A DNA stretch of 64,000 nucleotides. Origin: Candidatus Moraniibacteriota bacterium (GTDB taxonomy: Bacteria; Patescibacteriota; Minisyncoccia; Moranbacterales; UBA1568). Both the position numbers and the translations under genes were made by a program. This document shows, one piece after another, positions 1 through 64,000 of the stretch. Position 1 is the stretch's first letter. Each line of letters starts with the position of its first letter. The DNA is taken from positions 12,108-76,107 of the forward strand of contig JAUSGT010000002.1 of assembly GCA_030648835.1 (NCBI GenBank). Reading direction: 5' to 3'. The notes beneath the pieces are model-generated. The model did not search any database. It was not told the origin of the DNA and was given only the letters and a program-made list of their open reading frames with translations.

Positions 1-118
1 AGAATAATAACCGCAGCCAAGACTCTTCCTACCGGGAGATCCGTTCCTATAGTCGGATTCAAGGCAAACTGAAAAGGGAGGAGAAACAGAAAAATAAGCA
101 GTGCTTTTTCGAGCATAC

Positions 119-937
119 TCATACTTGAATCTTACGGAAAAAAAAGTGGAGAAACTTCAAAGCATTATTTTCCCATGTCGGCCGATGTTTCTCAAAATAC
201 TTCTTTTGAGAATCGTAAAAATGTTTTTTTTGAAGCTGTCGGGAGATTTGGCTCTTGCCGCCAAGATGGATAAGCGGGAACTGCGGGCAAGAGATCACCG
301 AGAACCCCAGCCGGCGTACAACCTTACACAAGTCTGCATCTTCAAAGTAGAGAAAAAACCGCTCATCAAAACCTCCAATTTCCGCGAACAAGGCCGCGCG
401 AACAAAAAGCGCGCCGCCACTGACCCAGTCTGAAGAAAAAGATTTCTGATTCTGGTAAGCCGCTCGCCGTACAGGCAAAAAATTATTAAGAGAAAGACTG
501 ATGAAACTCGGCTCTTCCCCAACACTCCAGGCTTCCGGTCGTCTCTTCGTATCAAAGAGCGCCATACCCAAAACGCCCACCTGGCGGTTTTCGCCAAAAA
601 CAGCGGCAATCTTCCGAAGGTAGGTACCTTCCCACAACACATCCGGATTGATGAACCCGAGAATCGCTCCTCTGGCCCGCCTGGCGCCAAGATTACACCC
701 ACAACCAAAACCGGTATTCTCGGAACTTTCTATCAAGAGAAACGGGAACGCCCGCTGCAAATTTTGTAGCGCGATCCTTTCCGAAGAATCGTTATTCACC
801 ACGATGACCTCAAAAAAATCGTCTGCTAACTCAAACGAAAAAAGGCTTTTCAGAGCCCCTGTGAGGTACCGAGCGCTCCGATAATTGACGAAAATAAGGG
901 AAACGGAGGGATTAGCGTTCATGAAAGTAATCCTCAT
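119..937 (-). CDS. Family 2 glycosyltransferase (GT2)
   Basis: N-terminus SLIFVNYRSARYL...VIVVNNDSSE is the GT2 nucleotide-sugar binding fold, with a DAD-like FEDADLCKV motif. Start at the internal Met (MRITF/MNANP) is chosen to avoid overlap with the next GT2. Confidence 0.7.
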   Translation of the reverse strand: MRITFMNANPSVSLIFVNYRSARYLTGALKSLFSFELADDFFEVIVVNNDSSERIALQNLQRAFPFLLIESSENTGFGCGCNLGARRARGAILGFINPDVLWEGTYLRKIAAVFGENRQVGVLGMALFDTKRRPEAWSVGEEPSFISLSLNNFLPVRRAAYQNQKSFSSDWVSGGALFVRAALFAEIGGFDERFFLYFEDADLCKVVRRLGFSVISCPQFPLIHLGGKSQISRQLQKKHFYDSQKKYFEKHRPTWENNALKFLHFFFRKIQV

Positions 938-1778
938 AAGCCCGCCTTGTCTCCAGAACATCAGAAGTTTTCTTCCACAGGAGATCAAAGCGATTTTTTA
1001 CTCTCCGTATTGTAACATACGCAAAGAAATATGGTCGCAAAAGAAAAGAAGCATATTTTTTAAAAAAAAGCAGCCCCGAATACACCAAAAAATAGGTTTT
1101 CTCCGAACGCAGTCGGCTCTCTTCGCTGTGCCACACTGATGCCCGAGGGGCGACGAGACAAGCAAATCCGGCCTGGGCAGCGCGCAGAGAATAGTCCGCG
1201 TCTTCGTAATACAGAAAAAAGCGCTCGTCCAAGAATCCGATAGCCTCAATCAGCTCTTTTTTTATCAGAAGCGCGCAACCGGTGAGAAATTCGCTCCGGT
1301 AACTTTCCGAGGAAGATTCTTCCCGACTCGGCCGGCTGTGAATCGCTCGCATCCGAAAAAAATCTATCTTCCCCTTGGCAAACCAGGGCTGGGCGCTTTC
1401 TTTTTCATAGATTACCGGGCTGAGGAGTCCGGCTTCAGGATGTTTTTGCGCTTCAGTAATAAGTTTTGTGAGAGCGACCGGATCCGTTTCCGTATCATAA
1501 TTGACAAGCCAGCACCACTCTGCGCCCCGCGCGAGCGCCAAACGTATCCCAATATTCATTCCCTTGGCAAAACCTTCATTCTTTGTATTACGGGCAAAGG
1601 TATGTTGCGGGGACATTCGCTCCGCTGTGAGCAATGAGTCGTCGGAAGAGCAATTATCAACAATGATAATTTCCCGATTAGAATATTCGAGCCCGTCCAA
1701 AGATTTCAGGCAAGCCGGGAGACAATTTTCACCATTGTAATTCAAAACAATGATGCCCACTTTTGGAATAGCAGCCAT
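912..1778 (-). CDS. Family 2 glycosyltransferase (GT2)
   Basis: GIIVLNYNGENCL...IIIVDNCSSDDS and YYEDADYSLR are GT2_2 hallmarks. It sits in an operon with the other GT2 and the flippase. Confidence 0.75.
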   Translation of the reverse strand: MAAIPKVGIIVLNYNGENCLPACLKSLDGLEYSNREIIIVDNCSSDDSLLTAERMSPQHTFARNTKNEGFAKGMNIGIRLALARGAEWCWLVNYDTETDPVALTKLITEAQKHPEAGLLSPVIYEKESAQPWFAKGKIDFFRMRAIHSRPSREESSSESYRSEFLTGCALLIKKELIEAIGFLDERFFLYYEDADYSLRAAQAGFACLVAPRASVWHSEESRLRSEKTYFLVYSGLLFFKKYASFLLRPYFFAYVTIRRVKNRFDLLWKKTSDVLETRRAYEDYFHER

Positions 1779-1816
1779 ATGGTTGAAAGAAGAGAAATGG
1801 AGGGGGATTCGACGTG

Positions 1817-3286
1817 CTAAGGTACCATCGTTTCCATTCGCTCAACCTCGGAAAGGGGAGCGACGCCATTCTCTTTTTGGAAAAGGCTGATGAGTTCTTC
1901 CGGGCTGATAGCTTTTGTAAGCCAGAGCATCCCCAAATAGACCAGGACTCCCACTCCTCCCGCGGCCAAAAAGGAATAGGGTTCAAGAAAAAAAAGTACC
2001 CCGCTCATAACCACCCCCGAAAGAAGAATCCTCCCGGTGTTTTCAAAGACGGGAACATAATGAATATGTTTGTAAACAAGGAAGCTGGTGAGAATGACCA
2101 CCAACATCTCGGTCAGGAGCGAAATGCTTGCCGCCCCCATATACGAAAAGCGCGGGATGAGAACAACGTTGAGAGCCAGGTTGAAGATAGCCGCGAAAAA
2201 AAGCGTCTGCATCAATTTCTTTTGGGCATTCCCCACAATAAGCAACATATTGAAATAATTCCCGAAAAATATAAACCCCAGAGCAAAGATGAGAATCCGC
2301 AGTACCGGGGCAGATTCCGGAAAACCGCTGCCGCTCACAATGCGGATGATATCATCGGAGAGAAACCATGTCCCGGCCACAATCGGCACCACGATAATAA
2401 TAAAAACCTTGAATGTTTTGTTGGCGATTTCTTCAAAGCGACCCCTCTCCGTAAAAATAAATCGTGAAAGAAGAGGGAGAATAAGCCCTGCCAACATCGC
2501 AGGGAAAAAAATGAGGTTCTCCATAATCTTGTAGGCGACGTTGTAGATGCCGACCTCTGCATTCGACTGCAAGACCGAAAGAAGAATGGTGTCCATCTTA
2601 AAATAGGTAAAGGTAATGATGGCCGTTGCCCCCATAGGCAACGACTCGCGGAGAAATCCTTTCCAATAAACAAAGTCAATGCGCGGAGAAAACCGTACGT
2701 AGCGCCGGGAGAGATAAAGAACAACTAGCGCGTTGAAAGAAAGCGAGGCGAGGAGTGTCGAAGCGATGGCGAGAAACCCCCAATCCGCTCTCACAATAAG
2801 AATCACCAACCCCACCTGAAAGAGCTTCCCTAAAAATTCCACCAGAGCGACCTTGTCCATCGCAAGACGTTTCTGGAAAATGCCGTTGAGCAAAAGCGAC
2901 GTTGTGGAAAAAAGAATCGCACCCGCCGCGATAAAAATGCCTATTTTCAGTTCGGGGGAGTAATGAAAAAACATTACCAGAAGCGGTGAGAGGAGAAAAA
3001 CAACAAAGGATGTCATCAGCCGGAGAGAAAAAACTCGGCTGAGAATCCGGCCCTCATCGGCTCCTTCACGAGAGATCTCCCGCACCGTCACGGAGCTCAA
3101 CCCAAGATCGGCTAAAGCCGAAAAAAAGGCAAAGAAGGCGAGGACCGTCGAATAGGCGCCAAACCCTTCTTGTCCCAAGTACCCGGTAATCAGACGGATA
3201 GAAAGCAAGGAAAGTGCCACCGTAGAAAACACTTTCAGAAAAGAATTGAAAATCACGTTGTAAGCGATTTTGCGCGCGAGGGCCAT
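1817..3286 (-). CDS. Polysaccharide biosynthesis protein, MOP/Wzx-type flippase
   Basis: 489 aa with about 12-14 predicted TM helices. The N-terminus KIAYNVIFNSFLKVFSTVALSLLSIRLITGYLGQEGFGAYS is typical of the Wzx/polysaccharide-biosynthesis family. It is adjacent to two GT2 genes. Confidence 0.7.
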   Translation of the reverse strand: MALARKIAYNVIFNSFLKVFSTVALSLLSIRLITGYLGQEGFGAYSTVLAFFAFFSALADLGLSSVTVREISREGADEGRILSRVFSLRLMTSFVVFLLSPLLVMFFHYSPELKIGIFIAAGAILFSTTSLLLNGIFQKRLAMDKVALVEFLGKLFQVGLVILIVRADWGFLAIASTLLASLSFNALVVLYLSRRYVRFSPRIDFVYWKGFLRESLPMGATAIITFTYFKMDTILLSVLQSNAEVGIYNVAYKIMENLIFFPAMLAGLILPLLSRFIFTERGRFEEIANKTFKVFIIIVVPIVAGTWFLSDDIIRIVSGSGFPESAPVLRILIFALGFIFFGNYFNMLLIVGNAQKKLMQTLFFAAIFNLALNVVLIPRFSYMGAASISLLTEMLVVILTSFLVYKHIHYVPVFENTGRILLSGVVMSGVLFFLEPYSFLAAGGVGVLVYLGMLWLTKAISPEELISLFQKENGVAPLSEVERMETMVP

Positions 3287-3309
3287 AGGATTTTGTTTTA
3301 CAAGCTTGC

Positions 3310-3801
3310 TCAGGCAACCTCTAGAGGCTCGCTCTCTGGCTTTGGGCTGACCATAATTTTTCTTTCATCCCCCTGACCGACACTCTCCGTCATTATCTTC
3401 GGGTTTTCGAAAAGAAAAGAGTGAATGATCTTGCGTTCATAGGGGAGCATCGGCCGCAGAGCCACGGAAATATTGTCTCGCAATGCCTCTTCCGCCGCTT
3501 TCCCGGCTTCTTTTTCCAAAAGAGTCTTCTTCTCGGAAAAATAATCGTTCACGTCCACAATAACATTGAGTCTCTCTTCTGTTTTTTTGCGAAGCATCAC
3601 CCGAACGAGGTGTTGGACGGCGGCAAGATTCGCGCCATACTGCCCAATCAAAAAATTCTGGTCCCGCTCCACGCGCGCCTTGCAGAAGAATGCCCCCAAA
3701 GTCCCCTCTTGAGGAACCACCTCGACTACTGCCTCAAATCCAAGCTTTTGCAAAAGCCCCAGAACGGTTTCTTCAATAATTTCTTGATGCGTTTTTGACA
3801 T
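3310..3801 (-). CDS. jag: Jag/KhpB-type RNA-binding protein (KH + R3H domains)
   Basis: It has a C-terminal R3H-like segment, the usual Jag size, and the conserved position downstream of yidC in the rnpA-yidC-jag cluster. Confidence 0.7.
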   Translation of the reverse strand: MSKTHQEIIEETVLGLLQKLGFEAVVEVVPQEGTLGAFFCKARVERDQNFLIGQYGANLAAVQHLVRVMLRKKTEERLNVIVDVNDYFSEKKTLLEKEAGKAAEEALRDNISVALRPMLPYERKIIHSFLFENPKIMTESVGQGDERKIMVSPKPESEPLEVA

Positions 3802-3811
3802 ACACTCTTTC

Positions 3812-4540
3812 TTACACTTTCGGCTTAAAAATAATCCGCTGTTGAAAAATCATAAACAGTGTCGAGAAGAACCAATACAACGCCAGGGCAGCCGGGAAAG
3901 TAGCTCCAATAAAAAGCGTCAATCCGGGGCCGAGATAGAGCATTTGCTTATTCATTATAGCGGTAAAGTCCGGCTCTGTAGAGGCCCCTCCCTTCGGTTT
4001 TGGTATATTATTTTGGCTCTGAAAAAGCATTTTCGTCTGATAATACTGGGCGGCGGCGGAAAGGATGGCAAGTATGTAGTTTGGCTTCGTCAGATCCATA
4101 ATCCGCAAAAAGAAGTGATTTATTGCTCCTGGGTCAGGAATAAAAGCGTATAAATCGCTTGGATTAACCACAAATCCGGCCTCCGAGATGTTGATAATCA
4201 CCCGGTAGATGGCAATAAGAAAAAAAAGCTGAATAATAAGCGGCAAACAACCGGAAAATGGGTTGGTTTTGTTCACCTTGTAAAATTCCATGATGGCTTT
4301 TGTCTGCTGCTCCTTGTTGTTCTTATACTTCTCTTGCAACTCCTTGATTTTCGGCTGCAGCTCCTGCATTTTCTTTTGCGACTCAATCTGCTTTTTGGAA
4401 AGGGGTACCAGAAGGAACTTCAAAACAAGCGTCGTGAGAATAACTGCTATGCCAAAGTCATGCCCGGGGATAACATTATAAAAAAATATCAGGGCATTGT
4501 AGAGCGGCTGGTAGATAAAAATATCAAAAATATGGAGCAT
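3812..4540 (-). CDS. yidC: Membrane protein insertase YidC (short form)
   Basis: 242 aa. Hydrophobic core motifs (LTTLVLKFLLVPLSKKQIESQKKMQELQPKIKELQEKY, then NPFSGCLPLIIQLFFLIAIY) match the YidC/Oxa1 60 kDa_IMP domain. It is directly downstream of rnpA. Confidence 0.85.
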   Translation of the reverse strand: MLHIFDIFIYQPLYNALIFFYNVIPGHDFGIAVILTTLVLKFLLVPLSKKQIESQKKMQELQPKIKELQEKYKNNKEQQTKAIMEFYKVNKTNPFSGCLPLIIQLFFLIAIYRVIINISEAGFVVNPSDLYAFIPDPGAINHFFLRIMDLTKPNYILAILSAAAQYYQTKMLFQSQNNIPKPKGGASTEPDFTAIMNKQMLYLGPGLTLFIGATFPAALALYWFFSTLFMIFQQRIIFKPKV

Positions 4541-4549
4541 AAGACTGAA

Positions 4550-4888
4550 TTATTTTGCTTTTTTTAAACTTTGGAAAAGGTTCCCCGTTATCTGCCGCGC
4601 TCCCTCAATTCCTAATTTTTTTGGCTTTCTTACGGTAAAAAACACGATATCCCCGCCTTTCGGCCACTCCTCCCTCAGTTGAAAAAATGCTTCGGAGAGG
4701 ACGCGACGCAGACGATTTCGGTCAACCGCCAGAGGGACGTGCTTCTTACTGAAAGAAAACCCCAACCGGATGCCCGGTTTATCCGGCAAATACCGGCAGC
4801 CGATCTCGCTAAAAAAAAGAGGCTTACCGAAGCGAAAGACTCTCTCAAAATCCTCTTTTTTTCGCAAACGAAAGCCTTTTTTTAACAT
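4550..4888 (-). CDS. rnpA: Ribonuclease P protein component
   Basis: 112 aa basic protein. The RLRKKEDFERVF...LGFSFSKKHVPLAVDRNRLRR motif is the RnpA signature. It sits in the rpmH-rnpA-yidC context. Confidence 0.85.
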   Translation of the reverse strand: MLKKGFRLRKKEDFERVFRFGKPLFFSEIGCRYLPDKPGIRLGFSFSKKHVPLAVDRNRLRRVLSEAFFQLREEWPKGGDIVFFTVRKPKKLGIEGARQITGNLFQSLKKAK

Positions 4889-4891
4889 ATT

Positions 4892-5032
4892 TTACGCGAC
4901 TGTCAGCTTCTTTCTCCCCTCTCTCCGACGACGAGCGACAACCTTCTTCCCCCCGACAGTGCTCATCCGCTTCAAAAATCCATGCCGTCGCGCGCGTTTA
5001 CGGGTTTTCGGCTGATAGGTTCTCTTTGGCAT
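4892..5032 (-). CDS. rpmH: 50S ribosomal protein L34
   Basis: Not in the ORF track because it is under 60 aa. The reverse-complement translates to [46 protein letters not shown] (46 aa), a near-canonical L34, ending 4 nt upstream of the rnpA start. Confidence 0.85.
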
Positions 5033-5099
5033 ACAATAAAATTACATCTTAGATGACCGAACGTTTTTTCAGTGTACCAGAAAACTGACGAAAGTCAAT

Positions 5100-5229
5100 C
5101 ACAGGGCTGTGTTTGCGGTTATGCACCGCTTATCCACTCTTCATGCACTTGCTCTCCCTCGCTCCATTTGTTTGCTCGTGATATAATACATTTCACTGTT
5201 TTCACGATCTCCACGATAAGCACTACTCT
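5100..5229. promoter_or_regulatory. DnaA-box cluster and dnaA promoter region upstream of dnaA
   Basis: TTATCCACT at about 5130-5138 and further degenerate boxes (TTATGCACC, GCTTATCGT). An extended -10 (TGaTATAAT, 5179-5187) lies about 40 nt before the dnaA ATG. Confidence 0.5.
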
Positions 5230-6645
5230 ATGACAAACGAGGATCTCTGGAAGGCTGTACTCGGCCAAATTGAGCTTTCTATTTCCAAAGCAAATTTTAT
5301 CACCTGGTTTAAAAATACACTTATCCTGAACAACCAGGACGGAGTGGTAACCATCGGTGTCCCAAACGGATTTGCGAAAGAGTGGTTGGAAAACAAATAC
5401 AATCTGTACATTTTGCGTGCCCTAAAAAGTTTTGACGAGAGCGTCAAGACTATCCACTGTGTTATCGCGCCAGAAAGAGTGAGTAGCATAACGCCAAACG
5501 TTGATTCCCTGAAAAATGTCGACGCCGTAAAGCCGCCCGAAAACACCGGTTTTGTACGAAAAAGGCTCATTGAAAAGCCGTTTTTTACCGCAACTGGGCC
5601 ATCAACAACCACTTTTCATGAAACCAACCTCAACAACCGCTATACGTTTGAAAACTTCATTGTGGCCGAAAATAATGAACTGGCGCGAGCGGCCTGCTAT
5701 GCCGTTTCACAAAACCTGGGGATGGCGTATAACCCACTTTTCATCTATGGTGGCGTGGGGCTTGGGAAAACCCACCTTCTCCAGTCAATCGGAAATGAAG
5801 TGGCAAAAAGCTCACCGGAAAAGAGAATCAAGTATATCAATTCGGAGCGTTTTACCACGGAACTCGTTGATTCCATCAAAAATCAGAAAATCGATAAGTT
5901 CAAAGAGTACTATCAGCAAATGGATCTCCTGATTATCGATGATATCCAGTTCCTCGCCGGGCGAGAAAAGACTCAGAATGAATTCTTCCATATTTTTAAC
6001 ACTCTCTACCAAATAAACAAACAGATTGTCATATCGAGCGACCGCCCACCCAAAGCTATCCCCACGCTGGAGGAACGTCTGCGCTCCCGCTTCGAAGGAG
6101 GGATGATAGCGGACATCAGCCGCCCGAACCTCGAGACGAGAATCGCCATTTTGGAATCCAAAATCGCGGAAAAGGGCTTCATTATCGACGCCCCGGCAAT
6201 CCGCTTCATTGCGGAACACATCACCCAAAATATCCGTGAGCTCGAGGGGGCGCTCAACCGCGTTATCGCCTTTTCCGAATTCCACAAGATCTCCCCAACG
6301 CTCGAAAACACGGAGAAAATCCTTTCCCAGCTCATCGAAAACAACAAAAAAACCATCCAGGTGGAGGATGTTTTCCGTACGGTTTCGGAATTTTATGGCG
6401 TTACAAAAGAAGCCCTGGTCAAAAAAGGACGGAAAAAAGAAGTTTCCCATCCTCGTCAAGTAATGATGTTTTTCCTCCGCACGGAACTTCAAACGCCCTT
6501 CTCCGCTATCGGAGAAATTCTTGGCGGGAGAGACCATACAACCGCACTCCACGCCTTTGAAAAAATAAATACCAATAAAGAAACCCACGCGCGCCTCAAA
6601 GAGGAGCTCAGCACGCTCAAAGATCGACTCTACTACCCAGCCTAG
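5230..6645 (+). CDS. dnaA: Chromosomal replication initiator protein DnaA
   Basis: 471 aa. Walker A GVGLGKTHLLQSIGNE, an AAA+ domain, a C-terminal DnaA-box-binding domain, and the N-terminus MTNEDLWKAVLGQIELSISKANFITWF. Confidence 0.95.
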   Translation: MTNEDLWKAVLGQIELSISKANFITWFKNTLILNNQDGVVTIGVPNGFAKEWLENKYNLYILRALKSFDESVKTIHCVIAPERVSSITPNVDSLKNVDAVKPPENTGFVRKRLIEKPFFTATGPSTTTFHETNLNNRYTFENFIVAENNELARAACYAVSQNLGMAYNPLFIYGGVGLGKTHLLQSIGNEVAKSSPEKRIKYINSERFTTELVDSIKNQKIDKFKEYYQQMDLLIIDDIQFLAGREKTQNEFFHIFNTLYQINKQIVISSDRPPKAIPTLEERLRSRFEGGMIADISRPNLETRIAILESKIAEKGFIIDAPAIRFIAEHITQNIRELEGALNRVIAFSEFHKISPTLENTEKILSQLIENNKKTIQVEDVFRTVSEFYGVTKEALVKKGRKKEVSHPRQVMMFFLRTELQTPFSAIGEILGGRDHTTALHAFEKINTNKETHARLKEELSTLKDRLYYPA

Positions 6646-6909
6646 AGAAATTCAGTGGATAAGGCTGTATAACCCCCATAACCCCCGTGTATTTTTTTTG
6701 TATAGGTTCCGCGCTTCGGTGAATAAAAACAACCTCTATAAAAATTTCCCAGAGTTATCCTTACTATTACAAATATTCACCCGCATTCCATCCTAATTAT
6801 CACTCCAAAAAACCCATAGATAAAACAAATAGTCCACTTATCCAGATAGTCACAACACTAATCATAATAATAAATTTATATATATAATTAAGAGAATATT
6901 ATAACTTCT
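6646..6909. promoter_or_regulatory. Candidate oriC (dnaA-dnaN intergenic region: DnaA boxes plus AT-rich unwinding element)
   Basis: GTGGATAAG (6655-6663, reverse orientation), TTATCCTTA (6755-6763), TTATCCAGA (6838-6846). Then an extremely AT-rich tract ATAATAATAAATTTATATATATAATTAAGAGAATATTATAA at 6860-6905, immediately before dnaN. Confidence 0.6.
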
Positions 6910-8061
6910 ATGAAACTTATCTGCACCCAAGAAAATCTAAGTCGAGCAATTTCTTGTCTGGAAAGAATCGCCGGGAGACAATCCGCTTTACCGATCCTTA
7001 GTAATTTTCTTTTGGAAACAGAGAAAGGAAGATTGAAAATATCGGCAACAAATTTGGAAATAGGAGGAATTATTTATATTGGGGCAAAAATAGAAAAAGA
7101 AGGGAAGGTTGCCATTCCAGGGAAAGTGCTCTGTAACTTTATTTATAACCTACCCGCGGGGGACGTATTACAGCTGGAGAGTGATAAAGAAGGCTTAAAA
7201 ATAGAGAGCGCGGCATACCAAGTGAAGATAAAAGGAGTGGACGGAAAAGATTTTCCCATCATCCCCCAGTATAAAGAAGAATACCCCTATTCTTTCCCGG
7301 CCCAAAAATTAAAAACCGCCCTTTCCCGGCTTCTGTTTTGTGTGAGTTTGAACAACGCTCGCTTGGAGTTGACGGGCGTTCATGTATTTTTTTATAAAGA
7401 CCAGATCCATTTGGCGGCAACGGACAGTTTTCGTCTTGCCGAGGAAATTATCCTTGTTGCCGGAGGAGGAGAAAGCCAAAGCGACTTTCTTTCCAAAAAT
7501 CAAAGCCTCATTATTCCCGGGAATACCCTTCAGGAGATTATCCGCGTGATTACTCCCGAAAGCCAGGAGGTGAAAATCGCTCTCAAGGAGAACCAGATAT
7601 TTTTTGAGATAGACGGAGTACAAATAATCTCCCGCAGTATCAACGGGAAATACCCGGATTATAAACAAATTATCCCGAAGGAATTTGTACTTTCTGTGAT
7701 ATTGGAGAAAGAGGTTTTCCAAAGGGCGGTAAAAATCGCGAGCGGGTTCTCTTCTTACAACTCCGGTGAGATAGCCCTCACGTTCCAATCAGGAGAAAAA
7801 CAATGCGTAGTTTCTTCACAGTCGGCTGAGACCGGTGAGAACAAAACCACCTTGCCGATAGAAGTGCAAAAGGCCGGACCCACGTTGACGATCATTTTCA
7901 ACCCCCGGTATGTTTTAGAGGGAATAAATGCCCTGCCGGGAGAAAAGATCCTTTTTCTTGCCAACAACAGCTCTAGCCCGGCGGCGCTTCGGGCGTACAC
8001 CGAAGAGAGTGGTACTCTCGCGGGGGACTACCTCTATATTATGATGCCGATACGGAAGTAA
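6910..8061 (+). CDS. dnaN: DNA polymerase III beta subunit (sliding clamp)
   Basis: 383 aa with a three-domain beta-clamp pattern. N-terminus MKLICTQENLSRAISCLERIAGRQSALPILSNFLLE. Located immediately after dnaA. Confidence 0.9.
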   Translation: MKLICTQENLSRAISCLERIAGRQSALPILSNFLLETEKGRLKISATNLEIGGIIYIGAKIEKEGKVAIPGKVLCNFIYNLPAGDVLQLESDKEGLKIESAAYQVKIKGVDGKDFPIIPQYKEEYPYSFPAQKLKTALSRLLFCVSLNNARLELTGVHVFFYKDQIHLAATDSFRLAEEIILVAGGGESQSDFLSKNQSLIIPGNTLQEIIRVITPESQEVKIALKENQIFFEIDGVQIISRSINGKYPDYKQIIPKEFVLSVILEKEVFQRAVKIASGFSSYNSGEIALTFQSGEKQCVVSSQSAETGENKTTLPIEVQKAGPTLTIIFNPRYVLEGINALPGEKILFLANNSSSPAALRAYTEESGTLAGDYLYIMMPIRK

Positions 8062-8322
8062 TTGTTAAAAATAATCAATAATTAACGGGAAACAACATTG
8101 TTTACATGTACCAAAGGCGAGTGAGTATTTTAAGTAATACGCACTTGGGAGGAGATGCGGGATCCAGAGGGTGGTGTTTCTTCTACAAACAGGTTTCTTG
8201 GCAGGTACCCTGGATCCTCGGGTCAAGCCCGAGGATGACAAGAGAAAAGGAATTCTCTGTTAGAAAACAAAAAACTATAAACAACGCTCTAGTATCTAAC
8301 TGTTATTTGTCGACTGACAGCT

Positions 8323-8613
8323 ATGAGGACGCTCAAGGAACTCCTTCCGAGGAAACAGCTCACCATACCGAAAGAAATTGATGAGAAAACCATATTTCAC
8401 ATTGCCAAACAGGTTTTGATCGAGGAATACGGCGCGCGTGGTGGAGAAAATATCATTCCCAGTTATTACAAGAACAAGAAACTTTTTTTGTCTCCCAGAA
8501 GCTCCCTGTGGAGCAGCGAAGCGTATCTGATGCGCGAACACCTGGTCTCACGCATCAACGCCATTCTCGGCAGCGAAGCAGTGAAGGAAATAAAAATCGC
8601 TCAGCAGATGTGA
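8323..8613 (+). CDS. DUF721 / DciA-like small protein
   Basis: 96 aa. The C-terminal segment LSPRSSLWSSEAYLMREHLVSRINAILGSEAVKEIKI resembles the DUF721 family, which is usually found next to dnaA/dnaN/recF. Confidence 0.5.
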   Translation: MRTLKELLPRKQLTIPKEIDEKTIFHIAKQVLIEEYGARGGENIIPSYYKNKKLFLSPRSSLWSSEAYLMREHLVSRINAILGSEAVKEIKIAQQM

Positions 8614-8665
8614 AACAACAAAAATAAAAGCCCCGCTCGAGCGGGGCTGTGTCTCTCGGTTTCTT

Positions 8666-11188
8666 TTAGGGGGAGGTGACGGTCATGGTTTTGCTGTCGC
8701 TAGATTTGTTCCCATTTTTGTCTTTTACTTCAACCTCTACTGTGAGCGTAGTGGGGCTCGCAGGAGTAGTGTATGTTACAGAAGATGAGGATCCTACAGA
8801 AGAGCCATTGACGGAGTACGTAATGGAATCTACTCCGTAGGGAGCGTCTACGCTTGAGTTGAATGTTACTGACGAGTTCACCGTAGCACTTCCCGGGATG
8901 GAAAGGGATACATCCGGCTGGAATTTTTTAAAATCGCTCTCTTTGCAGGAATCGGTCGGCGGGGCATCGGAAACGGTCCCTTTCTGTTTCTTGTACCAAT
9001 CTGAAACCCCGTTCTCCCAATTTTTGAATTGCGAGTCACGGTCCGGTTTGTCGGGGATTGGTCCGCGCGGATTATCACGGGACACATAGAAGAGGATGTC
9101 ATGGGAGCTCACAAAATCTTTTTTGTCCATTTCACCGTCAGGACAGTATTTATTGGCGAGACAGTAATTGCCTTTATCGCCGGGAATACCGCACACCTTG
9201 AGGTTTTCTTTTTGTTCCAGCTTTCCTGCGAGCATAGGTTTGTTCGTTTTTCCTTCTCCGTCGCCGATTTCATTGTTTGGGTCATACTTGGGGAATTCCT
9301 CGATAGCATAGTTGGCGAGAGCCTTATCGAGAAAGGCGCGCCAAATCGGAGCCGCCACGTTGACGCCATCGGCTCCCTCGGTCATAGGCGAGTTGTCGTT
9401 GTTTCCTGCCCAGACGCCGACAGCCAGCGAGGGAGTGTACCCAATGGTCCAACCGTCACGAAATTCGTTGGTGGTACCGGTTTTTGCAGCTACAGAACGT
9501 TTGTCGAAGCGCAGGGGAGAGTTGTCCCCAAATACCCAAGCCCGGTTGTTATTGTTGGAGAGAATGGAATCCAACATTGCCACATATTTCTCATCGACTA
9601 CGCGTTCCCCAGCGTCTGGTTTGAATTCCTCCACAATAGCTCCCTTGGGGTCTTCAATGCGCAGGATGGCTGTTTCCTTGTGTCTGATTCCTCCGGTGGC
9701 CAGGGTACCGTAGGCACTGACGTGATCGATAAGCTTGACTTCGCCTCCACCCAAGACGAGCGAGAGCCCGAGTTTGCTTGGGTCATTCAACCCCGCGATA
9801 CCGAGATTTTTTGCCATTTGGATGGCATCATTTACCCCAACCAGGTAGAGGGTTTTGACGGCGGGGACATTCAGTGATCCGCCCAGTGTCTTCATCATAG
9901 GCAGCGGACCATGGAACTTCCCGTCGTAATTGTTTGGCTCGTAGCTTTTTCCTTCCGCGGTTTCAAACTGCGTTTTGGTATCATACAGAATAGTTTCCGG
10001 AAGATAGCCTTTGGTGAAGGCGGTGAGATACACGTACGGTTTGAAAGACGACCCCGGTTGGCGGTCACGCGTGGTTACGTTCACGTTGCCGTCGATAGAG
10101 GTATCGAAGTAATCTTTGGAACCTACCATAGAAAGAACCTGCCCCGTTCTCGGATCCAGAGCGATGAGCGCCGCGTTGGAAGCCTTCCATTTTTTGTTTT
10201 TTTCGGCGCCTTCGCGCACCGCTTGCTCGGCAATCTGCTGCTTGTCCCAATCCAGGGTAGTGATGACTTTATACCCGCCTTGTTCCACGACCTGGTCGCC
10301 GTACTTTTGTTGGAGATAATCTTTGATAAACATGACGAAATGTGGCGCGGCGATCACGTCTTTTTGCGGCTGAAGTTTGTTGAGTGTCGGAGTATCAATC
10401 GCTTCCTGCGCCTGTTCTTCCGTAATATATCCGAGGCGCGCCATTGTTTTGAGGGCGAAAGCTTTGCGTCCGATGAGCGCGTCGCGGTGGGAGCCATACG
10501 GGGAATAGTAAGCGGTCGCCTGAGGGAGGGCGGCGATTACGGCCGCTTCATCGAGCGTGAGTTCTCGCGCCGACTTACCAAAAAAAGTCTGGGCAGCGGC
10601 TTCAACGCCGTAGGCATTTGACCCATAGGGGATCTCATTTAAGTACATTGCCAGAATCTCATCTTTGGAAAACTTTGTTTCCATTTCCAGTGAGAGAATA
10701 ACCTCCTTCACTTTTCTGATCAGCGTTTTTTCGTTGGTGAGGAGGGAATTTTTGACGAATTGTTGGGTGATGGTCGAACCTCCTTGGGCTTTCCCGAGAC
10801 TGACAACGTCTTTCATGAGCGAGCGGATAATAGAGGTGAGCTTGATGCCATAGTGATTGTAGAAGTCCTGATCTTCAAGGCTGATAGTAGCGTATTTGAT
10901 AACGTCCGGCATATCGGAAAACGCAATGATGGTACGTTTTTCTTCGCCGTGTACCTCATAGAGCAGGTGGGTACCGGTACGGTCGTAGATTTTGGTTGAT
11001 TCCGGGATGACGCGGTTATTCACGCTCCCGGGCGAGGGGAGATCTTTGGCAATATAGGCGAAAGTACCGAGCGCCAGGAGCCCCGCTAAAACGAAAAGAA
11101 AGAGCACGGTTTTCCAAAAGATTGACCAAGCGTGGTTTTTTGGCTTTATTTCGCCAGGAATGGTGCGTCTTTTACGAAAAAATGACAT
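8666..11188 (-). CDS. Class A penicillin-binding protein (bifunctional transglycosylase/transpeptidase) with C-terminal S/T-rich extension
   Basis: GT51 motifs (EDQDFYNHYGI, GGSTITQQFVKN) followed by a transpeptidase domain. N-terminal TM anchor. The start is set at the internal Met MSFFRKRR. The C-terminal roughly 100 aa are Ser/Thr/Val-rich and look beta-sandwich-like. Confidence 0.85.
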   Translation of the reverse strand: MSFFRKRRTIPGEIKPKNHAWSIFWKTVLFLFVLAGLLALGTFAYIAKDLPSPGSVNNRVIPESTKIYDRTGTHLLYEVHGEEKRTIIAFSDMPDVIKYATISLEDQDFYNHYGIKLTSIIRSLMKDVVSLGKAQGGSTITQQFVKNSLLTNEKTLIRKVKEVILSLEMETKFSKDEILAMYLNEIPYGSNAYGVEAAAQTFFGKSARELTLDEAAVIAALPQATAYYSPYGSHRDALIGRKAFALKTMARLGYITEEQAQEAIDTPTLNKLQPQKDVIAAPHFVMFIKDYLQQKYGDQVVEQGGYKVITTLDWDKQQIAEQAVREGAEKNKKWKASNAALIALDPRTGQVLSMVGSKDYFDTSIDGNVNVTTRDRQPGSSFKPYVYLTAFTKGYLPETILYDTKTQFETAEGKSYEPNNYDGKFHGPLPMMKTLGGSLNVPAVKTLYLVGVNDAIQMAKNLGIAGLNDPSKLGLSLVLGGGEVKLIDHVSAYGTLATGGIRHKETAILRIEDPKGAIVEEFKPDAGERVVDEKYVAMLDSILSNNNNRAWVFGDNSPLRFDKRSVAAKTGTTNEFRDGWTIGYTPSLAVGVWAGNNDNSPMTEGADGVNVAAPIWRAFLDKALANYAIEEFPKYDPNNEIGDGEGKTNKPMLAGKLEQKENLKVCGIPGDKGNYCLANKYCPDGEMDKKDFVSSHDILFYVSRDNPRGPIPDKPDRDSQFKNWENGVSDWYKKQKGTVSDAPPTDSCKESDFKKFQPDVSLSIPGSATVNSSVTFNSSVDAPYGVDSITYSVNGSSVGSSSSVTYTTPASPTTLTVEVEVKDKNGNKSSDSKTMTVTSP

Positions 11189-11302
11189 ACGAAGTGTGTA
11201 AGCGGTGTCTTCATTTATACCATAAAAAAGGAGCGGAGAGAAGCTTCGAAACCCTTCATCGCTTTGAGCCTGTGCCATACTTACCGAGTCGGCTAGTTCT
11301 TC

Positions 11303-12262
11303 TTATGAGAGCGTGGCAAGTTTGTTTTTAAACACACGCAGAAGAGATCGATGCATTTTCATCATAGAAGGTTTTTCTTCGGGGGTGAAATAAAGTCCGG
11401 GCATGGAGTTAAGTTCGACTACCCAGGGCCTTTTGCTCTTGTCAAACATGAGGTCGATAGTGTAGATTTTTGGGTGGAATGATTTAAAAATATTTTGAGC
11501 CCATTTCACTATAGGGAGGACTGATTTGGGGACGCTATTTTTTGGTATAACGGTCAGGCTACCGCCTTGGGCGAAATTAGCAAGATAGCTGCCCGTCTTT
11601 GGCTCACGGATATAAGTGTAGACAATCGTATCATTGACAAAGACCAGCCGCAGGTCGTGCATGCCACTTTTTATGCCCGGAACACCGCAAGAGGAATCTA
11701 TGAACTCCTGGAGAATATGCTCTCCTCGGAATGATATCTTTGAGGTATTTTTTTTAGGGAAAACCTGAACGCCTTTGCCGCCACTTTCACAAATTGGTTT
11801 GAGGACAGCTAGGGGGGTGCCTACTTTTTTCGCAGCCACCTGAAGTTCTGCATGACTCCTGACGATATAATTTTCTTTGCTCCATTGCGGGAAAAGAAGT
11901 CCGGTTACGAATTTATCATCAATGATGCGCGTGAAGATGCGATCATTGATGAATGCATAGCGCTCGGCCATCAATTCTTTTTTGTAATAGACTTCCTCAC
12001 GGCCTTTGGTCTTGTCATAGATAAGGTCCGGTTTTATATCAGAAACACGTTCCCACTTACTGGTCTTGCCGCTGAAAATCCAAGCATGCTTAAAAATATG
12101 TTTTTCGTAGTCATACCATTCATACGAGGCGCGGTACATCTGGATTCCATTTTTCTTACACAGACTATAGAGTAGCTCGTAAGAATATTGGTAATCTTTA
12201 TTATCGAACGGCCGGCTTTTCTCCCAGCGGCTTCTGCCAAAAAGAATCATTACCTTTTTCAT
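11303..12262 (-). CDS. ATP-grasp domain ligase (unassigned subfamily)
   Basis: VLKPICESGGKGVQVF is the phosphate-binding loop. DLRLVFVND and PWVVELNSMPG give the E-x-N Mg-binding motif. Together these are typical of ATP-grasp amidoligases. Confidence 0.65.
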   Translation of the reverse strand: MKKVMILFGRSRWEKSRPFDNKDYQYSYELLYSLCKKNGIQMYRASYEWYDYEKHIFKHAWIFSGKTSKWERVSDIKPDLIYDKTKGREEVYYKKELMAERYAFINDRIFTRIIDDKFVTGLLFPQWSKENYIVRSHAELQVAAKKVGTPLAVLKPICESGGKGVQVFPKKNTSKISFRGEHILQEFIDSSCGVPGIKSGMHDLRLVFVNDTIVYTYIREPKTGSYLANFAQGGSLTVIPKNSVPKSVLPIVKWAQNIFKSFHPKIYTIDLMFDKSKRPWVVELNSMPGLYFTPEEKPSMMKMHRSLLRVFKNKLATLS

Positions 12263-12273
12263 ACCGGTTGAAG

Positions 12274-13800
12274 TTATTTATTGACATCGATAAGGAACTT
12301 TCGCAGATTTTTTCGCCCGACAATAACCGGATACTCGAGGTGTGCGCGATCTATGACAGAGACTCTCGCGGGGATAGAGAGGGTATCCATAACAAGCTCA
12401 ATGTGAACCACGGGACGGTAGGAGGCCCCGTGAGAAGATTGTACGGAGGTGGTGTCGGCAAGATCGGGGACGGAAGAAAAAAGCAGTTCGCGTTCGGCTT
12501 TTGTGAGTTCTTGCATAATATCACGACCAGCTACCTTTTCATCAAAAATGCGAAGTGTTTCTGCAAATCCCAGCTCTTTCGCAAGTTCGGTATCGATAGC
12601 CGTCGAATCGGCACCAGTGTCGATTTTGGCTTCCACCTCGATTTCTTTGCCATCTTTGCCGATGAGCTTCACTTTCTCGATGGTGCCGATGACGCGTTTG
12701 CCGGAGAGTTCCTCGATTTCTTCCTCGATTTCACCGCCGAAAAGATTCATTCCAACCCGCATCCCGCGTTCGGTGGTCTTGACTTGGAGACCTTTGACAC
12801 GATTGAGCCGGCTTTTCAGCCCGGAAAAATTTGCCAGTTGGATGGAGAGCCCCGGACGGGCATTGAGTTCGAGAATGACCGGGCCGCGCTCGCGGTCGAT
12901 GGCGATATCGGCGCCGAGAAAACCGAGATGCGAAATGGCTTGGGCGTCGATGGCCATACGGAGAACATCTTTCCAGTAAGGAATCTTGATGCCAGAAAGG
13001 ATGAGCCGCGTGTTGGGCACGTATTCGATGATATGACCTTTGCCGAGAATGGCCGTGGTGGTCGTCCCGGTGGCAAGGTCGATACCGACGCCGATAGCCC
13101 CTTGTTGCAGATTGGCCTTGCCATCAGAGTGTTTGGTCGGGAGACGGAGCATGGCCATTATCGGAATGCGGTTGTAAATGATGACGCGGATATCCGGGAT
13201 GCCTTTGTAGGCGTAAGGTTTGAAAAGTTTCAAGAGTTTTAGACGCTCTTCAAAAAAAGCGATATCAGGGATATTGGAAAGAGAAAATGATCCGTCGAGA
13301 ATGTTGCGGATGTGGTTTTTCAGATCATCAACGGTGACTATGGAGCCGTCAGCCTTGACCCAGTTTTCACTGAAAGGATTTGTCTCATTTTCTCCTATGG
13401 GTTTTTCTGGTGTATTTGTTGAGTCGCTTGGTGTCGTTTTCGTCGCCGGAAGAGGCGTGGCGCTTGGGCTCGAATGAGCATTCAGGGGTGAGGACTGAGG
13501 GGCGGTAGATTTTTTCCGTCCATAGACAACGAGAATTCCTTCGCCACCGAAACCGCGGTTTGGTTTCAAAGCGAAACTATTGGGGAGCGTGGAGAAGTCG
13601 AACTTTTCCAATTCCTCGTGGTTTTCGATCTTCGCGATAAGCGCCGGGACACCGAGATTATTTTTTTTCAGGGTACGCTTGCAGAGGAGTTTGCTATCGG
13701 CAATCTCCATCCCACGTTTGCGGTTGGAAGGGCGGATGTAATCGAGGTTTCTCGCATTCATACCGAGAAGCCCCTGGCTTTTTTTGAAAAAATCGAACAT
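12274..13800 (-). CDS. RimK-like ATP-grasp ligase fused to a C-terminal retropepsin-like (Zn_protease/COG4067-type) domain
   Basis: N-terminal MNARNLDYIRPSNRKRGMEIADSKLL...ALKPNRGFGGEGILVV...ILELNARPGLS has RimK-related ATP-grasp motifs. A low-complexity S/T/P linker follows. The C-terminal 150 aa carry EAKIDTGADSTAID, the D-T-G-A aspartyl-protease motif. The start is reassigned to the Met at 13800, so the gene does not overlap the upstream gene. Confidence 0.65.
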   Translation of the reverse strand: MFDFFKKSQGLLGMNARNLDYIRPSNRKRGMEIADSKLLCKRTLKKNNLGVPALIAKIENHEELEKFDFSTLPNSFALKPNRGFGGEGILVVYGRKKSTAPQSSPLNAHSSPSATPLPATKTTPSDSTNTPEKPIGENETNPFSENWVKADGSIVTVDDLKNHIRNILDGSFSLSNIPDIAFFEERLKLLKLFKPYAYKGIPDIRVIIYNRIPIMAMLRLPTKHSDGKANLQQGAIGVGIDLATGTTTTAILGKGHIIEYVPNTRLILSGIKIPYWKDVLRMAIDAQAISHLGFLGADIAIDRERGPVILELNARPGLSIQLANFSGLKSRLNRVKGLQVKTTERGMRVGMNLFGGEIEEEIEELSGKRVIGTIEKVKLIGKDGKEIEVEAKIDTGADSTAIDTELAKELGFAETLRIFDEKVAGRDIMQELTKAERELLFSSVPDLADTTSVQSSHGASYRPVVHIELVMDTLSIPARVSVIDRAHLEYPVIVGRKNLRKFLIDVNK

Positions 13801-13867
13801 ACATTGGAATTTGGAATCTAGAATCTCGTATTTAGCTGAATACCAAGTACAAAATATCAAATACCAA

Positions 13868-14524
13868 TTATAAATAGCGAGCGATTTTGCGAAAACGGAA
13901 ATATTCCGTGACGCGCAGCCCCGTCCATTTCCCGAGGGAGAAATTGATGAGGAAAGTGAAGAGAATAATCCAGGGGAAGCGGAGAATGAGCGTGGTAAGG
14001 GCGTTCCAGCTGATGAGATAATAGCCAATAACGGAGATGAGAAGTGTTTCTGCCGCCAGAATGAAAGCGATGTGGCTGCCCTTCTCAATTTGCGTTGCGA
14101 CGAATTTTTCCGCCAGCGTAATCATGATGAGCAAGGGGAAAATACTCACCGCGGCCAGACCGGTACGCTGGTACATGCCACCGATGACGAGAATGATGAG
14201 AATAGCGAGAGAGATGATGGAGAGGGTGATAGCGACGCGCGGCAGATAGAGCAGGCGGAACCTCTTGAGGGCGAAGCGGACGATCATACCGACAACAATG
14301 ACGCCGACAAAGATAGCGATGCCGTATTTCACGCCATTCGGATCAAATGCCAAGAGGGCGAAGGTGATGATTGACGGCGTGTAGATGCCGAAGGCCTTGA
14401 TACCGATGACTTGGCGGAAGAAGGCTACCAGTGTCGCGATGACGGGAAGCATGAGGAGGAGGAGCACCGTCTGTATCGGAACGCCTTGCTCGACAAAAAA
14501 CGTGATGAGGGGATGATATTCCAT
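13868..14524 (-). CDS. Multi-pass integral membrane protein (6-7 TM), first gene of the ATP-grasp operon
   Basis: 218 aa, highly hydrophobic with about 6-7 predicted helices. It is 67 nt upstream of the RimK-like fusion on the same strand. Confidence 0.5.
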   Translation of the reverse strand: MEYHPLITFFVEQGVPIQTVLLLLMLPVIATLVAFFRQVIGIKAFGIYTPSIITFALLAFDPNGVKYGIAIFVGVIVVGMIVRFALKRFRLLYLPRVAITLSIISLAILIILVIGGMYQRTGLAAVSIFPLLIMITLAEKFVATQIEKGSHIAFILAAETLLISVIGYYLISWNALTTLILRFPWIILFTFLINFSLGKWTGLRVTEYFRFRKIARYL

Positions 14525-14640
14525 AAGTTATGTTATAAATTCTAATATCGAACCTCTAATTTCTAAACAAATCACAAACGACAAACCTTAAACCGCCCAT
14601 TTCTTGATTTGTGATTTCGAATTTGTCTATTGTTTCAAAT

Positions 14641-15138
14641 TTAGTCTTTCGAATTTCGAATTTTATCCATACGGCGGCGGCTGGCATGGCAGAGCGCCAG
14701 CGCCAGCGCATCCGCTACATCGTCCGGCCTGGGGATGGCGGAGAGTTTGAGGAGCGCCTTCACCATCAATTGTACCTGGGATTTGTCTGCTCGCCCATAA
14801 TTCGTCAAGGCCTGTTTCACTTCGAGCGGAGTGTAACCGGAAACTTTAACACATAAATTTTCTAAAGTCAAGAGGATAGCGCCCCGCGCTTGAGCGACGG
14901 AAATGACCGTTTTCTGGTTCTTGAAGAAGAAAAGTTCTTCCACGGCGGCTTCCTCTGGCCGGTATTTTTTGATGATGCCAGAGAGATCTCTGGAAATTTC
15001 CAAGAGCCGTTCGGAAAGCGGCAAATCTTTGGATGTACTGATGTGCCCGAAAGCCATGACAGCATTCTTGCTTCCCTCTACTTCTATGACGCCCCAGCCG
15101 ACCGTTGCGGTGCCGGGATCGATTCCTAAAATACGCAT
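14641..15138 (-). CDS. ruvC: Holliday junction resolvase RuvC
   Basis: MRILGIDPGTATVGWGVIE contains the catalytic Asp. The fold is RNase H-like and the size is 165 aa. Confidence 0.9.
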   Translation of the reverse strand: MRILGIDPGTATVGWGVIEVEGSKNAVMAFGHISTSKDLPLSERLLEISRDLSGIIKKYRPEEAAVEELFFFKNQKTVISVAQARGAILLTLENLCVKVSGYTPLEVKQALTNYGRADKSQVQLMVKALLKLSAIPRPDDVADALALALCHASRRRMDKIRNSKD

Positions 15139-15142
15139 AGAT

Positions 15143-15925
15143 TTACGATTTACGATTTTGGATTTTAGTATGAGCCATAGTCCAGAACACTTTGAAAAGC
15201 TCGCGCTGATTTCTGGCTAAGAGAGGATCATGAATTTCTACCAAGTAATGCGGGCGGTTACGAGTCTGCCCCATGATGACATAATCGCCGATAATCCAGA
15301 AACTGGAATCAAAATTATTTTCCGCTGGCAGAATTTTATATTGGCGCTCGGGATATTTCTTCCGCATCTTTTCTTCAATCATAGCTTCATTGGTGAAAAA
15401 ACGCACCTTTTGATTTCGCGGACCATGTTTCCACAACCAATCGACATACTTGCTGTAGCTTTCGGTAAACGTGTGATCATGGTAGCCCCACCAGGTATTG
15501 TCGCGCTGCAGACCGCTCTTGGCCCACAGCGGATACTGTTTATACAAATAATCATTCAGATCAGCTTCTTCGACGAATTTGATTTTCGGGACGGAGTAAG
15601 TTGCTTGAGAGGGGAGGGCGGCGAGATCCTTGCTCATTTTTTTTGCAAGAACCAGCCGTTTTTTTAAGAGCGTTTCTTCTTTGGCAAACATCTGTTCGAG
15701 AGCCGCGGGCTTTTCGGCATAGAGGTAAGCAACTTTAGCCCCCAGATCTTCAGAAATCAAACCCAACCCATCGAGTTTGCGGGAAATGCTATAGACGGTC
15801 GTCCGGTTGATGCTCGTTTCTTTGGCCACACGGGCAGGAGCGATTTTTCCGGCACGCAAAACTGCGAGATAGACTTCCCGTTCGTTTTCATTCAGTCCCA
15901 GTTGAGCGAACTCTTTTTCCAGCAT
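15143..15925 (-). CDS. TrmB-family transcriptional regulator
   Basis: N-terminal wHTH LGLNENEREVYLAVLRAGKIAPARVAKETSINRTTVYSISRKLDGLGLI is typical of TrmB. Confidence 0.65.
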   Translation of the reverse strand: MLEKEFAQLGLNENEREVYLAVLRAGKIAPARVAKETSINRTTVYSISRKLDGLGLISEDLGAKVAYLYAEKPAALEQMFAKEETLLKKRLVLAKKMSKDLAALPSQATYSVPKIKFVEEADLNDYLYKQYPLWAKSGLQRDNTWWGYHDHTFTESYSKYVDWLWKHGPRNQKVRFFTNEAMIEEKMRKKYPERQYKILPAENNFDSSFWIIGDYVIMGQTRNRPHYLVEIHDPLLARNQRELFKVFWTMAHTKIQNRKS

Positions 15926-16118
15926 AGACAGTTATGGCTCTAGTATACCTGTTGTTGGCAAATAGTCAACAAAAGTACATAATATAGCGTAAATAAGCTG
16001 ATTTAAGAACTATAAATAGTTGACAAAAAACCAACAATACTATAGACTCTCTTGTTACTTAACAACTAGGGCATACTACCCAACCGATTCCCGGCGGCGT
16101 TCCGGGGTGGAGAATAAA

Positions 16119-16730
16119 ATGAGTGGACCTGCTGATGAAGTTTATAATCTGTGCATAATCGATAGCATCCTCGCCGAATGTATGGCTACGGCTAGCCACG
16201 AAATACGTCAGCAAGAAGCATCGGCGACGAAACGCGCCATCAAAGCCAGAAAAGAAATGGAAAAATATGCACAAAAACATTTTGACAAGTACGGAGAATG
16301 GCCAGGCGGCTGGGACGAAATTCACGATATGGAAGAGGCGGCGGCGGCCTTAGCCGCTCAAGCGGAACATATCGAGAATATGACTATGATTCAACAGCAA
16401 TGGTTGAATGGAGGATGGTCTTCAGAAACATGGAAGGCCGAAATTACCGACTATCTGAAGAACAATGAAAGAAAGGACGTTAAGGATAGAGATGAGTACT
16501 ATGACAACATGCAGAATAAGAGATATTGGAAAGACCGTGGTGCCACGGTAATAAAGAAAATGTTGAAATATATTGACCTTCGAGAATTTGATCTCCTAGA
16601 CGAGAAGCGGCTTGTTAAGGACTTGGCAAAGTTCGGAGAGCAACTCCGAATTAGGGCAACTCCAGATCCGAAAGGCACTTCAGCCGAAGCATGCGCCATG
16701 TTGGTACTGTTCTATCAAACTCAGCATTAG
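16119..16730 (+). CDS. Hypothetical protein (acidic, W-rich; no recognisable domain)
   Basis: ORF with the start moved to the Met preceded by GGGGTGGAGAAT. An intrinsic terminator follows it. No family recognised. Confidence 0.45.
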   Translation: MSGPADEVYNLCIIDSILAECMATASHEIRQQEASATKRAIKARKEMEKYAQKHFDKYGEWPGGWDEIHDMEEAAAALAAQAEHIENMTMIQQQWLNGGWSSETWKAEITDYLKNNERKDVKDRDEYYDNMQNKRYWKDRGATVIKKMLKYIDLREFDLLDEKRLVKDLAKFGEQLRIRATPDPKGTSAEACAMLVLFYQTQH

Positions 16731-16768
16731 TCGGTTGAGCAGCTTCTGTATTCTTGTTGGGAAATAAC

Positions 16769-16808
16769 GGAGCAGTCACAATCACGGACTGCTCCTTTTC
16801 TTTTTTTC
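16769..16808 (+). terminator. Rho-independent terminator
   Basis: GGAGCAGTC-acaatcacg-GACTGCTCC hairpin followed by TTTTCTTTTTTT. Confidence 0.7.
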
Positions 16809-16873
16809 AAAACAAAAACCGGCAGAGGGCTGCTGGTTTTAAATACTAATCGCTAAACGCTAGTAGCTAGTCG

Positions 16874-17626
16874 CTATTCAAGATTGTCCCACACCCGCTG
16901 GACGTCGGGATGATCGTTTATCTGCTCGAAGAAAGCATCGTACTGCTCGCGGGCTTTGGCGTCGAGGGCGACGGTCTGGATGGGACGATAGGAAAGCCCG
17001 GCAGATTTGACAGCGTAACCTTTTTCTTCCAGGACATCTTTCACTTTCTTCAGATTTTCGAAAGGGACGTAGAGGGCCAGGATATTTTCTTCGATATCTT
17101 CCGTATCTTCTGCCCCAGCATCGATAGCATCGAGTTCTGCGGTATCGCGGTCTTTTCCTGAATGATCGATGATGATTTCTCCGACTTGCTTGAAAAGGAA
17201 AGCTACCGAACCGATGGCGCCTATTTTCCCATTGGCTTTGGTGAAGAGGGATTTGATTTCGCTCACGGTGCGGTTGCGATTGTCGGTCGTGGTCTGGATG
17301 AGCATGGCGACATTGTCCGGCCCACCCGCCTTCGCAAGGCTACGGACGGGCAAGTACCCTTCGTAGAGAATGTCCTCGATAGTGGCACCATCCTTCAGTT
17401 CCCCGGTGCCGCGCTTGATGGCGCGATCGATATTGTCCTTGGGCATGTTGACGGTTCGCGCCTGGTCGATGGCGAGCCGGAGAGCGAAGTTCGTATCGGG
17501 ATTGCCCCCGCCGTGTTGTGCAGCCACGATAATATTGCGGCCGTATTTGGTGAATACGGCAGCGCGTTTGGCGTCATTAACGTCTTTTTGTCGATGAGTA
17601 GTAGCCCAATGAGAGTGTCCTGACAT
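16874..17626 (-). CDS. yebC: YebC/PmpR family DNA-binding regulator
   Basis: MSGHSHWATTHRQKDVNDAKRAAVFTKYGRNIIVAAQHGG is a near-consensus YebC N-terminus. 250 aa. Confidence 0.9.
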   Translation of the reverse strand: MSGHSHWATTHRQKDVNDAKRAAVFTKYGRNIIVAAQHGGGNPDTNFALRLAIDQARTVNMPKDNIDRAIKRGTGELKDGATIEDILYEGYLPVRSLAKAGGPDNVAMLIQTTTDNRNRTVSEIKSLFTKANGKIGAIGSVAFLFKQVGEIIIDHSGKDRDTAELDAIDAGAEDTEDIEENILALYVPFENLKKVKDVLEEKGYAVKSAGLSYRPIQTVALDAKAREQYDAFFEQINDHPDVQRVWDNLE

Positions 17627-17911
17627 ACTTGAAGAGGAATAGCGAATTTACCCTGTGTAATTGCTCACCATGTGAGCACCCGCGAAGCGGGATTACACTG
17701 GGTGAAGAATATAGAATAAAAAAAGCATGAAACTGAAGAAAATAGAGTATAGCGAATTTTGAAAAAGAAGCAAGCCCCGCACTAACTTTGCTTAATTTCT
17801 CTTAAATAAATACTAAGGATTACACACTCTCTTAATAACAGATAACATAAAGAACAAAAATAGTTTCTGATTGCGAAGCAAAGTTAGTGCGGGGCAAGAT
17901 TGGCCCGACGT

Positions 17912-18490
17912 TTAGATTTTCCGGTCATTGGCATCAATCGGGCATGCTTCCCGGTTTGCTAAATCACGGGAGAGCTGCATAATCGAGTCTTTGACTCGGT
18001 AGGGATCCGGAATTTGCCGAAAGACGAAGCGTTCTTTTTCTCCGGCCGTCTGTACGAAGACGTCGCCGAAGTTGAGTATAGTCGGTATGACGCCCTCGAC
18101 TGTCGTCGTGACGTCTTGGATGCGGGAAAAATCCAGCTCGCTGATTTCCCGTACGAACAACCCCTTCTGTTCGATATTGACGATACGTTCGTTGGTGATG
18201 ACCCAGACATCGAAATAGTAGTCGACCCAGAGGAGGAAACTGAAGAGCCACATAAAGATGAGGAAGGTGTTTTCAGCGAAAGCGAAAAAGCGTTCATTGG
18301 CCGCGTTGATTATTTCCGGAAAAAGGAGCGGAAGGAAGAAGAGACTTCCCAAGAGAAAAAGGGTGAATATGAAGATGATGAGAAAGTGGACCAGTATGTT
18401 GAACCAGTGCCGATGGATGACAGAAAGAATCTCTTCTTTGTCACGCTGTCCCTGAAAATGATAACGGGTGAATTTGTTTTGGTGCGGCAT
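17912..18490 (-). CDS. Membrane protein with bacterial PH (bPH_2/YdbT-like) domain
   Basis: Two N-terminal TM helices followed by a roughly 80-aa bPH-like domain (VWVITNERIVNIEQKGLFVREISELDFSRIQDV). Confidence 0.55.
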   Translation of the reverse strand: MPHQNKFTRYHFQGQRDKEEILSVIHRHWFNILVHFLIIFIFTLFLLGSLFFLPLLFPEIINAANERFFAFAENTFLIFMWLFSFLLWVDYYFDVWVITNERIVNIEQKGLFVREISELDFSRIQDVTTTVEGVIPTILNFGDVFVQTAGEKERFVFRQIPDPYRVKDSIMQLSRDLANREACPIDANDRKI

Positions 18491-18754
18491 ACCCAGCAGT
18501 GAAACTTCGATAACTTTTCTTTGATAGTTATAGAAGATCCGAGTTAATAGTATATTTTTGGTTTACGTTTGATATGTAGAGTCTTTGGGGTCTAATCGAA
18601 GTTTTCCTGCTGGGCATACCCAGTGGAACAACTTCAAATAATTAGAAACGAATAAGCTTTCAAATCACACTGCATATTTTTGTATAATATTTTTTATGAG
18701 AGAGTATACTTTTTTACTTTTGAAGTTGTGCCACTGGGCATACCCAGCTATTTA

Positions 18755-18979
18755 TTACAGATGAGAAAGGAGCGCGTCGAAAGGGAGGGAGAAAAAAAGG
18801 ATGGCGTTGGTGAAGATAAGAATGAAAAAGACGACCAAGAAAAGCGTCGCGCCGAAAAGGGCCGTGTCGCGCTTGAGGGAATAGCGGAAGATGTGGAACA
18901 CAATGAAGAGCGCCACGATGACGTAACTGAAAAAAAGAAGGGTGTAGATGAGTCCGAAAATTGATTGTGCACTCGGCAT
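18755..18979 (-). CDS. Small hydrophobic protein (2 TM), hypothetical
   Basis: 74 aa with two clear TM segments. An antisense ORF of similar size exists, so support is weak. Confidence 0.3.
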   Translation of the reverse strand: MPSAQSIFGLIYTLLFFSYVIVALFIVFHIFRYSLKRDTALFGATLFLVVFFILIFTNAILFFSLPFDALLSHL

Positions 18980-19009
18980 TTTGTTTTATGTTTCTTTGTT
19001 ATTTTGTCC

Positions 19010-19759
19010 TTACTTGCCGAATAGTTTTGTTACCCAGCCAAAAAAGTTGAAGGACTCTTCATTGTTATTAAGTGTCTCTTGAACTTTATCTTGTTGCTGT
19101 TGTATGGTCATAATTTGTTTCTTTAGAGCTTCTTTGAGGTCGCTATCCGATGTCTCATTCAAGAGACTGTCCAGTGTTTTGAGCTTACTTGTATTATTTG
19201 TTAATGTGTTTTTTAGAGTAGTTGTATCTGCATCGTTGGTACCCATCAAAAAGTTTCTTACTTTACTGTTGTTGATGTTATCAATAAGTACTTCTTGAGC
19301 GGCAACATCGGTTGCAATCTGCTTTTTAGCAGCTTTTATGTAGCCTCTCTCTTCAGTCGTTTTTTCATTTTCAGTTTTTATTTCGACATACGCGCTGTCT
19401 TTTGGGGGATCTTTCTCGGCTGTGTTTCTGATAGCGGGAGCTGTAGTTTTCGTAGCCGGAGCAGTCTTTGGCGCAGTCTCTGTGGTTGGCTTCTCTGCAG
19501 CTATTTTACCAGCCTCTTTGGCCTTTTTACAAAGTTTTTTTACCTCATCGCTCTGTGCAACTTTTCCAGGTTCACACGCATTCAAACATTTATTGATGTC
19601 ATGCTTCGGCCAACCTGGGGTACAGTATTTTTTTAGAGCCCGGTATCTCTCGTATTGCTTCACATAAGAACCTCCTATAGGAGCGGCGACTGAGGCATAA
19701 GACAAGCTGTAGTAAGAAAAAGCCCCAAGTAAAGCAAGAGAAAATGCCATTATTTTCAT
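19010..19759 (-). CDS. Secreted low-complexity/coiled-coil protein, hypothetical
   Basis: Signal peptide MKIMAFSLALLGAFSYYSLSYASVAA. K/T/A-rich central region. A C-terminal predicted coiled coil rich in N/T/L/Q. Confidence 0.5.
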   Translation of the reverse strand: MKIMAFSLALLGAFSYYSLSYASVAAPIGGSYVKQYERYRALKKYCTPGWPKHDINKCLNACEPGKVAQSDEVKKLCKKAKEAGKIAAEKPTTETAPKTAPATKTTAPAIRNTAEKDPPKDSAYVEIKTENEKTTEERGYIKAAKKQIATDVAAQEVLIDNINNSKVRNFLMGTNDADTTTLKNTLTNNTSKLKTLDSLLNETSDSDLKEALKKQIMTIQQQQDKVQETLNNNEESFNFFGWVTKLFGK

Positions 19760-19849
19760 AGTATGTATTGTCGGTGTGTCTAGTTGTTCACTGAATACCT
19801 GTTTATTTTACCACTACAATGTCAGAATCCAAAGTACATTTTCGGTTAT

Positions 19850-20866
19850 TTACAGTAATTTATCTTGATGGTCAGCCGGCATATGGATGTCGAGATGTTT
19901 GTAGCCTTCGGGAGTGACGACGCGACCGCGCGGAGTGCGCGCAAGAAATCCCAGTTGGATGAGATACGGTTCGTAGACGTCCTCGATGGTCTGAATCTCT
20001 TCTCCGGTTACGGCGGCGATGGCCTGGATGCCGGCTGGGCCACCTTTGAATTTATGAATAACCGTGGAGAGTATATGACGGTCAGTCGGCTCGAGACCGA
20101 GATGATCGATTTCGTAGAGCTCGAGGGCTTCTTTGGCGATTTCCCCGGTAATGGTGGGCCAGTTTTTCGTTTGGGCATAGTCACGCACGCGTTTCAAGAT
20201 GCGGTTGGCGACACGCGGTGTTTGCCGGCTGGATGCCGCAATTTTTTTGGCGCCTTTTTCGTCGAGACCGATATTCAGAATACCGGAAGAACGCTTTACG
20301 ATTCGCTCGATTTCTTCCGGCGTGTAAAATTCGAGGCGGTGGGTGGATCCGAAACGGTTACGGAGAGGATTGGAGAGCGAGCCGAGACGGGTAGTGGCGC
20401 CGATCAGGGTGAAGCGGGGGAGGTCGAGTTGAATAGTGCGGGCGGCCGGACCTTTGCCGATGATGATGTCGAGCTTGTAATCTTCCATGGCTGGGTAGAG
20501 GACTTCCTCAATCATTTTATTCAGGCGGTGGATTTCGTCGATGAACAAGACGTCGCCATCATCGAGATTGGTCAAGATGGAACCGAGATCGCCGACTTTT
20601 TCGATGGCCGGACCGGAAGTGATCTTGATACTGACGCCCATTTCTTTGGCGATGATGTGGGCGAGCGTCGTTTTCCCCAGGCCTGCCGGGCCGTAGAGGA
20701 GGATGTGATCAATAGACTCCTCGCGTTTTTTTGCCGCTTGAATAAAAATATCCAGATTGCGTTTGATTTTTTCTTGACCGACATACTCCGAAAAACGCTG
20801 CGGGCGGAGCGTATTATCGAAACTTTTTTCATCAATAACAGTTGGGTCGGAGGCAATTACCATCAT
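19850..20866 (-). CDS. ruvB: Holliday junction branch migration helicase RuvB
   Basis: Walker [19 protein letters not shown], an AAA+ domain, and the RuvB C-terminal winged helix. 338 aa. Confidence 0.95.
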
Positions 20867-20928
20867 AAGTATAAAGAGGCTTAATGAAGGGGAAAAGAGG
20901 GCTATTTACCCTTGTATTGTACCACGTG

Positions 20929-20957
20929 TTGACAAAAGAATAAAGCTATGCTAATAT
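20929..20957 (+). promoter_or_regulatory. Near-consensus sigma70-type promoter (TTGACA-17-TAATAT) with no downstream plus-strand gene
   Basis: TTGACA at 20929-20934, an exact 17-nt spacer, TAATAT at 20952-20957. Confidence 0.55.
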
Positions 20958-21354
20958 GCCATTTCGCTTAACAAGACATTTTGAAGCTTTTCTAAAGACT
21001 GTTTCATCTGTAGACAATTGGGGATCACTATCTTTTGTCCTCAATCGCGGAACTGTTGTCCAGATTTGGGTAGGGTGGTTTCGACTGCGCTATTCCTCGA
21101 CACTTTTCCTTTTCTCGAACTCCTATGCTCGAGAGTTGTCTACAGGTTAAACAGCCTTTGCCTTGTGAAATATCTGACAAATTAATCTTGAATGTGAACA
21201 TATCTATTACCAAACGGAGTGAGTGTAACGAAAGTTTACTTTCGTTTCCGAACGCAGTGCCGGTAAAATCGGTTCTAATACCCGTTATTATTGAAAGAAC
21301 ATCAAAGAAGATTCATATTTGGCAGATTTTTCACGAGGTTTACTTCAGCGGAAT

Positions 21355-21388
21355 AAAAAAGAGACCCTTCGTGGGTCTTTTTTGTTTG
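21355..21388. terminator. Bidirectional intrinsic terminator
   Basis: AAAAAA-GAGACCC-ttcgt-GGGTCT-TTTTTGTTT. An A-run lies upstream and a T-run downstream, so it can terminate the minus-strand pilB-fusion transcript and any plus-strand transcript from the 20929 promoter. Confidence 0.7.
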
Positions 21389-21395
21389 GGATGTT

Positions 21396-24300
21396 TTACA
21401 AATCAGTGACGCGCTTCACTTCGTCGAGCGTGGTTAACCCTTCAAGGACACAGAGGATGCCGTCTTGGAGGAGGGTGATCATTCCAAGCGCGACCGCTTT
21501 CTCCTCGATTTCACTGACGAGCGCGCCATGAGCGATGAGCTCGGAGAGTTCTTTGCCGATGAGGAGCGTTTCGGCGATGACCATCTGCCCCGTGAAACCG
21601 GTACCACTACAGGTCGTACAGCCTTTGCCATGAGAGAGTCGCATTTTTTTGGTAAGCGCATCTTTGTCTGGTAATGATGCTAAGACCTTTTTAATAATTT
21701 CCTTTTCGGCTTCAGTTGGAGGGAGAGATTCTTTGCACTTGGCACAGATTTTTCGGACCAAACGCTGAGCCATGAAAAGATTGGCGGTGTTGGCGAGGTC
21801 GTCGTTCGTCACTCCCATCGCGGTCAGGCGGGAGACGACACCCGCAGCCGAATTGGTATGGAGGGTGGAGAGGACGAGGTGCCCGGTACTGGCGGCCTGG
21901 ACGGCAATTTGCGCGGTTTTTTCGTCACGGATTTCACCGATCATCAGAATATCGGGATTCTGGCGCATAAGCGAACGGAGCGCGGTAGCGAACGTATAGC
22001 CCTCGCTCTCTTTGGTTTGGGTTTGGAGGATGCCTTGGATCTGGTATTCGATCGGATCTTCAACCGTGATTATTTTTACTTCGGGCTTATTCAGTTTGGC
22101 GAGAATACTGTAGAGGGTGGAAGTTTTTCCGGAGCCGGTCGGGCCGGTGTTCAAGATTATCCCGTGTGGTTTGCCGATAGCCGCGTAAATATTTTCCAGA
22201 TTTTGTTTGCGGATGTGGAGCGTGTCGAGGTCGAGTTTGACGACGGACTGATTGAGAAGGCGCATGACAATTGTTTCACCGAAACCGCCGAGGATGATGG
22301 AAAGACGGATATCAACGGTATCAGGCTTTTCCTCCCCGGCCTTTTCGATGGTAAGAGAAAAACGACCATCAATGGTACCGGAACGTTCACCCGATTTGAG
22401 CCCGGCCGCCAGTTTGATTTCCGCGATGAGGGTCGGGTATTCGGTAATGGGAATGCGCGCGGCCGTTTGGAGAATGCCATCGATGCGATAGCGTACGTCG
22501 ACCATGTCTCCTTGAGGTTCGATATGGATATCTCCGGCGCGCAAGAGAAGCGCCCCGGCAAAAATAGCAGGCAGGCGTAATTGGGAGTCGATCCCGGCGA
22601 TATAGCCGGCAAATTTTTTGAGTGAAGTGGTTTCTTTTTTTGTTTTTGTGAAAAGGATTTCGGTAATGTGGGTGGAGCGGGAAAGTTCGCTCGGCATCAA
22701 CTCGGCATAGATATTTTGGAGAGATTCTGTCTGATCGGCGACGCGCCAGACTTCATCGAGCGTCGTGATGCCTTCGAGCGCTTTGAGAATTCCATCTTGG
22801 GTCATCGTGATCATCCCGTTTTCCAGCGCGGCGCGGAGAATTTCTTGCTCGTTCCCCATATTGTTGACGATCTTTATGATTTCTTCCGTCATGGTGAGCA
22901 CTTCAAATATGCCGATGCGGCCATGATAACCGGTGAAATTGCATTTTGCGCACCCGACCGCCTTGAAGAGAGAATCCACTTTTTTGGGGAGCGAAATTTT
23001 GGCTTTGGGAGAAATGATGGTGATGAGTTTCAGGATAGAATCAATGGTTTCCCGAGCCGGCGCGTAGGAAGCTTTACAGTCTGGGCAGAGGATGCGCACC
23101 AAGCGCTGTCCGATGAGAGCGTTCAGCGAGGCGGTGATGAGATCCGGCTTGACGCCGAGCTCCATAAAGCGCGGGATGGCGGCAGCGGCGCTGTTGGTGT
23201 GGAGGGTGGAAAATACGAGGTGTCCGGTAAGCGCGGCATTGACGGTGATGTCGGCGGTTTCCTCGTCGCGAATTTCCCCAACAAGAATCATATCGGGATC
23301 CTGGCGGACGATAGCGCGGAGCGCGGTGGCGAAGGTATAATCCTTGTTTTTGGAGATTTCCGTCTGCACGATGCCGGGCAGGGTGTATTCGATCGGGTCT
23401 TCGACAGTGATGACTTTTGTATCCGGCTGGTTGACGTGGTTCAAGAGTGTGTAGAGTGTCGTGGTTTTTCCGGAGCCGGTTGGACCGGTATTCAAGATGA
23501 GACCGTTCGGTTTGGAAATTTGTTTCAAGACTTCTTCATAAGCCAGCCCACGCAGTCCAAGTTTTTCGACATCGACGATGACATCGTCACCGGAAAGGAG
23601 GCGCATATTGATGTTTTCGCCATATTTTCCCGGGATGCTCGAGACGCGGACATCGATGCGCTTCTGGTCGAGATCGACGAAGAAGTGCCCATCTTGAGCT
23701 TCTTTGCGGATATTGAGGCGCATCTTGGCGATCATTTTGATACGTGAGAGGAGGAGGTGGTAGAGCTCTTGGGGGAGATCGCCGACTTCTTGGAGCACAC
23801 CGTCGATGCGGTAGCGCAGGCGGATGGCAGATTCTTCCGGCTCGAGATGGATGTCGCTGGCTCGGAGTTTTCTGGCGCCGGCCAAAATGATTTCCATCGA
23901 ACGCGAGGTGTTGAGCTTCTGACCTTCCTTGAGTGAGATAAGCTCCCCAAAATCTTTTTCGAATTTTTCCAAGTCGCTATCGCCGAGAGAGACACGCACG
24001 AGATCGAGAGCATCGAGAAAGGTGCGCTTGGAGTAATATTCCCAGGCGTGTTTGATGGACTGTTTCGAAATGAGGTACAGCTCTATCTGCCAGCCGTGTT
24101 TCTCGGCGAGAGCTTGGATGTATTCCAGCGCCCCCTTGTTCTTTGGATCGAGAAGAGCGAAACGGGTGAGCGTACTTTTTTTGCTGAAGAGGATGACGTT
24201 CCATTTTTTGGATTCAGCTTCCGGGAGGAGCATGATATCCTCGGCGTTTAAAGGGAAAGCGTGAAGATCGATGTATGAGAAGCCGCTTTTGGCGGCCAAG

Positions 24301-24410
24301 AGCGAGGCCTGTTCTTCCATCGAAATCTCGCGCATTTTTTTCAAAATCGCTTGTGTTTTTTCTTCTTTTTGAGAAGAGGGAGTTGTATTTTGGTGAACCA
24401 CCTTTACCAT
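21396..24410 (-). CDS. Tandem-duplicated type II/IV secretion ATPase (GspE_N + two complete PilB/GspE N2-ATPase cores in one polypeptide)
   Basis: First core: Walker A LILNTGPTGSGKTTTL, an Asp box, His box TLHTNSAA, and a tetra-Cys CPDC...CAKC. Second core: Walker A IILNTGPTGSGKTSTL, VLSTLHTNSAAG, and CAKC...CTTC. An N-terminal T2SSE_N-like domain precedes them. The start is moved to MVKVVHQ (24410). Confidence 0.85.
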   Translation of the reverse strand: MVKVVHQNTTPSSQKEEKTQAILKKMREISMEEQASLLAAKSGFSYIDLHAFPLNAEDIMLLPEAESKKWNVILFSKKSTLTRFALLDPKNKGALEYIQALAEKHGWQIELYLISKQSIKHAWEYYSKRTFLDALDLVRVSLGDSDLEKFEKDFGELISLKEGQKLNTSRSMEIILAGARKLRASDIHLEPEESAIRLRYRIDGVLQEVGDLPQELYHLLLSRIKMIAKMRLNIRKEAQDGHFFVDLDQKRIDVRVSSIPGKYGENINMRLLSGDDVIVDVEKLGLRGLAYEEVLKQISKPNGLILNTGPTGSGKTTTLYTLLNHVNQPDTKVITVEDPIEYTLPGIVQTEISKNKDYTFATALRAIVRQDPDMILVGEIRDEETADITVNAALTGHLVFSTLHTNSAAAAIPRFMELGVKPDLITASLNALIGQRLVRILCPDCKASYAPARETIDSILKLITIISPKAKISLPKKVDSLFKAVGCAKCNFTGYHGRIGIFEVLTMTEEIIKIVNNMGNEQEILRAALENGMITMTQDGILKALEGITTLDEVWRVADQTESLQNIYAELMPSELSRSTHITEILFTKTKKETTSLKKFAGYIAGIDSQLRLPAIFAGALLLRAGDIHIEPQGDMVDVRYRIDGILQTAARIPITEYPTLIAEIKLAAGLKSGERSGTIDGRFSLTIEKAGEEKPDTVDIRLSIILGGFGETIVMRLLNQSVVKLDLDTLHIRKQNLENIYAAIGKPHGIILNTGPTGSGKTSTLYSILAKLNKPEVKIITVEDPIEYQIQGILQTQTKESEGYTFATALRSLMRQNPDILMIGEIRDEKTAQIAVQAASTGHLVLSTLHTNSAAGVVSRLTAMGVTNDDLANTANLFMAQRLVRKICAKCKESLPPTEAEKEIIKKVLASLPDKDALTKKMRLSHGKGCTTCSGTGFTGQMVIAETLLIGKELSELIAHGALVSEIEEKAVALGMITLLQDGILCVLEGLTTLDEVKRVTDL

Positions 24411-24524
24411 ACCATTTGTTTTTTTGTTTGTGCCCCCATTGTACCTCAAAATGAGGTGCTTCGGCAAAAGAAAAACCCAGCTCAAGTAACTGGGTGAACA
24501 GAAACATTGAAAAGGAGGAACTCT

Positions 24525-25680
24525 CTATGCTTTCTCCGGAGGAGCGGAGATGTTTTGAAGGCGACCGAGGATCACGCGCTCCGCTTCATCGAGACTTCCG
24601 GCAGGGAGAGCAAAAGAAATCATATCGCCATGAATGGCGCCTTCTTTGAAACGCTCGGCAAAAAAAGCCAGGGCTTCACCGGAATGGGCCTTGACGATAC
24701 CGCGGACGAGACCATTGGTTTCCGGGTGGAGAATCATGAAGAGGTGAGCCGAGGAATAGTTGCTTTTGATTTTTTCCAAGACCTGTGGCAAGTCAATAAC
24801 TGTGGCGCGCGCCTGGACGAGGTCTTCGATCGTGACGAAAGCCCAGATGAGTTTCAGATTTTCGTTCCACTTGACCCCCGCCATCACGCGACCCCAGAGC
24901 TTGAGGAGGTGCAGGGGCTGATTTTTATAGAGCGCGCGGACTATTTTCTGCTGATCAGCGCCTTTATCCATCAAATGGGAGGCCAACTGAAGGGCTTTCG
25001 GGGTGGTATTCTTTTTTTGAAAGCTTTCCGTGGCGGAAATGATACCGGCGAGCAGACACTCGCAGAGCGCTTCCGTGAAGAGGCTCGGAGTGGCCTTCTC
25101 GAGGATCTCGGCGAGAATTTCCGCGTTTGAAGAGGCGGTGATGTCGACGAGATTTACTTGGCCAAAAAGTTCGTTCTCCGGATGATTGTCGATATTGACG
25201 ATGGGTATTTCATAGAAGATGTCCGGGTTGTCTTCGTAAATTTTCCCCAACGATTCTTTGTCAGTGGCGCCGATGACGATGGCGAGATCGAATTTGAATT
25301 TTGCAGGAATGAAAGAAAAATCCCTAGGGTCAATGGATCCGTTTTCCGGCGTGAGATAGACGCGTACTTCTTCCGCGGCGGTTTCTGTCCGTACGTTGAG
25401 GATTTTGTTGCGTGTGGTATTGAAAGAAAGGACGAAATCTCGAGCCCCAGCGATGGAGGCAAGAATATTTTCCGGCTGAACAAGAAAAGCCAACGCCTCT
25501 TTATCGGTGGTAATGTGCTCGCCGGCGAGTGTCACAGATTTACCGGTGTTTTTGAGAAAAAGAGCCAAAGCGTACGCGCTTGCCACAGCGTCTCGGCTGG
25601 GATAGGAGGGGAGGAGAATCAGCGGAGTGGCGGTTTTTTTCAAGAGGTCTTGAAATTGTTGGGCGGGGGTAAGGGACATA
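24525..25680 (-). CDS. DHH/DHHA1-family phosphoesterase (NrnA-like)
   Basis: Domain order and length match NrnA-type DHH proteins, with a C-terminal DHHA1-like GG motif region. The start is taken at MSLTPAQQ. The first ORF-track codon appears to be a non-ATG start. Confidence 0.6.
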
Positions 25681-25856
25681 CGGGCGCAAAGTATAAAGTG
25701 AAAAGTTTGAAAGTTGAAGTCGGAAACAATCTGATGCGATAACAGGCGGATAGTCAAAAATAGCAGAGAAGAGCCAAAGCGTCAACCCCGGCAAAAAAAC
25801 AAGTAGTGGAGGGAGCTCTCGTCAGAAAGAATATTTTGCGATAGGATAGGAGCGCT

Positions 25857-26291
25857 ATGACGGAGACACTTATTACAACCGGGGCGGAAGAGACGCGTAG
25901 CTTTGGAAAAAAGCTGGCGCGAGAAATCATGCCGGGAGCGCTCATATGCCTCAAGGGGGATTTGGGTACGGGGAAAACAACTTTTGCGCAAGGATTTTTG
26001 GAAGGACTTGGCGCCGCTCGCCCTTATGTCAGCCCGACATTTGTCATTATGAAACAGTACGATTTGCCGCAAGCGAAAAATGGCATCAAGCGCGTCTACC
26101 ACGCGGACGCGTATCGCGTGGAAACGAAAGATTTCGTTAGCCTGGGTTTTTCCGAGTGGTGCACGGATACAGAGGGGGTCGTCATTCTCGAATGGCCCGA
26201 GCGCGTCGAAAAACTTATTCCGAAAAATGCTGTGTGGATTACTTTCACGGCGAAGAGTGAAAATGAAAGAGAATTGAAAATTGAAAACTAA
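25857..26291 (+). CDS. tsaE: tRNA threonylcarbamoyladenosine biosynthesis protein TsaE
   Basis: LKGDLGTGKTTFAQGFLEGLG P-loop. 144 aa. YjeE family. Confidence 0.8.
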   Translation: MTETLITTGAEETRSFGKKLAREIMPGALICLKGDLGTGKTTFAQGFLEGLGAARPYVSPTFVIMKQYDLPQAKNGIKRVYHADAYRVETKDFVSLGFSEWCTDTEGVVILEWPERVEKLIPKNAVWITFTAKSENERELKIEN

Positions 26292-26358
26292 TGTAACTGT
26301 TTCAATCCCACGATGGAGTGTATTTTGTTCCTTTTCTCCTGTAGCGTATACTTACTCT

Positions 26359-28977
26359 ATGACCCAAAAGAAAGCCAAAACTCTCGTTTTGCTCGATGGA
26401 AACGCGCTGATTCACCGGGCCTATCATGCTTTGCCGCCCTTGACGACCAAGGAGGGGGAGCTGGTAAATGCCGCGTATGGATTTACGTTGACGCTCCTCT
26501 CGGTTCTCGAAAAATTCAAACCGGAGTATATCGCGGCGTCGTTTGATCTGGCGGGGCCGACGTTTCGTGATGAGATGTACAAAGACTACAAAGCGACGCG
26601 CGTGAAAGGGCCGGATGATCTGTACGCGCAGATTCCGCGCGTGAAAGAAATAGTGAGAGCGTTTAATATCCCCATTTTTGAAAAAGAAGGCTATGAAGCG
26701 GATGATTGTGTGGGGACGCTGGCACGCCAAGCGGAAAAAAAGAATGTGGAAGTGATTATCGTGACGGGGGATAATGATGTTTTGCAGCTTGTGACACCGG
26801 TGGTAAAAGTGTTTACCTTGCGCAAAGGAATCAAAGACACCGTACTCTACGACGAAAAGGAAGTAGAGAAAAAATATGGATTCAAGCCCGTTCAGATCCC
26901 GGATTACAAAGGCTTGGCCGGGGATGCTTCGGACAATATCCCCGGGGTGACGGGCATCGGCGGGAAAACCGCGACCACGCTCCTCCAATCATTTGGAACA
27001 TTGGAAAATATCTATGCCCATCTGGCGGAAGTAAAAGAGTCCGTGCGGAAAAAATTGGAGACAGATAAAAAAAACGCGTTTCTTTCCAAAGAATTGGGGG
27101 CGATCGATACTACTGTGCCGATGACGCTCGATCTTTTGGCGTGTGTCAGCCGAGATTTTGATCGAGTGGCGGTGGTGAAACTTTTTCAGGAACTGGGATT
27201 TTATAGTTTGCTAAAGAGACTGCCAGGGGCTGAGAAAGAATCAAAAAACGACCCTTCGACTGCGCTCAGGGCGGGGCAGAGTAAAAACAAGCCCCGGAAA
27301 ATTGTTACGAAAGAAGAACTGGAAAAGTTTTTGGGGAAGGCGAGAGAGGTGGCGGTGTATGTGAAACAATCGGAAGGGACGCTTTTTGGCACAGGTATAG
27401 AAAGCATACACATAGCCGTCGCGAAAGAAAGTGAGGCGATCGTTGTTTGGAGCGAACAAACAAAAAAGTGGCTCAAAGAATTTTTGGAAGATGAAAAAAG
27501 AAAAAAGGTCGTTTATGACGGCAAAGCGCTTTTGCATATTTTCAAAAAAGAGCGCATCGATATGCGGGGGATTGCCTTCGATGTTTTGATTGCGGCCTAT
27601 CTTCTCAATTCCGGCGGGAACGTGGAGTTCGAGTATCTCTTGCTAGAAGAATGTGGCGAGGAGGAAATGACTCTGCCGGCAGAGAAACTGCTTTTTCTGC
27701 GTGAGGCATATGAGAAGAAGCTCGATCTAGTGAGCAAGACTCAGGAGAAAGGAAAAACCTTGCGGCGGGTCTTCGAAAATATCGAAATGCCGCTTCTTTT
27801 GGTCTTGTATGAAGTGGAAGAGAACGGCATCCGTCTCAACACGAAAAAATTCCGTGCGCTGTCCGACGAATTGGCGAAAGAATTGGTAACGCTCGAAAAA
27901 GATATTTACAAGTTTTCCGGTCGTGAGTTCAATATCAATTCACCCAAGCAGTTGTCCGAGGTACTTTTTCAGGATCTAAAAATTCCCACGCAAAATATCA
28001 AAAAAACCAAGACGGGGATTTCGACGGCGTCGGCAGAACTGCAAAAGCTGCAAGCCTATCCGATCGTCGCGAAAATCGAGAGTTATCGCGAGTTGTTCAA
28101 ACTGAAAACCACCTATCTCGACGCTCTTCCGGCGTTGGTTGACGGAGCTTCGCGTCTTCACACGACGTTCAATCAAGCAGTGGCCGCTACGGGGAGACTT
28201 TCTTCATCCGATCCCAACCTGCAGAATATCCCGGCCCGTAGTACATGGGGGGAGCGCATTCGGGGGGCTTTCGAAGCAGAAAAAGGATATGTGTTCGTCG
28301 GTGCCGATTATTCTCAGATTGAACTTCGGGTGATGGCGCATTTGAGCGGAGATAAAGCTTTAGTAGAGGCTTTCGAGCGGAGTGAAGACGTCCACTCTAC
28401 GACTGCGGCGGTAGTGTACAAGGTCAAACAAGAAGAGGTGACAGCCGCTATGCGCCAGCAGGCAAAAGTATTTAACTTTGGCATTATGTATGGCATGGGA
28501 GCATATGGTCTGGCACAGGCGGCAGAGATAGATCAGAAAGAAGCCGCTCAATTTATTGCCACTTACTTCAAAAAGTTTTCCAAAGTGGCGCTCTTTCTGG
28601 AGATTATGAAGAAGAGCGCTCGGACGCATGGCTTTGTGGAAACAGAACTTGGTCGGCGACGGTACACCCCGGAAATTACCAGCACCAACGTACAAGTCGC
28701 CCGCGCGGCGGAACGGATGGCGACCAATATGCCTATCCAAGGAATGGCGGCGGATATTATGAAGCTCTCGATGCTCTCTGCCGAGAAACTGGTGAAAGAA
28801 TATGGAGATGATGCGCGAATGGTACTTCAGATTCACGACGAACTTATTTTCGAAGTCAAAGAAACAAGCGCCAGGGAATTCGCGGCAGAAATAAAAAAAG
28901 TTATGGAGCACGCCTACCCGCTTCGTGTCCCGCTCACAGTCGAGGTAATGATCGGCAAAAACTGGGGAGAAATCTGA
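26359..28977 (+). CDS. polA: DNA polymerase I
   Basis: 5' nuclease domain (LVLLDGNALIHRAYHAL). C-terminal pol A motifs (DYSQIELRVMAHLS, QIHDELIFEV). The start is moved to MTQKKAKT. Confidence 0.9.
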   Translation: MTQKKAKTLVLLDGNALIHRAYHALPPLTTKEGELVNAAYGFTLTLLSVLEKFKPEYIAASFDLAGPTFRDEMYKDYKATRVKGPDDLYAQIPRVKEIVRAFNIPIFEKEGYEADDCVGTLARQAEKKNVEVIIVTGDNDVLQLVTPVVKVFTLRKGIKDTVLYDEKEVEKKYGFKPVQIPDYKGLAGDASDNIPGVTGIGGKTATTLLQSFGTLENIYAHLAEVKESVRKKLETDKKNAFLSKELGAIDTTVPMTLDLLACVSRDFDRVAVVKLFQELGFYSLLKRLPGAEKESKNDPSTALRAGQSKNKPRKIVTKEELEKFLGKAREVAVYVKQSEGTLFGTGIESIHIAVAKESEAIVVWSEQTKKWLKEFLEDEKRKKVVYDGKALLHIFKKERIDMRGIAFDVLIAAYLLNSGGNVEFEYLLLEECGEEEMTLPAEKLLFLREAYEKKLDLVSKTQEKGKTLRRVFENIEMPLLLVLYEVEENGIRLNTKKFRALSDELAKELVTLEKDIYKFSGREFNINSPKQLSEVLFQDLKIPTQNIKKTKTGISTASAELQKLQAYPIVAKIESYRELFKLKTTYLDALPALVDGASRLHTTFNQAVAATGRLSSSDPNLQNIPARSTWGERIRGAFEAEKGYVFVGADYSQIELRVMAHLSGDKALVEAFERSEDVHSTTAAVVYKVKQEEVTAAMRQQAKVFNFGIMYGMGAYGLAQAAEIDQKEAAQFIATYFKKFSKVALFLEIMKKSARTHGFVETELGRRRYTPEITSTNVQVARAAERMATNMPIQGMAADIMKLSMLSAEKLVKEYGDDARMVLQIHDELIFEVKETSAREFAAEIKKVMEHAYPLRVPLTVEVMIGKNWGEI

Positions 28978-29059
28978 GGCAACTGTTAGCGACTAGCTTT
29001 TAGTAACTTAAAGACAAAGAAAAACCGACGTGGAGCCGGTTTTTATCGAGAAGATAGGC

Positions 29060-29389
29060 TTATTGTTGTCTATCAACTCTTAAAAGTTCTTGAGAACGTT
29101 GATAGACTGCCCTCAGTTTCTCTATGGTATCGTGGTCTTTAGGATCTTCATTCTTCTCAAGGACGTCCGCTATGTTTCGTTGAATTTCCATGAGTTCTCC
29201 CATATCCGCGCGTTTAATCTGGTCTATGGTTGCCTGAAGACTGAGTTCAGATTTTAGATCGACAGGATCCAATTTGCTAGGATCACGATGGTCGCGTTCC
29301 ACTAGTACGCGGGCTTTCCCCCATGCAGTATGAGGTATTGTGGGTTTGGGGTCTACTGGGCCTCTCGGCTGCTCTGCTTCGTTATGCAT
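29060..29389 (-). CDS. Hypothetical protein
   Basis: 109-aa ORF of acidic/charged composition. No domain recognised. Confidence 0.3.
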   Translation of the reverse strand: MHNEAEQPRGPVDPKPTIPHTAWGKARVLVERDHRDPSKLDPVDLKSELSLQATIDQIKRADMGELMEIQRNIADVLEKNEDPKDHDTIEKLRAVYQRSQELLRVDRQQ

Positions 29390-29481
29390 ATATTTGTATT
29401 AAAAAATTAAAAACGGGCTCACACCCGTTTCTTTACCTCAGTAGTATAGCAGGAAAATCCGCTAAAGTCAATGTTCGGAGT

Positions 29482-29509
29482 TTGTTCTGGGGTGAATATC
29501 CGTTATAAT
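29482..29509 (+). promoter_or_regulatory. Candidate sigma70 promoter for mutM (TTGTTC-16-TATAAT)
   Basis: TTGTTC at 29482-29487, TATAAT at 29504-29509, about 25 nt before the mutM ATG. Confidence 0.5.
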
Positions 29510-29532
29510 GAAGGACACTCAAATTATTATTT

Positions 29533-30384
29533 ATGCCGGAATTACCGGAGGTACAGACGGTCGTAACGCAACTGGGACAGAAAGTCGTCGGGAAAACCGT
29601 CAAAATTTTTTGGAGCGATTGGAAGAAAAAAATCTTTCCAACATTTGCCGTGTTCGTAAAGAAGGTAAGGGGCACCGCCATACTCGGGACGCGGCGCTTT
29701 GGCAAACATATCGTGATTGATCTCGACAATGGTTACTCAATTGTTGTTCACCTGAAGATGACCGGGCACTTTTTGGTGAAACATAAAAACAATCGTTTAT
29801 CCTCGGCATTTACGGAAGATTCGAAAAATGGCTATATCCACCACATTTTCACTTTTACTGATGGAATGACGCTGGAATTTTCCGATATGCGAAAATTCGG
29901 TTGGTTGCGGGTGGTGGGAACAGGAGAGGTGGAAACACTTCCGAGTATTGCGTCGCTCGGTATTGACGCCCTCTCTCCCAAACTGACCCAAAAACATTTT
30001 CACGGGCTGCTTTCGGAAAAAATGAAGCGCCCCATCGGTGTAGTATTGCTTGAACAAAATTTGATTGCCGGTATCGGCAACATCTATCGGAGCGAAGCCT
30101 TGTTCCTTGCGGGAGTGCTCCCGACGCGTCACATCGAAACGTTGACGAAGAACGAATGGCTGAAAGTTCTGCCCGCCATCAAAAAAGTTTTGCGTACGGC
30201 GGTGCGGCTGCGCGGTACGAGTGATGGAGACTTCCGTGATACCGACGGTTTGGAGGGGCGTTTCCAGAAAACGCTCCATGTGTACGGGCGAACAGGGGAA
30301 CCGTGTAAGAAATGTGGTACAATGATACTGCGTAAGAAAATCAGGCAACGGAGTATTTTTTTCTGCCAGAAGTGTCAGAGATAG
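29533..30384 (+). CDS. mutM: Formamidopyrimidine-DNA glycosylase (Fpg/MutM)
   Basis: N-terminal MPELPEV (catalytic Pro2/Glu3). An H2TH region. A C-terminal zinc finger CKKCGTMILRKKIRQRSIFFCQKCQ. Confidence 0.9.
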   Translation: MPELPEVQTVVTQLGQKVVGKTVKIFWSDWKKKIFPTFAVFVKKVRGTAILGTRRFGKHIVIDLDNGYSIVVHLKMTGHFLVKHKNNRLSSAFTEDSKNGYIHHIFTFTDGMTLEFSDMRKFGWLRVVGTGEVETLPSIASLGIDALSPKLTQKHFHGLLSEKMKRPIGVVLLEQNLIAGIGNIYRSEALFLAGVLPTRHIETLTKNEWLKVLPAIKKVLRTAVRLRGTSDGDFRDTDGLEGRFQKTLHVYGRTGEPCKKCGTMILRKKIRQRSIFFCQKCQR

Positions 30385-30415
30385 TATCCGGCCAAATAAT
30401 AAATACCAACAACAT

Positions 30416-31519
30416 ATGGAAAGCCGTCAAAAAATCGTGATATTTCTTGTCGCCATCGCAATTGTGGGCATCGCAAGTTATGTCTTGTTCGGAAAAAGGG
30501 AAATGCGCAAGCCTATCGAGCTCAATAACAAGAATCAATCCCTGAATGTTTCGACCGGACCCGCCAATTCAGGAGATGTCAGCCCGATTTCCGGATTGCC
30601 CTGTGCCGATTGGAATCGTCGGCCCGTTGCCGTGATGCAGCCTGCTGATGTACCGGCCAGGCCCGCGGCGGGGTTTTCGGACGCGGATATGGTGGTGGAA
30701 ATGCCGGTCATCACGGCTTCGGTGACGCGCCTCATGGCAGTCTACGTCTGCGGAAATCCGGATGACGTCGGATCGATGCGCAGTTCCCGCCATGATTTTA
30801 TTTCTTTGGCCAAAGGTTTGGATGCGATTTATGTTTCTTGGGGTGGGTCGCATTTTGCCAAGGAGAAGCTGAATGAGGGAGTGATAGACAATATGAATTG
30901 CAATAATGACGGGGGAAAATCCGCGGCCCAGTATTGTTACCGCAAAGAAGTTGGCAAAGACGGCATCGTTCGCGGGGTTGACACCGGGTATGCCAAGTTT
31001 GCCAAACTGCTCGAAGGGGCGAAAGATTTTGGCTATCGTTTGGAAAATAAGTTTTCCGGTTACAAGCATGCTCCGGAAGTAGCACTCGAGAATCGGCCCA
31101 AGGGTGGACATTTGAGAGTGGCGTTTGCCGGACCGTTTGCGGCTGAATATGATTATGATCGCGACACCAATAGCTATCTCCGCACCTGGGGCAATGTTCC
31201 TGATATCGATCGTAACAATAAAAAACGCAATGCTCCGAAGAATGTCATCGTGCTTATGGCACAGTCCGAGCAGATTGAAGGCCAATACAACAACGTGCAA
31301 CTCGGTGACCCGTGGTACGATACGACCGATAGTGGTGACGCGTTTTACTATATGAATGGGGAACAGAAGCGCGGTACGTGGAAGAAGGATAAGTCCGATA
31401 TCCAAAGCAAACTCAACTTTTTTGACGAATCCGGCAATGAAGTGACGTTCGTCCCGGGACAAATGTGGGTGGAAGTTTTGGAACCGGGGCAGACACTTCG
31501 GTGGGAACCCGTGAATTAG
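30416..31519 (+). CDS. DUF3048 domain protein (YerB-like), membrane-anchored
   Basis: N-terminal TM. ARPAAGFSDADMVVEMPVITASVTRLMAVYV matches the conserved DUF3048 N-domain motif. Confidence 0.7.
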   Translation: MESRQKIVIFLVAIAIVGIASYVLFGKREMRKPIELNNKNQSLNVSTGPANSGDVSPISGLPCADWNRRPVAVMQPADVPARPAAGFSDADMVVEMPVITASVTRLMAVYVCGNPDDVGSMRSSRHDFISLAKGLDAIYVSWGGSHFAKEKLNEGVIDNMNCNNDGGKSAAQYCYRKEVGKDGIVRGVDTGYAKFAKLLEGAKDFGYRLENKFSGYKHAPEVALENRPKGGHLRVAFAGPFAAEYDYDRDTNSYLRTWGNVPDIDRNNKKRNAPKNVIVLMAQSEQIEGQYNNVQLGDPWYDTTDSGDAFYYMNGEQKRGTWKKDKSDIQSKLNFFDESGNEVTFVPGQMWVEVLEPGQTLRWEPVN

Positions 31520-31552
31520 CTGGTAGCTTTTTAGCTAATTAGCTTCTTAAGG

Positions 31553-31582
31553 AAAAAAACAGACCAAGTGTCTGTTTTTTGT
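31553..31582 (+). terminator. Rho-independent terminator
   Basis: AAAAAAA-CAGAC-caagt-GTCTG-TTTTTTG. Confidence 0.7.
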
Positions 31583-31637
31583 TATACTGAGTTTATCTTT
31601 CCTAATAAGCTACAAGCCACTACCTACAAACTATTAT

Positions 31638-32603
31638 ATGATTTTTTTCCTTCATGGTGAAGACGGTTTTCGGGTGAATGAACGCCGGAGCGTTTTCCAG
31701 AAAACTTTTGCCAAAAAACACCCCCAAGCGGAGTTTTTTATCTTTGATTTTGAGGATCAAGGAACACCTGATGATGTGAAGCGAAGTTTGGCAGCCTGTG
31801 AAGAGGGGCTTTTTACAACCAAAAAAATGGTGACGTTTCTTCACCCTTTTGTGTTGGGGGAAACTCAAGAAAAACTCCTCCTCAATTTTCTGGAGTGCTT
31901 CGTAAAAAAAACGAATGCGGGAGTAGCGCTTCTTTTCATCAATCCGGGGAAAATAAAAAAGACTCATCCGCTTACTCAATTTCTCGTGAAGCATGCGGAC
32001 AAGGTAGAAATGATCGAGAAGTTGGAAACAAAGAATATTGATTCTTACATCAAGCGTGAGTTGGCAGCGATCGATGAGAAAGCCAGCTTTTCCCGTGAAG
32101 CTCTGCAAGTATTTATATCGTCACTCGGTACGGCGACAGAACGTATTCGGACAGAACTGGAGAAACTGGTCACGTTCAAGCCGGGGGGCGTATTTGAGAC
32201 AGAAGATGTTCGGTTGCTTGTAGGCTCCTCTCCGGAGAGCATCATTTTTGAGGCGCTCGACGCACTCGGTCGTGGGGATAAAAAACGAGCGTTGCTTCTT
32301 TTCCATCGTGAAGTATCCGGAGTGGGTGGTGCGTATCCGCTTCTCTCGATGTGTGCCTGGCAGGCACGACGCTTGCTCCGGGTGAGAGAAATATTTGACA
32401 GAGGAGTGAGGCGCGCAGGAGATATCGCATCGGAAACCAAACTCCCGCCATTCGTGGTACAAAAAATGCTTGGCACAATCAATAACTTTCCGCTCAGCCG
32501 GATCAAAAGAGGACTTTCGCTTCTGTCCGAATTCGACACACAATTGAAAACCGGCGGTATGGATCCTCTCGTGGCACTGGATTTGTTTATCTGGAAATTC
32601 TAG
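31638..32603 (+). CDS. holA: DNA polymerase III delta subunit
   Basis: MIFFLHGEDGFRVNERRSVFQ is a typical HolA N-terminus (the LYGEE...-type motif). 321 aa. Confidence 0.8.
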   Translation: MIFFLHGEDGFRVNERRSVFQKTFAKKHPQAEFFIFDFEDQGTPDDVKRSLAACEEGLFTTKKMVTFLHPFVLGETQEKLLLNFLECFVKKTNAGVALLFINPGKIKKTHPLTQFLVKHADKVEMIEKLETKNIDSYIKRELAAIDEKASFSREALQVFISSLGTATERIRTELEKLVTFKPGGVFETEDVRLLVGSSPESIIFEALDALGRGDKKRALLLFHREVSGVGGAYPLLSMCAWQARRLLRVREIFDRGVRRAGDIASETKLPPFVVQKMLGTINNFPLSRIKRGLSLLSEFDTQLKTGGMDPLVALDLFIWKF

Positions 32604-32709
32604 AAAGGTATTTCGTATCAGGTATCACGTATCAGGTGTAGAAGAAACAAAAAACCAGCGTTCAGCTGGTTTTTGCATGATACGTAATACGATATACATG
32701 ATACATTTT

Positions 32710-33432
32710 TCACTCGATGCTGTTCCATGCCATTTCGAAAAGTGAGCGGTAGGTTTTGACCACATCTTCGCTTTCGATGACAACGGCCATCAGCTCATTC
32801 TTGTAGGAGAAGATGGCGATCTTGTTGCCATAAATGGCATTGTCTGAAGGTAGCTCGAAATTTTCCGGGGCCGTTTTGATTTGATACGTCTCACTTTCAT
32901 ACTGTTTGCGGAAGCTTCTTGATACGGGATCATCCATTTGGATTTCTCGTACTGAGGTATTCCTCTCCGCAGCCCTGGCGATGTGTTTATGGATGCTTTT
33001 CATCAGGTTTTCGGGAATGGATCCGATAGAAGCCACAAACCAAATTTCTTTTTCAGCAAAAATTTCATTATAGAGTTCATTTATTTCCCGCTCTCCCTGA
33101 TAGAAGCGCACTTTGGGTTTTTCGGCTTTGGAATTATAGAGAGCGAGGATCTCTGGCATAGCGATGTGGATTTCTTCATTTTGCTCTTTGCGAGCGGCGA
33201 GCAGAATCTCCGGTGACTTGGCCGTGTAGAGGGTTTTGGATTTTTTGGGCATCTCGGTGAGTAGCCCCTTCTGGCGTAGCTCCTGGAGTATTACATAGGT
33301 AGTGGGTCGCTTGACACCGGATTTCTTGGAAATGGTCGGCGCGGAGCTTGTCCCCAGTTCCAAAAGGGCCAGGTATATACTGGCTTGTTTTTCGTTCAAT
33401 CCAAAATATTGCAAAGTCTCTCTGGTATCCAT
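32710..33432 (-). CDS. TrmB-family transcriptional regulator
   Basis: N-terminal wHTH QYFGLNEKQASIYLALLELGTSSAPTISKKSGVKRPTTYVILQELRQKGLL. Paralogous to the regulator at 15143-15925. Confidence 0.65.
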   Translation of the reverse strand: MDTRETLQYFGLNEKQASIYLALLELGTSSAPTISKKSGVKRPTTYVILQELRQKGLLTEMPKKSKTLYTAKSPEILLAARKEQNEEIHIAMPEILALYNSKAEKPKVRFYQGEREINELYNEIFAEKEIWFVASIGSIPENLMKSIHKHIARAAERNTSVREIQMDDPVSRSFRKQYESETYQIKTAPENFELPSDNAIYGNKIAIFSYKNELMAVVIESEDVVKTYRSLFEMAWNSIE

Positions 33433-33629
33433 ATTTCACAGTATACATCCTTCTTTCTAAAATGTCAATACTTTTGACTACATAATATAATTATAACTTA
33501 AATAAGCCATAATATGCTAATTTAAATGTATATTAATATTGACTAAACGGCAATTTTCATGTATATTAAGGAGTTACCAAGATACACAGCAGGTAACACC
33601 ATTCCTTAACAACCGTAGAGGAGAGAACC

Positions 33630-34187
33630 ATGAATAAATTCGGATGGATTCTGGTACTGGCATTGCTCGCTTGCCCGGCTATCGCTGGGGAAACAAGCTT
33701 CTGGATTGAGCCGCAGGTCGTGTACAACAAAGAAAAAAGCCTCTCGCGTATCGACGCCGGGTTGAGCGGGAACATTGCCGAGTCCATTGGCTACTTTGCC
33801 TTTGGTCAAGCGCTCTCCAATGGTTACAGCCAGCTCTATGGCGGACCGAATTGGAAGCCGCTTTCATGGCTCGAAGTGGGAGTGGGGGTCGGAGCGGAAA
33901 GTGTGAAGCCTTCACTTCGCAGGAGTGCCTACTTCCTGGCTACCGAGGGAAAGGTCTCTGCCCTCGGCATCTACGAGAACGGGGGATCGGGCCGATTTCG
34001 TAAATTGGTTGCTACATACCAAATTACGGAATCGCTGAAGCTCGGAGTGATGAGCGAAACCTATCTTGGCTTTGGTCCGAGAGTGGAATACGCGGTCACC
34101 AAAAGCATCAGCCTGTGGGGTGCGGTTCTTCGGGATCATGAAAGCCAAACCACCAACGCTGTTTTCGCCACTACTATTAATTTTTAG
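33630..34187 (+). CDS. Secreted beta-barrel (OMP-like) protein, hypothetical
   Basis: Signal peptide MNKFGWILVLALLACPAIAG. About 8 amphipathic beta-strand segments with alternating hydrophobic residues. C-terminal ...AVFATTINF ends in Phe. Confidence 0.5.
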   Translation: MNKFGWILVLALLACPAIAGETSFWIEPQVVYNKEKSLSRIDAGLSGNIAESIGYFAFGQALSNGYSQLYGGPNWKPLSWLEVGVGVGAESVKPSLRRSAYFLATEGKVSALGIYENGGSGRFRKLVATYQITESLKLGVMSETYLGFGPRVEYAVTKSISLWGAVLRDHESQTTNAVFATTINF

Positions 34188-34215
34188 TAGTGGCAGTTTT
34201 TTTCAAGGAGAAATT

Positions 34216-34902
34216 ATGATGAAGCCATTGACGTATCAAGATTATCTTGACGGGACGAAACAGGTTCTTGAAGAAAGCAAAAAAGAAAAAGTACCATACA
34301 GTGTAGAAGTGTTGGGGAAAGAATTTGTAGTCTACCCTGATGTCTTCTCGCCCAAATATTTCCACGATACGGAAATATTTGCATCTCATTTGCCGATTAC
34401 GTCCGGTCAATCGTTTCTCGAAATCGGACCAGGAACAGGGGTCATTTCTATTGTTGCCGTCTACAAGGGCGCAGAGCGAGTGGTAGCCATCGACATTAAT
34501 CCTCAGGCTGTTGCCAACACACAAGCCAATATCGAGGCGCATCATCTCGAGGAGAGAGTTTCAGTAAGGTTTGGCAATCTGTACAGCGCGCTTGAGGAAG
34601 GTGAGAAGTTTGATACCATTTTTTGGAACGTACCATTTGGTCTCGTTTCAGAGAGCGGACTATCGGATCTGGAGAAATCCATATACGATTCTGGCTATCA
34701 GTCTATCGAGCGTTTTGTCATCGAAGCAAAGAGGCATATGAATTCGCCAGGGAGGCTGCTCATTGGTTTCAGTTCTACGCTTGGCCGATTGGACCTCGTG
34801 CAAAAATTTTGTATTGAAGCAGGGATGACACTCAAATTACTTCATGAAGAAGAATCCGAAGAAGTTCACCCAGTAAAATTTGAGCTCTTCGAAGCTAGGT
34901 AG
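34216..34902 (+). CDS. Class I SAM-dependent methyltransferase (HemK/PrmC-like, N-V-P-F motif)
   Basis: RBS AAGGAG precedes the start. LEIGPGTGVISIV SAM motif I. FWNVPFG resembles the NPPY/DPPF motif of N5-glutamine/N6-adenine methyltransferases. Confidence 0.6.
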   Translation: MMKPLTYQDYLDGTKQVLEESKKEKVPYSVEVLGKEFVVYPDVFSPKYFHDTEIFASHLPITSGQSFLEIGPGTGVISIVAVYKGAERVVAIDINPQAVANTQANIEAHHLEERVSVRFGNLYSALEEGEKFDTIFWNVPFGLVSESGLSDLEKSIYDSGYQSIERFVIEAKRHMNSPGRLLIGFSSTLGRLDLVQKFCIEAGMTLKLLHEEESEEVHPVKFELFEAR

Positions 34903-34944
34903 CAAAAACCCGCTGATGTATCATCGTCAGCGGGCATTTTTTTG
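34902..34944. terminator. Bidirectional intrinsic terminator between convergent genes
   Basis: AAAAA-CCCGCTGATG-tatcat-CGTCAGCGGG-CATTTTTTTG. Confidence 0.7.
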
Positions 34945-34952
34945 AAATAAGA

Positions 34953-35225
34953 CTATTTCTTCGCAACTGCGTTCTTGACGAGGGCGTTCAAGCGAGATTT
35001 CTTGCGGGCGGCGGTGTTTTTCTTGATGATTTTTTTCTGAGTGGCCTTGTCGAGAGACTTTACGGCAGTTTTCAACCATTCTTGTGCCTCTTTCACATTA
35101 CCGGCTGTGACGGCCTCGCGGGTTTTCTTGATAGCGCTTTTGATGACACCGGTGACGACTTTGTTGCGCAGAGTGTTCTTGGCGGTGACGCGCATGTATT
35201 TTTTGGCGGCTTTTTTGATGGGCAT
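34953..35225 (-). CDS. rpsT: 30S ribosomal protein S20
   Basis: MPIKKAAKKYMRVTAKNTLRNKVVTGVIKSAIKK. 90 aa, basic. Canonical S20. Confidence 0.9.
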   Translation of the reverse strand: MPIKKAAKKYMRVTAKNTLRNKVVTGVIKSAIKKTREAVTAGNVKEAQEWLKTAVKSLDKATQKKIIKKNTAARKKSRLNALVKNAVAKK

Positions 35226-35373
35226 AGCAAATAAATTTCAAAGTATAAATTACAAATTTCAAAAGGGGAAACAAAAGACCAGAACCTATCCTTTCTATCA
35301 TACCGACGGGATTTTGGCAAGAGTGTGCCCTAAGTGCTATCCTATGAGAGAGATTCTTGATTCTTCATTACCT

Positions 35374-35946
35374 ATGATTGCTCAACTTGAAGGAAAAATT
35401 GCGGGAATGCGGGGGAATGCGGTCATTCTCCAGGTCGGAGGTATCGGGTACCTTGTGTTTGTTTCTTCCTACACTCTGGGGAAGGTGGCTTCGCAGGAGC
35501 AAGTGTTTCTCCATATCCATACGCATGTGCGCGAGGACCAGTTTTCTCTCTACGGCTTCCTCAATGAAGAAGAATTGACTATGTTTGAATTGCTCATTTC
35601 TATTTCCGGTATCGGACCGAAGATGGCGCTTTCAATTCTTTCCATTGCTGATGTCAATACCATTCGCACCGCTATCGTGAACAAAGACCCGAGTATTCTG
35701 ACGCGCGTCTCCGGTGTAGGCAAGAAGACGGCCGAACGGGTCATCGTGGAGTTGCAAAACAAAGTGGATGCGGTCGGCGTCGAAGATCAAGCAAGCGCAC
35801 TCCGTGGTCAGGATACTATCGAAGCGCTGACGTCCATGGGGTACTCGATTACCGAAGCGCGCGAGGCGCTCAAGCTGGTGCCGGCCGAAGTGACCGATGT
35901 GAGCAAGCGCATTCGCCAGGCGCTGAAGAATCTCGGAAAGAAGTGA
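35374..35946 (+). CDS. ruvA: Holliday junction DNA helicase RuvA
   Basis: MIAQLEGKIAG...VGGIGYLVF OB-fold domain. HhH motifs ISGIGPKMALSIL...VSGVGKKTAERV. The start is chosen at MIAQLEG; an alternative ATG lies at 35344. Confidence 0.85.
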   Translation: MIAQLEGKIAGMRGNAVILQVGGIGYLVFVSSYTLGKVASQEQVFLHIHTHVREDQFSLYGFLNEEELTMFELLISISGIGPKMALSILSIADVNTIRTAIVNKDPSILTRVSGVGKKTAERVIVELQNKVDAVGVEDQASALRGQDTIEALTSMGYSITEAREALKLVPAEVTDVSKRIRQALKNLGKK

Positions 35947-35987
35947 TGAGTTCTCTACGAATTACGAATTAAATACGAATATTACGA

Positions 35988-37070
35988 ATGAAGGAAACAG
36001 AATTTTTACAATCAGAAGAGTGGCTAAAGTTTCAGGAGGCGACCGGGAAAGAGACTGTCAGGCTTTCTTCGGACGGTTTTTCGGCGAATGGGATTTTATA
36101 TATGCTTCCGATGGTGGGGAAGTATTTGTATGTGCCGAGAGGCCCCATTGCTGGTATCAAATATCAAGTATCAGGTATCGGGTATGGAATGGAGAGGCTG
36201 ATTGAAGAGTCAAAAAAAAGAAGAGCCAATTGGATACGGATAGAGCCGGAGACGGAAGAAATGTTGGAGGAAATAAAGAAAGAATTAGAGACCCTTCGAC
36301 CCCTTCGACAGGCTCAGGGTCGCCCTGAAGAATTTGAAGGGCGACAAGCTCAGGGTGACAACCTCTCGGTTGTCAAAGCGCCACACGATATGCAACCACG
36401 GGAAACTTTTGTAATGGATATTACGCCTGGTCTTGAGACGTTACTTGCTCAAATGAAGCCCAAGACACGCTACAATATCGGTTTGGCGGAAAAGCGTGGC
36501 GTGAAGGTGTTTGCGACGCGTGAGGAAAAATACAAGCAGGCGTTTCTCGACCTTATTACTGCTACGGCAAATCGAAAGGAAATCACGCCGCATCCGCGGG
36601 CTTATTATGAGAAGTTTTTTACAGATCTGCCGGAGGAGACGTGTCAGCTTTTTGTCGCGGAATATGACGGAAAAGTTTTAGCGGCTAACCTTTTAATCAC
36701 TTACGGAACGCGCGCGACGTATCTGCATGGCGGATCGGGGAACGAGTATCGAGATGTTATGGCGCCTTATTTGCTCCAGTGGAAGCAGATACAGTACGCG
36801 AAAGAACGCGGCTGTACGGAATATGATTTTGGAGGCATTAAGACAGTTAACAATCAACAATCAACAGACAACGGGAAGCAAAAAACAAGGGGAAAGAACA
36901 GTTGGGAAGGAATTACACGGTTTAAGACGGGGTTTGCACCAGGGACGCAACCGACAGTGTTTCCGGGAACGTATGATATCGTTCTCAATCAATCAAAGTA
37001 CGCGCTCTATAATCGTTTGCGATTATTTAAAGAAAACTTTCTCTTGATGAAAAAATTTTTCAAGGTGTAA
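35988..37070 (+). CDS. FemAB-family peptidoglycan peptide-branch aminoacyltransferase
   Basis: YLHGGSGNEYRDVMAPYLLQWKQIQYAKERGCTEYDFGGI matches the FemAB/GNAT C-lobe. An unusual QAQGRPEEFEGRQAQG insertion is present. Confidence 0.75.
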   Translation: MKETEFLQSEEWLKFQEATGKETVRLSSDGFSANGILYMLPMVGKYLYVPRGPIAGIKYQVSGIGYGMERLIEESKKRRANWIRIEPETEEMLEEIKKELETLRPLRQAQGRPEEFEGRQAQGDNLSVVKAPHDMQPRETFVMDITPGLETLLAQMKPKTRYNIGLAEKRGVKVFATREEKYKQAFLDLITATANRKEITPHPRAYYEKFFTDLPEETCQLFVAEYDGKVLAANLLITYGTRATYLHGGSGNEYRDVMAPYLLQWKQIQYAKERGCTEYDFGGIKTVNNQQSTDNGKQKTRGKNSWEGITRFKTGFAPGTQPTVFPGTYDIVLNQSKYALYNRLRLFKENFLLMKKFFKV

Positions 37071-37093
37071 ATAGCAGCGCCAAAGTTTTTACT

Positions 37094-38362
37094 ATGCTTC
37101 ATAGACTCAAACAATTTATTCCTCAGTCATTCAAAAATATCTTCCATTTGTGTGAGGCGATTTTGGGAAATATACTTTATGGATTTCCCGCCAAGAAATT
37201 GACCATTATCGGCGTGACGGGGACGAACGGCAAAACGACTACGACGCAATTTATCGCGCGTATCCTGGAATTTGCCGGTAAGAGGGTAGCGGTAGCCTCC
37301 ACTATCAACTTCAAAATTGCCGGAGAGGAAATCGTCAATACTTCAAAACTGACCACGCTTTCTCGTTTGAGGCTCCAGAAGTTTTTACGCCAGGCGGCGG
37401 ATGCCGGTTGTACGCACGCGGTGCTTGAAATTTCTTCACACGCGCTCGATCAGAGTCGGATATGGGGGATCCCCTGCGGTATCGCGGTGATGACCAACGT
37501 GACGCGCGAACACCTCGACTATCATCAGACGATGGCAGAATATCGGCGCGCCAAGCAGAGGCTGTTCCTCAAGGCCCTTCGGGCAGTCATCAGTCTCGAT
37601 ATGCAGGAACCGGAATATTTTCATCCCGACACCAAGAAACCAGTCATCTTTTACAGTATCAAGAATCAGAATGCGCACTTGCTCGCCCAAAATATCGAGT
37701 TGGATTTCAAGGGCACGGAGTTTACGGTGGAGGGAGTCCGTTTTCATCTGCATATTCCGGGATTCTTCAATATCGAGAATGCCATGGCCTCTCTCGGAGT
37801 AGCGCAATTGCTCGGTATCGATTTCGCGGTGGCCAAAGAGGCGCTGGAGAGTGTCATGAGCGTGCCGGGGAGGATGGAACTGGTACCCAATGTCATCAAT
37901 GCCGACATTATCATCGACTACGCCGTGACACCGGACGCCTTTGAAAAAGTGTATGCCTCGATCCTACCGCTCAAGATTCCCGGGACCAAGATTATCCACG
38001 TGTTCGGAGCCTGCGGCGAACGCGATCGGGGGAAGCGTCCACTGATGGGCGAAATCGCATCCTCGTATGCCGATATTGTTGTTCTGACCAATGAGGATCC
38101 TTTCTATGAAAATTCGGAGCGGATCATCGACGACATCGAAAAGGGCGTGACGAAGAAAAAAGACAAAGACTATTTTCGCATTTTTGATCGTCGGGAGGCG
38201 ATACATAAAGCCCTTTCATTGGCGGAAATCGGCGATATTGTCCTCATAACCGGCAAAGGCGCCGAAACATCGATGGCTATCGGCAACAAGCGCCTCTCGT
38301 GGAGTGAACGAGCGGTCGTTGAAGAGGAACTGGCCAAGCTGACTTCAGCAATCCAGAGTTGA
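37094..38362 (+). CDS. Mur ligase family protein (MurE/MurT-like, lacks N-terminal domain)
   Basis: LTIIGVTGTNGKTTTTQFI P-loop. Mur_ligase_M and Mur_ligase_C regions. 422 aa. Confidence 0.75.
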   Translation: MLHRLKQFIPQSFKNIFHLCEAILGNILYGFPAKKLTIIGVTGTNGKTTTTQFIARILEFAGKRVAVASTINFKIAGEEIVNTSKLTTLSRLRLQKFLRQAADAGCTHAVLEISSHALDQSRIWGIPCGIAVMTNVTREHLDYHQTMAEYRRAKQRLFLKALRAVISLDMQEPEYFHPDTKKPVIFYSIKNQNAHLLAQNIELDFKGTEFTVEGVRFHLHIPGFFNIENAMASLGVAQLLGIDFAVAKEALESVMSVPGRMELVPNVINADIIIDYAVTPDAFEKVYASILPLKIPGTKIIHVFGACGERDRGKRPLMGEIASSYADIVVLTNEDPFYENSERIIDDIEKGVTKKKDKDYFRIFDRREAIHKALSLAEIGDIVLITGKGAETSMAIGNKRLSWSERAVVEEELAKLTSAIQS

Positions 38363-38477
38363 CTTTCCTGTGATATTTTTATAGAATGTTCCTTCTGGTC
38401 CTTTCCCAATTTTGCTGTCCGAAAGCGATTTGATTTTTTCATTTTCCTCATTACGAGGCAACCGCTAGGAGAAAACG

Positions 38478-39401
38478 ATGAACCAACCGAATGTGAATAA
38501 ATCAGTAGTGAGTAATGCCGTTGCAGCTGTTTTCGAAACCAATCTCACCAGTCTCAAGTTTCTGCATCGCGGCAAGGTGCGCGATATCTACGCCGTCGGC
38601 GATGATAAGCTGCTCGTCGTACAGACCGACCGATTGTCCGCGTTCGACGTGATACTGCCGGATCCGGTTCCGGGCAAGGGCGAAGTACTGACCAAGCTGT
38701 CGTATTTCTGGTTTCGCAAACTCGAGCACATCGTGACGAATCACCTCACGGGCATTGACCCTTTCGATGTCGTTACCAATTGGAAAGAACGAGCCCAGAT
38801 AGCTGGCCGTTCGATGGTGGTGCGCAAATTCTGCCCATTGATGATTGAAGCGGTGGTGCGCGGCTATATCATCGGCTCGGGCTGGAAGGATTATCAGAAA
38901 ACGGGCATGGTTTGCGGGATCAAGTTGCCCACCGGGCTGAAAGAAGCGGAAAAGCTGCCGGATGTGATTTTTACACCGGCTACCAAAGCCCCGGCGGGCC
39001 AGCACGATGAGAATATCTCCTACGACGAAGCGGAAAAAATCGTTGGTGCCGAGCTTGCTGCGGAAATCCGCGCGGTCTCAATCCAGCTCTATACTGAAGC
39101 GGCCGCATACGCGCTAACCAAAGGCATTATCATTGCCGACACCAAGTTCGAGTTCGGCACGGATGAGTATGGCTTACTCTGCTTGATCGATGAAATCTTG
39201 ACGCCGGACTCCTCGCGTTTCTGGCCGGTTGATCAGTACCAAGTTGGCATGAGCCCACCGTCGTTCGACAAGCAGTTCGTGCGCGATTGGCTGGAAACAC
39301 AGCCGTGGGACAAAAAGCATCCCGCGCCCAACTTGCCGCCTGACGTCCTCGCCAAGACTACGGCGAAGTATCAGGAAGCGCTCACGCGGTTGACTGGCTG
39401 A
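38478..39401 (+). CDS. purC: Phosphoribosylaminoimidazole-succinocarboxamide synthase (SAICAR synthetase)
   Basis: [43 protein letters not shown]. Long-form PurC, 307 aa. Confidence 0.9.
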
Positions 39402-39430
39402 CCGCTCCACGTCGTTGCAACGCAACAAAA

Positions 39431-39470
39431 CCCCTGCCGGGATTCCTGGCAGGGGAGTTTTTTTATTTAT
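39431..39470. terminator. Bidirectional intrinsic terminator (purC / PAP2 convergent)
   Basis: CCCCTGCC-gggattcct-GGCAGGGG-AGTTTTTTTATTTATTTTT. Confidence 0.7.
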
Positions 39471-39488
39471 TTTTGAAAGACGAAAAAT

Positions 39489-39935
39489 TTATGCGAAAAG
39501 ATAAATAAGAATCAGTGTGAGAAAGAATCCAACGAGCGCTCCGCCGACGACTTCGCTCACACGATGACCGACCCGCTCTTTCAGGCGAGGGAACTTGCTT
39601 TCATCGATTTCTCCCTTGAGTTGGTCAACCAGCATATTGAGGTAGCGTCCCTGGTCGCCCAAGTACATCCGGATACGAGCGGCATCGTCGATGACCAGAA
39701 AGGAGAGCACTGCCGAGAGAGCAAAGGCAGCCGAATAGACTCCTTCGTAATACCCCATCGTGACCAGAAGCGAGATGACGAGAGCGGTATGGGCGCTCGG
39801 CATATGCCCGTGCGTGAAAGCATACTCCACACTCCAGCCATGTTTGATGGAGTAGAGAATAAATTTGATAATTTGGGTAATGATACCGACCGTGATCGGG
39901 ATAAGAAACACGAGGTAGGGCTGGAGAAAATCCAT
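39489..39935 (-). CDS. Divergent PAP2 family membrane protein (DUF212/YuiD-like)
   Basis: 148 aa with 3-4 TM helices. HGHMPSAHTA... resembles the acid-phosphatase/vanadium-haloperoxidase-related DUF212 motif. Confidence 0.6.
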   Translation of the reverse strand: MDFLQPYLVFLIPITVGIITQIIKFILYSIKHGWSVEYAFTHGHMPSAHTALVISLLVTMGYYEGVYSAAFALSAVLSFLVIDDAARIRMYLGDQGRYLNMLVDQLKGEIDESKFPRLKERVGHRVSEVVGGALVGFFLTLILIYLFA

Positions 39936-40111
39936 AAGATTAAAAGTTCTTAAAGTTTACCCTGTGAAATAATCCGCTTCGGCGGATTCCTGCAAAGCAG
40001 GATTTCACTGGGTGAATTATACCACCTTTTTCCTTTTCTGCCGGGGGCGGGCTTTTTCCCGGGGAATTTGCTATACTAGGGGACAAGTAATCAATAATAA
40101 ACAAGAAACAT

Positions 40112-40663
40112 ATGGGTTTAACTACCATTGTCCTCATTGTTGTCGGGGTGTTCGTAATTTATATAATTGCCATCTTCAACGGGTTGGTGCAATTGCGCAA
40201 TCGCGTTTCGGAAGCTTGGAGCGATATCGATGTGCAGCTCAAGCGTCGTTATGATCTCATCCCAAATCTCATCAATACGATAAAGGGATATGCGGCTCAT
40301 GAAACCGGTGTTTTCGAAAAAGTGACTGCCGCTCGCTCGGCCGCTATGCAGGCTGGTACGCCCGCCGGCAAAGCAGAAGCGGAAAATATGCTTTCGGGAG
40401 CGTTGAAATCACTGTTTGCCGTTTCTGAAGCCTATCCCGATCTCAAGGCCAACCAGAATTTTCTCGAACTCCAGCGTGAACTTTCCGATACGGAAAACAA
40501 GATTCAGGCCGCGCGCCGTTTCTACAACGGCAACGTGCTCGAGCTGAACAACAAGATTGATATGTTCCCGTCGAACATCATCGCGGGGATGTTTTCTTTC
40601 GCCAAGCGCGAGTTTTTTGAAGTAGCCGACGGAGAGAAAGAACCGGTGAAGGTAGAGTTCTAA
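40112..40663 (+). CDS. lemA: LemA family protein
   Basis: N-terminal TM. QLRNRVSEAWSDIDVQLKRRYDLIPNLINTIKGYAAHE is the LemA signature. Confidence 0.85.
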   Translation: MGLTTIVLIVVGVFVIYIIAIFNGLVQLRNRVSEAWSDIDVQLKRRYDLIPNLINTIKGYAAHETGVFEKVTAARSAAMQAGTPAGKAEAENMLSGALKSLFAVSEAYPDLKANQNFLELQRELSDTENKIQAARRFYNGNVLELNNKIDMFPSNIIAGMFSFAKREFFEVADGEKEPVKVEF

Positions 40664-40674
40664 ATGACAGAGCT

Positions 40675-42681
40675 ATGTCGTTTGCCGTGAAACAGTTTTT
40701 CCGAAAACAAAAAGTCCAAGTTTTGCTTGGGCTTTTGTTTACAGCGTTCTTTTTTAGTATTTCTCAAGTATCCGCTCAAGTCGCGCGGAATTACTCATAC
40801 GATGCGATAGATTACACTATACACGTCAATCAGGATACAACTGTCGATGTCACAGAAACCCAGACATATAATTTTATTGGTGAATACCATCAGGGTTGGC
40901 GCAATATTCCCAAAAAAGGGATTGATGATTTGACGGATGTTTCTGTCGTTGACAAGACAATAGGGAGATCGCTCACTTACTCCGCAACGCGTTTGGTAAA
41001 AACAGACCCCGCTAGTTGGGGTAAGTACACAACTTTTTTCGAGAATGGAGAATACATTATCGAGTGGTATTACAATGCCAGGGATACTACGAATACTTGG
41101 AAATTACGTTACAGACTTCATGGTGCTATTGGTTTTTACAAAGATCACGACGAATTGTATTGGAATTTATTTACGGCCTATCAGGTGCCTATTGGCAAAA
41201 TAGATGTTGATGTCATCTTGCCGAATATAGTTTCTGCCGATGATTTGAAAGAAACGCTCTATGTGAATAACTTGGTGCGAGGAAATCATAGCGCAACGCA
41301 CTCTGACGGGAACTTTCATTTTTTTGCCAATGATATTTTACCTGGTGGTATAGTAACCATCGCTCCCGGTTGGCCCAAGGGAATTGTGAATCAGGGTGCG
41401 TACTGGAGGTACTGGCTTGGAAAGTATTGGGGTTATGTCGGGGCTATTGCAATTGCTTTGGTGACAATTGTCACACTTATTTTGCGTTGGTATGTGACCG
41501 AGAGATATCATGCCGGACGCGGGCTAGTGATCCCAGAATACGAACCGCCGAAAAATCTGCCTCCGGCCATGGCGGATATTTTGGTTCATGAGAACCTCTC
41601 TTCCAAGGCTTGGGCGGCGACAGTGATTGATTTGGCTATTCGTGGCAACATTAAGATCGAAGAAAAAAAGAAGGGGAAGATTGAAATATTTTTTTCCGTT
41701 TTGGTTCAAGCCGTCCTGTGGATTTCATTGGGGGTTATGACCATCGTGGTTCTTCCATCTTTTTTCCAGGAAGATCCTTCATGGGAATCTCGTTTACTCC
41801 TGTCTCTTGTCACGCTAGTGATTTTTTCCCGGCCGTTACTATCGTTCTGGGGTGTACTTTCAGGGGAAACACCACCGAGTAGCTTTCTTTCTAGGACAGA
41901 CTATGTTTTGACAGAAATGAGTGATACCGCCAAAGGGGCCAGACCTCTTCAAGATTATGAAAAGGAGTTTCTCGGTATTATTTTTGGTTATTCCGGGCGG
42001 TTTGATACAAAAGATATGCGGAGTAATCCTACACAGGGTCAGGCACTATTCAAGGGTCTCCAGAAGCTTAAAAAAAATTTAGAAAAGGAAATAGCACAAG
42101 ATACGAATGCTTACGAAGTTGGATTCCGAGCATGGCGGATTTCAAAAATTGTTCTGGCAGTAACTGGCGGATTTATTATTTGGGGACTATTTGTTTTAGC
42201 TTCATTATCGAATTATCCACTCATAATTTTCTCAGTGGTAGCTGGTTATTGTCTTCTCGCTCTGATTCTTTTCTTTTGTTATAATCCGCGCCTCAATAAG
42301 CAAGGACAAATTCTCCGTGAAGAGTGGCTGGGGTTCAAGCTCTATCTCGAAACAGCCGAGAAAAATCGGATGCAGAATCTGACTCCGGAAATATTTGAGA
42401 AGTACCTCCCCTACGCCATTATTTTCGGGGTGGAGAAGAAATGGGGAAAAGCCTTTGAAAATATTTCTATGCCGCAACCGGCTTGGTATAGTGGAGCATC
42501 GATGGGAGTGGGGTCATCATTGCCCATGTCCTCCGGAGGGTTTTCCGCTTCTGCTTTCTCGTCCTCTTTCAGCTCTTCTTTTTCTTCTGCTTTTTCAAGC
42601 GCCGGTGGTGGCGGCGGAGCTTCAGGCGGTGGTGGGGGTGCTGGTGGCGGCGGTGGAGGAGGCGGCGGTGGAGCGAGCTAA
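40675..42681 (+). CDS. DUF2207 domain membrane protein (LemA partner) with Gly-rich C-terminal tail
   Basis: Signal/TM followed by a DUF2207 beta-rich ectodomain, multiple TMs, and a C-terminal (G)n tail GGGGGASGGGGGAGGGGGGGGGGAS. Canonical lemA-DUF2207 gene pair. Confidence 0.8.
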   Translation: MSFAVKQFFRKQKVQVLLGLLFTAFFFSISQVSAQVARNYSYDAIDYTIHVNQDTTVDVTETQTYNFIGEYHQGWRNIPKKGIDDLTDVSVVDKTIGRSLTYSATRLVKTDPASWGKYTTFFENGEYIIEWYYNARDTTNTWKLRYRLHGAIGFYKDHDELYWNLFTAYQVPIGKIDVDVILPNIVSADDLKETLYVNNLVRGNHSATHSDGNFHFFANDILPGGIVTIAPGWPKGIVNQGAYWRYWLGKYWGYVGAIAIALVTIVTLILRWYVTERYHAGRGLVIPEYEPPKNLPPAMADILVHENLSSKAWAATVIDLAIRGNIKIEEKKKGKIEIFFSVLVQAVLWISLGVMTIVVLPSFFQEDPSWESRLLLSLVTLVIFSRPLLSFWGVLSGETPPSSFLSRTDYVLTEMSDTAKGARPLQDYEKEFLGIIFGYSGRFDTKDMRSNPTQGQALFKGLQKLKKNLEKEIAQDTNAYEVGFRAWRISKIVLAVTGGFIIWGLFVLASLSNYPLIIFSVVAGYCLLALILFFCYNPRLNKQGQILREEWLGFKLYLETAEKNRMQNLTPEIFEKYLPYAIIFGVEKKWGKAFENISMPQPAWYSGASMGVGSSLPMSSGGFSASAFSSSFSSSFSSAFSSAGGGGGASGGGGGAGGGGGGGGGGAS

Positions 42682-42774
42682 ATCATCTCAAAGCGGGTTG
42701 CGCCCCGCTTTTCCGTTTCTTTGCTTTAAGATAAGATTGCAGTACAATGGGCGAACAGACATAACAACAAACAC

Positions 42775-43677
42775 ATGGCCACTCTCTACAATGAGCATGA
42801 CAAGAATATTCGATTGACGTGGGTGTACATCACGCTTTTTTTGGTATTTGTCATCGGGGTGGGGTATGTGTTCGCGGGAGCGATGCAGTCGAGCGCGATT
42901 CTCTATGTGGCGGTGATTTTTTCCGTGGTGACGAGTTTCGTATCGTATTGGTGGAGCGACAAAATCGTCCTTTCGATGAGCGGCGCGAAGCTGGTGAATT
43001 TTGAAGACAACAAAGAGCTGTACCGTGTCATAGAAAACCTCGCCATTACCGCGGGATTGCCGACACCAAAAATTTATACGATCGAAGATACCGCGCTCAA
43101 CGCCTTTGCTACGGGGCGTGATCCACAGCATGGCGTGATCTGCTTCACCACCGGCATTTTGCAGACGCTTGATCGCACAGAACTGGAAGGGGTGGCGGCA
43201 CACGAACTTTCGCATATCGGCAATCGCGACACGCTCCTCTCGACGGTGGTGGTGATTTTGGTCGGATTCGTGGCGCTTCTGGCGGACTGGTTCCGCCACT
43301 GGGCCTGGTTCGGAGGCAATCGGGATAGCGACAACAAGAATCAATTGCAGGTGATTTTGATGATTGTGGCGCTCATCCTTTCTATTTTGGCACCCATCGC
43401 CGCGTTGCTTATGCAGCTGGCCATCTCTCGCAAGCGCGAATTCTTGGCTGACGCGTCGGGAGCGCTTCTGACACGCTATCCGGAAGGGCTCGCTAATGCG
43501 CTCCAAAAAATTTCCGCCGACACCGAACCGCTGGAAGCCGCCAATCGCGCTACGGCGTCGCTCTATATCGCCAACCCGTTCAAGGGGAAAAAAGTCGCCA
43601 AACTGTTTATGACTCACCCGCCGATTGAAGAGAGAATAGCGGCGCTCCGAGGAATGGAGGTAAAGGAAAATACCTAA
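42775..43677 (+). CDS. htpX: M48-family zinc metalloprotease HtpX
   Basis: HEXXH in GVAAHELSHIGNRD. Four TM segments. 300 aa. Confidence 0.85.
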   Translation: MATLYNEHDKNIRLTWVYITLFLVFVIGVGYVFAGAMQSSAILYVAVIFSVVTSFVSYWWSDKIVLSMSGAKLVNFEDNKELYRVIENLAITAGLPTPKIYTIEDTALNAFATGRDPQHGVICFTTGILQTLDRTELEGVAAHELSHIGNRDTLLSTVVVILVGFVALLADWFRHWAWFGGNRDSDNKNQLQVILMIVALILSILAPIAALLMQLAISRKREFLADASGALLTRYPEGLANALQKISADTEPLEAANRATASLYIANPFKGKKVAKLFMTHPPIEERIAALRGMEVKENT

Positions 43678-43753
43678 TTACTAATTCCTAATTTCTAATA
43701 AAATTTAGAGATGAGGATTTTTATTAGGTATTAGATATTAGGCATTAGAAATT

Positions 43754-44230
43754 ATGACACCCTCTCCTTATCAGGATTTTGTTCGTAAAGCCAAAGAGCG
43801 TTTTGCGGCAAGGCAAAAAATCAAGGCCTCCGGAACAGGGGTATACCAGTTTACCCGGCACGCAGAGTACAAGATGCAGCAGTATGGCCTTTCCGGACAA
43901 CGGGTGCGGAGCGTCATTCGCCACCCCAAGCGGCGTGAAGAGGGGATCGTGCCGAAAACTGTCGCCGTGATGCAACCCACCTCCGTCAAGACTTTGGCGG
44001 GCAAGCCGGTTTGGAAACAGGAAATATGGGTATTATTTCAAATCAAAAATTCAAGTCAAAACGAAAAATTAGAAAAATTCAAAACCCCGCTATCTTTTGG
44101 TGGTAGCCAGCTAAAAATAATAAGTGCCTGGCGGTATCCGGGAGTCAGTCCCAAGCGCAACCCGATTCCGGAAGAGATTTTGCGTGAGTTGGAAGAGGGG
44201 AGTGTTATAGAAACAGAGGAAGCTATTTGA
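43754..44230 (+). CDS. Hypothetical protein
   Basis: 158 aa, basic N-terminal half. An intrinsic terminator lies downstream. No family recognised. Confidence 0.4.
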   Translation: MTPSPYQDFVRKAKERFAARQKIKASGTGVYQFTRHAEYKMQQYGLSGQRVRSVIRHPKRREEGIVPKTVAVMQPTSVKTLAGKPVWKQEIWVLFQIKNSSQNEKLEKFKTPLSFGGSQLKIISAWRYPGVSPKRNPIPEEILRELEEGSVIETEEAI

Positions 44231-44331
44231 CAGCCCATAAAAAGGGTGAAAATAAGCACTTTTTGTGATGGCGCGGCACTTTTTCCGTAAAAGTTAGCTG
44301 TTGTAAGCTTCTCATTGTCAGTTCTGAGAAT

Positions 44332-44356
44332 CCCCCGATGTGCCGGGGTTTTTTGC
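44332..44356 (+). terminator. Rho-independent terminator
   Basis: CCCCG-atgtgc-CGGGG-TTTTTTG. Confidence 0.6.
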
Positions 44357-44409
44357 TAGCACAAATTCAATAAAAATGCTTCAAATAAGCCATTATTAGT
44401 GGAATACTA

Positions 44410-44438
44410 TTGACATTTCTCGGTTTTTGGTGTATCAT
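44410..44438 (+). promoter_or_regulatory. Sigma70-type promoter (TTGACA-17-TATCAT) for the secreted R/G/Y-rich protein gene
   Basis: TTGACA at 44410-44415 and TATCAT at 44433-44438. RBS AGGAGGG precedes the ATG at 44511. Confidence 0.55.
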
Positions 44439-44510
44439 CGGGGCATAGAAGTTGGTTTTACAATTTATTAAAAACCCGTATTTCCGGTATCACAACCTCA
44501 GGAGGGCATC

Positions 44511-44945
44511 ATGAAGTACATCAATCTGATTTTGGCAGCTTTACTGGCAATGGCCGCGGGCACGGTGGCAGCTGATCGCGGTGGGCATCGTGGCGATCAT
44601 TATCGCGGTGTCGATCGTGGTTATCACCGTGGTGCGCCAGCTGTGCGTTACGTCGATCGCGGCTACTATCGTAGCTCGCCGCGCGTCTATCGCCCCGGTT
44701 ATGGTCATGGCTACTGGGACTCATTTGGGTTCTGGGTAACGACGGCAGCGGTTGTAATCGGATCGGCGGTAGTGATTGATGCAGTAGTCAACCGCTCACC
44801 GGTAGTCTCCGCACCTCGCGCCTGCTACAAGCGGCAACCGATGAACGACCCGAGTGATGGTCAGCCCCTCTACGACCAGAACGGCCAACCGCTGACACAA
44901 CTCGTGTCGGCCCAGTGCCCCGTGCAGGTAGTGCGGCAGTACTAA
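44511..44945 (+). CDS. Secreted Arg/Gly/Tyr-repeat protein, hypothetical
   Basis: Signal peptide MKYINLILAALLAMAAGTVAA. Repeats DRGGHRGDHYRGVDRGYHRG...YRPGYGHGY. One predicted C-terminal TM and two Cys. Confidence 0.5.
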   Translation: MKYINLILAALLAMAAGTVAADRGGHRGDHYRGVDRGYHRGAPAVRYVDRGYYRSSPRVYRPGYGHGYWDSFGFWVTTAAVVIGSAVVIDAVVNRSPVVSAPRACYKRQPMNDPSDGQPLYDQNGQPLTQLVSAQCPVQVVRQY

Positions 44946-45130
44946 ACGGCAGGCAATGCGGCAACGACCAAGACGAAACGACTGAGAGGTTCTCAAAAGG
45001 ATGCATAATCCTCGAGAATCTCCAGTCGTTTTTCAATTGTCTAAAAAATTTATTGATCGATACGACTTTTCCCTACAAGTATTTTCTGAGGTATAATGAG
45101 AAAGCCAGTGAAGCTGAAAGCCATAAGCTA

Positions 45131-46573
45131 ATGAAGCTAAAAAATATGAAACAAACAAAAATTGTCGCGACGATCGGACCGGCGTCGGAATCCAAAGTCA
45201 TCTTGCGAAAAATGATCGAAGCGGGGATGAATGTTGTGCGCCTCAATTTTTCCCACGGTGAACACCCGTGGCACAAGAGCGTCATCAATCGGGTGCGGGA
45301 ACTTTCGGAAGAACTGCATACACCGATCGGTATTCTTGCCGATCTGCAGGGACCACGTATCCGCACGGAAGTAAAGGAAGACATTACAGTGAAGAAAGGC
45401 ACGCGTGTTTGTGTGAGCGATATCGCGCAAAGAGAGAATCTGCCCAAATCCAAAGACAAGACCATCCTCCTCGATATGGCGGGAATCATTTCCGGTGTGA
45501 AAGTGGGTCACGCCATTCTCATCGAAGACGGAACCGTAGAGCTAACCGTGGCAGAGGTGGGAGAAAACTTTGTCGTCGCTGTTTCCAAAAATGCCGGCAC
45601 TATCAAGAATCGCAAAGGTGTCATTCTTCCTGACTCGCATCTTGTCTTGAACATTCTTTCCGAAAAAGACAGAAAAGATTTGCACTTTATCGTGGATGAA
45701 GGAGTGGATTTTGTGGGGGTTTCTTTTGTGGGATCGGCACAAGATATTGCTTCCGTGCGTGAAGCGATGAAAGAAATGTCGTCAGGAAGAACGTCTTTGC
45801 CAAAAATCGTCTCAAAAATAGAACGGAAAGAAGCCATCAAAAATCTTGTCGCGATTGTCAAAGCCAGTGACGTGGTGATGGCGGCGCGCGGTGATCTCGG
45901 GGTCGAGATGCCGGAGAGCGAAGTGACGATTTTGCAGAAACATATCATCGCGGAGAGCCTGCGCTCGGCCAAACCGGTGATTGTGGCGACGCAGATGCTC
46001 CAAAGTATGACGGAAAACCCGCGGCCGACCCGGGCTGAAGTTTCGGATGTGTCCAACGCCGTGATTGACCACGCCGACGCGGTGATGCTTTCGGAAGAAT
46101 CGGCAGCCGGCAAGTACCCGGTGGAAACAGTGGCAATGATGGCGGAAATTGTGGAGAAAACGGAAGAGTCGCCATTTGACGATTTATTTCAAGAGCTTGA
46201 TCTCAATTTCAGGAGTGAAACTGCGGCGATGCTCAGGAGCGTGTATCATTTGGCACAAAGTTATGAAGCCAAAGCCATACTTCTTTTTTCAGCCAGTGGT
46301 CATACGGCGCGACTTCTTTCACATTTTCGTCCGGAAAGAAAATTATTGGTAGCCACCAATAACCGGAAGACATACAATGAGCTCTCGGTCGTGTGGGGGA
46401 TTGACCCATACCTTTTTGAGGGCAACGATTCTCTCGATGCGTCTATTGAACACTTGATCAAAGAAGCAAAAAAAGACGGGAAACTCCGGGCTGGCGATCA
46501 AGCAGTGGTCTTCGAGGGGCAAACTCCGGGCCAAGATATGATGAAGCTTGTGGGAATCAGGAAAATCCGATAA
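45131..46573 (+). CDS. pyk: Pyruvate kinase
   Basis: KTKIVATIGPAS...NVVRLNFSHGEHPWH...ADLQGPRIR are canonical PK motifs. The start is at MKLKNMKQTK; an alternative ATG lies at 45146. Confidence 0.9.
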   Translation: MKLKNMKQTKIVATIGPASESKVILRKMIEAGMNVVRLNFSHGEHPWHKSVINRVRELSEELHTPIGILADLQGPRIRTEVKEDITVKKGTRVCVSDIAQRENLPKSKDKTILLDMAGIISGVKVGHAILIEDGTVELTVAEVGENFVVAVSKNAGTIKNRKGVILPDSHLVLNILSEKDRKDLHFIVDEGVDFVGVSFVGSAQDIASVREAMKEMSSGRTSLPKIVSKIERKEAIKNLVAIVKASDVVMAARGDLGVEMPESEVTILQKHIIAESLRSAKPVIVATQMLQSMTENPRPTRAEVSDVSNAVIDHADAVMLSEESAAGKYPVETVAMMAEIVEKTEESPFDDLFQELDLNFRSETAAMLRSVYHLAQSYEAKAILLFSASGHTARLLSHFRPERKLLVATNNRKTYNELSVVWGIDPYLFEGNDSLDASIEHLIKEAKKDGKLRAGDQAVVFEGQTPGQDMMKLVGIRKIR

Positions 46574-46682
46574 GGAATCCGTAAAGTCTATCAAGTTTGT
46601 AAAGTTTAAAGTCTACCGAAGGTGAGACTGGATTTCTTTCGGTTTTTGTTGTAGGTTGTCTGTTGGGGTTATTAATAAGAAT

Positions 46683-46767
46683 TGGAAAGGTGGCCGAGTG
46701 GTTGAAGGTACTCGCTTGGAAAGCGAGCATACCGAAAGGTATCGAGGGTTCGAATCCCTCCCTTTCC
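46683..46767 (+). tRNA. tRNA-Ser (anticodon GGA)
   Basis: GGAAAGG acceptor. D-arm GCCGAGTGGTTGAAGG. Anticodon loop TTGGAAA. Long variable arm CATACCGAAAGGTATC. T-arm GAGGGTTCGAATCCCTC. CCA is not encoded. Confidence 0.85.
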
Positions 46768-46950
46768 GCAGTGAATCCCTGCCTACCGGCAGGCAGGTCT
46801 CCGTCTCCGCTTTGTGCGGGAGGAAGCGATCAATTTGGGTAAAAAACAGAGGGGAGCGGACGCTTGCCTCTTTTTTTGTTCTTGATTGTGGCTAACCTAT
46901 TCCGAGTGCTATACTGTCCCTATGTTTGTTATTTTTTTAACGAAAAAAAT

Positions 46951-47394
46951 ATGAGAATCGTGAATCATGTCATAAAACTGACAACCTCGACCACACTGGA
47001 TTTTATTGATATCACCGAGAAAATCCAGAAGAAAATAAAAGCTTCCAAGATAAAAAACGGTATCATCAACATCCAGAGCCTGCATACCACCATGGCGGTC
47101 ATCGTGAACGAGGCCGAGCCACTGCTCATTATGGATATGAAGAAGCTTTTGGAAAAACTGGCGCCGCGCACGTACAAGTATATGCATGACAATTTCAAGA
47201 TTCGCACGGTCAATATGGGGCCCGACGAGAAGGCCAACGGCCACGCTCATAACAAAGCCCTCCACCTGCCGACCTCCACGATGCTCAATGTAATGAAAAG
47301 TACCCTGCAGCTGGGTACCTGGCAGAGAGTCTTCGCCATAGAATTGGATTGTCCGCGGCCGAGAAAGATCGCTCTGCAGATTATCGGGGAGTAA
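46951..47394 (+). CDS. YjbQ/UPF0047 family protein
   Basis: GIINIQSLHTTMAVIVNE...LQLGTWQRVFAIELD matches the UPF0047 conserved core. The start is moved to MRIVNH. Confidence 0.7.
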   Translation: MRIVNHVIKLTTSTTLDFIDITEKIQKKIKASKIKNGIINIQSLHTTMAVIVNEAEPLLIMDMKKLLEKLAPRTYKYMHDNFKIRTVNMGPDEKANGHAHNKALHLPTSTMLNVMKSTLQLGTWQRVFAIELDCPRPRKIALQIIGE

Positions 47395-47441
47395 ATCGAC
47401 TTTACTTTTTTTAAGGTCTATACTGGTGATGTTATCCGCCC

Positions 47442-48074
47442 ATGCTTGCCATAACCGATCCGATTTTTCTTCTCAAATTTGCCATCGTCGGAATACTTTT
47501 CGGAAGTATCTTTTTTTATGCGTTGTGGTCTTTGATCGCACGGCGCTGGCTCTCGGTCAATTTGTATGATCTCTTCGTATACATGACAGTGGGGTTCATG
47601 GTAGCCGTGTATACGGAACCGATTCATGATTACGTGTATCGTTATTTCTTTGGAGAGTTTCTCTGGACATATCAGGTCTGGCCTATTTTTTCCGGCGCCA
47701 GTTCCGGCTTAGCTTTTATTATGTGGCCATTTTACGGGTATCATCTGTATTTTTTCACTCAAACGCTTCACGGGTATGGGGTCCATCTCCCGACCTGGCT
47801 GAAGGGGAGTATTCCAGCGCTCGATGGCGTGCCTTTCGATATAGCAGTGAACGGCGCCACGCTTTTCTTCTTCAATATTATTTTTTTCTACTATCCGCGT
47901 CCGGAATTGTGGCATCTCTCTTCCTGGTGGGTGATGCCGTTCTACTTCGTGAGCGGGATGATATACGCTTATGTGCTCCGCCATCTGCTGGCAAGGAAAA
48001 AACAGTGGCATATCCCGCTTGTATGTTACGGACTGGGTTTACTCGGGATACTCATCGGGGACTTCTTTTTTTAG
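47442..48074 (+). CDS. Integral membrane protein, hypothetical (aromatic-rich, about 6 TM)
   Basis: 210 aa, hydrophobic, W/Y/F-rich. Confidence 0.45.
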   Translation: MLAITDPIFLLKFAIVGILFGSIFFYALWSLIARRWLSVNLYDLFVYMTVGFMVAVYTEPIHDYVYRYFFGEFLWTYQVWPIFSGASSGLAFIMWPFYGYHLYFFTQTLHGYGVHLPTWLKGSIPALDGVPFDIAVNGATLFFFNIIFFYYPRPELWHLSSWWVMPFYFVSGMIYAYVLRHLLARKKQWHIPLVCYGLGLLGILIGDFFF

Positions 48075-48165
48075 CTCTTGATTGAAGCTGAGCGGAGGAG
48101 TAGAGTGGGATGACAAACTGAGCGTACAGATTCTAAAAGATTAGGAGTAAAAATATTTTGAGTCA

Positions 48166-48750
48166 ATGAGTATGAAAAGAATATTTATTGTTCATGGGTG
48201 GGCCGGGTATCCTGAGGAAGGGTGGTTTCCGTGGCTGAAAAAAGAGCTGGAAACTAGGGGCTTCATAGTGGTAGTGCCGCAGCTACCCGATCCAGAGAAC
48301 CCAAGAATAGAGGGGTGGGTTGCCCAGCTTGCTGAAACGGTCGGCGTGCCGGATAAAGATTGCTTCTTTGTTGGTCACAGCATAGGCTGCCCAACCATTG
48401 CTCATTACTTAGAATCTCTCCCGGATGGAGTCACCGTAGGTGGAGCGGTATTTGTAGCCGGTTTTTTCAGAAAATTAACCAACCTTGAAGGCGATGCCGC
48501 TACACAGGAAACGGCCAAGCTATGGTTGGAGGCGCCGCTTGATTTGGAAAAAGTGAAGTCGCACCTTGCAAAAAGTGTGGCAATTTTTTCCGATAATGAT
48601 CCCTATGTCCCGCTTGATAATCAGGATGACTTTTGTGATAAACTCGGGTCGGAGATTATTGTCGAACACAAGCAGGGGCATTTCAGCGGAAGTACCGGGA
48701 CGACCGCATTGCCGATCGCGCTGGAATCAGTTTTGAAAATTGTCGCTTAA
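48166..48750 (+). CDS. Alpha/beta hydrolase, YdeN/RBBP9-like serine hydrolase
   Basis: IFIVHGWAGYPEEGWFPWL...FVGHSIGC nucleophile elbow GHSxG. 194 aa. Confidence 0.6.
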   Translation: MSMKRIFIVHGWAGYPEEGWFPWLKKELETRGFIVVVPQLPDPENPRIEGWVAQLAETVGVPDKDCFFVGHSIGCPTIAHYLESLPDGVTVGGAVFVAGFFRKLTNLEGDAATQETAKLWLEAPLDLEKVKSHLAKSVAIFSDNDPYVPLDNQDDFCDKLGSEIIVEHKQGHFSGSTGTTALPIALESVLKIVA

Positions 48751-48765
48751 AGACCGAAGAGAAAT

Positions 48766-49773
48766 ATGAACGGAACACATACTTGGAAATTTTTTACTAC
48801 ATCCGAAATGGCATGGGAGGGGATGCTCGAGTCGTGCCGCAAAGCGCAAGAGACTATCGATCTGGAACAATACATTTTTAGCGGAAGTGACATTATCGGC
48901 CGAGCATTTGTGGATCTGCTTTTGGCCAAGGCCAAAGAGGGGGTTGTCGTTCGTTTGCTCCTTGATGCCGCAGGAAGCTTCGGTTTCTATCGCGGAGGGC
49001 TCTGCCGAGAACTCAAAGCGGGAGGGATCAGAGTTGCGTTTCATCAGGGTATCGTAGCGCCAGCCGTAAAAAAGCTGTTCCCTCTTGCATTGCGGGACCA
49101 CCGGAAACTTCTTGTCGTAGATAAAACGGAAGCGCATATCGGTGGCGTGATCATCGCTGAGCGGGCCCGTTTGTGGCGCGATACGGCTGTTTCCTTGCGC
49201 GGGGAAGTAGTGGGTGAATTAGCCAGATCCTTCGAGACCGTCTGGCAGCGCTCTCGCAAAATGGGGCCTGTCGGGCGCGTTCTTTCCAAGAATGAGGATT
49301 CGGAATTTTCTATCGCCGGCAATTCTTTTCATCTTTATGATAAGCATCTCTATCGCTCTTTCCTCCGGCATATTACGGCGGCCAAAAAATATATTTATAT
49401 CACGAGCGCCTATTTTTCTCCCAACGGAGAGTTTCGTCGCGCTCTCGTCTACGCGCATAAAAAAGGTGTGGATGTACGTATTCTCCTTCCGAAAAAGTCA
49501 GATATTCTGTTAGCCGATCTTTTAGCTACGCTGTATTTCAAAAGACTGCTTCGTCAGGGGATTCGTATTTTTTTGTATACCCCAAAAGTCCTGCATGCCA
49601 AATCCATCGTCATAGACGACGCCTGGGCTTCCGTGGGCAGCTGCAATTTCGATTGGCTCTCTTTCTGGATAAACTATGAGTTGAATGTGATGAGTACGAA
49701 TACCAGCTTCGCATCGGAGCTGCGCGATCTTTTTTTGCTCGACCTTAAAGAGAGTGAAGAAATGTTTTTGTAA
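48766..49773 (+). CDS. Phospholipase D-family protein (two HKD motifs; cardiolipin synthase-like)
   Basis: HKD motifs DHRKLLVVD and LHAKSIVIDDAWASVGSCNFD. Confidence 0.75.
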   Translation: MNGTHTWKFFTTSEMAWEGMLESCRKAQETIDLEQYIFSGSDIIGRAFVDLLLAKAKEGVVVRLLLDAAGSFGFYRGGLCRELKAGGIRVAFHQGIVAPAVKKLFPLALRDHRKLLVVDKTEAHIGGVIIAERARLWRDTAVSLRGEVVGELARSFETVWQRSRKMGPVGRVLSKNEDSEFSIAGNSFHLYDKHLYRSFLRHITAAKKYIYITSAYFSPNGEFRRALVYAHKKGVDVRILLPKKSDILLADLLATLYFKRLLRQGIRIFLYTPKVLHAKSIVIDDAWASVGSCNFDWLSFWINYELNVMSTNTSFASELRDLFLLDLKESEEMFL

Positions 49774-49787
49774 AGTACCATAATAAT

Positions 49788-50537
49788 ATGCAAACTGTTT
49801 TACATCGAGCCAATGAGCGAGGATATGCGAAGCATGGCTGGCTCACTACCCATCACTCTTTTAGTTTTGCTAATTATTACAATCCCGAGATGATGGGTTT
49901 TGGCGCGCTCAGGGTGTTGAATGACGACACGATCGCGGCGGGGCAAGGGTTCGGCCGGCATTCTCACCAGGATATGGAGATTATTACCATCCCTCTTTCA
50001 GGGGCGCTGGCTCACGAGGACAGTCTGGGGAATAAAGCGGTGATTCAGACGGGGGAGGTGCAGGTAATGAGCGCTGGCCTTGGCGTGGAGCATGCGGAAT
50101 TCAATGCTTCACGGACGGAAGACGTGAGTTTACTCCAGATCTGGATTCTGACGCGGCACGTGGGGGTTGCTCCGCGTTATGCTCAGAAATTTTTTGATCA
50201 AACTGTTTTTAAAAATAAACTTTCTCTTGTCGTTGGTCCGGAAGAAAGTGAAAAAGATGGGGCGCTTTTCATCCATCAAGACGCTTTTCTTTCTTTGGGA
50301 TGTTTTGATACTGACGCAACTATAGAATATGGCCTCCAAAGTTGGGGGAATGGCGTCTATTTTTTTGTTATTGATGGTGAAGTGGCAGTGGCGGATACAG
50401 TCTTGGGGAAAAGAGATGCTCTGGGAGTGTGGGACACCGAAAAAGTCTTATTACAAGCCAAAAGTAGCGCTTTTATTCTCGCCATTGAGGTTCCCATGAT
50501 GGAGCTTTTTGAGAAAGGCGGTATACTAAATTTGTAA
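49788..50537 (+). CDS. Pirin family protein
   Basis: Cupin metal-binding His residues in FSFANYYNPEMMGFGALRVLNDD...GFGRHSHQDMEIITIPLSG. Confidence 0.85.
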   Translation: MQTVLHRANERGYAKHGWLTTHHSFSFANYYNPEMMGFGALRVLNDDTIAAGQGFGRHSHQDMEIITIPLSGALAHEDSLGNKAVIQTGEVQVMSAGLGVEHAEFNASRTEDVSLLQIWILTRHVGVAPRYAQKFFDQTVFKNKLSLVVGPEESEKDGALFIHQDAFLSLGCFDTDATIEYGLQSWGNGVYFFVIDGEVAVADTVLGKRDALGVWDTEKVLLQAKSSAFILAIEVPMMELFEKGGILNL

Positions 50538-50541
50538 GTAT

Positions 50542-50919
50542 GTGAATGTAATGCCTATGGCTTTTGAATCACTTCCCGCTCAAAACGGATCGGCATCGTG
50601 GGGGTACCTCTCGGGTTTTATGAATTTTATTCGGACGCAGGGAGTAGTGGGATTGGCCGTCGGTTTTCTTTTGGGAGGCGCCGTATCAAAAGTAGTCACC
50701 GCTCTCATCACCGATATTGTGAATCCGCTCGTCGGACTTCTCTTCGTCCACGCCGAGAGTCTCAAGGATGCGACGTTTCAAATCGGAAACTCAAAGATTA
50801 TGTGGGGGGATTTTGTGAGCGCGCTTCTCGACTTCGTCATCGTTGCGGCGATAGTATATTTCGGAATCAAAGGGATTGGTCTCGAGAATCTCGATAAGAA
50901 AAAGGGAGAAGAAAAGTAA
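50542..50919 (+). CDS. mscL: Large-conductance mechanosensitive channel
   Basis: FIRTQGVVGLAVGFLLGGAVSKVVTALITDIVNPLVG matches MscL TM1. 125 aa. Confidence 0.8.
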   Translation: MNVMPMAFESLPAQNGSASWGYLSGFMNFIRTQGVVGLAVGFLLGGAVSKVVTALITDIVNPLVGLLFVHAESLKDATFQIGNSKIMWGDFVSALLDFVIVAAIVYFGIKGIGLENLDKKKGEEK

Positions 50920-50942
50920 ATATTTAAATCAAGATTACAGTT

Positions 50943-52082
50943 ATGGCAAAAGATTACGCCAAGATTGCGCTGGCTACTCACAAAAAATTGCGGGGGAAAA
51001 TTACGATACAACCGAAAGCCACGGTGGCGACCAAGGATGATTTGAGCACCTTCTACACGCCGGGGGTGGGAGCGGTATCGTCATATGTTGCGAAACACAA
51101 GGAGCAGATGCGCGAATACACGATGAAGGGGAATGTGGTGGCGGTCGTGTCGGATGGATCGGCCGTTTTGGGACTCGGCAATATCGGTCCGGAAGGGGCG
51201 TTGCCGGTGATGGAAGGAAAATGTATGCTGTTCAAAGCGTTAGCGGGCGTGGATGCCTTTCCTCTCGTTCTCGATACTCAGGATACGGAACAGATTATCG
51301 CGACGGTCAAAAATATCGCGCCGGTGTTCGGCGGTATCAACTTGGAAGATATAGCGGCGCCACGCTGTTTCGAAATCGAAAGAAGGTTGCAAGAAGAACT
51401 GGATATCCCCGTGATACATGATGATCAGCATGGAACAGCTATGGTGGTGCTTTCCGGAATTATCAACGCTTTCCGAGTGGTGAAGAAGAATTTGAAAAAG
51501 GCCACGATTGTTGTCGCCGGTGCGGGAGCGGCCGGTCAGGCTATCGCGGATATGCTGCTCCTTTTTGGTGTGGGGGACATCGTTTTGGTCGACAGCAAAG
51601 GAATTATCAGCAGGCAGCGCACTGACTTGGATGAATATAAAAAGAAACTTTTGCAGCGGACGAATAAACAGGGATTGCACGGGGATTTACAGGTGGCGCT
51701 TGCCGGTGCTGATGCGTTTATCGGCGTATCCAAGGGCAATACCGTGACAACCGCTCATATAAAAAGTATGGCGCCGCGCGCCATCGTGTTTGCCCTCGCC
51801 AATCCTTTGCCGGAAATTATGCCGGATATCGCCAGAAAAGCCGGGGCGATGGTAGTGGCCACCGGGCGATCGGACTTTGCCAATCAAGTCAATAATTCGC
51901 TCGGTTTCCCCGGTATTTTCCGTGGGGCGCTCGACCACCATGTGCGAAAAATTACTGACGTGATGCTTCTCAGGGGGGCGAAAAATTTAGCGGCGTTGGT
52001 GAAGGAACCGACGGCGCAGTCGATTATGCCGGATACTTTTGATAAGAGAGTCGTCAAGGCGGTAGCCCGCGCCATCAAATAG
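50943..52082 (+). CDS. NAD(P)-dependent malic enzyme (short form)
   Basis: YTPGVGAVS...VVSDGSAVLGLGNIGPEGALPVMEGKCMLFK...VAGAGAAGQAIAD are malic-enzyme N-domain and NAD-domain motifs. Confidence 0.85.
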   Translation: MAKDYAKIALATHKKLRGKITIQPKATVATKDDLSTFYTPGVGAVSSYVAKHKEQMREYTMKGNVVAVVSDGSAVLGLGNIGPEGALPVMEGKCMLFKALAGVDAFPLVLDTQDTEQIIATVKNIAPVFGGINLEDIAAPRCFEIERRLQEELDIPVIHDDQHGTAMVVLSGIINAFRVVKKNLKKATIVVAGAGAAGQAIADMLLLFGVGDIVLVDSKGIISRQRTDLDEYKKKLLQRTNKQGLHGDLQVALAGADAFIGVSKGNTVTTAHIKSMAPRAIVFALANPLPEIMPDIARKAGAMVVATGRSDFANQVNNSLGFPGIFRGALDHHVRKITDVMLLRGAKNLAALVKEPTAQSIMPDTFDKRVVKAVARAIK

Positions 52083-52120
52083 GGGATGGTATAATAAGAT
52101 TATATAAAACAAAAATTATT

Positions 52121-52750
52121 ATGCAGGAAACACAGGCGGAAGATGGAGGGGAACAAAAATTACCACTCTCAGGAAAGGAGAAGAACTCTCAAACGTCTGA
52201 TGTCCCACGTAGTTCTTCACGTGAGCCATTGTGGGGAGCGATTCTGTTCGCCGGTATGTTGCTTTTTGTTATTGTGAGCGTCTTTGGTGTCGGGTGGATA
52301 GCCTATACGAAGTGGCAGAGTGAGCGTATAGCCAAGAGTCATCCTTCCATAACGGTGTTATCGGAACAATCGAAGCAGGAAAAGAATGTCGCTCCTGTGG
52401 AGCCGGCGAAGACAACGGACAGCGAAAAAGCGGGGGAGCCGGCGATAAATGACAGCATGGCGGCGGTCAAGAAATTAGAAATTACTGTTTTGAATGGTGG
52501 CGGTGCCAAAGGAAGTGCCGGGGTATTGGCTGATTTTTTGAAAAAAGAGGGATACAGCAAGACAGATTCAGGGAACACCGTTAAAGATTATGAGGGGGTT
52601 GTCATTTACTATGCCGCTCAATTGGAAAAAGAAGCTTTGGGAGTGAAAGGAAGTGTCGTCAAAAAATATCCGCAGGCGAAAATTCTTCCGGCAGATGCGA
52701 AAAACAAAGAAACAGCGGTTTCTCAAGTAACCATCATTCTCGGAAAGTGA
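52121..52750 (+). CDS. LytR_C (cell-envelope-related attenuator C-terminal) domain protein, membrane-anchored
   Basis: One TM. The C-terminal region ITVLNGGGAKGSAGVLADFLKKEGY is the LytR_C pattern. Confidence 0.6.
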   Translation: MQETQAEDGGEQKLPLSGKEKNSQTSDVPRSSSREPLWGAILFAGMLLFVIVSVFGVGWIAYTKWQSERIAKSHPSITVLSEQSKQEKNVAPVEPAKTTDSEKAGEPAINDSMAAVKKLEITVLNGGGAKGSAGVLADFLKKEGYSKTDSGNTVKDYEGVVIYYAAQLEKEALGVKGSVVKKYPQAKILPADAKNKETAVSQVTIILGK

Positions 52751-52779
52751 GACGGCGATTTTTCAGTTTCAGAGATTTC

Positions 52780-52806
52780 TCCCGCTTTCTGCGGGATTTG
52801 CTTTTT
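52780..52806 (+). terminator. Rho-independent terminator
   Basis: TCCCGC-tttct-GCGGGA-TTTGCTTTTT. Confidence 0.65.
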
Positions 52807-52862
52807 AGCGCCATTTAGCGCTACCATTCATCCTGTGAAATAGTTATAAAGCTTCGGTCAAT

Positions 52863-54695
52863 ATGTCAGACGGAACTACCGATGAAATCAAGGCGCGGCT
52901 GAATATCGTGGAGTTTATCGGTTCGTATGTTCGGTTGGAAAAGTCGGGTGCGCACTATAAAGCGTGTTGTCCGTTCCACCAGGAGCGCACGCCGTCTTTT
53001 ATGGTGAATGAGGAGAAGGCGATGTGGCACTGTTTTGGCTGTGGCAAGGGTGGGGATGTGTTCGCTTTTGTAATGGAAATGGAAGGTTTGGAATTCCGTG
53101 AAGCGCTCAAGATGCTGGCAGACAGGGCCGGGGTAGAGTTGCCGCAGTACAGAGGCGAAGAAAAAAACAAGGAAACCAAGGATCGCATCTTTGATCTTTT
53201 GGAACTGGCAACGAAATTTTATGAAAAACAATTGGCCGGCGGAGTCGGCGAAGAAAAAATTGTGAGCTATCTCGTCGGTCGAGGCCTCTCTTTGGAAAGT
53301 ATCCAAAAATTTCGTCTGGGATACGCGCCGGATGGGTGGCGACATCTTTTGGATTTCCTCGTGGGGAGGGGGTTTAAGCCGGAGGAAATCGAAACCGCCG
53401 GCCTTATTATCCGCAAATCGAAAGAAGGAGATCCTGATTCAAGATTCAAGATTCAAGATTCTAGTTTCTATGATCGTTTTCGTGATCGTATTATGTTTCC
53501 CATTTTTGATATTCTTGGGCGGGTGATCGGGTATTCGGCACGGGTGGCGCCGGGTGGGGATGAATCGCAAGCGAAATATATCAATACGCCAGAAACGCCG
53601 CTCTATCACAAGAGTCGAGCACTCTATGGATTGTTTCATGGCAAGCAAGCGATGAAGCAGGCGGGGGTGACGGTCATCGTTGAAGGGAATACGGATGTCA
53701 TCGCAATGCATCAGGCGGGGATCGAAAATACCGTGGCGGTGTCTGGCACGGCGCTTACGGAAGAGCAGCTCATGCTTATCAAACGTTATGGAAGCGAGGT
53801 ACGTTTGTTTTTCGATATGGATGGCGCCGGGCAGAAAGCGGCTCGCAAGAGCGCGGAACTGGCTTTGGAAAAGGAGCTTTTGGTTTCGGTGATCGCGCTC
53901 CCGTTTGGTAAAGACGCGGCCGAGATGGGCAAGGAAGACCCGGAAAAACTGCGCGAAGCGGTAGCCCGTTTTGTTCCGGCTCTCAAGTATTTTTTGGAAG
54001 CCAGTCTGGCAAAATACGACTCGCGTAGCTCAGAGGGCAAGCGTAAAATAGTGGACGAATATACCGAGCTTCTTCTGTTTGTGAAGAATCCGATTGAGAG
54101 GGCGCACTGGATCAAAGAGTTGGCCCGGGAAATAAAAATGGAAGAAAAACTCGTTATGAGTGTAGTACAGACAGCGATCCAGGGGAGAGAACGGCGCGAG
54201 CGCTATGATGCACCGGCCGGAGAGAAGGCTCGGAGCAACTCTTTCGGCAAACGCTCTGAACTTTTACGCGAAGAATTGACGGGGATGATGTATGCCGACC
54301 GGGTAGTCAGGGAGACTCTTCTCAAGCTTCTTGCCGATGACGATACCAAAGCATTTTTGGAAAAACACCCGCTTCATTTTTTTCTGGTACAGGCGGGGGA
54401 GCGAGAGCCACTGACGCTTATCGAAGATCCTCTTTTGAAAAGTGAAGCGATGAGGCTCTCTTTTCGGATTTTGGAACTGCCGGATTTCATCGGTGTGACA
54501 GATGAAGAGCGGACCGGGAAGATGCTCGAGGTAGCCAAGAAATATCTGGAAGATCTCAAAGGAGAAATCATGAGACGTGAGAAACTTATTGCTTTGGAAC
54601 AAGCGCTAGGAGAGGCGCGGGAGAAAAAAGACAAAGAGTTGGAGAAAAAACTTCTCAAGGAGTTCGCGGAAATTTCTTTGGACAAGTCTCAGTAA
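52863..54695 (+). CDS. dnaG: DNA primase
   Basis: Zinc ribbon CPFHQERTPSFMVNEEKAMWHCFGCGKGGD and a TOPRIM domain. 610 aa. Precedes rpoD. Confidence 0.9.
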   Translation: MSDGTTDEIKARLNIVEFIGSYVRLEKSGAHYKACCPFHQERTPSFMVNEEKAMWHCFGCGKGGDVFAFVMEMEGLEFREALKMLADRAGVELPQYRGEEKNKETKDRIFDLLELATKFYEKQLAGGVGEEKIVSYLVGRGLSLESIQKFRLGYAPDGWRHLLDFLVGRGFKPEEIETAGLIIRKSKEGDPDSRFKIQDSSFYDRFRDRIMFPIFDILGRVIGYSARVAPGGDESQAKYINTPETPLYHKSRALYGLFHGKQAMKQAGVTVIVEGNTDVIAMHQAGIENTVAVSGTALTEEQLMLIKRYGSEVRLFFDMDGAGQKAARKSAELALEKELLVSVIALPFGKDAAEMGKEDPEKLREAVARFVPALKYFLEASLAKYDSRSSEGKRKIVDEYTELLLFVKNPIERAHWIKELAREIKMEEKLVMSVVQTAIQGRERRERYDAPAGEKARSNSFGKRSELLREELTGMMYADRVVRETLLKLLADDDTKAFLEKHPLHFFLVQAGEREPLTLIEDPLLKSEAMRLSFRILELPDFIGVTDEERTGKMLEVAKKYLEDLKGEIMRREKLIALEQALGEAREKKDKELEKKLLKEFAEISLDKSQ

Positions 54696-54749
54696 AGTTG
54701 CTAGGATACGGTATTCGAATTTTTATCTCTTTTATTACTCTGTCACATT

Positions 54750-56132
54750 ATGGCTAAGAAAATGAAAAAGGTTGTCAAAAAGGCAAAAAAATCTTTGAAG
54801 AGACGCGTGAAAAAAAACGCCCGCAAACGCGCTCACAAAAGAGCCGGTAAAAAACAGCGAAGGGTGATTCAAAAACGACAGACGAAGAAGAGAGGGAGAG
54901 TGTCCGCGAAACAATCGAAAAAGAAATCTCATATCAAAAAATCAAAAGCTGGTAAGAAGCAGCGTGCCAAGCTTGCGAAAAAGAAATCTTTCAGCAAGAA
55001 AGAGCGATCGGAGAAGAAACAGAGCGCTTTGGTGGAACTTTTGGCGCGTGGCAAGCAGCGGGGATTTGTGACGGAAGATGAAATTATCCATATCCTTCCG
55101 GATGTGGAGATGGACCTCGATAACTTGGAACATCTCTATGAGCAGTTGGAAAATTCCGGTATCCGTATCGTCGGGTCGGAGGAAATGCTCAAACTCGATA
55201 TCCACAAAGTAGGGGAAGAGTTTGGCAAGAAAAGCAAAGGCAAAGGAAAAACCAAAGCGGCACCGAAGGCCAAAGACAAAATGATGGATCTCGGCGAAGA
55301 GAGTACCTCGGATCTCGTGCAAATGTATCTCAAGGAAATCGGCCGGGTGGCGCTTTTGAACGGCGAAGAAGAAGTCCGGCTCGCCAAGCTCATAGAGAAA
55401 GGCGATCTGGCGGCAAAACAGCGGCTGACCGAAGCCAACCTGCGTCTCGTGGTATCCATCGCCAAGAAATATGTCGGCCGCTCGCACAATCTTTCTCTCC
55501 TTGATCTCATTCAGGAGGGGAATATCGGATTGTTTCGGGCCGTTGAGAAATTCGATTATCGCAAAGGGTACAAATTTTCCACGTATGCGACCTGGTGGAT
55601 CCGTCAGGCCATCACTCGCGCGCTGGCCGATCAGTCGCGCACTATCCGTATTCCGGTGCATATGGTGGAAACCATCAACAAGTACGCGCAGATCACGCGT
55701 CGTTTGGTGCAGGAATTGGGTCGCGAGCCGCTGGCGGAAGAAATTGCCGCGGAAATGAATCTGGAAGTGGACAAAATCCGCCATATCCAGAAAATTTCTC
55801 AGGAAACCGTGTCGCTCGAAACATCGGTCGGTGACAACGAAGACGACAGCGTACTTGGGGATTTCATTGAAGATACGGAAACGGTGATGCCGCATCAGGC
55901 CGCTTCGCGCAAGTTACTTAAAACACATATCTCGGACATTTTGAACGAACTCACTCCGCGGGAACAAAAAATTCTGCGTATCCGTTTCGGATTGGAAGAC
56001 GGCGTGACGCATACCCTCGAAGAGGTGGGACAGGAATTCGGTGTGACACGCGAGCGTATCCGCCAGATCGAGGCCAAGGCGTTGGAGAAAATTCGCGAGC
56101 ACGAAAGTCTGAAAAAACTCCGGGACTATTGA
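54750..56132 (+). CDS. rpoD: RNA polymerase sigma-70 factor RpoD with about 100-aa polybasic N-terminal extension
   Basis: Regions 1.2-4 are present ([33 protein letters not shown]). The first 100 aa are K/R-rich ([36 protein letters not shown]...). Confidence 0.9.
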
Positions 56133-56175
56133 GAGCGTATCAAATATTTTGTATCTGGAATTTGACAAAGAAAAA

Positions 56176-56200
56176 AGAGGGGGAGACCCCTCTTTTTTTG
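56176..56200. terminator. Intrinsic terminator after rpoD
   Basis: AAAAAAG-AGAGGGG-gaga-CCCCTCT-TTTTTTG. Confidence 0.7.
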
Positions 56201-56240
56201 TATACATAATACATGATACGCGCTACCAAATACCGTATTA

Positions 56241-57662
56241 TCAGGTAATCCTGAAATTCTTGAACTGCCAGGGATCGCTTTCATCAAGGTCTTCGGGCAG
56301 GGGATGATTGCGGTTTTCGAGCGGTGTCCAGTCGCTGTACTCGCCCATGACTTTTCCCAAGTAAGGTTTGGCAATGCGGAGGATTTCGTCGAAAGGCATC
56401 TCATCCGGTTCGATGACGCCACGGCGCGGATTCTTGATGGCCCAGATGACACCGGAGAGAACCCCGGCTGTTACCTGGAGCGCCGTCGCGCTGTTGTGGG
56501 GAGTGAGTCGGCGGGCCTCTTCTACGGAAAGGCGCGAGCCGTACCAATAGGCGCCTTTTTCGTGCCCCATGAGGAGGACGCCAAGCTCATCGATGCCGGA
56601 AACAATCTCATCGGTGACGACGCGTTTGTTCTTTTGGAGTTCGAAATTTTTTCCGATAAATTCATGAACGGAAAGCACCGTATCATCGCTCGGATGATAC
56701 GCGTAGTGGACAGTGGGGCGATAGGTGGGGGTTTTGGTATCACCGATGGTGAAATAATCAGCCAAGGAAATCGATTCACCGTGAGTAATGAGAAAAGCGG
56801 TTTGTGAACCGGCGAGCGGTGTCCAACTGCGGACCTCTGTAGCTGCTCCCGGACGTCCCAAAAATATGGCGGCTGTACATCCGAAATCAAAGCGCTTGCC
56901 ATCCGGGGGAAAATGTTTCTCGTGGCTGCCCCACCCCAGTTCGGCCGGTTGTGATCCTTCACCGACAAAACCATCGACTGACCAGGTGTTGACGAATTCG
57001 CCGAGATGTTTACGCGGGTTGCAGATCTGCGTGTCGCGTTCGGCGATGTGAATGGTTTTGATATGGAGGTCGCACGCGAGTTTGGCCCACTGCGCGCGAT
57101 CTTGCGGGACATTCGTGAATTGCCCGGTATCTTTGGCGATATGGATGAGCGCTTTTTTTACGAAATGTGAAACGAGGCCGGGGTTGGCGCCGTGAGTGAG
57201 GACAGCTGTCGGCGCTGTGGTACCATATTTTTTGCGCAGAACCAGAGCGTCTTCACGCAGAGCATAGTTGGTGCGTTTGGCTTCGGGGATGGATGTATCC
57301 GTATAGCCGCCCTCCCATGGTTCGATGACGGTATCGAGGTAGAGAACATCGTTTTCCGCGCAGAAAGAAATCAGATCGACCGTCGAGACATCGACGGAAA
57401 GATTGAGAAGAAAGTCTCCGGGCTTGAGATGTGATTTGAGAATTTCTTGATAATTGTTTTGTTTGAGCGGTTTGATGATGAAGGTCACTCCGTATTCCTC
57501 GGCAATTTCTTTGCCGCGCTTATCGGCGGTGACGATAGTGATGCACTCTTTCGGAATATCGATATGGCGGAGAATAAGTGGCAAAACTCCTTGGCCGATG
57601 GAGCCAAAGCCGATGATGAGAATATTGTGGGGGAAGGAGATTTTTTTTGGAGGTTGGGGCAT
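56241..57662 (-). CDS. Homospermidine synthase-like / saccharopine dehydrogenase-family NAD-binding enzyme
   Basis: N-terminal Rossmann NILIIGFGSIGQGVLPLILRHI. About 470 aa. Overall similarity to the bacterial homospermidine synthase family is judged from memory. Confidence 0.5.
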   Translation of the reverse strand: MPQPPKKISFPHNILIIGFGSIGQGVLPLILRHIDIPKECITIVTADKRGKEIAEEYGVTFIIKPLKQNNYQEILKSHLKPGDFLLNLSVDVSTVDLISFCAENDVLYLDTVIEPWEGGYTDTSIPEAKRTNYALREDALVLRKKYGTTAPTAVLTHGANPGLVSHFVKKALIHIAKDTGQFTNVPQDRAQWAKLACDLHIKTIHIAERDTQICNPRKHLGEFVNTWSVDGFVGEGSQPAELGWGSHEKHFPPDGKRFDFGCTAAIFLGRPGAATEVRSWTPLAGSQTAFLITHGESISLADYFTIGDTKTPTYRPTVHYAYHPSDDTVLSVHEFIGKNFELQKNKRVVTDEIVSGIDELGVLLMGHEKGAYWYGSRLSVEEARRLTPHNSATALQVTAGVLSGVIWAIKNPRRGVIEPDEMPFDEILRIAKPYLGKVMGEYSDWTPLENRNHPLPEDLDESDPWQFKNFRIT

Positions 57663-57874
57663 TATCTGTAGACAAGTATACTGATGAAAAAAAGGAAAAA
57701 CGAAAAAATAATCAACACATGTAGAGAATTATAATATTTTTAGACTTCAGTGTAAACCCCTTTTGGTTATGTCCATATACATATGGCAGTGAAATAAGGA
57801 CGCTATTTGTCTTTTGATTTTTTTGTGCTACGGTGTGAACATCACAAACAGTTCTTTTCAGGGAGGGCTCTGCC

Positions 57875-58459
57875 ATGCCAATCATTGTTTTCTCTCGGGG
57901 TAAGGGGATAATCGTCGACAGCGCTCTTGGCAAAAAAGAGGCGCTGCGGGATAACCCGCAATTTCCCTGCCCATCGGTCATTCGGGCTCGCCAGCGTCTC
58001 ATCACGCTTGACTACTGGTCGTTTGATGGGGCAGTTCATCGGGGGCAGATGGTTCTTGACCGGAGGATTGCTCTTGATGTAGAGGCGATTTTTGAGGGGC
58101 TTCTGCAAGGGCGATTTCCTCTGGCGAAAGTTATTCCTATTACTTTCTACGGTTTCGATGATATTCTCTCGATGCGAGACAACAACTCGAGCGGGTTTAA
58201 TTATCGGAAGAAAAGCAATAGGGACGAACTGTCCCTACATGCTCTCGGACAAGCTCTCGATATCAATCCATGGCAGAACCCGTACATAAAGGGTGATTAT
58301 GTTGCACCCGAGGGGGCGCGATATGATCCGCGAGCGCGAGGGACACTCACCAAAGATTCGCTTCCGGTGCAGCTCTTCAAAGCCAGAGGGTTCATCTGGG
58401 GTGGCGACTGGGTGGAATGCAAAGATTACCAGCATTTTGAGAAGCCTTTCCCCGTATGA
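57875..58459 (+). CDS. Peptidase M15 family (D-Ala-D-Ala carboxypeptidase/VanY-like) zinc peptidase
   Basis: Zn ligands in SLHALGQALDINP and KDYQHFE (H-x6-D ... H). Confidence 0.6.
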   Translation: MPIIVFSRGKGIIVDSALGKKEALRDNPQFPCPSVIRARQRLITLDYWSFDGAVHRGQMVLDRRIALDVEAIFEGLLQGRFPLAKVIPITFYGFDDILSMRDNNSSGFNYRKKSNRDELSLHALGQALDINPWQNPYIKGDYVAPEGARYDPRARGTLTKDSLPVQLFKARGFIWGGDWVECKDYQHFEKPFPV

Positions 58460-58546
58460 GGCAGCCGTGTATCACCGGTTGCCCTTTTCTTTTTTTTCAT
58501 TTAGAATACTGACGTCGCCAAGTAGGCGATTTATAATAGAAAATAT

Positions 58547-58621
58547 TCCGCGGTAGCTCAGCGGTAGAGCGAGGGACTGTTAATCCCCAGGTCACAGGTT
58601 CGAATCCTGTCCGCGGAGCCA
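58547..58621 (+). tRNA. tRNA-Asn (anticodon GTT), CCA encoded
   Basis: TCCGCGG acceptor. GCTCAGCGGTAGAGC D-arm. Anticodon loop CTGTTAA. T-arm ACAGGTTCGAATCCTGT. CCGCGGA-G-CCA. Confidence 0.85.
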
Positions 58622-60190
58622 CATGGGATTTGCGTCGCCGAAAGCGACGCTTTTCTGTTTTCTGGAGCGGTTTTTCAGAGGTTCGAATGTGCCTAAATTT
58701 TCTTCTTTTGAATTTGAGACAAGAATCAGTGGTAAAAGCGCGGAATCCGCATCAATGCTGATGTTTTTGTCTTTTAGGAGGAGGTTCGAACCTAGGGCGG
58801 ATAAAATAACCTTTCTGGCATGCTGACCTCGCTCGGTGAATGATTCTTGGGCGTCACTGGCGAACCGAAGAATATTATCAGCGGTCTGAAGCCAGCTGTC
58901 GACTCGGTTGTCGGTATCGTTCAGAAGTTCGTGCAACTTTGATTTTTCCTGATTGACCGTTGATTTCTTGCGTGTAAATTCTTCCTCGCTGATTTCACCG
59001 GCCGAGCGCATGTCGATAAGTGCGTCGAGCTTGTGGACGCAGGCTTCATAATTTTTCTGTTGGTTGGCAAGGATGGCGTTTCGATCATCGGCTTCGCGTC
59101 CGTTTTCATTTTGAAGCCATTTCATCGCCCAGTCGTGAAATTCCTGAGGCGGCCGAACACGCGCTAATGTGCTGGTGACCTGTCTTTCCAATTCTTTCAC
59201 CTCGATGCATTTCTGACCGCACGGTCCTTTTTGTTTGGTGCAGTGGTAATAAGTATAATAATGGACATTGCCATTCTTATTTCTTTTTGTTTTATTTTCG
59301 GCCGTGATCATAGCACCACATTCGCCGCAACGAATCATACCAGTATAGGCGAAGGTGTGTGTTTCGGGTTTCGGTTTGCTGCCTCGGCCGAGAAGTGCCT
59401 GGACGCGATCGTATTCTTCTCTGGTGATCATCGGTTCGTGTTTGCCTTTGTGCCAATTTCCGCTGCCTTGCGGCCACTCGAACCAGCCGTAGTAAAAAGG
59501 ATTATAAAGCACTCGATAGAATCCGCTGCGCGCCAGCTTTTTGAAGCCCCATTGATTGACGGCAATCTCATGGACTCGCGGTGCCGTGTATGTGCCGCTT
59601 AAAACCATATCAAACATTTTGCGAATAATTGGAAACATTTTCGAGTCCTTGCGGATCGTCTTGAATCCTTTTTGTTTATCCGGCGTATTCAAATATCCGG
59701 TCGGCGCCGGGCCGGGATGCCAACCGAGTTCGACTTTGCGTCTGAGGCCGCGTTTCACATCGATGCCTTTGTTATCATTTTCCAATTTCGCCTGGCTACA
59801 CAAAAGATTCAGCAGGAATTTATCATTGGGCGTATTTTTGAATGCTTGCCCGGGAGTTTGTATTTGGAGCAGCTTATTTTGATCCATGAGATAAACCAGA
59901 TAGCCGGTATCCATCGAATTTCTTGAAAGACGATTTGGATGCCAAGTTAAAATTCCATTGGCTTCGCCTTTCTCGATGCGGCGCATCATTTCATTGAAAA
60001 TTTTTCTGCCTGGCGCCTTGGCCGAGTAGGATTCTTCAAGCAAGTTCACGATTTGAACCTTTTCGCGTTTGGCCAGTGTTTCCAATTCGCTCTTTTGCGA
60101 ATCAATGGAAAGCACTTGGCGGTCTTCCTGCTCCGACGATTTTCGAGCGTAGAGAAAATATTTGAGTTTTGGTTGCGCTTCCTGATTCAT
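58592..60190 (-). CDS. Large serine recombinase (integrase)
   Basis: N-terminal resolvase domain YARKSSEQEDRQVLSIDSQ with the catalytic Ser. Recombinase domain. Zinc ribbon CGECG...HYYTYYHCTKQKGPCGQKC. Coiled-coil. The ORF reads through the tRNA terminator hairpin and ends inside the tRNA-Asn 3' half: ...MWLRGQDSNL is the antisense of the tRNA T-arm. The start is moved to MNQEAQPKLKYFLYARKS. Confidence 0.85.
   Translation of the reverse strand: MNQEAQPKLKYFLYARKSSEQEDRQVLSIDSQKSELETLAKREKVQIVNLLEESYSAKAPGRKIFNEMMRRIEKGEANGILTWHPNRLSRNSMDTGYLVYLMDQNKLLQIQTPGQAFKNTPNDKFLLNLLCSQAKLENDNKGIDVKRGLRRKVELGWHPGPAPTGYLNTPDKQKGFKTIRKDSKMFPIIRKMFDMVLSGTYTAPRVHEIAVNQWGFKKLARSGFYRVLYNPFYYGWFEWPQGSGNWHKGKHEPMITREEYDRVQALLGRGSKPKPETHTFAYTGMIRCGECGAMITAENKTKRNKNGNVHYYTYYHCTKQKGPCGQKCIEVKELERQVTSTLARVRPPQEFHDWAMKWLQNENGREADDRNAILANQQKNYEACVHKLDALIDMRSAGEISEEEFTRKKSTVNQEKSKLHELLNDTDNRVDSWLQTADNILRFASDAQESFTERGQHARKVILSALGSNLLLKDKNISIDADSALLPLILVSNSKEENLGTFEPLKNRSRKQKSVAFGDANPMWLRGQDSNL
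58632..58663 (+). terminator. Rho-independent terminator after tRNA-Asn
   Basis: GCGTCGC-cgaaa-GCGACGC-TTTTCTGTTTTCT. Confidence 0.7.
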
Positions 60191-60191
60191 A

Positions 60192-60944
60192 TTATTTTTT
60201 AAAAAGCGGCAGCGAATTTTCGTATTGCAATAAATTTCCGCTGTTTGAGATGAATATTCGAATGGTCGGGTATTTCGGTTCGGCTTCGAGCTCGGCTGGT
60301 GTTTTATACTCCTTATCCTCATAGAGCCATTCCCAGCGATCATTCTCATTGTCTTTGGAGACTGGTTGTGCTGTGAAGTTATCTTTTATCGAAGAATACA
60401 TTTTTGGCAGGGCATGTTCGAGATATCTCTCGCTGATAGTTTTAATTTGTTCAGTGCTTATCGGTGGGGAGAACAGTGCACTGCGCGAGTCATCGCAAGT
60501 TGCTTGGCCTTTCGGATAAACCAATCCAACATTGACCATCTCATGCGTTTTAGGAAATACTTCGAATCGGTAGACTTCGCAGCTATCGGATACGAATTTG
60601 GTTGATTCATAAATGTTCACAGTTCTTTGCCATTCTTGTGGAGTGGTTATGTGACTGCCACCGCCTCCGGGAAGCGGTTCGCTTGATCCGACCGTGAAAT
60701 TTGACGGCGCTTGCGAGCTTATAAAAATTACCGGATAATTTTCATCGCCCATAAAATTGGCAATAGTTTGCTCGTCTTGTTGCAAGTCTTTCTGGGTTGG
60801 AGTTTGCCGTTTTTGTGTTTGCTCTTGGGCTCCGAAATTGCCCGAAAGCGGTGCCTTCTTTGCTCGGAGGTTATAAACCCCGACAATCGCCACCATAGCT
60901 GTTACGGCTGAAATTATGGCGATAGATTTTGTGTTTTTTGTCAT
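60192..60944 (-). CDS. Hypothetical membrane-anchored protein (island cargo)
   Basis: N-terminal TM IAIISAVTAMVAIVGVY, then a roughly 220-aa extracytoplasmic domain with no recognised family. Confidence 0.4.
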   Translation of the reverse strand: MTKNTKSIAIISAVTAMVAIVGVYNLRAKKAPLSGNFGAQEQTQKRQTPTQKDLQQDEQTIANFMGDENYPVIFISSQAPSNFTVGSSEPLPGGGGSHITTPQEWQRTVNIYESTKFVSDSCEVYRFEVFPKTHEMVNVGLVYPKGQATCDDSRSALFSPPISTEQIKTISERYLEHALPKMYSSIKDNFTAQPVSKDNENDRWEWLYEDKEYKTPAELEAEPKYPTIRIFISNSGNLLQYENSLPLFKK

Positions 60945-61233
60945 AGTTTTTTTGTTAATTATTAGTTATCGACCCAAGCATAACATGCGCCCAAGGCTGA
61001 AAGAAGTCAAATGCCAAAATTGCTGTTGTTTAAAGGTTTTTTAGGAGTAGTTGCCTTGAAATCCGATGAAGTTTCAATGAAGAGTTGATGAAGTGTTTTC
61101 TCTGAAATCTACCCCAGTTTCACCCAAGCTTTACCCCAACCTCTATTCGGTATAATTTTTTGACGGCCGCGCCGTCTTTATTTAAGACTAGTCTTGATAA
61201 TTTTTCTTATTAAAGTACTTCTTATTATAGAGT

Positions 61234-61674
61234 TCATGGTGGCCTATGGTGTGGGTTCATAGTGGACTCTGACCGGGGTTCACTATGACCCCCGGTACTT
61301 TTATACAACCGTGGGTTTATCCGATATGCGGTTCCAGGCCAGCGTCCATATTTGGCGGTGCCTTTTTTTGTTTCGATTAATTCCAGCTGCAACAATTTTT
61401 TTCTGACGCGCTTGCAAGTCGATTGGCAGAAGCCATAGGCAGCAAAGCCGCGTTCTTTTTCGCCTCGAGTCATGAATGATTTATCGGTATGCCAAAACCA
61501 GCCGTCTTTGGCGGCGTAGCGGTTGGATAGATGGCACAGCACTAGGAAGAAATCACGCTCGGCATGAGAAAGCGCATGGCGCAATTTTTCGTCATCAAGC
61601 GGTATGTGCGGCACCAAAAAGAAGTTTATATTTTTAGCGGGTGTTTTCGGGTTCGGTTGATTCATATGGTTCAC
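61234..61674 (-). CDS. Hypothetical protein with replication-initiator-type HTH (HTH_36-like)
   Basis: GFAAYGFCQSTCKRVRKKLLQLELIE resembles the wHTH of phage/plasmid replication proteins. Confidence 0.35.
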   Translation of the reverse strand: MNHMNQPNPKTPAKNINFFLVPHIPLDDEKLRHALSHAERDFFLVLCHLSNRYAAKDGWFWHTDKSFMTRGEKERGFAAYGFCQSTCKRVRKKLLQLELIETKKGTAKYGRWPGTAYRINPRLYKSTGGHSEPRSESTMNPHHRPP

Positions 61675-61942
61675 TAATTATTTTGGCTACTTTTTCACTA
61701 ATGGCAGTTTCGACTTGTCGGCCGACTGCCTGATCGATTGGATGAAAAATATTGATATTTTGATTGGTTACTTTGCGGGTTGGATAGACCAAACGGTATC
61801 CGCCATCTCTGCGGCTGAACACGGCGACCGAGCCCATCCAGAATTTGTCATCGAGCACAAACGAAACAAACCCGAGGAGGCCGTCCTTGGGTTTAACCGG
61901 ATAAAATTGAATTTCGCTAATTGAGGTTTGTTTGGTATTCAT
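61634..61942 (-). CDS. SpoVG-family protein
   Basis: IQFYPVKPKDGLLGFVSFVLDDKFWMGSVAVFSRRDGGYRLVYPTRK...IFHPIDQAVGRQVETAISEKV follows the SpoVG conserved pattern. Confidence 0.5.
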   Translation of the reverse strand: MNTKQTSISEIQFYPVKPKDGLLGFVSFVLDDKFWMGSVAVFSRRDGGYRLVYPTRKVTNQNINIFHPIDQAVGRQVETAISEKVAKIISEPYESTEPENTR

Positions 61943-62162
61943 GGTTGTTCACTACATTTTTATTGAAATCATCGATAGAGGGCTCGCCCATATAGGTGAT
62001 TTTATAAAGCTTGAAAAGATTATTGGCGCGCAAATTTGCTTCCTCATCAGAAAGTCGCACGCCGTAGCGTTTTTCATAGAGCTCGTTGAATTCTTCGATG
62101 GCTTCTTGAGATAGCATAAAAAGACTGGCCCAATTGGGACTAGTCTTTATCTGTCTACTCAA
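61917..62162 (-). CDS. Hypothetical small protein (island cargo)
   Basis: 81-aa ORF, acidic. No domain recognised. Confidence 0.25.
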   Translation of the reverse strand: MSRQIKTSPNWASLFMLSQEAIEEFNELYEKRYGVRLSDEEANLRANNLFKLYKITYMGEPSIDDFNKNVVNNHEYQTNLN

Positions 62163-62605
62163 GTTCTACTCGGATCAATGCGAGACACCTTAGCCTCGAA
62201 AGGGGAAAATAAAAAAGGGCTATAACTTCTCGCTACCAACAATGCGCCGTTCAAAAAACGACTGTTGATAACAGGAAGTCATAGCCCCGTCGCGTTTAGT
62301 TCCGAAAAATCGGAACGCCGTCAGGCAAACTTTCTGCGTTTGTATTTATATTTTAACAAATAAAATAAGGTTGTCAATGGGCGGACTGTGGATAATTTTT
62401 GGTTATCGCCACATTTCAGATATAAGACACAATTGTCATAGTTCTGAAATGCCAGGGGATCTATTTGGCACATAGCTAAAAGTGATTTAGTAAATAGACT
62501 AAGAATACCTTTATTTGAGGGAAAAAATTAGGCCTTGACTTCTCTATATCAATAGAGTAACATAGTAACATCACTTACTATATTACTTAAAAAAGGTATA
62601 AAAAC

Positions 62606-64000
62606 ATGGAAGAAATTCTTAAATATGTACAAAACCAGCTAGTTCAAGCGCCCTTCCGGCTTAAATCCTATGCTCAAGATGAGCAAGGCAAAAAATATCC
62701 GCAAAGAAATATTTATATCAAGGTTGATAAATATTTTCGGGATTTTTTGCATAACTCAAATGTTCAGGATCGCTGGATTATAATCCCAGGTCTTCGCGGT
62801 GTCGGCAAAACTACTATTCTCGCGCAGATTTTTTTAAATCACTATCAAGAAGCGGGTGATCGCAGAATGCTCTACATTTCGCTGGATGAAGTTGTAAATG
62901 TCCTTGGTTCATCATTGAAAGATGTTTTAAATGCCTATGAAAAAATAATCGGTGAAAGTTTTGAGAAGCTTACCCAGCCAGTTTTTATTTTCATTGATGA
63001 AGCGCAGTATGATCCCAAGTGGGCGTCAGTATTAAAGTCAGTATATGACCGGTCAAATAAGGTTTTTGTTGCTTGCAGTGGCTCATCGGCTGTTTCTTTG
63101 CAAACAAATCCAGATGTAATTCGCCGTTCTATTTTTCAGAAACTTTTTCCAACCAGTTTTTCTGAATTCCTGATGATTCGTGATGGCAAATTTCCGATCA
63201 AAGATCTGAAGAAAAATATAAAAGACGCGCTGTTTAATGCTGATTCCGCCAAGGACGCTTATGAAAAATTAAAAAAATATGAGCAGAGCGTAAGCAATGC
63301 TTGGTCATCCATAGATCGTCAATATGTCGATGAATATTTGAAGATCGGCACTCTGCCCTTTGCTATTCGAATGAAAGATGAAGTGCGGGTGTATCAAACA
63401 ATCACTTTGCTTTTAGATAAGGTGATTAATCAAGATGTCCAAAGTCTTGGTCGGTTTGACACTAAAACCCTCGTTTACATTAAAAGGGTATTATTTTTAC
63501 TGGCCGAGTCTGATGTGGTGAGTATTCAAAAACTTGCCGCAACACTTGAAACCACTGTAAATACAGTTTCCAATATTCTTGAAGTTTTGGAACAAGCAGA
63601 GCTGCTTATTCGTGTTATGCCTTACGGTTCTAATTCTAAGAAGGTCAGGAAGCCTTCGCGCTATCAATTTATGTCCTCGGCTATGCGCTCAGCGTTTCTT
63701 TCTGTCGCCGGCAACGAGCAAATCTTCGCCGGTCAAAAAGGTCGGCTTATGGAAGACATTGTGGCTATGACTCTGTATCGAGAGTTTGTTGCCAGCAGCC
63801 GCGGAGCGCTCAATTATGATAGCTCAAAAGCTGGCGCGGATTTTATATTAACCATCGCCGGCAAGAGCATCATTCCTATTGAAGTCGGTATGGGTGAAAA
63901 ATTGGGCACGCAAGTCCGGAACACAATGAATAAAATCGGTTCATCCAAATACGGCATAGTTATTTGCAGAAATTCACTTACTCTTTTAGAGGACGCCAAT
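62606..64000 (+). CDS. AAA+ ATPase of the COG1373 / AAA_14-DUF4143 type (partial; runs off window end)
   Basis: Absent from the ORF track because no stop occurs before position 64000. Hand translation from the ATG at 62606 is open to the window end. Walker A IIIPGLRGVGKTTIL. Walker B FIFIDEAQYDP. The C-terminal region is typical of DUF4143. Confidence 0.7.
   Translation, partial: MEEILKYVQNQLVQAPFRLKSYAQDEQGKKYPQRNIYIKVDKYFRDFLHNSNVQDRWIIIPGLRGVGKTTILAQIFLNHYQEAGDRRMLYISLDEVVNVLGSSLKDVLNAYEKIIGESFEKLTQPVFIFIDEAQYDPKWASVLKSVYDRSNKVFVACSGSSAVSLQTNPDVIRRSIFQKLFPTSFSEFLMIRDGKFPIKDLKKNIKDALFNADSAKDAYEKLKKYEQSVSNAWSSIDRQYVDEYLKIGTLPFAIRMKDEVRVYQTITLLLDKVINQDVQSLGRFDTKTLVYIKRVLFLLAESDVVSIQKLAATLETTVNTVSNILEVLEQAELLIRVMPYGSNSKKVRKPSRYQFMSSAMRSAFLSVAGNEQIFAGQKGRLMEDIVAMTLYREFVASSRGALNYDSSKAGADFILTIAGKSIIPIEVGMGEKLGTQVRNTMNKIGSSKYGIVICRNSLTLLEDAN

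Follow-up and report, generated by a model that had tools for sequence, protein, structure and literature searches.

How ATP turnover is coordinated in PilB, PilT and GspE is debated on the basis of homohexamer snapshots from crystallography and cryo-EM, the points at issue being C2 versus C3 symmetry, the direction of rotation and the number of firing sites. No single position of a homohexamer can be mutated on its own. A C3 pattern of the OCOCOC type is seen in PilT, FlaI, GspE2 and DotB. The PilB structures all show the C2 pattern CCOCCO, and the packing unit in published structures is formed by N2D(n) and CTD(n+1) (PMC6858323). For CPR bacteria, type IV pilus genes including that of PilB are reported to co-localise, while PilQ-type secretins are reported to be lacking (PMC6744442). 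In Acinetobacter baylyi, an orphan second type IV pilus extension motor, TfpB, is proposed to serve a machine encoded elsewhere, and TfpB and PilB represent two distinct extension ATPase units that cooperate (PMC8213720). A covalent tandem of PilB/GspE or other PilT/VirB11-class ATPases was not found described in the literature searched. Here, such a tandem is reported from the window, i.e., the whole 64-kb stretch of DNA analysed, and it is a member of a large, so far undescribed family from ultra-small bacteria.

Results

The tandem PilB/GspE-superfamily ATPase is encoded on the minus strand as a complete gene (21396..24410, 1004 aa plus stop), and its product shows 100% identity to the deposited NCBI protein P0001. 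The single uninterrupted ORF extends over 21396..24485 of the same strand, and the 1029 aa given in a previous sequence-only reading, which nevertheless had its end coordinate at the ATG at 24410, are counted from a TTG at 24485. As the 1004-aa product equals P0001, the inspected homologues begin with MV[KQ]V and the TTG is located inside a terminator-like hairpin, the ATG is taken as the real start and the TTG as spurious. The hairpin in question, followed by a T-run, was found by a pattern scan after the upstream DHH gene (24475..24495, minus strand). About 28 nt upstream of the ATG, a consensus scan (9/12) gave a promoter-like site (TTGCCG, 18-nt spacer, TACAAT; 24438..24467, minus strand), which is a pattern match only, as is a further terminator-like hairpin with T-run 18 nt past the ATPase stop codon (21362..21378, minus strand). 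The latter suggests that the ATPase gene may be transcribed on its own. With respect to structured RNA, an Rfam scan of the 530-bp gap before ruvB and elsewhere returned two tRNAs only.

Pfam analysis resolves one N1 domain followed by two complete N2D plus ATPase modules within the same polypeptide, with two full T2SSE stretches (PF00437, 733.5 bits in total versus a cut-off of 24.9) and one MshEN match, as the sequence-only reading had proposed. The single N-terminal N1 domain (MshEN/T2SSE_N-like, residues 43–127; 24030..24284, minus strand) is a borderline match (PF05157, 23.5 bits versus a cut-off of 23.1) and the least conserved folded part, with a mean pairwise identity of 0.43. According to hmmsearch envelopes and motif conservation, module A comprises residues 164–560 (22731..23921, minus strand), divided into N2D_A (about 168–282) and CTD_A, and module B, consisting of N2D_B and CTD_B, residues 605–1004 (21399..22598, minus strand). 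The motifs GPTGSGKT, VEDPIEY, GEIRD and TGHL..STLHT as well as two CxxC pairs are found in both modules, so that Walker A, Asp box, Walker B, His box and tetra-cysteine motif, previously noted for each half, are all present twice. In module A, the key residues are the Arg fingers R255/R270, Walker A at 309–316, the Asp-box E337, the catalytic E379, the His-box H397/H404 and Cys 442/445/487/490; their counterparts in module B are R702/R717, 756–763, E784, E826, H844/H851 and Cys 889/892/931/934. Arg fingers were mapped from R271/R286 of PilB_Gm, and the roles of the catalytic residues were taken from the same source (PMC5424180). Between the modules lies a linker (residues 559–608; 22587..22736, minus strand), defined by conservation together with AlphaFold secondary structure and pLDDT. 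It starts with a conserved helix (Q560, L564, Y568, L571, M572 and L576 at 90% or more), passes a stretch of low pLDDT (570–578) and ends with two helices whose homologous counterparts in module A are the pre-N2D helices.

Aligning the two halves with each other, a check already proposed from the sequence, gave 397 residues at 45% identity (E = 2e-113), with the local alignment beginning at residue 150 against 587. Similarity of the halves at the DNA level amounts to about 72%; hence, the earlier statement that the duplication is visible in the DNA is overstated, as this similarity is confined to the ATPase core. The antisense shadow ORFs are simply the Walker B/His-box region read in reverse frame, and their peptides, formerly regarded as near-identical, share only 60% identity over 65 aa. 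Because the modules share just 45% identity, the duplication is judged to be old and not a case of assembly collapse. An in-frame internal duplication would have placed a second copy of the complete motor unit, made up of pre-N2D helices, N2D and CTD including the zinc motif, after the first one, with the single N1 domain remaining at the N-terminus.

In total, 261 distinct two-module homologues were recovered from Moranbacteria and Parcubacteria in NCBI, JGI, ENA and Logan assemblies, many of them independent, with source names including Moranbacteria, Parcubacteria group, Paceibacterota and Minisyncoccota. One set comprises 120 full-length matches at 53–89% identity and a second one about 110 doubles from Parcubacteria, while about 15 clusters at 50% identity were obtained among 1.84 billion representatives. 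One sequence, P0024, is present on NCBI and Logan contigs with identical gene order. Within its lineage, the two-module form is no rarity. All 261 doubles have retained the Asp-box Glu, the catalytic Glu, the two Arg fingers and the two His-box histidines in module A as well as in module B, while the Walker A Lys is present in 260 A and 261 B modules, and each zinc-motif Cys in at least 260 of the 261 sequences in either module. Both modules are complete and apparently active, in line with the previous view that neither half carries inactivating substitutions; an inactive half was rejected on these motif counts. Moreover, the ATPase cores are equally conserved (mean pairwise identity of 0.730 in A versus 0.725 in B), whereas the C-terminal zinc-motif region evolves faster in module B (0.49 versus 0.62 in A). 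Module-specific differences are seen at Q239, invariant in module A and variable in module B, at R197, the first Arg of RxRxR, which is kept in 183 of 261 A modules and lost in B, and at the canonical QDGR arginine, replaced by His in 129 of 261 A modules and kept in 260 of 261 B modules. Tandemisation may have occurred repeatedly, with at least three further lineages and one triple. The latter, P0012, is the one example of a three-module relative; its extra module is chimeric and combines a B-type N2D, which shares 70% identity with module 3, with an A-type CTD, which shares 62% identity with module 1. In an independent double from outside the CPR, P0136, one module has lost the Walker A lysine.

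The ATPase gene is part of a conserved housekeeping block (PolA, TsaE, DHH, [ATPase], RuvB, YebC, RuvC) about 15 kb from dnaA/dnaN. Upstream, the conserved neighbour encodes a DHH-family protein (24525..25757, minus strand; Pfam DHH 25.1 bits, below the cut-off of 28.1) with weak similarity to NrnA (NCBIfam, 42 bits versus a cut-off of 350), and a DHH orthologue also precedes the ATPase in L001, L003–L005, L007–L010, L031, L040, L049 and L066. The conserved downstream neighbour is RuvB (19850..20866, minus strand; assigned by ORF and synteny), followed within the window by YebC (16874–17626) and RuvC (14641–15138). Of seven further double-module loci examined, six (L001, L004–L008) have RuvB just after the ATPase, and 13 single-module loci are also followed by RuvB, while at the three-module locus L003 it is located about 5 kb upstream instead. 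The order DHH-[ATPase]-RuvB-YebC-RuvC is shared by the window, L001, L004–L009, L013–L015, L019, L021 and others. The DHH/TsaE-[ATPase]-RuvB slot contains a single-module gene in Paceibacterota, Giovannonibacteria, Minisyncoccia, Nealsonbacteria, Staskawiczbacteria and others, and throughout Patescibacteria the place between TsaE/DHH and RuvB is retained even at protein identities as low as about 40%. Some of the single-module members (433–450 aa) are devoid of the N1 domain. Consequently, the alternative to the fused gene at this locus is a single-module gene and not the split pair that the sequence-only reading had suggested searching for; candidate split forms, the A-like P0134 (601 aa) and the B-like P0149 (553 aa), are encoded on contigs of 2.4 and 3.5 kb, respectively, which are too short to be informative. 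In many lineages, the gene at the locus has one module, the two-module form being found in Moranbacteria and several lineages of Parcubacteria.

In contrast to the orphan genes, other Patescibacteria PilBs are encoded in clusters with pilC and mostly also pilT. In a neighbour-joining (NJ) tree, the window gene groups with the syntenic single-module genes apart from these cluster-type PilBs, with a bootstrap value of 0.89 for the split (200 replicates); NJ is a simple distance method, deep nodes are weak and the clade of B modules has a support of only 0.375. By both synteny and phylogeny, the gene is a member of a Patescibacteria-specific, RuvB-linked orphan PilB-like clade, defined here, and not a cluster-type pilus PilB. 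Neither this clade in the TsaE/DHH-RuvB block nor its single-module members at the same locus had been noticed in the sequence-only reading. Among ORFs of at least 150 aa across the 64-kb window, no pilC, pilM or pilin was found, in agreement with the earlier observation that none of these genes is adjacent, and a scan of the window for the pilin N-terminal (class III signal-peptide) motif was likewise negative, though its strict pattern could be escaped by divergent pilins. Beyond the left end of the window, the adjoining 9 kb encode only glycosyltransferases, Wzy, ribonucleotide reductase and SOD. Around seven related loci, the 10-kb flanks lack pilC, pilM, pilD and pilin genes with the sole exception of L006, where an N_methyl pilin is encoded 3 kb from the ATPase. 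Since pilus genes are absent from the window and the flanks (the L006 pilin excepted), the link to a filament machine is drawn from homology. A GTDB scan for pilus clusters in the same genomes covered at least 80 loci, and the matches of the PilC profile search were mainly PilCs of Microgenomates (Woesebacteria, Pacebacteria). As to a link with defence systems, PADLOC matches were at the P-loop level only.

Membership in the T2SSE superfamily is evident from the E-values of each module against PilB/GspE models (about 1e-117 to 1e-139) and from Walker A, Asp-box Glu, atypical Walker B, His box and two Arg fingers in both modules, while the four-cysteine zinc motif in both modules and the single, borderline N1 domain are features of the PilB/GspE clade. 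None of the more specific models is reached by a module. The PilB equivalog TIGR02538 (cut-off 675.65) gives 464.5 bits for module A with N1 and 391.2 bits for module B, the full protein exceeding the cut-off (844 bits) only by summing two modules, and the genes that would accompany a PilB, pilC and other pilus genes, were not encountered in the window or within 10 kb around the seven related loci. Values are 462.3 and 411.6 bits for the GspE equivalog TIGR02533 (cut-off 630.25), with no gsp genes in the window, 239.5 and 229.3 bits for ComGA NF041000 (cut-off 300), and 372.4 and 327.9 bits for TfpB NF053534 (cut-off 850). Similarity to the branch-migration ATPase PINA is at the P-loop level only (25–28 bits versus a cut-off of 800). 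Foldseek assigns a PilT/VirB11-like fold, not AAA+ or KaiC, with PilB/PilF core chains, each about one module long, as matches (target-normalised TM up to 0.92, rmsd 2.5 Å), whereas no PDB chain matches more than 36% of the full model or spans both modules. AlphaFold yielded a pTM of 0.54 for the full chain as monomer and of 0.67 for a construct of CTD_A, linker and N2D_B.

Discussion

On balance, we lean towards an intact, selectively maintained tandem of the orphan clade that arose by in-frame duplication, would assemble into a trimeric ABABAB ring with C3 symmetry and might act as a filament motor in trans. The protein would most likely be a trimer, with three chains joined in a single planar ring whose six modules alternate (A-B-A-B-A-B), with both module kinds binding and hydrolysing ATP, and with three N1 domains instead of six. 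Rigid packing units would be heterotypic, N2D_B with CTD_A and N2D_A with CTD_B, and the chimeric module of P0012 possesses just the combination expected if N2D_B:CTD_A were a functional packing unit. The planar arrangement would also be favoured by the existence of the three-module relative, two and three both being divisors of six. When N2D columns were compared with CTD columns, the signals of APC-corrected mutual information were similar for all four blocks, heterotypic as well as homotypic, and dominated by phylogeny. The sequence-only reading had expected the fused dimer to hard-wire the C2 asymmetry, which is geometrically wrong: in an ABABAB ring with its C3 pseudo-symmetry, the C2-related positions i and i+3 always hold one A and one B, so that a CCOCCO pattern cannot be fixed by it. 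A trimer of A-B dimers would instead fit the OCOCOC pattern, and the three-module relative as dimer would be the one with C2 symmetry. It speaks against the trimeric ring that all solved PilBs adopt the CCOCCO state, which ABABAB cannot adopt symmetrically. Such a ring would probably drive a type IV filament machine, or one of the competence type, whose genes lie in another part of the genome, similar to the situation proposed for Acinetobacter TfpB.

An assembly artefact, be it the joining of two paralogous pilB genes or the expansion of a single gene, can practically be dismissed. The exact window protein is recorded from one contig, but halves with 45% protein identity and about 72% DNA similarity in the core are far too diverged to collapse or expand, N1 is single instead of duplicated and the linker is conserved. 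In addition, architecture and length (about 1004–1009 aa) recur in the 261 sequences from four data sources, some of them present on as many as 98 contigs and one in NCBI as well as Logan assemblies; accordingly, the misassembly previously considered was rejected on the divergence of the halves and on recurrence across independent assemblies. Improbable as well, though less so, is that one module is a regulatory pseudo-enzyme binding nucleotide or holding the ring while the other one works, like alpha and beta of F1-ATPase. The fixed differences at Q239, R197 and the QDGR arginine and the faster evolution of the module B zinc-motif region would be in line with it, whereas both modules retain the full set of known catalytic residues in at least 260 of 261 sequences and the cores are equally conserved. 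Degeneration is detectable where it occurs, because the lysine loss in P0136 is plainly seen.

More weight is given to a stacked double ring, albeit still unlikely, in which six chains would form an A ring and a coaxial B ring with homotypic packing (N2D_A:CTD_A and N2D_B:CTD_B) in the style of KaiC or type II AAA+ proteins. Stacked rings of this kind are the usual arrangement of natural tandem ATPases (KaiC, p97, NSF, ClpB), the linker of about 50 residues with its disordered stretch 570–578 would be long enough, and neither AlphaFold nor covariation supports a fixed side-by-side arrangement. However, we know of no PilT/VirB11-superfamily member in which rings are stacked via a covalent connection, none of the PDB chains extends over both modules and the membrane-platform-facing side of one ring would be buried. 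Furthermore, the middle module of P0012 would be mismatched in a homotypic ring but fits heterotypic side-by-side packing. Concerning function, it is doubtful, to about the same degree, that the orphan clade, single and tandem, is not a pilus motor at all and works with DHH, RuvB, YebC and RuvC, with DNA uptake, DNA handling or recombination as candidate processes. The slot kept between TsaE/DHH and RuvB across Patescibacteria would agree with this, as would the fact that the orphan clade never adjoins pilC or pilT while a separate Patescibacteria PilB clade does, and the reported co-localisation of CPR type IV pilus genes, among them that of PilB (PMC6744442). On the other hand, terminator-like hairpins on both sides and the promoter-like site suggest transcription separate from that of DHH and RuvB, and since the block contains unrelated housekeeping genes (PolA, TsaE, YebC) near dnaA/dnaN, the linkage may reflect a gene order that has become fixed in a small genome. 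The closest match in sequence and fold is PilB/GspE, with which the clade-specific four-cysteine motif and N1 are shared, and PINA is similar at the P-loop level only.

Beyond the favoured trimeric motor acting in trans, a more speculative possibility is a RuvB-linked orphan motor class in which the Moranbacteria/Parcubacteria tandem would run as C3 trimer-of-dimers in an OCOCOC-type cycle with labour split between the modules, maybe in DNA uptake or recombination. If true, its operating mode would be unlike the C2 cycle that every characterised PilB uses, and the repeated tandemisation would mean that selection favours a fixed order of subunits in the ring. The tandem could show how six-part ring motors coordinate their subunits, as two diverged and both apparently active units per chain would make position-specific mutagenesis and stoichiometry measurements straightforward; the rare three-unit relative would be a second such case. 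Among AAA+ unfoldases, engineered covalent ClpX rings are a precedent, whose role would be mirrored by the natural tandem. For the CPR, the results imply two kinds of "PilB" genes, those in pilus clusters and orphans locked beside RuvB, which affects the scoring of pilus and competence capacity in CPR genomes. At present, such CPR genes are all annotated simply as GspE/PulE or PilB.

Each module has the N2D plus CTD fold in common with the PilB/GspE structures 5TSG, 5TSH and 6OLJ (PilB_Gm from Geobacter metallireducens), 5IT5 and 5OIU (Thermus PilF) and 1P9R and 4KSR (Vibrio EpsE). Catalytic motifs, Arg fingers and four-cysteine zinc motif are likewise shared by each module, as is the N-terminal N1 domain, whereas two motor modules per chain and one N1 per two modules distinguish the tandem from PilB/GspE, and adjoining pilC, pilM or pilT genes are missing, unlike for PilB. 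TfpB from A. baylyi resembles the window gene in being a PilB homologue encoded apart from pilC (PMC8213720), a likeness that would be functional and not one of family membership; TfpB and PilB are separate proteins, while two diverged units are covalently joined in the window protein. Unfused adjacent PilB/GspE-like pairs in Omnitrophota, Opitutales and Planctomycetes (L053, L073, L074 and others) also combine two diverged ATPases head to tail, but as separate genes with N1 in each and in different phyla. Their genes are 4 bp apart or overlapping, and the pairs may well be obligate, as this sequence arrangement suggests. Finally, KaiC CI-CII, the D1-D2 proteins p97, NSF and ClpB and the alpha3beta3 unit of F1/V1 resemble the tandem in having a duplicated ATPase unit with diverged copies, but they differ from it in their RecA/DnaB-like or AAA+ folds and in forming either stacked rings (KaiC, p97) or rings in which separate chains alternate (F1).

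Identification of a Tandem PilB/GspE-Like ATPase

The tandem ATPase is encoded by a single uninterrupted ORF on the minus strand (21396..24485), which yields 1029 aa from the first TTG and 1004 aa from an ATG at 24410. The latter is the true start, as a deposited protein (P0001, encoded on a 635,596-bp contig) matches the 1004-aa product at 100% identity, inspected homologues begin with MV[KQ]V, and the TTG at 24485 falls within a terminator-like hairpin 3' of the upstream gene. Pfam analysis of the protein gives an MshEN/N1 domain at residues 43-127 (borderline) followed by two full T2SSE stretches, and the motifs GPTGSGKT, VEDPIEY, GEIRD and TGHL..STLHT as well as two CxxC pairs are found in both the first (A) and the second module (B). 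Hence, the observation from a previous sequence-only reading that one polypeptide carries two complete PilB/GspE-type cores is confirmed, whereas the interpretation attached to it is only partly supported. When aligned to each other, as had been suggested there, the two modules show 45% identity over 397 residues (E = 2e-113), while recognisable similarity at the DNA level is confined to the ATPase core (about 72%). Antisense shadow peptides of both halves, previously described as near-identical, share 60% identity over 65 aa, a by-product of the homology between modules A and B. Assembly collapse or expansion as the source of the tandem can be ruled out, as the halves are far too diverged at the protein level.

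Both modules resemble PilB/GspE in sequence and fold. The AlphaFold model of the tandem, based on an alignment of 115 family sequences, reaches a mean pLDDT of 79.6 but a pTM of only 0.54, with low confidence for linker residues 570-578. The linker begins with a conserved helix, in which Q560, L564, Y568, L571, M572 and L576 are each conserved at 90% or more. Foldseek matches PilB/PilF core chains to approximately the length of one module (target-normalised TM up to 0.92, rmsd 2.5 Å), and PDB chains cover at most 36% of the model, so that a solved tandem structure of the PilT/VirB11 class is not among them. Single modules score well under the NCBIfam equivalog cut-offs for PilB, GspE, TfpB and ComGA; the full protein passes an equivalog cut-off only because the scores of its two modules add up.

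In a search of 5.8 billion proteins, nearly all of the 120 best matches have 1003-1022 aa, full query coverage and 53-89% identity, and are assigned, where names are given, to Moranbacteria, Moraniibacteriota, Patescibacteria or Minisyncoccota. An exhaustive HMMER search over 1.84 billion cluster representatives resulted in about 15 two-module clusters (50% level) of 978-1047 aa and down to 38% identity, some of them from the Parcubacteria group or Paceibacterota. A second search, seeded with one of these two-module proteins, gave about 110 further doubles, bringing the distinct two-module proteins recovered by all searches to at least 261. Single members were also met in independent assemblies: P0024 is present on both an NCBI MAG contig and a Logan contig with identical neighbours, and P0088 occurs on 98 contigs.

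Gene Neighbourhood and Assignment to an Orphan Clade

In line with the earlier statement that pilC, pilM and pilin genes are not adjacent, no pilC, pilM, pilT, pilD or pilin gene was found within the 64-kb window. The ATPase gene is flanked by a DHH-family gene and ruvB, with tsaE, polA, a bPH_2 gene, yebC and ruvC also nearby, and dnaA and dnaN at a distance of about 15 kb. Of seven further loci with two or three modules, six (L001, L004-L008) show the order TsaE, (DHH,) ATPase, RuvB, ..., YebC, RuvC, down to 40-44% protein identity. The exception is the three-module locus L003, where TsaE and DHH are shared directly upstream of the ATPase, but RuvB and bPH_2 are located upstream of these, at about 5 kb, and not downstream.

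A split gene pair, considered before as the alternative to fusion, does not occupy this slot in relatives, which carry a single-module gene instead. Among the matches listed for species-representative genomes of other Patescibacteria lineages, the equivalent position holds a PilB-like gene of 433-630 aa in Paceibacterota, Doudnabacteria, Giovannonibacteria, Minisyncoccia, Wildermuthbacteria, Nealsonbacteria, Staskawiczbacteria and several MAGs labelled Saccharibacteria. RuvB-linked singles in six loci (L031, L038, L040, L048, L049, L066; Wildermuth-, Nealson-, Staskawiczbacteria and others) are 433-450 aa long and lack the N1 domain. Other Patescibacteria PilBs among the matches listed in that scan adjoin pilC, in four of six cases together with a PilT-sized ATPase gene. 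Neighbour-joining places the syntenic singles together with the two modules of every double in one clade, split from the cluster-type PilBs at a bootstrap of 0.89. Synteny and tree split thus identify the window gene as a tandem member of an orphan group of RuvB-linked, PilB-like ATPases and not as a pilus-cluster PilB. Predicted terminator-like hairpins on either side and an own promoter-like site suggest that it is transcribed alone, and the ruvB linkage may represent a frozen gene order rather than an operon.

Several other features of the region were noted. In the Parcubacteria locus L006, an N_methyl (type IV pilin-like) gene (15952-16443) is encoded on the strand opposite to the tandem ATPase, some 3 kb downstream of it, the sole pilus-related gene seen close to any tandem gene. 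Between ruvB and the bPH_2 gene, the window encodes a 249-aa protein (19010-19759, minus strand) whose N-terminus resembles a signal peptide and which contains a low-complexity stretch rich in Thr/Ala/Lys/Pro; Pfam and PADLOC gave no match for it. In related genomes, its place is taken by a small ORF or by LTD/PKD surface proteins. A 7TM_transglut membrane protein and two or three ATP-grasp (RimK/ATPgrasp_ST) proteins, one with a Zn_protease fusion, are encoded as a conserved cluster at 11303-14524 and also in L001 and L004-L007, always downstream of ruvC in the syntenic block. The ruvA ORF (35041-35946), about 14 kb from ruvB, encodes 301 aa from a GTG, with RuvA_N beginning at residue 112; as the L001 orthologue has 204 aa, the true start is probably about 100 codons further downstream. 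The segment 3310-8061, about 15 kb from the ATPase gene, encodes an R3H/Jag-like protein, yidC, dnaA (5230-6645) and dnaN (6910-8061), with rnpA close by in the matching Logan contig L088 and a cumulative GC skew minimum at about 6-8 kb, and is probably the chromosomal replication origin region. At the other end, a large serine recombinase gene on the minus strand (58592-60349), with Resolvase, Recombinase and zinc-ribbon domains, directly adjoins a tRNA-Asn (58547-58621). Beyond the recombinase gene, GC content falls from about 0.48 via 0.44 to 0.395 and long ORFs are few up to 64000. Segment 58547-64000 looks like a mobile element integrated at a tRNA gene.

Conservation and Origin of the Two Modules

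Catalytic residues were scored separately for each module in the 261 doubles, with the arginine fingers R271 and R286 of Geobacter PilB (McCallum 2017, PMC5424180) transferred via PDB alignment to R255/R270 in module A and R702/R717 in module B. The Asp-box Glu, the catalytic Glu, both arginine fingers and both His-box His are present in 261/261 A and 261/261 B modules, the Walker A Lys in 260/261 and 261/261, and each of the four Cys in 261/261 and at least 260/261, respectively. Given these counts, A and B both appear capable of catalysis. Their ATPase cores are conserved to an equal degree within the Moranbacteria family (mean pairwise identity 0.730 for A and 0.725 for B). Besides, Q239 varies in B but never in A, the first Arg of RxRxR is retained in most A modules and lost from B, and the canonical QDGR arginine is replaced by His in about half of the A modules while present in 260/261 B modules. 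In B, the zinc-motif region at the C-terminus evolves faster (0.49 versus 0.62 in A). Such module-specific fixed differences indicate sub-functionalisation without loss of catalysis. A separate two-module protein of non-CPR-like composition (P0136, 1047 aa, NCBI/Logan) has GPTGSGTT as Walker A of module 1 (Lys to Thr), so that one module appears degenerate; its N-terminal extension of about 220 aa resembles, by eye, part of a GspF/PilC-type protein.

Most first modules cluster together in the module trees, as do most second modules, across Moranbacteria and Parcubacteria. This fits a single old duplication, with weak deep nodes (support of the B clade 0.375). In P0124 and P0126 (bootstrap 100) and in the non-CPR P0136 (bootstrap 92), the protein's own two modules are mutual closest relatives, which could reflect independent later duplications or gene conversion. 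The protein P0012 (1460 aa; JGI 3300022698, contig Ga0248662_100121, L003:10001-14383), encoded on a 77-kb contig where the neighbouring genes are partly similar, possesses three complete ATPase modules. Of these, the middle one is chimeric: its N2D is of B type, with 70% identity to module 3, and its CTD of A type, with 62% identity to module 1. Separate PilB/GspE-like gene pairs of about 570-630 aa each, with an own N-terminal domain per gene, are present in Omnitrophota and Opitutales (L053:3251-6895, L073:2932-6366, L074:2836-6274) and in Planctomycetes and relatives (L017, L033, L034, L037, L046, L052, L057, L061, L071, L078), some head to tail and either 4 bp apart or overlapping. Such pairs may correspond to the tandem protein in an unfused, heteromeric form.

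Proposed Ring Assembly

PilT/VirB11-class motors are six-unit rings in which N2D(n) and CTD(n+1) of neighbours form a rigid packing unit (PMC6858323). For a two-module chain, the simplest assembly would be a trimer closing one ring in the order ABABAB, with the heterotypic packing units N2D_B:CTD_A and N2D_A:CTD_B. A KaiC/p97-like assembly of two stacked rings is a real rival, and a mutual-information test on packing did not discriminate between heterotypic and homotypic modes. The confidence of the monomer model (pTM 0.54) is too low to demonstrate the arrangement, and an AlphaFold prediction of the CTD_A-linker-N2D_B construct gave a pTM of 0.67. The planar ring is favoured because the module numbers seen, two and three, both divide six, and because the chimeric module of the triple adds exactly one further N2D_B/CTD_A combination. 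All interfaces would then remain of kinds present in the double, whereas in stacked homotypic rings the chimera would be a mismatch. Hence, a single ABABAB ring from a trimer would be the most likely arrangement.

The previous proposal that a fused dimer could hard-wire C2 asymmetry does not hold for such a ring. While all PilB structures show the C2 CCOCCO pattern, C3 OCOCOC is found in PilT, FlaI, archaeal GspE2 and DotB (PMC6858323). As C2-related positions in ABABAB always comprise one A and one B, CCOCCO cannot be hard-wired; the ring would be C3, matching the OCOCOC pattern. The triple, as a dimer, would form a C2 ring.

Relation to Known Motors

In the literature searched, no description of a tandem PilB/GspE was found, and databases label the proteins plainly as GspE/PulE or PilB. 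The family is a natural covalent two-unit, rarely three-unit, motor of the PilT/VirB11 class within a previously unnamed orphan clade. Type IV pilus genes of CPR bacteria, PilB among them, are generally co-localised (PMC6744442), and Saccharibacteria use two cluster-encoded PilBs (PMC11623550). The tandem ATPase would most likely drive, in trans, a machine for type IV filaments or competence whose genes lie elsewhere in the genome; a distinct role connected to DNA processing is a serious alternative. Among orphan ATPases of the extension type, TfpB of Acinetobacter baylyi is the closest precedent in function; the gene of this second extension motor lies apart from pilC (PMC8213720), and the tandem ATPase resembles it in its orphan position.

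Follow-up and report, generated by a model that had tools for sequence, protein, structure and literature searches.

Structure modeling strongly supports a small protein of Candidatus Moranbacteria as a predicted Sec-exported, minimal, 12-stranded transmembrane beta-barrel of the outer-membrane type. The family to which it belongs is best described as an unannotated outer-membrane beta-barrel (OMBB) family, a known fold in an unexpected lineage. OMP-type transmembrane beta-barrels are usually taken to indicate a diderm envelope and a BAM/SAM-type insertase. The family described here is conserved, under purifying selection, paired with a regulator, and represented in at least 683 clusters, mainly in a radiation described as monoderm. 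The gene lies in a window of 64,000 nt, meaning the whole stretch of DNA that was analyzed. Coordinates given without a locus name refer to this window.

Barrel gene and its signals

The features of the barrel gene are as follows.

33630–34187, forward strand: coding sequence of the barrel protein, 185 aa, C-terminal end ...AVFATTINF
33630–33686 (about aa 1–19), forward strand: signal peptide, cleavage between AIA and GE
aa 20–185, forward strand: mature 12-strand beta-barrel, about 166 residues, last residue Phe
33539–33567, forward strand: sigma-70-type promoter, TTGACT-17 nt-TATATT, 10/12 consensus matches by scan
33620–33625, forward strand: ribosome-binding site GGAGAG, 4 nt 5′ of the ATG, read from the sequence
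34167–34204, forward strand: intrinsic-terminator-like hairpin, 10-bp stem over the stop codon followed by a T-run, by terminator scan

The original prediction gave the same open reading frame and C-terminal end, and its signal peptide also held up. The N-terminus, MNKFGWILVLALLACPAIA followed across the cleavage site by GE, has the sequence features of a Sec signal peptide: a Lys in the n-region, then a hydrophobic core and an A-x-A site. Residues 3–13 are a helix in AlphaFold2 (AF2) and are followed by a low-pLDDT linker. An N-terminal hydrophobic run is found in 180 of 185 family members. A lipoprotein reading was considered for Cys15, which stands in an LLAC context, and was rejected. The Cys is confined to the closest relatives, so a lipoprotein is unlikely, and an A-x-A site followed by E is general across the family. 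An extra N-terminal transmembrane (TM) helix and a basic loop precede the signal-like segment, which has an A-A site before E, in L001 (10001–10723), L018, P0005, and P0008.

The arrangement TTGAC(A/T)-17-TATA(C/G/T)T is also present upstream in the orthologous loci L001, L010, L017, and L018. In L001, L010, and L018, the conserved promoter is separated from the barrel gene by a small unrelated ORF. With its own promoter, ribosome-binding site, and terminator, the barrel gene looks like a self-contained single-gene transcription unit. Its GC content is 52.9%, versus 47.4% for the window.

Predicted fold and membrane polarity

AF2 was run on a 15-sequence alignment and gave a barrel model with a mean pLDDT of 89.3 and a pTM of 0.76 (five models, 88.6–89.3). 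The N-terminal helix is followed by twelve strands of 8–12 residues, and all connections are 2–5 residues long. Twelve strands were obtained in both of two independent AF2 models. The barrel was originally assigned to the OmpW/OmpA-TM/OmpX type, with eight strands; this type was not borne out. Foldseek searches with the model matched KdgM (TM 0.63/0.67) and the designed barrel TMB12 (E 6e-6), and the strong structural matches were membrane barrels without exception.

Polarity was measured on DSSP strands and a 57-sequence family alignment, with each position assigned as outward- or inward-facing.

Mean Kyte-Doolittle hydrophobicity: outward +1.24, inward -0.97
Aliphatic or Phe: outward 58%, inward 21%
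Charged (DEKR): outward 7%, inward 23%
Gly: outward 7%, inward 18%

The family-wide outward-inward difference in hydrophobicity is 2.22, versus 1.06 ± 0.23 (maximum 1.93) in 2000 within-strand shuffles for which the better register was always chosen. The amphipathicity of the earlier description of about eight amphipathic strands is thus retained, and its strand count is replaced by the 12 of the AF2 models. Strand 5, LEVGVGVGAE, is an example, with LVVVA facing outward and EGGGE inward. The invariant or near-invariant polar residues W25, E27, Y70, K76, E90, R97, E116, and R151 are on the inward face, and the lumen of the query contains 6 basic and 8 acidic residues. This polarity is that of a membrane barrel with a water-filled lumen; a soluble barrel or sandwich would show the reverse. 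The predicted barrel would be a small, polar channel that is possibly specific for a solute.

The C-terminal residue is F, W, or Y in 153 of 185 family members (83%), and typical ends are ..NFSF, ..NYSF, and ..NYQF. Position -2 in the family C-termini is mostly F or Y; the query ends in ..TINF. The protein therefore has the hallmarks of OMP barrels: a signal peptide, an even number of antiparallel strands, out/in polarity, and an aromatic C-terminal beta-signal. The idea of an outer-membrane-type barrel, proposed at the outset, agrees with the fold model, the structural matches, and the polarity.

A soluble beta-sandwich had been offered as the alternative. Structure prediction returned a closed 12-strand membrane-type barrel instead, and the sandwich was ruled out because of this model, the strong matches to membrane barrels only, and the hydrophobic exterior with a charged interior. 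The protein could also be a secreted beta-barrel that is soluble or wall-associated, such as a carrier for a lipid or other ligand, with oligomerization or bound lipid covering its hydrophobic surface. We regard such a carrier as improbable.

Family, conservation, and distribution

Hypothetical protein Q7S04_01170, encoded on a 635,596-bp contig of a Candidatus Moranbacteria MAG, matches the barrel protein with 100% identity. The initial impression of a streamlined, monoderm-like genome was therefore correct. The query sequence had no meaningful match in Pfam, NCBIfam, or the PDB. Pfam gave no match for the query at E≤10 or for 15 family members at E≤1. Among 57 diverse members searched against Pfam (E≤0.01) and NCBIfam, a single weak match to DUF6733 (E 0.003) was found and otherwise none. 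The family profile recovered chance matches only from PDB sequences (an antidote protein at E 0.015 and a kinase). No PHROG matched the family, which indicates that the barrel gene is not phage-related. One member is annotated as a "family 52 olfactory receptor," a misnomer, and for this reason the family merits a Pfam/NCBIfam entry.

When 1.84 billion cluster representatives were searched with the profile, at least 683 proteins matched at E≤1e-3; 371 of them reached E≤1e-10, and 43 reached E≤1e-30. Almost all members are 170–210 aa long. Named taxa, which were available for few clusters only, are Moranbacteria, Kaiserbacteria, Parcubacteria, and "Patescibacteria group." Judged by named members and long-contig contexts, the family occurs mostly in CPR/Patescibacteria.

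The gene order TsaE-PolA-Fpg-DUF3048-holA-TrmB-barrel is shared by the window, L001, and L010, and in L017 and L018 an orthologous TrmB gene is directly upstream of the barrel gene. The barrel proteins of these four loci are 47–63% identical to the query. Other contexts are DnaA-YidC-PBP1...RuvC-YebC-TrmB-barrel (L008), RecA-FtsK-barrel-NusA (L007), and DnaA-DnaN-...-TrmB-barrel (L026). The gene is also found among housekeeping genes on contigs of Kaiserbacteria and other Patescibacteria. Compared with five orthologs, the barrel gene has a dN/dS of 0.10–0.22 with synonymous sites saturated.

These data bear on whether the gene is a decaying or neutral passenger from a Gram-negative, or an assembly or binning contaminant, and has no function in the CPR cell. 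The GC content of the gene, higher than that of the window, and the relatives in Betaproteobacteria (see below) would fit such an origin. It is nevertheless very improbable, given a location within a 635-kb CPR contig, synteny kept in loci with barrel proteins as divergent as those listed above, the low dN/dS at saturated synonymous sites, a promoter, ribosome-binding site, and terminator of its own, and hundreds of divergent family members. Contamination, misassembly, and a pseudogene were rejected on the CPR contig, synteny, dN/dS, gene signals, and family size. The barrel gene is a long-standing, selected component of CPR genomes, neither a contaminant nor a relic.

Window ORFs were screened for paralogs. 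The ORF at 16020–16730, beside a second TrmB gene, is not a barrel paralog, and the unannotated secreted or membrane ORFs at 19010–19759, 44511–44945, and 47442–48074 are not barrel-like. In L025 (5209–11758), a distant member (P0164) is encoded between genes for a MacA-like membrane-fusion protein and an ABC ATPase on one side and two MacB/FtsX permeases on the other. A Por_Secre_tail-domain protein is encoded nearby. L025 comes from an unclassified MAG with 39% GC and contigs of up to 722 kb. This context may tie part of the family to an efflux system.

TrmB regulator and intergenic region

Next to the barrel gene are the following features.

32710–33432, reverse strand: TrmB-family regulator, 240 aa, divergent from the barrel gene (Pfam PF01978, E 1.8e-15)
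33468–33440, reverse strand: promoter-like site of the TrmB gene, TTGACA-17-TATACT, 11/12 matches by promoter scan
33566–33609, forward strand: nested inverted repeat TTAAGGAGTTACC...GGTAAC..TCCTTAA (repeats I2 and I4), directly after the barrel -10 box

Both promoters are within the shared intergenic region. The nested repeat contains the conserved motif CCATTCCTTAACAA, and GTTACC..GGTAA and CATTCCTTAACAA are found again in orthologous upstream regions. As read from the sequence, the repeat is a candidate operator for the adjoining TrmB regulator, or it may form a 5′-UTR hairpin.

A TrmB gene divergently adjoins the barrel gene in the window and in L001, L002, L017, L018, L010, L008/L009, L011, L024, and L026. 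The pairs span at least four different neighborhoods and at least three TrmB lineages, and the TrmB proteins are 23–41% identical between groups. In L011 (970–3159), one TrmB gene is flanked by two 194-aa barrel paralogs. L003, L005, L007, L015, and L025 are CPR-context loci without an adjacent TrmB gene. We infer that TrmB may control the barrel gene. TrmB-like regulators are numerous in CPR genomes, so recurrent adjacency is no proof of regulation.

The window encodes two TrmB regulators, at 15143–15925 and 32710–33432 (both reverse strand), that are only 25% identical. The one at 15143–15925 is of the type that adjoins the barrel gene in L008 and L011; here it is beside RuvC and an unrelated 236-aa ORF.

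Relatives in Betaproteobacteria

Among GTDB species representatives, a scan detected the family in one Kaiserbacteria and one Patescibacteria MAG and on contigs of a "Betaproteobacteria" MAG and a Rhodocyclaceae MAG. Rhodocyclaceae contig L006 (60% GC) is genuine. Directly upstream of its barrel gene is a DMT/EamA transporter gene whose product is 79–95% identical to Sulfuritalea/Rhodocyclaceae proteins, one of which is encoded on a 3.24-Mb contig. This Rhodocyclaceae contig (L012, 3555–7661) carries an island with ATP-grasp, SET, and EamA/DMT genes and a distant barrel member (E 2e-11). The island has 55–59% GC, versus 63–70% in its flanks, and toxin-antitoxin modules are present at its borders. 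The ATP-grasp/SET/EamA/barrel island was also noted in L006, L013, and L014. In L013, the upstream part of the island occurs a second time together with the ECH/ParDE genes and is truncated where the locus ends.

Outside Rhodocyclaceae, the named homologs of the DMT protein (50–54% identity) are all from CPR (Minisyncoccia, Paceibacterota, Patescibacteria). That its nearest outside relatives are in CPR points to inter-phylum transfer. A small neighbor-joining tree places betaproteobacterial barrels at three separate positions among CPR sequences, and one group of them (L004/L020) shares 53–55% identity with a Kaiserbacteria copy. As judged from these sequences, repeated gene exchange between CPR and groundwater Betaproteobacteria is indicated, and this transfer may be a clue to the host. 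A literature search for a host link between Sulfuritalea and Patescibacteria returned co-occurrence lists only. The presence of the family in chromosomes of diderm Rhodocyclaceae/Sulfuritalea implies that an outer membrane can accommodate the fold and that the gene moved between CPR and Gram-negatives.

Envelope genes and target membrane

Pfam scans of the window identified PBP1, FemAB, Mur ligase, LytR_C, and YidC, the last of these within rnpA-yidC-dnaA-dnaN. The window also encodes MscL, RuvABC, PolA, primase, and sigma-70. A 1029-aa ORF at 21396–24485 (reverse strand) has two T2SSE stretches (PilB/GspE-type secretion or pilus ATPase; 733 bits in total) and an MshEN domain; it looks like a tandem-fused double ATPase. 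Clustered at 11303–14524 (reverse strand) are genes for a RimK-like ATP-grasp protein, for a 604-aa protein in which ATP-grasp is fused to a Zn-protease-like domain, and for a 7TM_transglut membrane protein. A tRNA-Asn gene (58547–58621) abuts a large serine-recombinase-like ORF (58592–60349, reverse strand), named by reading its translation. GC content drops to 39–44% toward the window end, and 58547–64000 looks like a mobile element integrated at the tRNA gene.

No Omp85/POTRA, Lpt, Lol, or TolC gene was found by Pfam scans of about 50 ORFs in the 64-kb window, in line with the earlier statement that BAM and Lpt genes are missing from it. The barrel could nevertheless be an ordinary OMP if this Moranbacteria lineage had an unrecognized outer membrane and encoded a BAM-like insertase elsewhere in the genome. 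The protein has all OMP sequence hallmarks, including a C-terminal beta-signal of canonical appearance in relatives (..NFSF, ..NYQF), close relatives are found in diderm Betaproteobacteria, and the 64-kb window is a small part of a contig that spans at least 635 kb. However, Pfam lists over about 150 kb of homolog-carrying CPR loci contain no outer-membrane biogenesis gene, as in the window itself. FemAB and LytR_C, both encoded in the window, are taken here as typical of Gram-positive envelopes, which also argues against an ordinary OMP. Cryo-TEM of ultra-small CPR cells from groundwater revealed a surface layer and no outer membrane (He et al. 2021, PMC7906910). Comparative genomics places CPR with Chloroflexi and Dormibacteraeota in a monoderm clade in which porins were lost (Witwinowski et al., bioRxiv 2021.05.31.446380). 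An ordinary OMP is accordingly a poor prospect in our assessment. The outer membrane implied by the original prediction gained no support: the window has no genes for its biogenesis, and the literature describes CPR as monoderm. A literature search for OMP-type beta-barrels or porins in CPR/Patescibacteria found no earlier description.

The only membrane known for the cell is its own cytoplasmic membrane. The barrel could be inserted there after Sec export, from the outer-leaflet side, and act as a narrow or gated uptake channel. Small OMP barrels can fold spontaneously into phospholipid bilayers in vitro, which favors this location, and the barrel is almost without extramembrane loops. The conserved charges and aromatic residues of the lumen suggest a constricted, specific channel, and the extra N-terminal TM helix of some homologs would hold them at the membrane. 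However, an open beta-barrel pore would dissipate the ion gradients of an energized membrane, and we know of no bacterial precedent for such a pore. The Gly-rich lumen wall of strand 5 (EGGGE) also favors an open over a plugged cavity. Insertion into the own cytoplasmic membrane is considered unlikely.

The explanation that best accounts for the data as a whole, and to which we give an even chance, is a Sec-exported, loop-poor, 12-strand channel that is paired with TrmB and enters a bilayer without BAM. Its gene would be a single-gene unit, probably under the divergently encoded TrmB-type regulator. The mature protein of about 166 residues would form a transmembrane barrel of KdgM/NanC architecture with loops of at most 5 residues. 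A hydrophobic outer belt, and a lumen lined by conserved charged and aromatic residues and glycines, would make it a small water-filled channel. As the producer seems to lack both an outer membrane and BAM, insertion of the barrel into a bilayer would have to be independent of BAM. Designed, loop-less transmembrane barrels (TMBs) are reported to fold into vesicles in a cell-free system with no BAM present (PMC13079971).

The target bilayer of this self-inserting channel would be the envelope of a Gram-negative host, the contact zone, or shed vesicles rather than the own energized membrane, and the channel would give a metabolically dependent symbiont access to small solutes. According to He et al. 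2021 (PMC7906910), groundwater CPR cells attach to Gram-negative hosts, which have two lipid layers. We favor, only tentatively, a membrane that is not the own energized one (host outer membrane, contact zone, or vesicles), because an open pore in the cytoplasmic membrane would be costly, the known hosts in groundwater are Gram-negatives, and the gene has passed between Gram-negatives and CPR. Unfolded barrels are prone to aggregate without periplasmic chaperones, which counts against delivery to a host membrane, and we know of no case in which a monomeric barrel of the OMP type enters a foreign, LPS-containing outer membrane from outside. It is conceivable, though not probable, that CPR bacteria without an outer membrane or BAM widely encode a self-inserting, loop-less barrel for a foreign bilayer, for example as a TrmB-regulated conduit for taking small metabolites through the outer membrane of a Gram-negative host where the cells attach, or else that some Paceibacteria have an unseen outer lipid layer. 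In the former case, the repeated gene exchange with Rhodocyclaceae/Sulfuritalea would mark a host lineage.

The family leaves three options: CPR envelopes are misunderstood, the barrels assemble free of BAM, or they are weapons or tools directed at Gram-negative host membranes. All three have consequences for the diderm-to-monoderm debate and for the question of nutrient acquisition by ultra-small episymbionts. The envelope or the host-cell contact of the symbiont would involve a membrane so far unaccounted for. The protein is small, barrel-only, and easily synthesized, which makes the question directly testable in vitro.

Comparison with known barrels

The 8-strand OmpW/OmpA-TM/OmpX proteins have the same signal peptide, amphipathic strands, and C-terminal Phe but differ in strand number. 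With 12 strands, the barrel protein resembles barrels of KdgM/NanC/PcoB size instead. The KdgM/NanC family (PF06178; KdgM 4pr7/4fqe, NanC 2wjr, VhGalP 8xua) has the 12-strand monomeric barrel fold in common with it. The barrel family has no PF06178 match, its profile recovers neither KdgM nor NanC in the PDB, and identity in structural alignments is 6–14%. KdgM and NanC have long extracellular loops, whereas all loops of the barrel protein are at most 5 residues. The KdgM/NanC lumen has basic tracks for acidic oligosaccharides; that of the barrel protein is mixed to slightly acidic (+6/-8). The barrel protein also differs in its host, a CPR bacterium without a known outer membrane.

Other 12-strand outer-membrane barrels are the PcoB copper channel (7pge), the COG4313 channel 4rl8, Tsx, OMPLA, and the autotransporter/intimin translocators. 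They are unrelated in sequence, and in contrast to them the barrel protein is a barrel only, without a passenger, plug helix, or catalytic residues. Its mode of action is probably that of a specific porin of the KdgM/NanC type or a small channel of the PcoB type. Unlike the oligomeric beta-pore-forming toxins, it has no soluble domain, and one chain closes the whole 12-strand barrel. Compared with the de novo barrel TMB12 (9fdg), the family is natural and conserved; polar residues of its lumen are invariant, and it has a signal peptide and a regulator dedicated to it.

Follow-up and report, generated by a model that had tools for sequence, protein, structure and literature searches.

The RPE of Rickettsia are small palindromic selfish repeats, which lie in frame within unrelated housekeeping genes and add a conserved peptide to the encoded proteins (PMC10969869). 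REP/BIME sequences with their RAYT proteins (Y1 HUH) and REPINs are short extragenic palindromes that occur in many copies, sometimes paired, and are presumably processed in the form of folded single strands. Elements of the IS200/IS605 family and PATEs insert beside a specific tetranucleotide without generating a target site duplication (TSD) and carry hairpins near both ends. The target of IS608 is TTAC, that of IS605 is TTTAA. Here, we compare with these systems a palindromic element that occurs twice in a window of 64,000 nucleotides (the whole stretch of DNA analyzed) from a member of Candidatus Moranbacteria (Patescibacteria).

According to the initial annotation, a structured element at 39956-40016 of the plus strand (copy B) lies between a minus-strand PAP2-like gene (here DUF212, 'divergent PAP2') and the plus-strand lemA gene, and shares its arms and architecture, with compensated changes in the stems, with a second element at 17647-17706 (copy A). 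Letters and coordinates of copy B proved to be exactly as claimed, and its position as well as its relationship to copy A were confirmed (Table 1). Copy A is composed of TTTACCCTGTGTAAT-TGCTCACCATGTGAGCA-CCCGCGAAGCGGG-ATTACACTGGGTGAA. In both copies, 15-nt arms of the common form TTTACCCTGTG-N-AAT and ATT-N-CACTGGGTGAA enclose two hairpins and form an outer stem of 15 bp, which contains a T.G at pair 3 and a T.T at pair 8. Arm position 12 is changed on both sides (A-T in copy B versus T-A in copy A), and the second hairpins of the copies differ by one compensated change from C-G to T-A. RNAfold predicted a perfect three-way junction for both copies with energies of -31.6 (copy B) and -31.8 kcal/mol (copy A) and z-scores of -6.5 and -7.2, respectively; none of 200 shuffled sequences folded as well. 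The minus strands folded less well (-27.7 and -28.5 kcal/mol).

Table 1. Positions of the element copies, their parts and the adjacent genes in the window
Feature	Coordinates	Strand	Remarks
Copy B, three-way-junction palindromic element, 61 nt	39956..40016	.	sequence, shuffles, RNAfold, covariance model
Copy B, 5' arm TTTACCCTGTGAAAT	39956..39970	+	pairs with 40002-40016; T.G pair 3, T.T pair 8
Copy B, inner hairpin 1, AATCCGC-TTCG-GCGGATT (AATCCGCTTCGGCGGATT)	39971..39988	+	
Copy B, inner hairpin 2, CCTGC-AAA-GCAGG (CCTGCAAAGCAGG)	39989..40001	+	
Copy B, 3' arm ATTTCACTGGGTGAA	40002..40016	+	
Copy A of the element, 60 nt	17647..17706	.	20 nt upstream of yebC
DUF212 / divergent PAP2 family gene, PF02681	39489..39935	-	start codon 20 nt from the element
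lemA	40112..40663	+	divergently transcribed; orthologue carries PF04011
yebC	16874-17626	-	copy A 20 nt upstream
Extended -10 box TGGTATAAT of the DUF212 gene	40016..40024	-	kept in relatives

The pattern TACCCTGTG-N25-55-CACTGGGTG matched the window twice, while 0.00 matches were expected from 100 shuffles. A covariance model (A3/R1), which had been built solely from seven copies of other organisms, detected only copies A and B when the 64 kb were scanned without filters (E ~1e-10; next best hit E >3). A chance origin of the resemblance between the two copies is excluded. Since they have only the arms and one hairpin in common, neither is a recent copy of the other. Rfam 15, applied to the whole window at the gathering threshold, revealed nothing beyond two tRNAs, and at E-values of up to 10 the region 39900-40080 gave only chance matches to miRNA-like hairpins, which were far below threshold. 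One of these sub-threshold matches (39947-40027) is due to the resemblance of the 5' arm UACCCUGU to the miR-10/mir-57 seed region; with 20 bits versus a gathering score of 44 it is a coincidence, which could nevertheless mislead automated annotation.

The lemA/DUF212 spacer harboring copy B has a length of 176 nt, and copy A is situated between a bPH_2 gene and yebC, both encoded on the minus strand. The initial annotation does not mention that each copy ends at a distance of exactly 20 nt from a minus-strand ATG, on its upstream side. The -10 box TGGTATAAT and copy B share one base, the last of both, at which the copy starts on the minus strand. A motif TG-n-TATAWT is conserved in the relatives L030, L033, L035 and also L039, which read TGGTATATT, TGGTATACT, TGTATAAT and TGCTATACT. 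Copy B separates the -10 box from the DUF212 start codon, so that the mRNA leader probably contains most of it. Judged by the position of the box, transcription of DUF212 should begin a few bases into copy B, which would then constitute most of this leader.

Copy B is preceded by GTTCTTAAAG, a short motif like those flanking other copies. Around copy A, an 11-nt direct repeat ATAGCGAATTT (17639-17649 and 17749-17759) flanks the element together with 42 nt downstream of it. The distal repeat lies, on the minus strand, within a promoter-like sequence TTCGCTATACT, and a similar sequence TTTGCTATACT is found in front of lemA at approximately 40067-40077. The ATAGCGAATTT sequence is either a promoter motif that recurs or the product of a local duplication. 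The DUF2207-family protein encoded 3' of lemA (40675-42681, plus strand) possesses a long Gly/Ser/Ala low-complexity tail (...SSAGGGGGASGGGGGAGGGGGGGGGGAS).

Loci of related Moranbacteria were inspected for presence of the element. Six of them (L030, L033, L035, L036, L037 and L039), whose DUF212 proteins are 78-87% identical to that of the window, have retained the divergent lemA/DUF212 pair and the promoter and lack the element; their spacers comprise 98-145 nt. Another relative with 96% identity (L038) contains the element with several substitutions, and its contig ends within the element, as expected for a repeat. In the yebC leader of the relative L271 an empty site ATATTC-TTCA-TTCC was found, where copy A reads ATATTC-TTCA[CCCAGTG...CACAGGGTAAA]-TTCGC on the minus strand. 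At the position of copy B, relatives read TATAtT-TCAc or TCAa, and the terminal TGAA of copy B (TTCA on the minus strand) was therefore probably already present in the target DNA. These readings suggest that the native tetranucleotide of copy B lies on the TGAA(+)/TTCA(-) side. The element has been gained and lost between relatives, and a function as regulator of the DUF212, lemA or yebC genes is not supported. Most likely, copy B is a tolerated passenger rather than a dedicated regulator.

The YebC protein of the window contains an insertion of ten residues (LPVRSLAKAG, 30 nt) after YEGY, which is missing in four relatives. The corresponding DNA TTGCCCGTCCGTAGCCTTGCGAAGGCGGGT (17324-17353, minus strand) comprises a mini-hairpin CCTT-GCG-AAGG between CCCGT and CGGGT, and may represent an element of the same kind that has decayed or lost part of its interior.

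To what extent the element occurs elsewhere was determined by pattern scans. A scan of one genome per GTDB species, in which 20 arm bases were fixed, yielded 28 loci, 21 of which showed the same architecture with unrelated inner hairpins. These 21 loci belong to Bacteroidota, Cloacimonadota, Bdellovibrionota, Saccharibacteria, Moranbacteria, Gracilibacteria, Parcubacteria, Elusimicrobia and Gammaproteobacteria. Two matches, L001 (938-1008) and L025 (3608-3678), from MAGs labeled Bacteriovoracaceae and delta proteobacterium, are orthologous loci inside a conserved ORF and do not have the two-hairpin interior; together with L005, L013, L024 and L026 they were treated as chance or convergent matches to the arm pattern. 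With a degenerate pattern, at least 120 loci were obtained from metagenomes, and at least 162 copies of 48-74 nt (median 61) were curated. Among 109 pattern matches on viral contigs only one was a true copy (L116), for which reason a phage origin was dismissed. A blastn search of plasmids (PLSDB) gave no match. Full-text searches of the literature for the arm sequences (in DNA and RNA spelling), the peptide motifs and the underlying concepts retrieved no relevant paper; the repeat family is apparently undescribed.

The family is characterized by conserved 11-nt arms, CCCTGT[G/T]NAAT ... ATTN[C/A]AC[A/T/G]GGG, each bordered on its outer side by a terminal tetranucleotide (TTYA or TRAA type). 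The commonest form among the curated copies is TTTACCCTGTTAAAT...ATTTAACAGGGTGAA, though the scans fixed parts of the arms, so that the apparent constancy of arms and TTTA partly reflects the search. In a small unbiased sample, consisting of second copies within loci, TTTA...TGAA was still the most frequent class; we counted it five times, TTCA...TGAA twice and TTTA...TAAA once, besides about five copies with one non-canonical terminal tetranucleotide. A sub-family CTYGCCCTGTG...CACAGGGCRAG (L255 252-309, L245 11768-11813, L269 3506-3552) has the same core and other outer bases. This sub-family suggests that the outer four positions lie outside the conserved mobile core. Some copies form tandem dimers with the junction ...GGGTGAA-CCCTGTG....

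The neighbors of the copies are unrelated housekeeping genes. All-against-all clustering of 1349 neighboring ORFs did not disclose any recurrent family beside the element; genes for GxxExxY proteins (PF13366) and 23S-IVS four-helix-bundle proteins were found near a few copies, not generally. The orientation relative to neighboring genes showed a weak bias (29 versus 17, by crude ORF calls). A number of copies (L022, L162, L189, L208, L220, L257, L158, L160, L266, L159 and L212) reside within short tandem motifs, examples of which are GTTTATAAAG/GTCTATAAAG, CGCAGATTA/ATCTGCG and GTTCAAAG/GTTCGAAG.

For the analysis of covariation, 150 hits of the model were aligned. Pairing was possible in 96.8% of the cells, compared to 77.5% in shuffles and 31-53% in slid controls, and double-sided changes were present in 706 cells versus 208 in shuffles. 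All 11 pairs of the inner hairpins covary. For the inner hairpins, including hairpin 1 of copy B, the structure is conserved across the family and the sequence is not. Within the arms of the curated copies, covariation was observed at pair 11, which is T-A in 95 and G-C in 62 cases, and at pair 12, which is A-T (123), G-C (23) or T-A (9); pair 8 is T-A (102), T.T (34) or T.G (19). Beyond 15 bp, no pairing into the flanks was detected. Relative to the arms, the interior is found either way round: the long hairpin is the first one in 40 copies and the second one in 48, and two copies of one MAG (L002 and L012) have identical arms and interiors that are exact reverse complements of each other. 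Covariation alone does not prove a folded functional form, since template-switch correction can compensate palindromes without selection. We also dropped the T.G wobble as proof of a plus-strand RNA, because one of the terminal tetranucleotides is target DNA and the native side may be at either end.

How the element inserts was deduced from three independent comparisons of filled and empty sites at the DNA level, none of which (0 of 3) revealed a target duplication. They comprise copy A and the empty site of L271 described above, the filled L181 and the empty L225 (CTG-TAAA-TGAGG), and the filled L236 and L165 compared with four empty paralogous units in L165 (GCAGA-TAAA-CTAT). In each case the empty site already holds four nucleotides identical to one end of the element, so that the net gain is the length of the element minus 4. 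In L165, L181 and the GxxExxY genes it is the TTTA side that carries the native tetranucleotide, in copy A, PGK, TopA and L239 it is the TGAA side; for copies within coding sequences the side was deduced by stop-codon logic. Direct repeats of at least 4 bp flank 15 of 155 copies, where about two would be expected, and are absent from the other 140. A fixed TSD was rejected, as the empty sites speak against it and the surplus of flanking repeats is found where the DNA is locally repetitive. The units in L165 belong to a separate repeat of about 130 nt (...AGCTCACCTGCAGAAACGCAAAATGCAGA-TAAA-CTATAAATT...), which recurs at least six times within 10.8 kb (around 1346, 2205, 5211, 5928, 8506 and 9957), one unit being filled and four being empty at the same TAAA.

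Nineteen copies lie within long ORFs, in either orientation, and the length of 18 of them is 1 mod 3. All coding copies are read in a single phase, which avoids the stop codons of the arms and yields x[Y/H]PVK...FNRV[K/N]. The interrupted genes include pgk, topA, murD, purD, a rmlD-like gene, rlmN, uvrC (two copies), a ppsA-like and a porB-like gene, and infB. The PGK with a 64-nt element is longer than solved PGKs by exactly 20 residues. In coding DNA, the element survives only in frame. In three genes for GxxExxY nucleases (PF13366) the motif is broken by a variant with a non-hairpin interior. Deletion in silico of 67 nt (CCC...TGAA), keeping TTTA, restored GFLESVYE and a full-length PF13366 match (1-116/117, 140 bits). 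With precise removal, the reading frames of GxxExxY and PGK are restored.

The GxxExxY (PD-(D/E)XK) loci, L017 (5404-5474), L221 (1160-1372) and L229 (2856-2961 and 4808-5507), contain one or two variants per gene with GTGTAAT arms and long non-hairpin interiors, the genes being otherwise intact. The 9 kb of L229 comprise six arm pairs. GxxExxY genes may be preferred targets, since their motif codons GTT TAT GAA contain TTTA|TGAA, or the insertions may be excised.

A different function of the two window copies was considered in the light of these data. If they were cis-regulatory RNAs (leader, attenuator, riboswitch-like or protein-binding mRNA structures) controlling DUF212 and yebC, the RNA would have to come from the minus strand, because both copies lie 20 nt upstream of a minus-strand ATG. 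The identical spacing from the start codon, the strong fold and the many family members that reside within 20 nt of a divergent gene start (by rough ORF calls) would fit such a role. However, orthologous leaders in relatives do not contain the element, by which this reading is largely refuted, neighboring genes are functionally unrelated, and copies occur inside coding sequences in both orientations. The minus-strand fold, moreover, is the weaker one and contains C.A and A.A mismatches, unpaired conserved nucleotides suitable for ligand binding are missing, and, apart from the chance hairpins mentioned above, there is no Rfam match even at E <10. We regard regulation by RNA as very unlikely. 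The initial annotation had also raised the idea of a bidirectional terminator or operator. A bidirectional intrinsic terminator or a mRNA-stabilising hairpin, the latter being a role proposed for REP sequences, would agree with the GC-rich structure that is stable on both strands, and several copies elsewhere do lie between convergent genes or just past stop codons. Yet neither copy has a T-run after the stem on either strand: copy B is followed by TTATACCACC (plus) and CTTTAAGAAC (minus), copy A by GAATATAG (plus) and TTCGCTAT (minus). A terminator scanner did not call the element itself and flagged only a weak neighboring site. Furthermore, the two divergent promoters that enclose copy B leave no transcript to be terminated there, copy A immediately precedes yebC and follows the upstream gene only after approximately 200 nt, and efficient termination inside essential genes would be lethal. 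A terminator function is, to a similarly high degree, improbable, and the suggestion of a terminator or operator was abandoned in view of the missing T-run, the orthologous spacers without the element and the in-frame copies in genes of many phyla.

The arms of the element, which are conserved in about 160 copies, look like terminal inverted repeats (TIRs) of 11-15 bp, as would be expected of an ordinary MITE, whose TIRs are cut as double-stranded DNA by a DDE transposase and which generates a fixed TSD. The surplus of flanking direct repeats (15 of 155 copies versus about two) and a gene for an IS5-family transposase in the element-rich locus L229 point in the same direction. On the other hand, the repeats sit in locally repetitive DNA, the IS5 element of L229 does not have similar ends, and all three comparisons of filled and empty sites, with which the coding-sequence cases agree, gave a net gain of length minus 4 without duplication. 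A divergence of the interior that preserves its structure would also be unexpected if only the TIRs were recognized. This makes a conventional MITE an improbable explanation, albeit not quite as improbable as the two preceding ones. Finally, if the inner hairpins were extruded, the arms TGTGAAAT|ATTTCACT would be joined and resemble TGTGA-N6-TCACA, reminiscent of a double-stranded DNA operator with CRP/FNR-like half-sites TGTGA ... TCAC, and copy B does lie within a divergent promoter region. But the most frequent form, the TGTTAAAT variant, does not contain TGTGA, so that the half-site is lost in most members, and the distribution of the copies and their absence from orthologous loci count against an operator just as against a regulatory RNA. 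The covariation of position 12 (A-T, T-A, G-C) indicates pairing and not base-specific reading. An operator can hardly be taken into account.

Compared with these alternatives, it is very probable that copy B arose by insertion of a mobile palindromic element that is small (about 48-74 nt), non-coding and non-autonomous. The element inserts without a TSD and has colonized intergenic as well as in-frame coding DNA of several phyla. The arms would act as recognition site for an enzyme provided in trans, and the hairpins would contribute the shape. Transfer probably takes place in the form of folded single-stranded DNA, in a peel-and-paste manner as with IS200/IS605 HUH transposases, and may involve a circular or hairpin intermediate closed by the four nucleotides TGAA or TAAA. 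The junction GGG-TGAA-CCC seen in tandem dimers is the one that would be expected of a circular intermediate. According to this model, the precise empty site of copy B would read AAAG-TGAA-TTAT or AAAGTTTA-TTAT, and circle junctions would read GGGTGAA-CCCTG or GGGTAAA-CCCAG.

By analogy to IS200/IS605 or RAYT, a trans-acting HUH-type transposase might move the folded single strand, but we consider this assignment rather doubtful. It is favored by the insertion adjacent to a tetranucleotide without duplication, the hairpins by both ends, the dimer junction and the strand-asymmetric mismatches, and disfavored by the inverted-repeat arms, the hairpin sequences that are not conserved, and the occurrence of both insertion polarities. 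As the native tetranucleotide can be at either end of the TTTA...TGAA asymmetry, a one-strand model requires that both strands are active. A phmmer search with sequences of IS608 TnpA and an E. coli RAYT as queries gave no match in 1.07 Mb of element-bearing loci, and no autonomous element or parent IS with the same ends was found in these loci (~1 Mb). The candidate enzyme may be a new or unexpected one, either of the HUH type working on both strands or a structure-specific nuclease/ligase of the host. Seen more broadly, the copies could represent a cross-phylum class of ~60-nt mobile elements whose folded strand forms a three-way junction closed by a 4-nt loop, which insert at TTYA/TRAA without duplication, are precisely excised, are recognized by the 11-bp stem and the hairpin shape, and lie in frame in essential genes of Patescibacteria with reduced genomes, the mobilizing enzyme not being encoded nearby; to this picture as a whole we attach somewhat less than even confidence.

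The results have some practical bearing. The annotation of the element as a conserved regulator of lemA, DUF212 or yebC, which would have been tempting but wrong, can be removed. Insertions add 16-22 residues (...YPVK...FNRVK...) to PGK, topoisomerase I, MurD, PurD, RlmN, UvrC and IF2 in minimal genomes, with consequences for gene calling, protein alignments, structure prediction and also for metagenome assembly, where contigs break at copies (e.g., L038). The nearly identical arms from Patescibacteria to Bacteroidota and Gammaproteobacteria imply either frequent transfer between phyla or a very widespread recognizing enzyme. An element that leaves no TSD and can be removed precisely would be a compact natural substrate for studies on structure-guided DNA insertion.

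With the RPE of Rickettsia the family has in common that no transposase is known, that insertions are both intergenic and in frame within genes, and that a conserved peptide is added. RPE, however, are about 100-150 bp long simple hairpins of apparently unrelated sequence and are restricted to Rickettsia and close relatives, whereas the present elements (48-74 nt, less than half the size of an RPE) form a three-way junction with near-identical arms and are spread over at least six phyla, the hosts being Patescibacteria, Bacteroidota and others. The likeness to REP/BIME and REPINs lies in the short, many-copy and sometimes paired palindromes outlined at the beginning. Neither the two window copies nor the family consensus contain the REP tag GTAG or CGTC, and REP families are species- or genus-specific simple hairpins that rarely lie inside genes, while the present family crosses phyla. 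Insertion next to a specific tetranucleotide without a TSD and hairpins near both ends are shared with IS200/IS605 and PATEs. The ends of IS200/IS605 elements are not inverted repeats, though, their hairpins are conserved in sequence, and the target tetranucleotide is always on the left side; in the present family the two arms form a common stem, the hairpins are freely variable and the native tetranucleotide can be at either end.

Integron attC sites, which are read as folded single strands, also combine conserved outer paired boxes and stem mismatches with a variable structured center, which may be branched. The RYYYAAC/GTTRRRY (R''/R') boxes are absent here, the arms reading TTTACCC...GGGTGAA, no cassette arrays or integrase genes are nearby, and unlike attC arrays the copies are single or paired beside housekeeping genes. 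The T-shaped ITRs of parvoviruses (AAV) resemble the element in having a conserved stem with two small palindromes and 'flip'/'flop' interiors. This likeness is structural only, as the copies are chromosomal and interspersed, have 60 instead of 125-145 nt, and no Rep gene was found. The closest systems are RPE and REP/BIME in behavior, IS200/IS605 in insertion geometry, and attC sites and parvoviral ITRs in shape.

Follow-up and report, generated by a model that had tools for sequence, protein, structure and literature searches.

Analysis of the tRNA-Asn region in the window, the whole 64,000-nucleotide stretch of Moranbacteria (CPR) DNA under study, indicates that the sequence from 58615 to beyond 64000 most probably forms the left side of a small integrative element, which a large serine recombinase (LSR) has inserted at the 3′ end of the tRNA gene. 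The integrase ORF has no stop codon of its own; it crosses the terminator hairpin of the tRNA and terminates 30 nt inside tRNA-Asn, as a sequence-only reading of this DNA had described. Its final nine sense codons, W-L-R-G-Q-D-S-N-L, together with the TGA stop occupy 58592-58621 and match, as a perfect reverse complement, the CCA end of tRNA-Asn together with its acceptor 3′ strand and T arm. About eight terminal integrase codons are host tRNA antisense DNA and not element DNA, and the gene is thus a hybrid ORF across attL. The tRNA is intact with an encoded CCA and, in our site model, would provide the B half-site of attL.

58547-58621, plus strand: tRNA-Asn(GTT) (ARAGORN; Rfam RF00005, 71 bits)
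58592-60190, minus strand: large serine recombinase, 532 aa (Pfam; PHROG integrase, 6e-64; zinc cysteines)

On the minus strand, the open frame of the recombinase extends from 60349 down to 58592. The ORF had been taken to begin at 60349, but its actual start is the ATG at 60190, as called in an identical Logan contig. With Pfam matches to Resolvase (8.8e-20), Recombinase, and Zn_ribbon_recom, and with a coiled coil in a SHOCT/DUF4164 region (Pfam), the protein is an LSR in its catalytic, recombinase, zinc-ribbon, and coiled-coil regions. Among 37 sequences the Y14-A-R16-K-S18 motif is nearly invariant, while R87 and R90 as well as the zinc-ribbon residues C288, C291, C317, and C324 are invariant. 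The integrase distantly matches those of SPbeta and A118 and is weakly related in sequence to solved LSRs (E ~1e-9). A Pfam search of the window revealed no tyrosine recombinase (Phage_integrase domain); the sole recombinase present is of the serine type.

Comparison of related loci delimits the tRNA-proximal end of the element. A 3.95-kb module (58615 to ~62570) is 90% identical to locus L002, which lies in an unrelated context, and the flanks of the two diverge immediately past the tRNA-proximal core TGGCTCC. An equivalent module is shared by the pair L005/L006 with 94% identity, and tandem arrays, in which tRNA-Asn is adjoined by a second LSR, are present in L006, L041, and L022. Of 14 metagenome contigs with the identical tRNA-Asn 3′ half, 5 carry an LSR at this position, with four different P′ arms, and others continue into native terminators, representing empty sites. 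The L002 boundary, the tandem arrays, and the occupied and empty alleles together bear out the earlier proposal of an LSR-mediated integrative element at tRNA-Asn. The identical sequence also forms a separate assembly-graph unit in SRR13727527 that breaks inside the tRNA. Neither a circular attP junction nor an isogenic empty site turned up, and the contigs tested were not circular.

At the opposite end, we identified eight far-end sites (core + N14 + TT[C/A]GAAC) on the expected strand, 4.7-10 kb upstream of the integrase gene, and none on the control strand; these come from about 55 loci, and the majority of elements may be longer than the 10-kb flank searched. The far end of L002 lies 9 kb from the integrase gene, and delimited relatives span about 6-12 kb. 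There is no attR-like site in 60-64 kb of the window, so that the right boundary lies beyond it, in agreement with the previous remark that attR is not visible. A direct repeat of 15-60 nt of the tRNA 3′ segment at the distal end is the pattern of tyrosine-integrase islands. The suggestion to recognize attR by a direct repeat of 15-25 nt was the wrong expectation for this clade, whose attL and attR share ~6 bp, GCTCCG. Even with up to 3 mismatches allowed, the 27-nt 3′ end of tRNA-Asn is not repeated anywhere else in the window, and only the ~6-bp core repeat, not 15-25 nt, would be expected at the attR of this element.

The lack of an attR in 60-64 kb and the end of L002 homology near 62570 would also fit an immobile, decaying remnant followed by ordinary host DNA from the ATPase gene at 62606 onward; this ATPase is solitary in many unrelated contexts and is found in none of the integrase loci compared. 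We regard this as quite unlikely, since the ORF of the integrase and its catalytic and zinc residues are intact, as are the terminator, both internal motifs described below, and the operon, and the separate assembly-graph unit likewise speaks against it. Moreover, the GC content drops further across the ATPase, and in L002, with its far end at 9 kb, cargo is similarly placed behind a related promoter region. The window copy of the element may be currently active.

LSRs are typical phage integrases, the best PHROG match of the recombinase is annotated as integrase, and a few relatives are found on IMG/VR contigs. Nevertheless, it is very improbable that the element is a prophage. The delimited relatives are small, at the 6-12 kb given above, and carry restriction-modification (R-M), Abi, TA, and methylase genes and a TrwB-like coupling protein; the 25 Pfam families most often found in their 91 ORFs include no phage structural family (capsid, portal, terminase). 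Only 2 of 56 viral-collection matches exceed 40% identity over most of the protein length, and Pfam and PHROG searches detected no capsid, portal, terminase, or tail genes in the visible part of the element.

Conservation analysis showed that an integrase running into a tRNA is a clade-wide design rather than an isolated case. Of 80 related genome loci, 43 place the stop codon of the integrase within a tRNA on the opposite strand (Asn 21, Gln 7, His 4, Ser 3, Trp 3, and Ile, Lys, Glu, Leu, and Gly one each). The T arm serves this clade as half of the target site, and hence the integrase frame carries on past the junction into the tRNA. Of the closest 120 protein clusters, at least 73 (about 70%) have tRNA-antisense tails, and 22 (about 18%) carry P-type “x-R-T” tails. 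The latter tail is encoded by the far end of the element; the tandem arrays at tRNA-Asn explain its occurrence, and the conserved portion can be explained by DNA constraints on the P arm. The integrase clade is very large and apparently undescribed.

58615-58619, unstranded: predicted crossover core GGAGC, tRNA nt 70-74 (sole block common to tRNA-type and element-type junctions)
58598-58604, unstranded: T-loop GTTCGAA, putative zinc-ribbon-domain (ZD) motif of the B arm (B-arm logo, 42 loci)
58622-58631, unstranded: inner P′ arm CATGGGATTT (antisense AAATCCCATG; P′ logos)

Homology between the window and L002 stops at GGAGC, attL/attR pairs at other loci have GCTCCG in common, and the attL/attR identity block comprises only 5-6 bp, GCTCC(G). 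The crossover is placed from such identity blocks and from symmetry, not from one element's matched attB/attP/attL/attR set, and the exact position of the 2-bp central dinucleotide at which LSRs cross over, with no long attP/attB identity, is a predicted one. We propose that attP overlaps the integrase 3′ end and that strands are exchanged inside GGAGC (tRNA nt 70-74); the integrated integrase ORF would thus continue into host DNA. In the integrated state, the ORF would be closed by the stop codon in the T-arm antisense, and in the excised or tandem state it would enter the far end of the element (P arm) and end with an “x-R-T...” tail.

Both B and P arms have GGA at nt 15-17. Counting from the CCA antisense, the T-loop motif of the B arm is at nt 18-24; TT[C/A]GAAC occupies nt 18-24 in B arms versus nt 23-29 in P arms, so that element arms carry it 5 bp farther out from the crossover than tRNA arms do. 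The same 5-bp shift of the ZD motif between attP and attB was described for the A118/LI integrase (Rutherford et al. 2013, PMC3783163), although in our loci it is established for one arm of each site only. Following the standard site grammar of LSRs, GGA would be a recombinase-domain contact in both arm types, and the ZD motif TT[C/A]GAAC would be the tRNA T loop in attB and lie 5 bp farther out in attP; this assignment of protein domains to contacted bases is putative. The AAATCC of the inner P′ arm is conserved family-wide and lies symmetrically to the ATGG of P arms around position ~6, suggesting another recombinase-domain contact. In the loci compared, the P′ arm has no recognizable ZD motif and B′ is unconserved, which is unusually asymmetric for an LSR, and the site model is therefore incomplete. 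Since the attB half that follows the tRNA shows no conservation, the target is specified by the tRNA alone.

The phage LSRs (A118/LI, SPbeta SprA, Bxb1, phiC31) resemble the clade in the order of catalytic, recombinase, zinc-ribbon, and coiled-coil regions, in short att sites with few common bases, and in a ZD motif 5 bp nearer the centre in attB than in attP. In contrast to the clade, which targets tRNA 3′ ends, they target a protein-coding gene or an intergenic site. The clade further differs from them by a ZD motif in only one half of each att site, by an attP that overlaps the integrase stop, by two additional conserved in-gene motifs, and by small, non-phage, defence-carrying elements. 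Tyrosine-integrase islands at tRNAs (Islander/TIGER class, P4-like) likewise have an integrase abutting the 3′ end of an intact tRNA, tandem arrays, and accessory or defence cargo, but their enzyme family is unrelated, and the clade lacks their long duplicated tRNA 3′ segment, with a core of only ~6 bp. An attP inside a gene, whereby integration alters the gene product, is also found in the tyrosine-integrase systems of SSV1-type archaeal integrases and of the mycobacteriophages BPs and Brujita, with their integration-dependent immunity: the SSV1 integrase gene is split into two inactive parts, and in BPs integration into a tRNA exchanges the C-terminus of a protein. The clade studied here changes only the last ~8-40 integrase residues. 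Mageeney et al. (2020, PMC7192596) stated that no use of t(m)RNA genes by serine integrases was known and found 14 such cases among 297, flagged as needing proof. Among the Prochlorococcus tycheposons, 910 of 937 elements have a tyrosine recombinase and the rest an LSR; unlike the present clade they occur in other hosts and mostly use tyrosine recombinases, and the passages of that preprint on serine recombinases do not describe LSR att-site structure.

58632-58662, plus strand: predicted intrinsic terminator of the tRNA, element-borne (terminator scan; fold)

The hairpin GCGTCGCCGAAAGCGACGC at 58632-58650, with a 7-bp stem and a GAAA-type loop, is followed on the tRNA strand by the T run TTTTCTGTTTT and lies within the integrase codons K-S-V-A-F-G-D-A. 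This predicted structure has the architecture of an intrinsic terminator, a GC-rich hairpin preceding a U run. A similar hairpin and T run with differing stem sequences are present in most of 55 loci (z < -2 in 33). Integration would cut the tRNA off its native terminator, and a substitute hairpin and T run would come from the integrase coding sequence.

58678-58689, unstranded: “-66” motif GAGGTTCGAATG (integrase codons T-F-E-P; consensus GTT[C/A]GAACCTC)
58781-58795, unstranded: “-169” motif GAGGTTCGAACCTAG (integrase codons L-G-S-N-L)

Two degenerate copies of the tRNA 3′ half had been noticed near 58672-58693 and 58783-58805, and T-loop-like copies are indeed present at 58676-58693 and 58781-58801. 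The “-169” motif contains the 10-bp palindrome GGTTCGAACC. AGGTTCGAA occurs four times in the window, at 3 sites inside a 200-nt span, versus 0.82 expected, a number reached in 0 of 100 shuffles. The “-66” motif has a constant distance from the junction in most loci; it is 83 bp from the arm motif in 16/16 tRNA-adjacent loci and 88 bp in 8/9 others, and its spacing to the “-169” motif is 103 bp. Its Glu codon is always GAA and its Leu codon mostly TTA, and some loci read the motif in a different frame (A-R-T). The Ser codon of the “-169” motif, S468, is TCG in 58 of 60 genes versus a background of 15.5%, the strongest synonymous constraint across the whole integrase gene. Outside the tRNA-encoded tail, codon entropy is reduced by at least 1 bit only at S468, L470, and positions 501 and 502 (73 integrase genes). 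The GGTTCGAACC motifs 66 and 169 nt from the junction are under DNA- or RNA-level selection.

Decayed tRNA 3′ halves from earlier integrations, as had been suggested, are an extremely improbable origin of these copies. Tandem integrations at tRNA-Asn do occur, and the window copies are slightly tRNA-like outside the core motif (e.g., CCTAGGGCGGA versus CCTGTCCGCGGA), but this resemblance is not conserved beyond the 10-12-nt motif, and an LSR crossover at tRNA nt 70-74 would duplicate no tRNA half. Instead, both are family-wide motifs inside conserved codons, kept at -66 and -169 in loci of 35-50% protein identity, and their constant distances and fixation at synonymous sites contradict the relic reading. 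The alternative term of arm-site repeats is a reasonable reading, and our best guess is that the motifs are putative accessory integrase-binding sites. We also consider it unlikely, though less so, that they act in RNA, by pairing of the palindromes in the integrase mRNA, by pairing with the tRNA-antisense tail, or in tRNA read-through. The two palindromic copies are mutually complementary, the integrated integrase mRNA has a 30-nt end complementary to tRNA-Asn, and synonymous-site constraint does not separate DNA from RNA function. However, the “-66” motif accepts TTAGAAC (C/A) like the P arm, where the contact must be protein-DNA, and this variant would introduce an unpaired position into an RNA duplex; the spacings (83, 103, and 105 bp) come close to whole numbers of helical turns, and no covariation is available for an RNA helix.

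For the putative accessory binding sites at -66 and -169, a possible analogy is offered by the Tn3/gamma-delta res sites, where a serine recombinase likewise has extra sites within ~100-170 bp of the crossover. Accessory sites II and III of res are dimer sites, and the enzymes are small serine recombinases; LSRs are not known to require accessory sites. It is conceivable, albeit at low probability, that the clade has its own directionality control, in which phased accessory ZD motifs combine with the integration-swapped C-terminal tail and a 3′ end turned antisense to an abundant tRNA. The accessory ZD motifs would be separated from the arm motif by 83 bp, or about 8 turns, in attL and by 88 bp, or about 8.4 turns, in attP. 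If so, integrated and free forms would differ in nucleoprotein geometry and integrase expression, these would be the first accessory sites in a large serine integrase, the classical directionality factor could be replaced or supplemented, and an attB with only a half-site (tRNA T arm) could be re-targeted.

60192-60944, minus strand: 250-aa protein (ORF; 82% identical in L002, 29% in L005/L006)
61234-61674, minus strand: 146-aa (143 as called) protein (weak replication-initiator/DnaD-like PHROG matches, E ~1e-3)
61634-61942, minus strand: SpoVG-like protein, 102 aa (Pfam SpoVG 30.8 bits, barely above cut-off)
61917-62117, minus strand: 66-aa protein of two predicted helices, encoded first in the operon (ORF and homologues)
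62350-62377, minus strand: promoter-like site TTGACA-16-TAAAAT, extended TG (11/12 consensus matches)

This promoter-like site precedes a five-gene operon. The SpoVG-like, HTH, and 250-aa proteins, regarded before as cargo, are not variable cargo; in the closest relatives they are part of a conserved operon next to the integrase gene: the 146-aa protein is present in L002, L005, L006, and L007, and the SpoVG-like protein in these four as well as in L043 and L149. The 250-aa protein has no match in Pfam, PHROG, or a further family search. LSR excision requires a separate recombination directionality factor, and the 66-aa protein is a candidate by co-occurrence only. As the most widespread partner of the integrase clade, it has homologues upstream of the integrase gene in 28 loci and is 62-100% identical in 65 clusters; its model (pLDDT 80) gave no informative fold match.

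62485-62605, plus strand: conserved promoter/operator region of the probable cargo gene (promoter scan; locus comparison)
62606-64000, plus strand: AAA_14/DUF4143 ATPase, 465 of 477 aa in the window (Pfam; PADLOC PDC-S01, E 5e-32)

The region 62485-62605 is common to the stand-alone ATPase loci L142-L146 and partly to L002, and bears the palindrome CTCTATATCAATAGAG (62542-62557) between the -35 and -10 hexamers of the promoter. The ATPase is a probable cargo gene and a defence candidate; the GC content drops to 0.34-0.41 across it, and its promoter/operator region is shared with the cargo side of L002.

The integrase gene at the tRNA-Asn of the window reads through a hairpin into the tRNA itself, at a junction made up of the following features.

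Features at the integrase junction (coordinates, strand, feature)
58509-58537, promoter-like site of tRNA-Asn
58547-58621 (+), tRNA-Asn(GTT), called by ARAGORN and Rfam
58632-58650, hairpin GCGTCGCCGAAAGCGACGC between the tRNA and the integrase body, followed by a T run on the tRNA strand
60349 to 58592 (-), open span of the integrase frame
Host side, core genes, among them dnaG, rpoD and a gene for an M15 peptidase

The sequence-only reading had the integrase frame crossing the terminator hairpin into the 3' half of tRNA-Asn, and this is borne out: the nine C-terminal codons, W-L-R-G-Q-D-S-N-L, together with the stop are the exact antisense of the CCA end, the acceptor 3' strand and the T arm. 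Among the Rfam families searched over the window, the tRNA alone reaches the gathering score. The first 53 codons of the open frame overlap the preceding gene, and the start called independently in an identical Logan contig is the ATG at 60190 (532 aa). It carries the Pfam domains Resolvase, Recombinase and Zn_ribbon_recom and a coiled coil, matches a PHROG integrase family (6e-64), and has the SPbeta and A118 integrases as its nearest solved relatives; in an alignment of 37 relatives the Y-A-R-K-S motif is conserved and two arginines and four cysteines are invariant. The enzyme is a member of the large serine recombinase (LSR) family, with all testable defining features present.

Comparison with related loci showed that the integrase module is mobile and has a sharp tRNA-proximal boundary. 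An integrase 97% identical to that of the window (P0001) lies on a 44-kb ENA contig, L002, in the same gene order: 66-aa protein, SpoVG-like protein, 143/146-aa protein, 250-aa protein and integrase. From 58615 to ~62570 the two loci are 90% identical, with unrelated flanks on both sides. On the integrase side identity runs through ...AAATCCCATGTGGCTCC, after which tRNA antisense follows in the window and TAACTATGGAGGAAGTTCGAAC in L002; no tRNA was found within 10 kb in L002. A second pair of loci, L005 and L006, has the same ~3.9-kb module in common (94%) with flanks that differ at both ends. The palindrome CCCAATTGGG near 62130 was dropped as a candidate attR because homology to L002 extends past it to ~62570. 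The G+C comparison of 58.6-64 kb with the host part of the window gave ~0.49 in the host, 0.40-0.49 in the module and 0.34-0.41 in the ATPase gene. Logan contigs from SRR13727527 that match the window exactly end within the tRNA, at 58564/58581, and shortly after the start of the ATPase gene, at 62731, and look-up with the SpoVG, M15 peptidase and 66-aa proteins returned only such broken contigs. The ends are branch points of the graph, which fits the presence of these sequences in further contexts in the sample. A host-specific 37-mer had no match in JGI metagenomes, few close relatives of the integrase were found in the viral collection, and five contigs inspected for circular forms (L147-L149, L086 and L087) had no terminal overlap. 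On the host side, the primary sigma factor (54750-56132, +) has an extremely lysine-rich N-terminal extension of ~110 residues.

Reading into a tRNA is a property of a large clade, beyond the copy in the window. A protein search with the integrase gave 7822 matches at E ≤ 1e-10, more distant serine recombinases included, and those with a source name are mostly from Patescibacteria. The best 120 clusters, with identities of 49-97%, include 56 with the tail (W/L)L(R/P)GxDSN(L/P/Q)..., 17 that stop at most five codons from the anchor, and 18 missed by this anchor rule, most of which also end in DSN. In species-representative genomes the integrase stop lies inside an opposite-strand tRNA gene in 43 of 80 loci, the target being tRNA-Asn (21), Gln (7), His (4), Ser (3), Trp (3), or Ile, Lys, Glu, Leu and Gly with one locus each; in ~10 further loci a tRNA-type tail lies at a contig end or beside tRNA-like sequence uncalled by ARAGORN. 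Support for the tRNA-targeting clade comes from the best 120 protein clusters and dozens of genome loci, mostly of Patescibacteria.

A different tail, with x-R-T at codons 8-10, ends 22 of the best 120 clusters, and reads as DNA ...GGAnGAnGTT[C/A]GAAC. Downstream of such integrases, a second LSR follows after 8.5-10 kb in the three loci L006, L041 and L022; it runs into tRNA-Asn in the first two, and in L022 the alignment stops ~35 nt short. These loci are tandem arrays: the gene of the distal integrase continues into the proximal element at its far end, and the x-R-T tail is therefore the attP-type continuation of the integrase gene, into a P arm, i.e., the far end of an element.

The far ends themselves were searched for in the 10 kb upstream of each integrase gene, as the core of the locus itself with TT[C/A]GAAC at the right distance. 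Of 99 motif sites, eight match, all of them on the expected strand; the control strand gave no match.

Far-end sites, distance from the integrase gene
L002, 9.0 kb
L008, 9.7 kb
L016, 6.7 kb
L030, 4.7 and 8.3 kb
L045, 5.4 kb
L046, 8.6 kb
L079, 10.0 kb

With distances of 4.7-10.0 kb, the elements are thus about 6-12 kb long. On their host side, several far ends (L046, L079) are flanked by sequence that resembles a tRNA terminator, which fits displacement of the native terminator by integration. In the window, 62447 and 63633 were rejected as P-arm-like sites, as the motif is present and the core mismatched.

attL and attR of one element have GCTCCG alone in common. In L008, attL is TTGCTCCGG and attR is TGGCTCCGC; the exchange in this locus took place inside GCTCCG and changed the encoded CCA to CAA. 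The direct repeat of 15-25 nt that the sequence-only reading expected is accordingly not what this clade leaves behind, and none is present in the window. The block common to the window and L002 ends at GGAGC (58615-58619, tRNA nt 70-74), and the inner motifs CCAT (in the P' arm, the element side at the integrase 3' end) and ATGG (P arm) are mirror images about position 6, window ~58616. These sequence patterns would place the crossover dinucleotide within this block.

Counted from the T of the antisense CCA, TT[C/A]GAAC starts, as the T loop, at nt 18 in the tRNA (B) arms, and at nt 23 in all 14 P-type junctions. Sequence logos show GGA at nt 15-17 in both arms, with the motif directly after it (B) or five bases later (P). 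The shift is also seen independently of the anchor: the spacing between a motif inside the integrase gene (58678..58689 in the window, termed -66) and the arm motif is 83 bp in 16/16 tRNA-adjacent loci and 88 bp in 8/9 others. For the A118/LI integrase, the zinc-ribbon domain (ZD) motif is 5 bp nearer the centre in attB than in attP, and the position bound by the recombinase domain is common to the two sites (Rutherford et al. 2013, PMC3783163). With the centre at ~6, the motif spans bp 12-18 of the half-site in B arms and bp 17-23 in P arms; published ZD half-site ranges are 11-19 and 16-24. Assignment of the arm contacts to protein domains is putative. In contrast to textbook LSR sites, the P' arm in this clade holds only AAATCC and a variable hairpin, and B' lacks any conservation; a search of the P' arm for a ZD motif at the mirror-image position found none. 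Dozens of natural attL, attR and attP-like junctions fit the 5-bp zinc-ribbon-shift model and constitute a natural test of it.

Two T-loop-like copies inside the integrase gene had been noticed in the sequence, and both are indeed present (58676-58693 and 58781-58801); AGGTTCGAA is enriched in the window, with four matches against 0.82 expected and at least four in 0/100 shuffles. They had been taken as possible relics of serial integrations, a reading that does not hold, since they sit at synonymously fixed codons and mostly constant distances. In an alignment of 73 integrase genes, codon use at conserved residues was compared with the background of the genes themselves, and only four columns outside the tRNA-encoded tail lose at least 1 bit: S468, L470 and positions 501 and 502. 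S468 is TCG in 58/60 (background 15.5%), L470 is CTC in 33/46 and position 502 is TTA in 25/34; AAC is the only codon used for Asn469, and GAA the only one for the Glu of the second motif. A 10-bp palindrome lies within the DNA consensus, GGTTCGAACCTC. In most loci, B-type and P-type alike, the motifs start 169 and 66 nt ahead of the anchor, and spacings of -204/-66 or -189/-88 are seen in some subfamilies. The frame in which the -66 motif is translated differs in several loci (A-R-T, not L-E-P), so that the DNA is kept and the peptide altered. Codon constraint, fixed spacing and frame change together argue that the motifs are neither chance nor decayed tRNA halves. An antisense ORF (58623-58826, +) was rejected as their cause because the synonymous constraint is restricted to the motifs and does not span the overlap. 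The -66 copy shows the same C/A tolerance as the P arm, and at 83, 103 and 105 bp the spacings approximate whole numbers of helical turns; we therefore favour putative accessory integrase-binding sites over action of the motifs at the RNA level, which we consider unlikely. No copies of these putative binding sites were found on the P-arm side.

Most of 55 loci have a stem-loop ~10 nt past the tRNA end, followed by a T run. The stems vary in sequence with the architecture retained, and the hairpin z-score averages -2.3 and is below -2 in 33/55 loci. The hairpin belongs to the element, because P-type junctions have it too; in the subfamily of the window it is coded within K-S-x-A-F-G-x-A-N-P of the integrase. 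As no U run follows it on the integrase strand, it is predicted to act on the tRNA transcript only.

Fourteen JGI contigs with exactly the tRNA-Asn 3' half of the window give a view of occupied and empty sites. An LSR reads into the tRNA in five of them, with four different P' arms; two of the five are tandem, and in one (L156:21-1631) the LSR has just 23% identity to that of the window. This second LSR family enters the same tRNA-Asn 3' end, so that tRNA targeting may have several origins, or the depth of the clade may go well beyond the present sample. Native-looking downstream sequence is found in three contigs, two of them with a clear terminator hairpin, and in one contig a terminator precedes a P-arm-like sequence of reverse orientation. 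The remaining five carry a displaced tRNA-Asn 3' fragment 24 nt downstream. In these contigs (L150, L151, L153, L158 and L161) the fragment belongs to a different tRNA-Asn, of which it retains the 3' two-thirds (anticodon stem onwards), and a terminator follows. The arrangement is a scar left by replacement of the tyrosine-integrase type, with hardly any element remaining between the copies. In L159, also from JGI, a ~70-nt perfect inverted repeat starts at the tRNA acceptor 3' end (CGGAGCCGAATAGC...GCTATTCGGCTCCG); it makes a terminator-like hairpin of unusual length, with the predicted integrase core inside it.

Serine integrases are the main tools for inserting large DNA and had been supposed to avoid tRNA genes. 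Unusually for LSRs, this clade combines a tRNA 3'-end target, one-sided att sites, an attP overlapping the integrase stop, an embedded terminator and two constrained motifs. It represents a new target class for serine integrases, with at least ten tRNA species reached via the universal T arm and the other target half free to vary, and an integrase whose attB is set by the tRNA 3' end could become a broad-host-range integration tool. Our computational analysis also explains an annotation oddity, recombinases with the C-terminus "WLRGQDSNL" or "LLRGWDSNPRP". The survey of Mageeney et al. (2020, PMC7192596) called tRNA use by serine integrases unreported, listed 14/297 such cases and held that experimental proof would be required. 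Among tycheposons, a minority of elements carry LSRs. In the literature covered, which was incomplete, we found no description of this clade or architecture among serine recombinases at tRNA genes in CPR bacteria, and an earlier description is possible.

Upstream of the integrase gene, the module and its neighbour comprise the following features.

Operon and ATPase features (coordinates, strand, feature)
61917-62117 (-), 66-aa protein, first operon gene
62350-62377, operon promoter, good promoter match
Operon member, 250-aa protein without assigned function
Past the operon, 120-nt promoter/operator region common to stand-alone ATPase loci and partly to L002
62606-64000 (+), AAA_14/DUF4143 ATPase, PADLOC candidate PDC-S01 (5e-32)

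Homologues of the 66-aa protein lie upstream of the integrase in 28 loci and are 62-100% identical across 65 clusters, far better conserved than the integrase beside them. It has no match in Pfam, PHROG, NCBIfam or PADLOC, and its predicted two-helix hairpin no fold match (best E 3.1); by association, it is a candidate partner or directionality factor. The SpoVG-like protein is barely above the Pfam cut-off, the 146-aa protein has weak replication-initiator/DnaD-like matches, and these two and the 250-aa protein are confined to the closest relatives.

The ATPase looks like a self-contained, horizontally moving cassette together with its upstream region. Copies with 80-92% protein identity occur in many CPR lineages (including Doudna-, Magasanik-, Nomura-, Falkow-, Kerfeld-, Taylor- and Gribaldobacteria), solitary and in unrelated contexts, and DNA homology (~80%) begins ~120 nt ahead of the start codon in the five loci compared (L142-L146). 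In its promoter (62535-62563), the perfect palindrome CTCTATATCAATAGAG (62542-62557) lies exactly between -35 (TTGACT) and -10 (TAACAT); it is kept in stand-alone ATPase loci, L002 has a related sequence ahead of its AbiE cargo, and the palindrome is probably an operator.

Cargo of delimited relatives includes methylases, DpnI, type III R-M, AbiE, AIPR, an OLD-type ATPase and MazE, and two of them also encode a TrwB-like coupling protein; the 25 Pfam families met most often in their 91 ORFs include no phage structural family. To our knowledge, mobile elements of CPR bacteria are poorly known and conjugative mobilisation in them is little documented; the elements offer a route for the spread of defence genes among these bacteria. 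Just past P-type junctions, TrwB/TraG-like type IV coupling proteins are encoded at L148:4099-5310 and L149:5231-6421 together with MazE, PIN and methylase genes, which suggests that some elements of the clade are mobilisable by conjugation.
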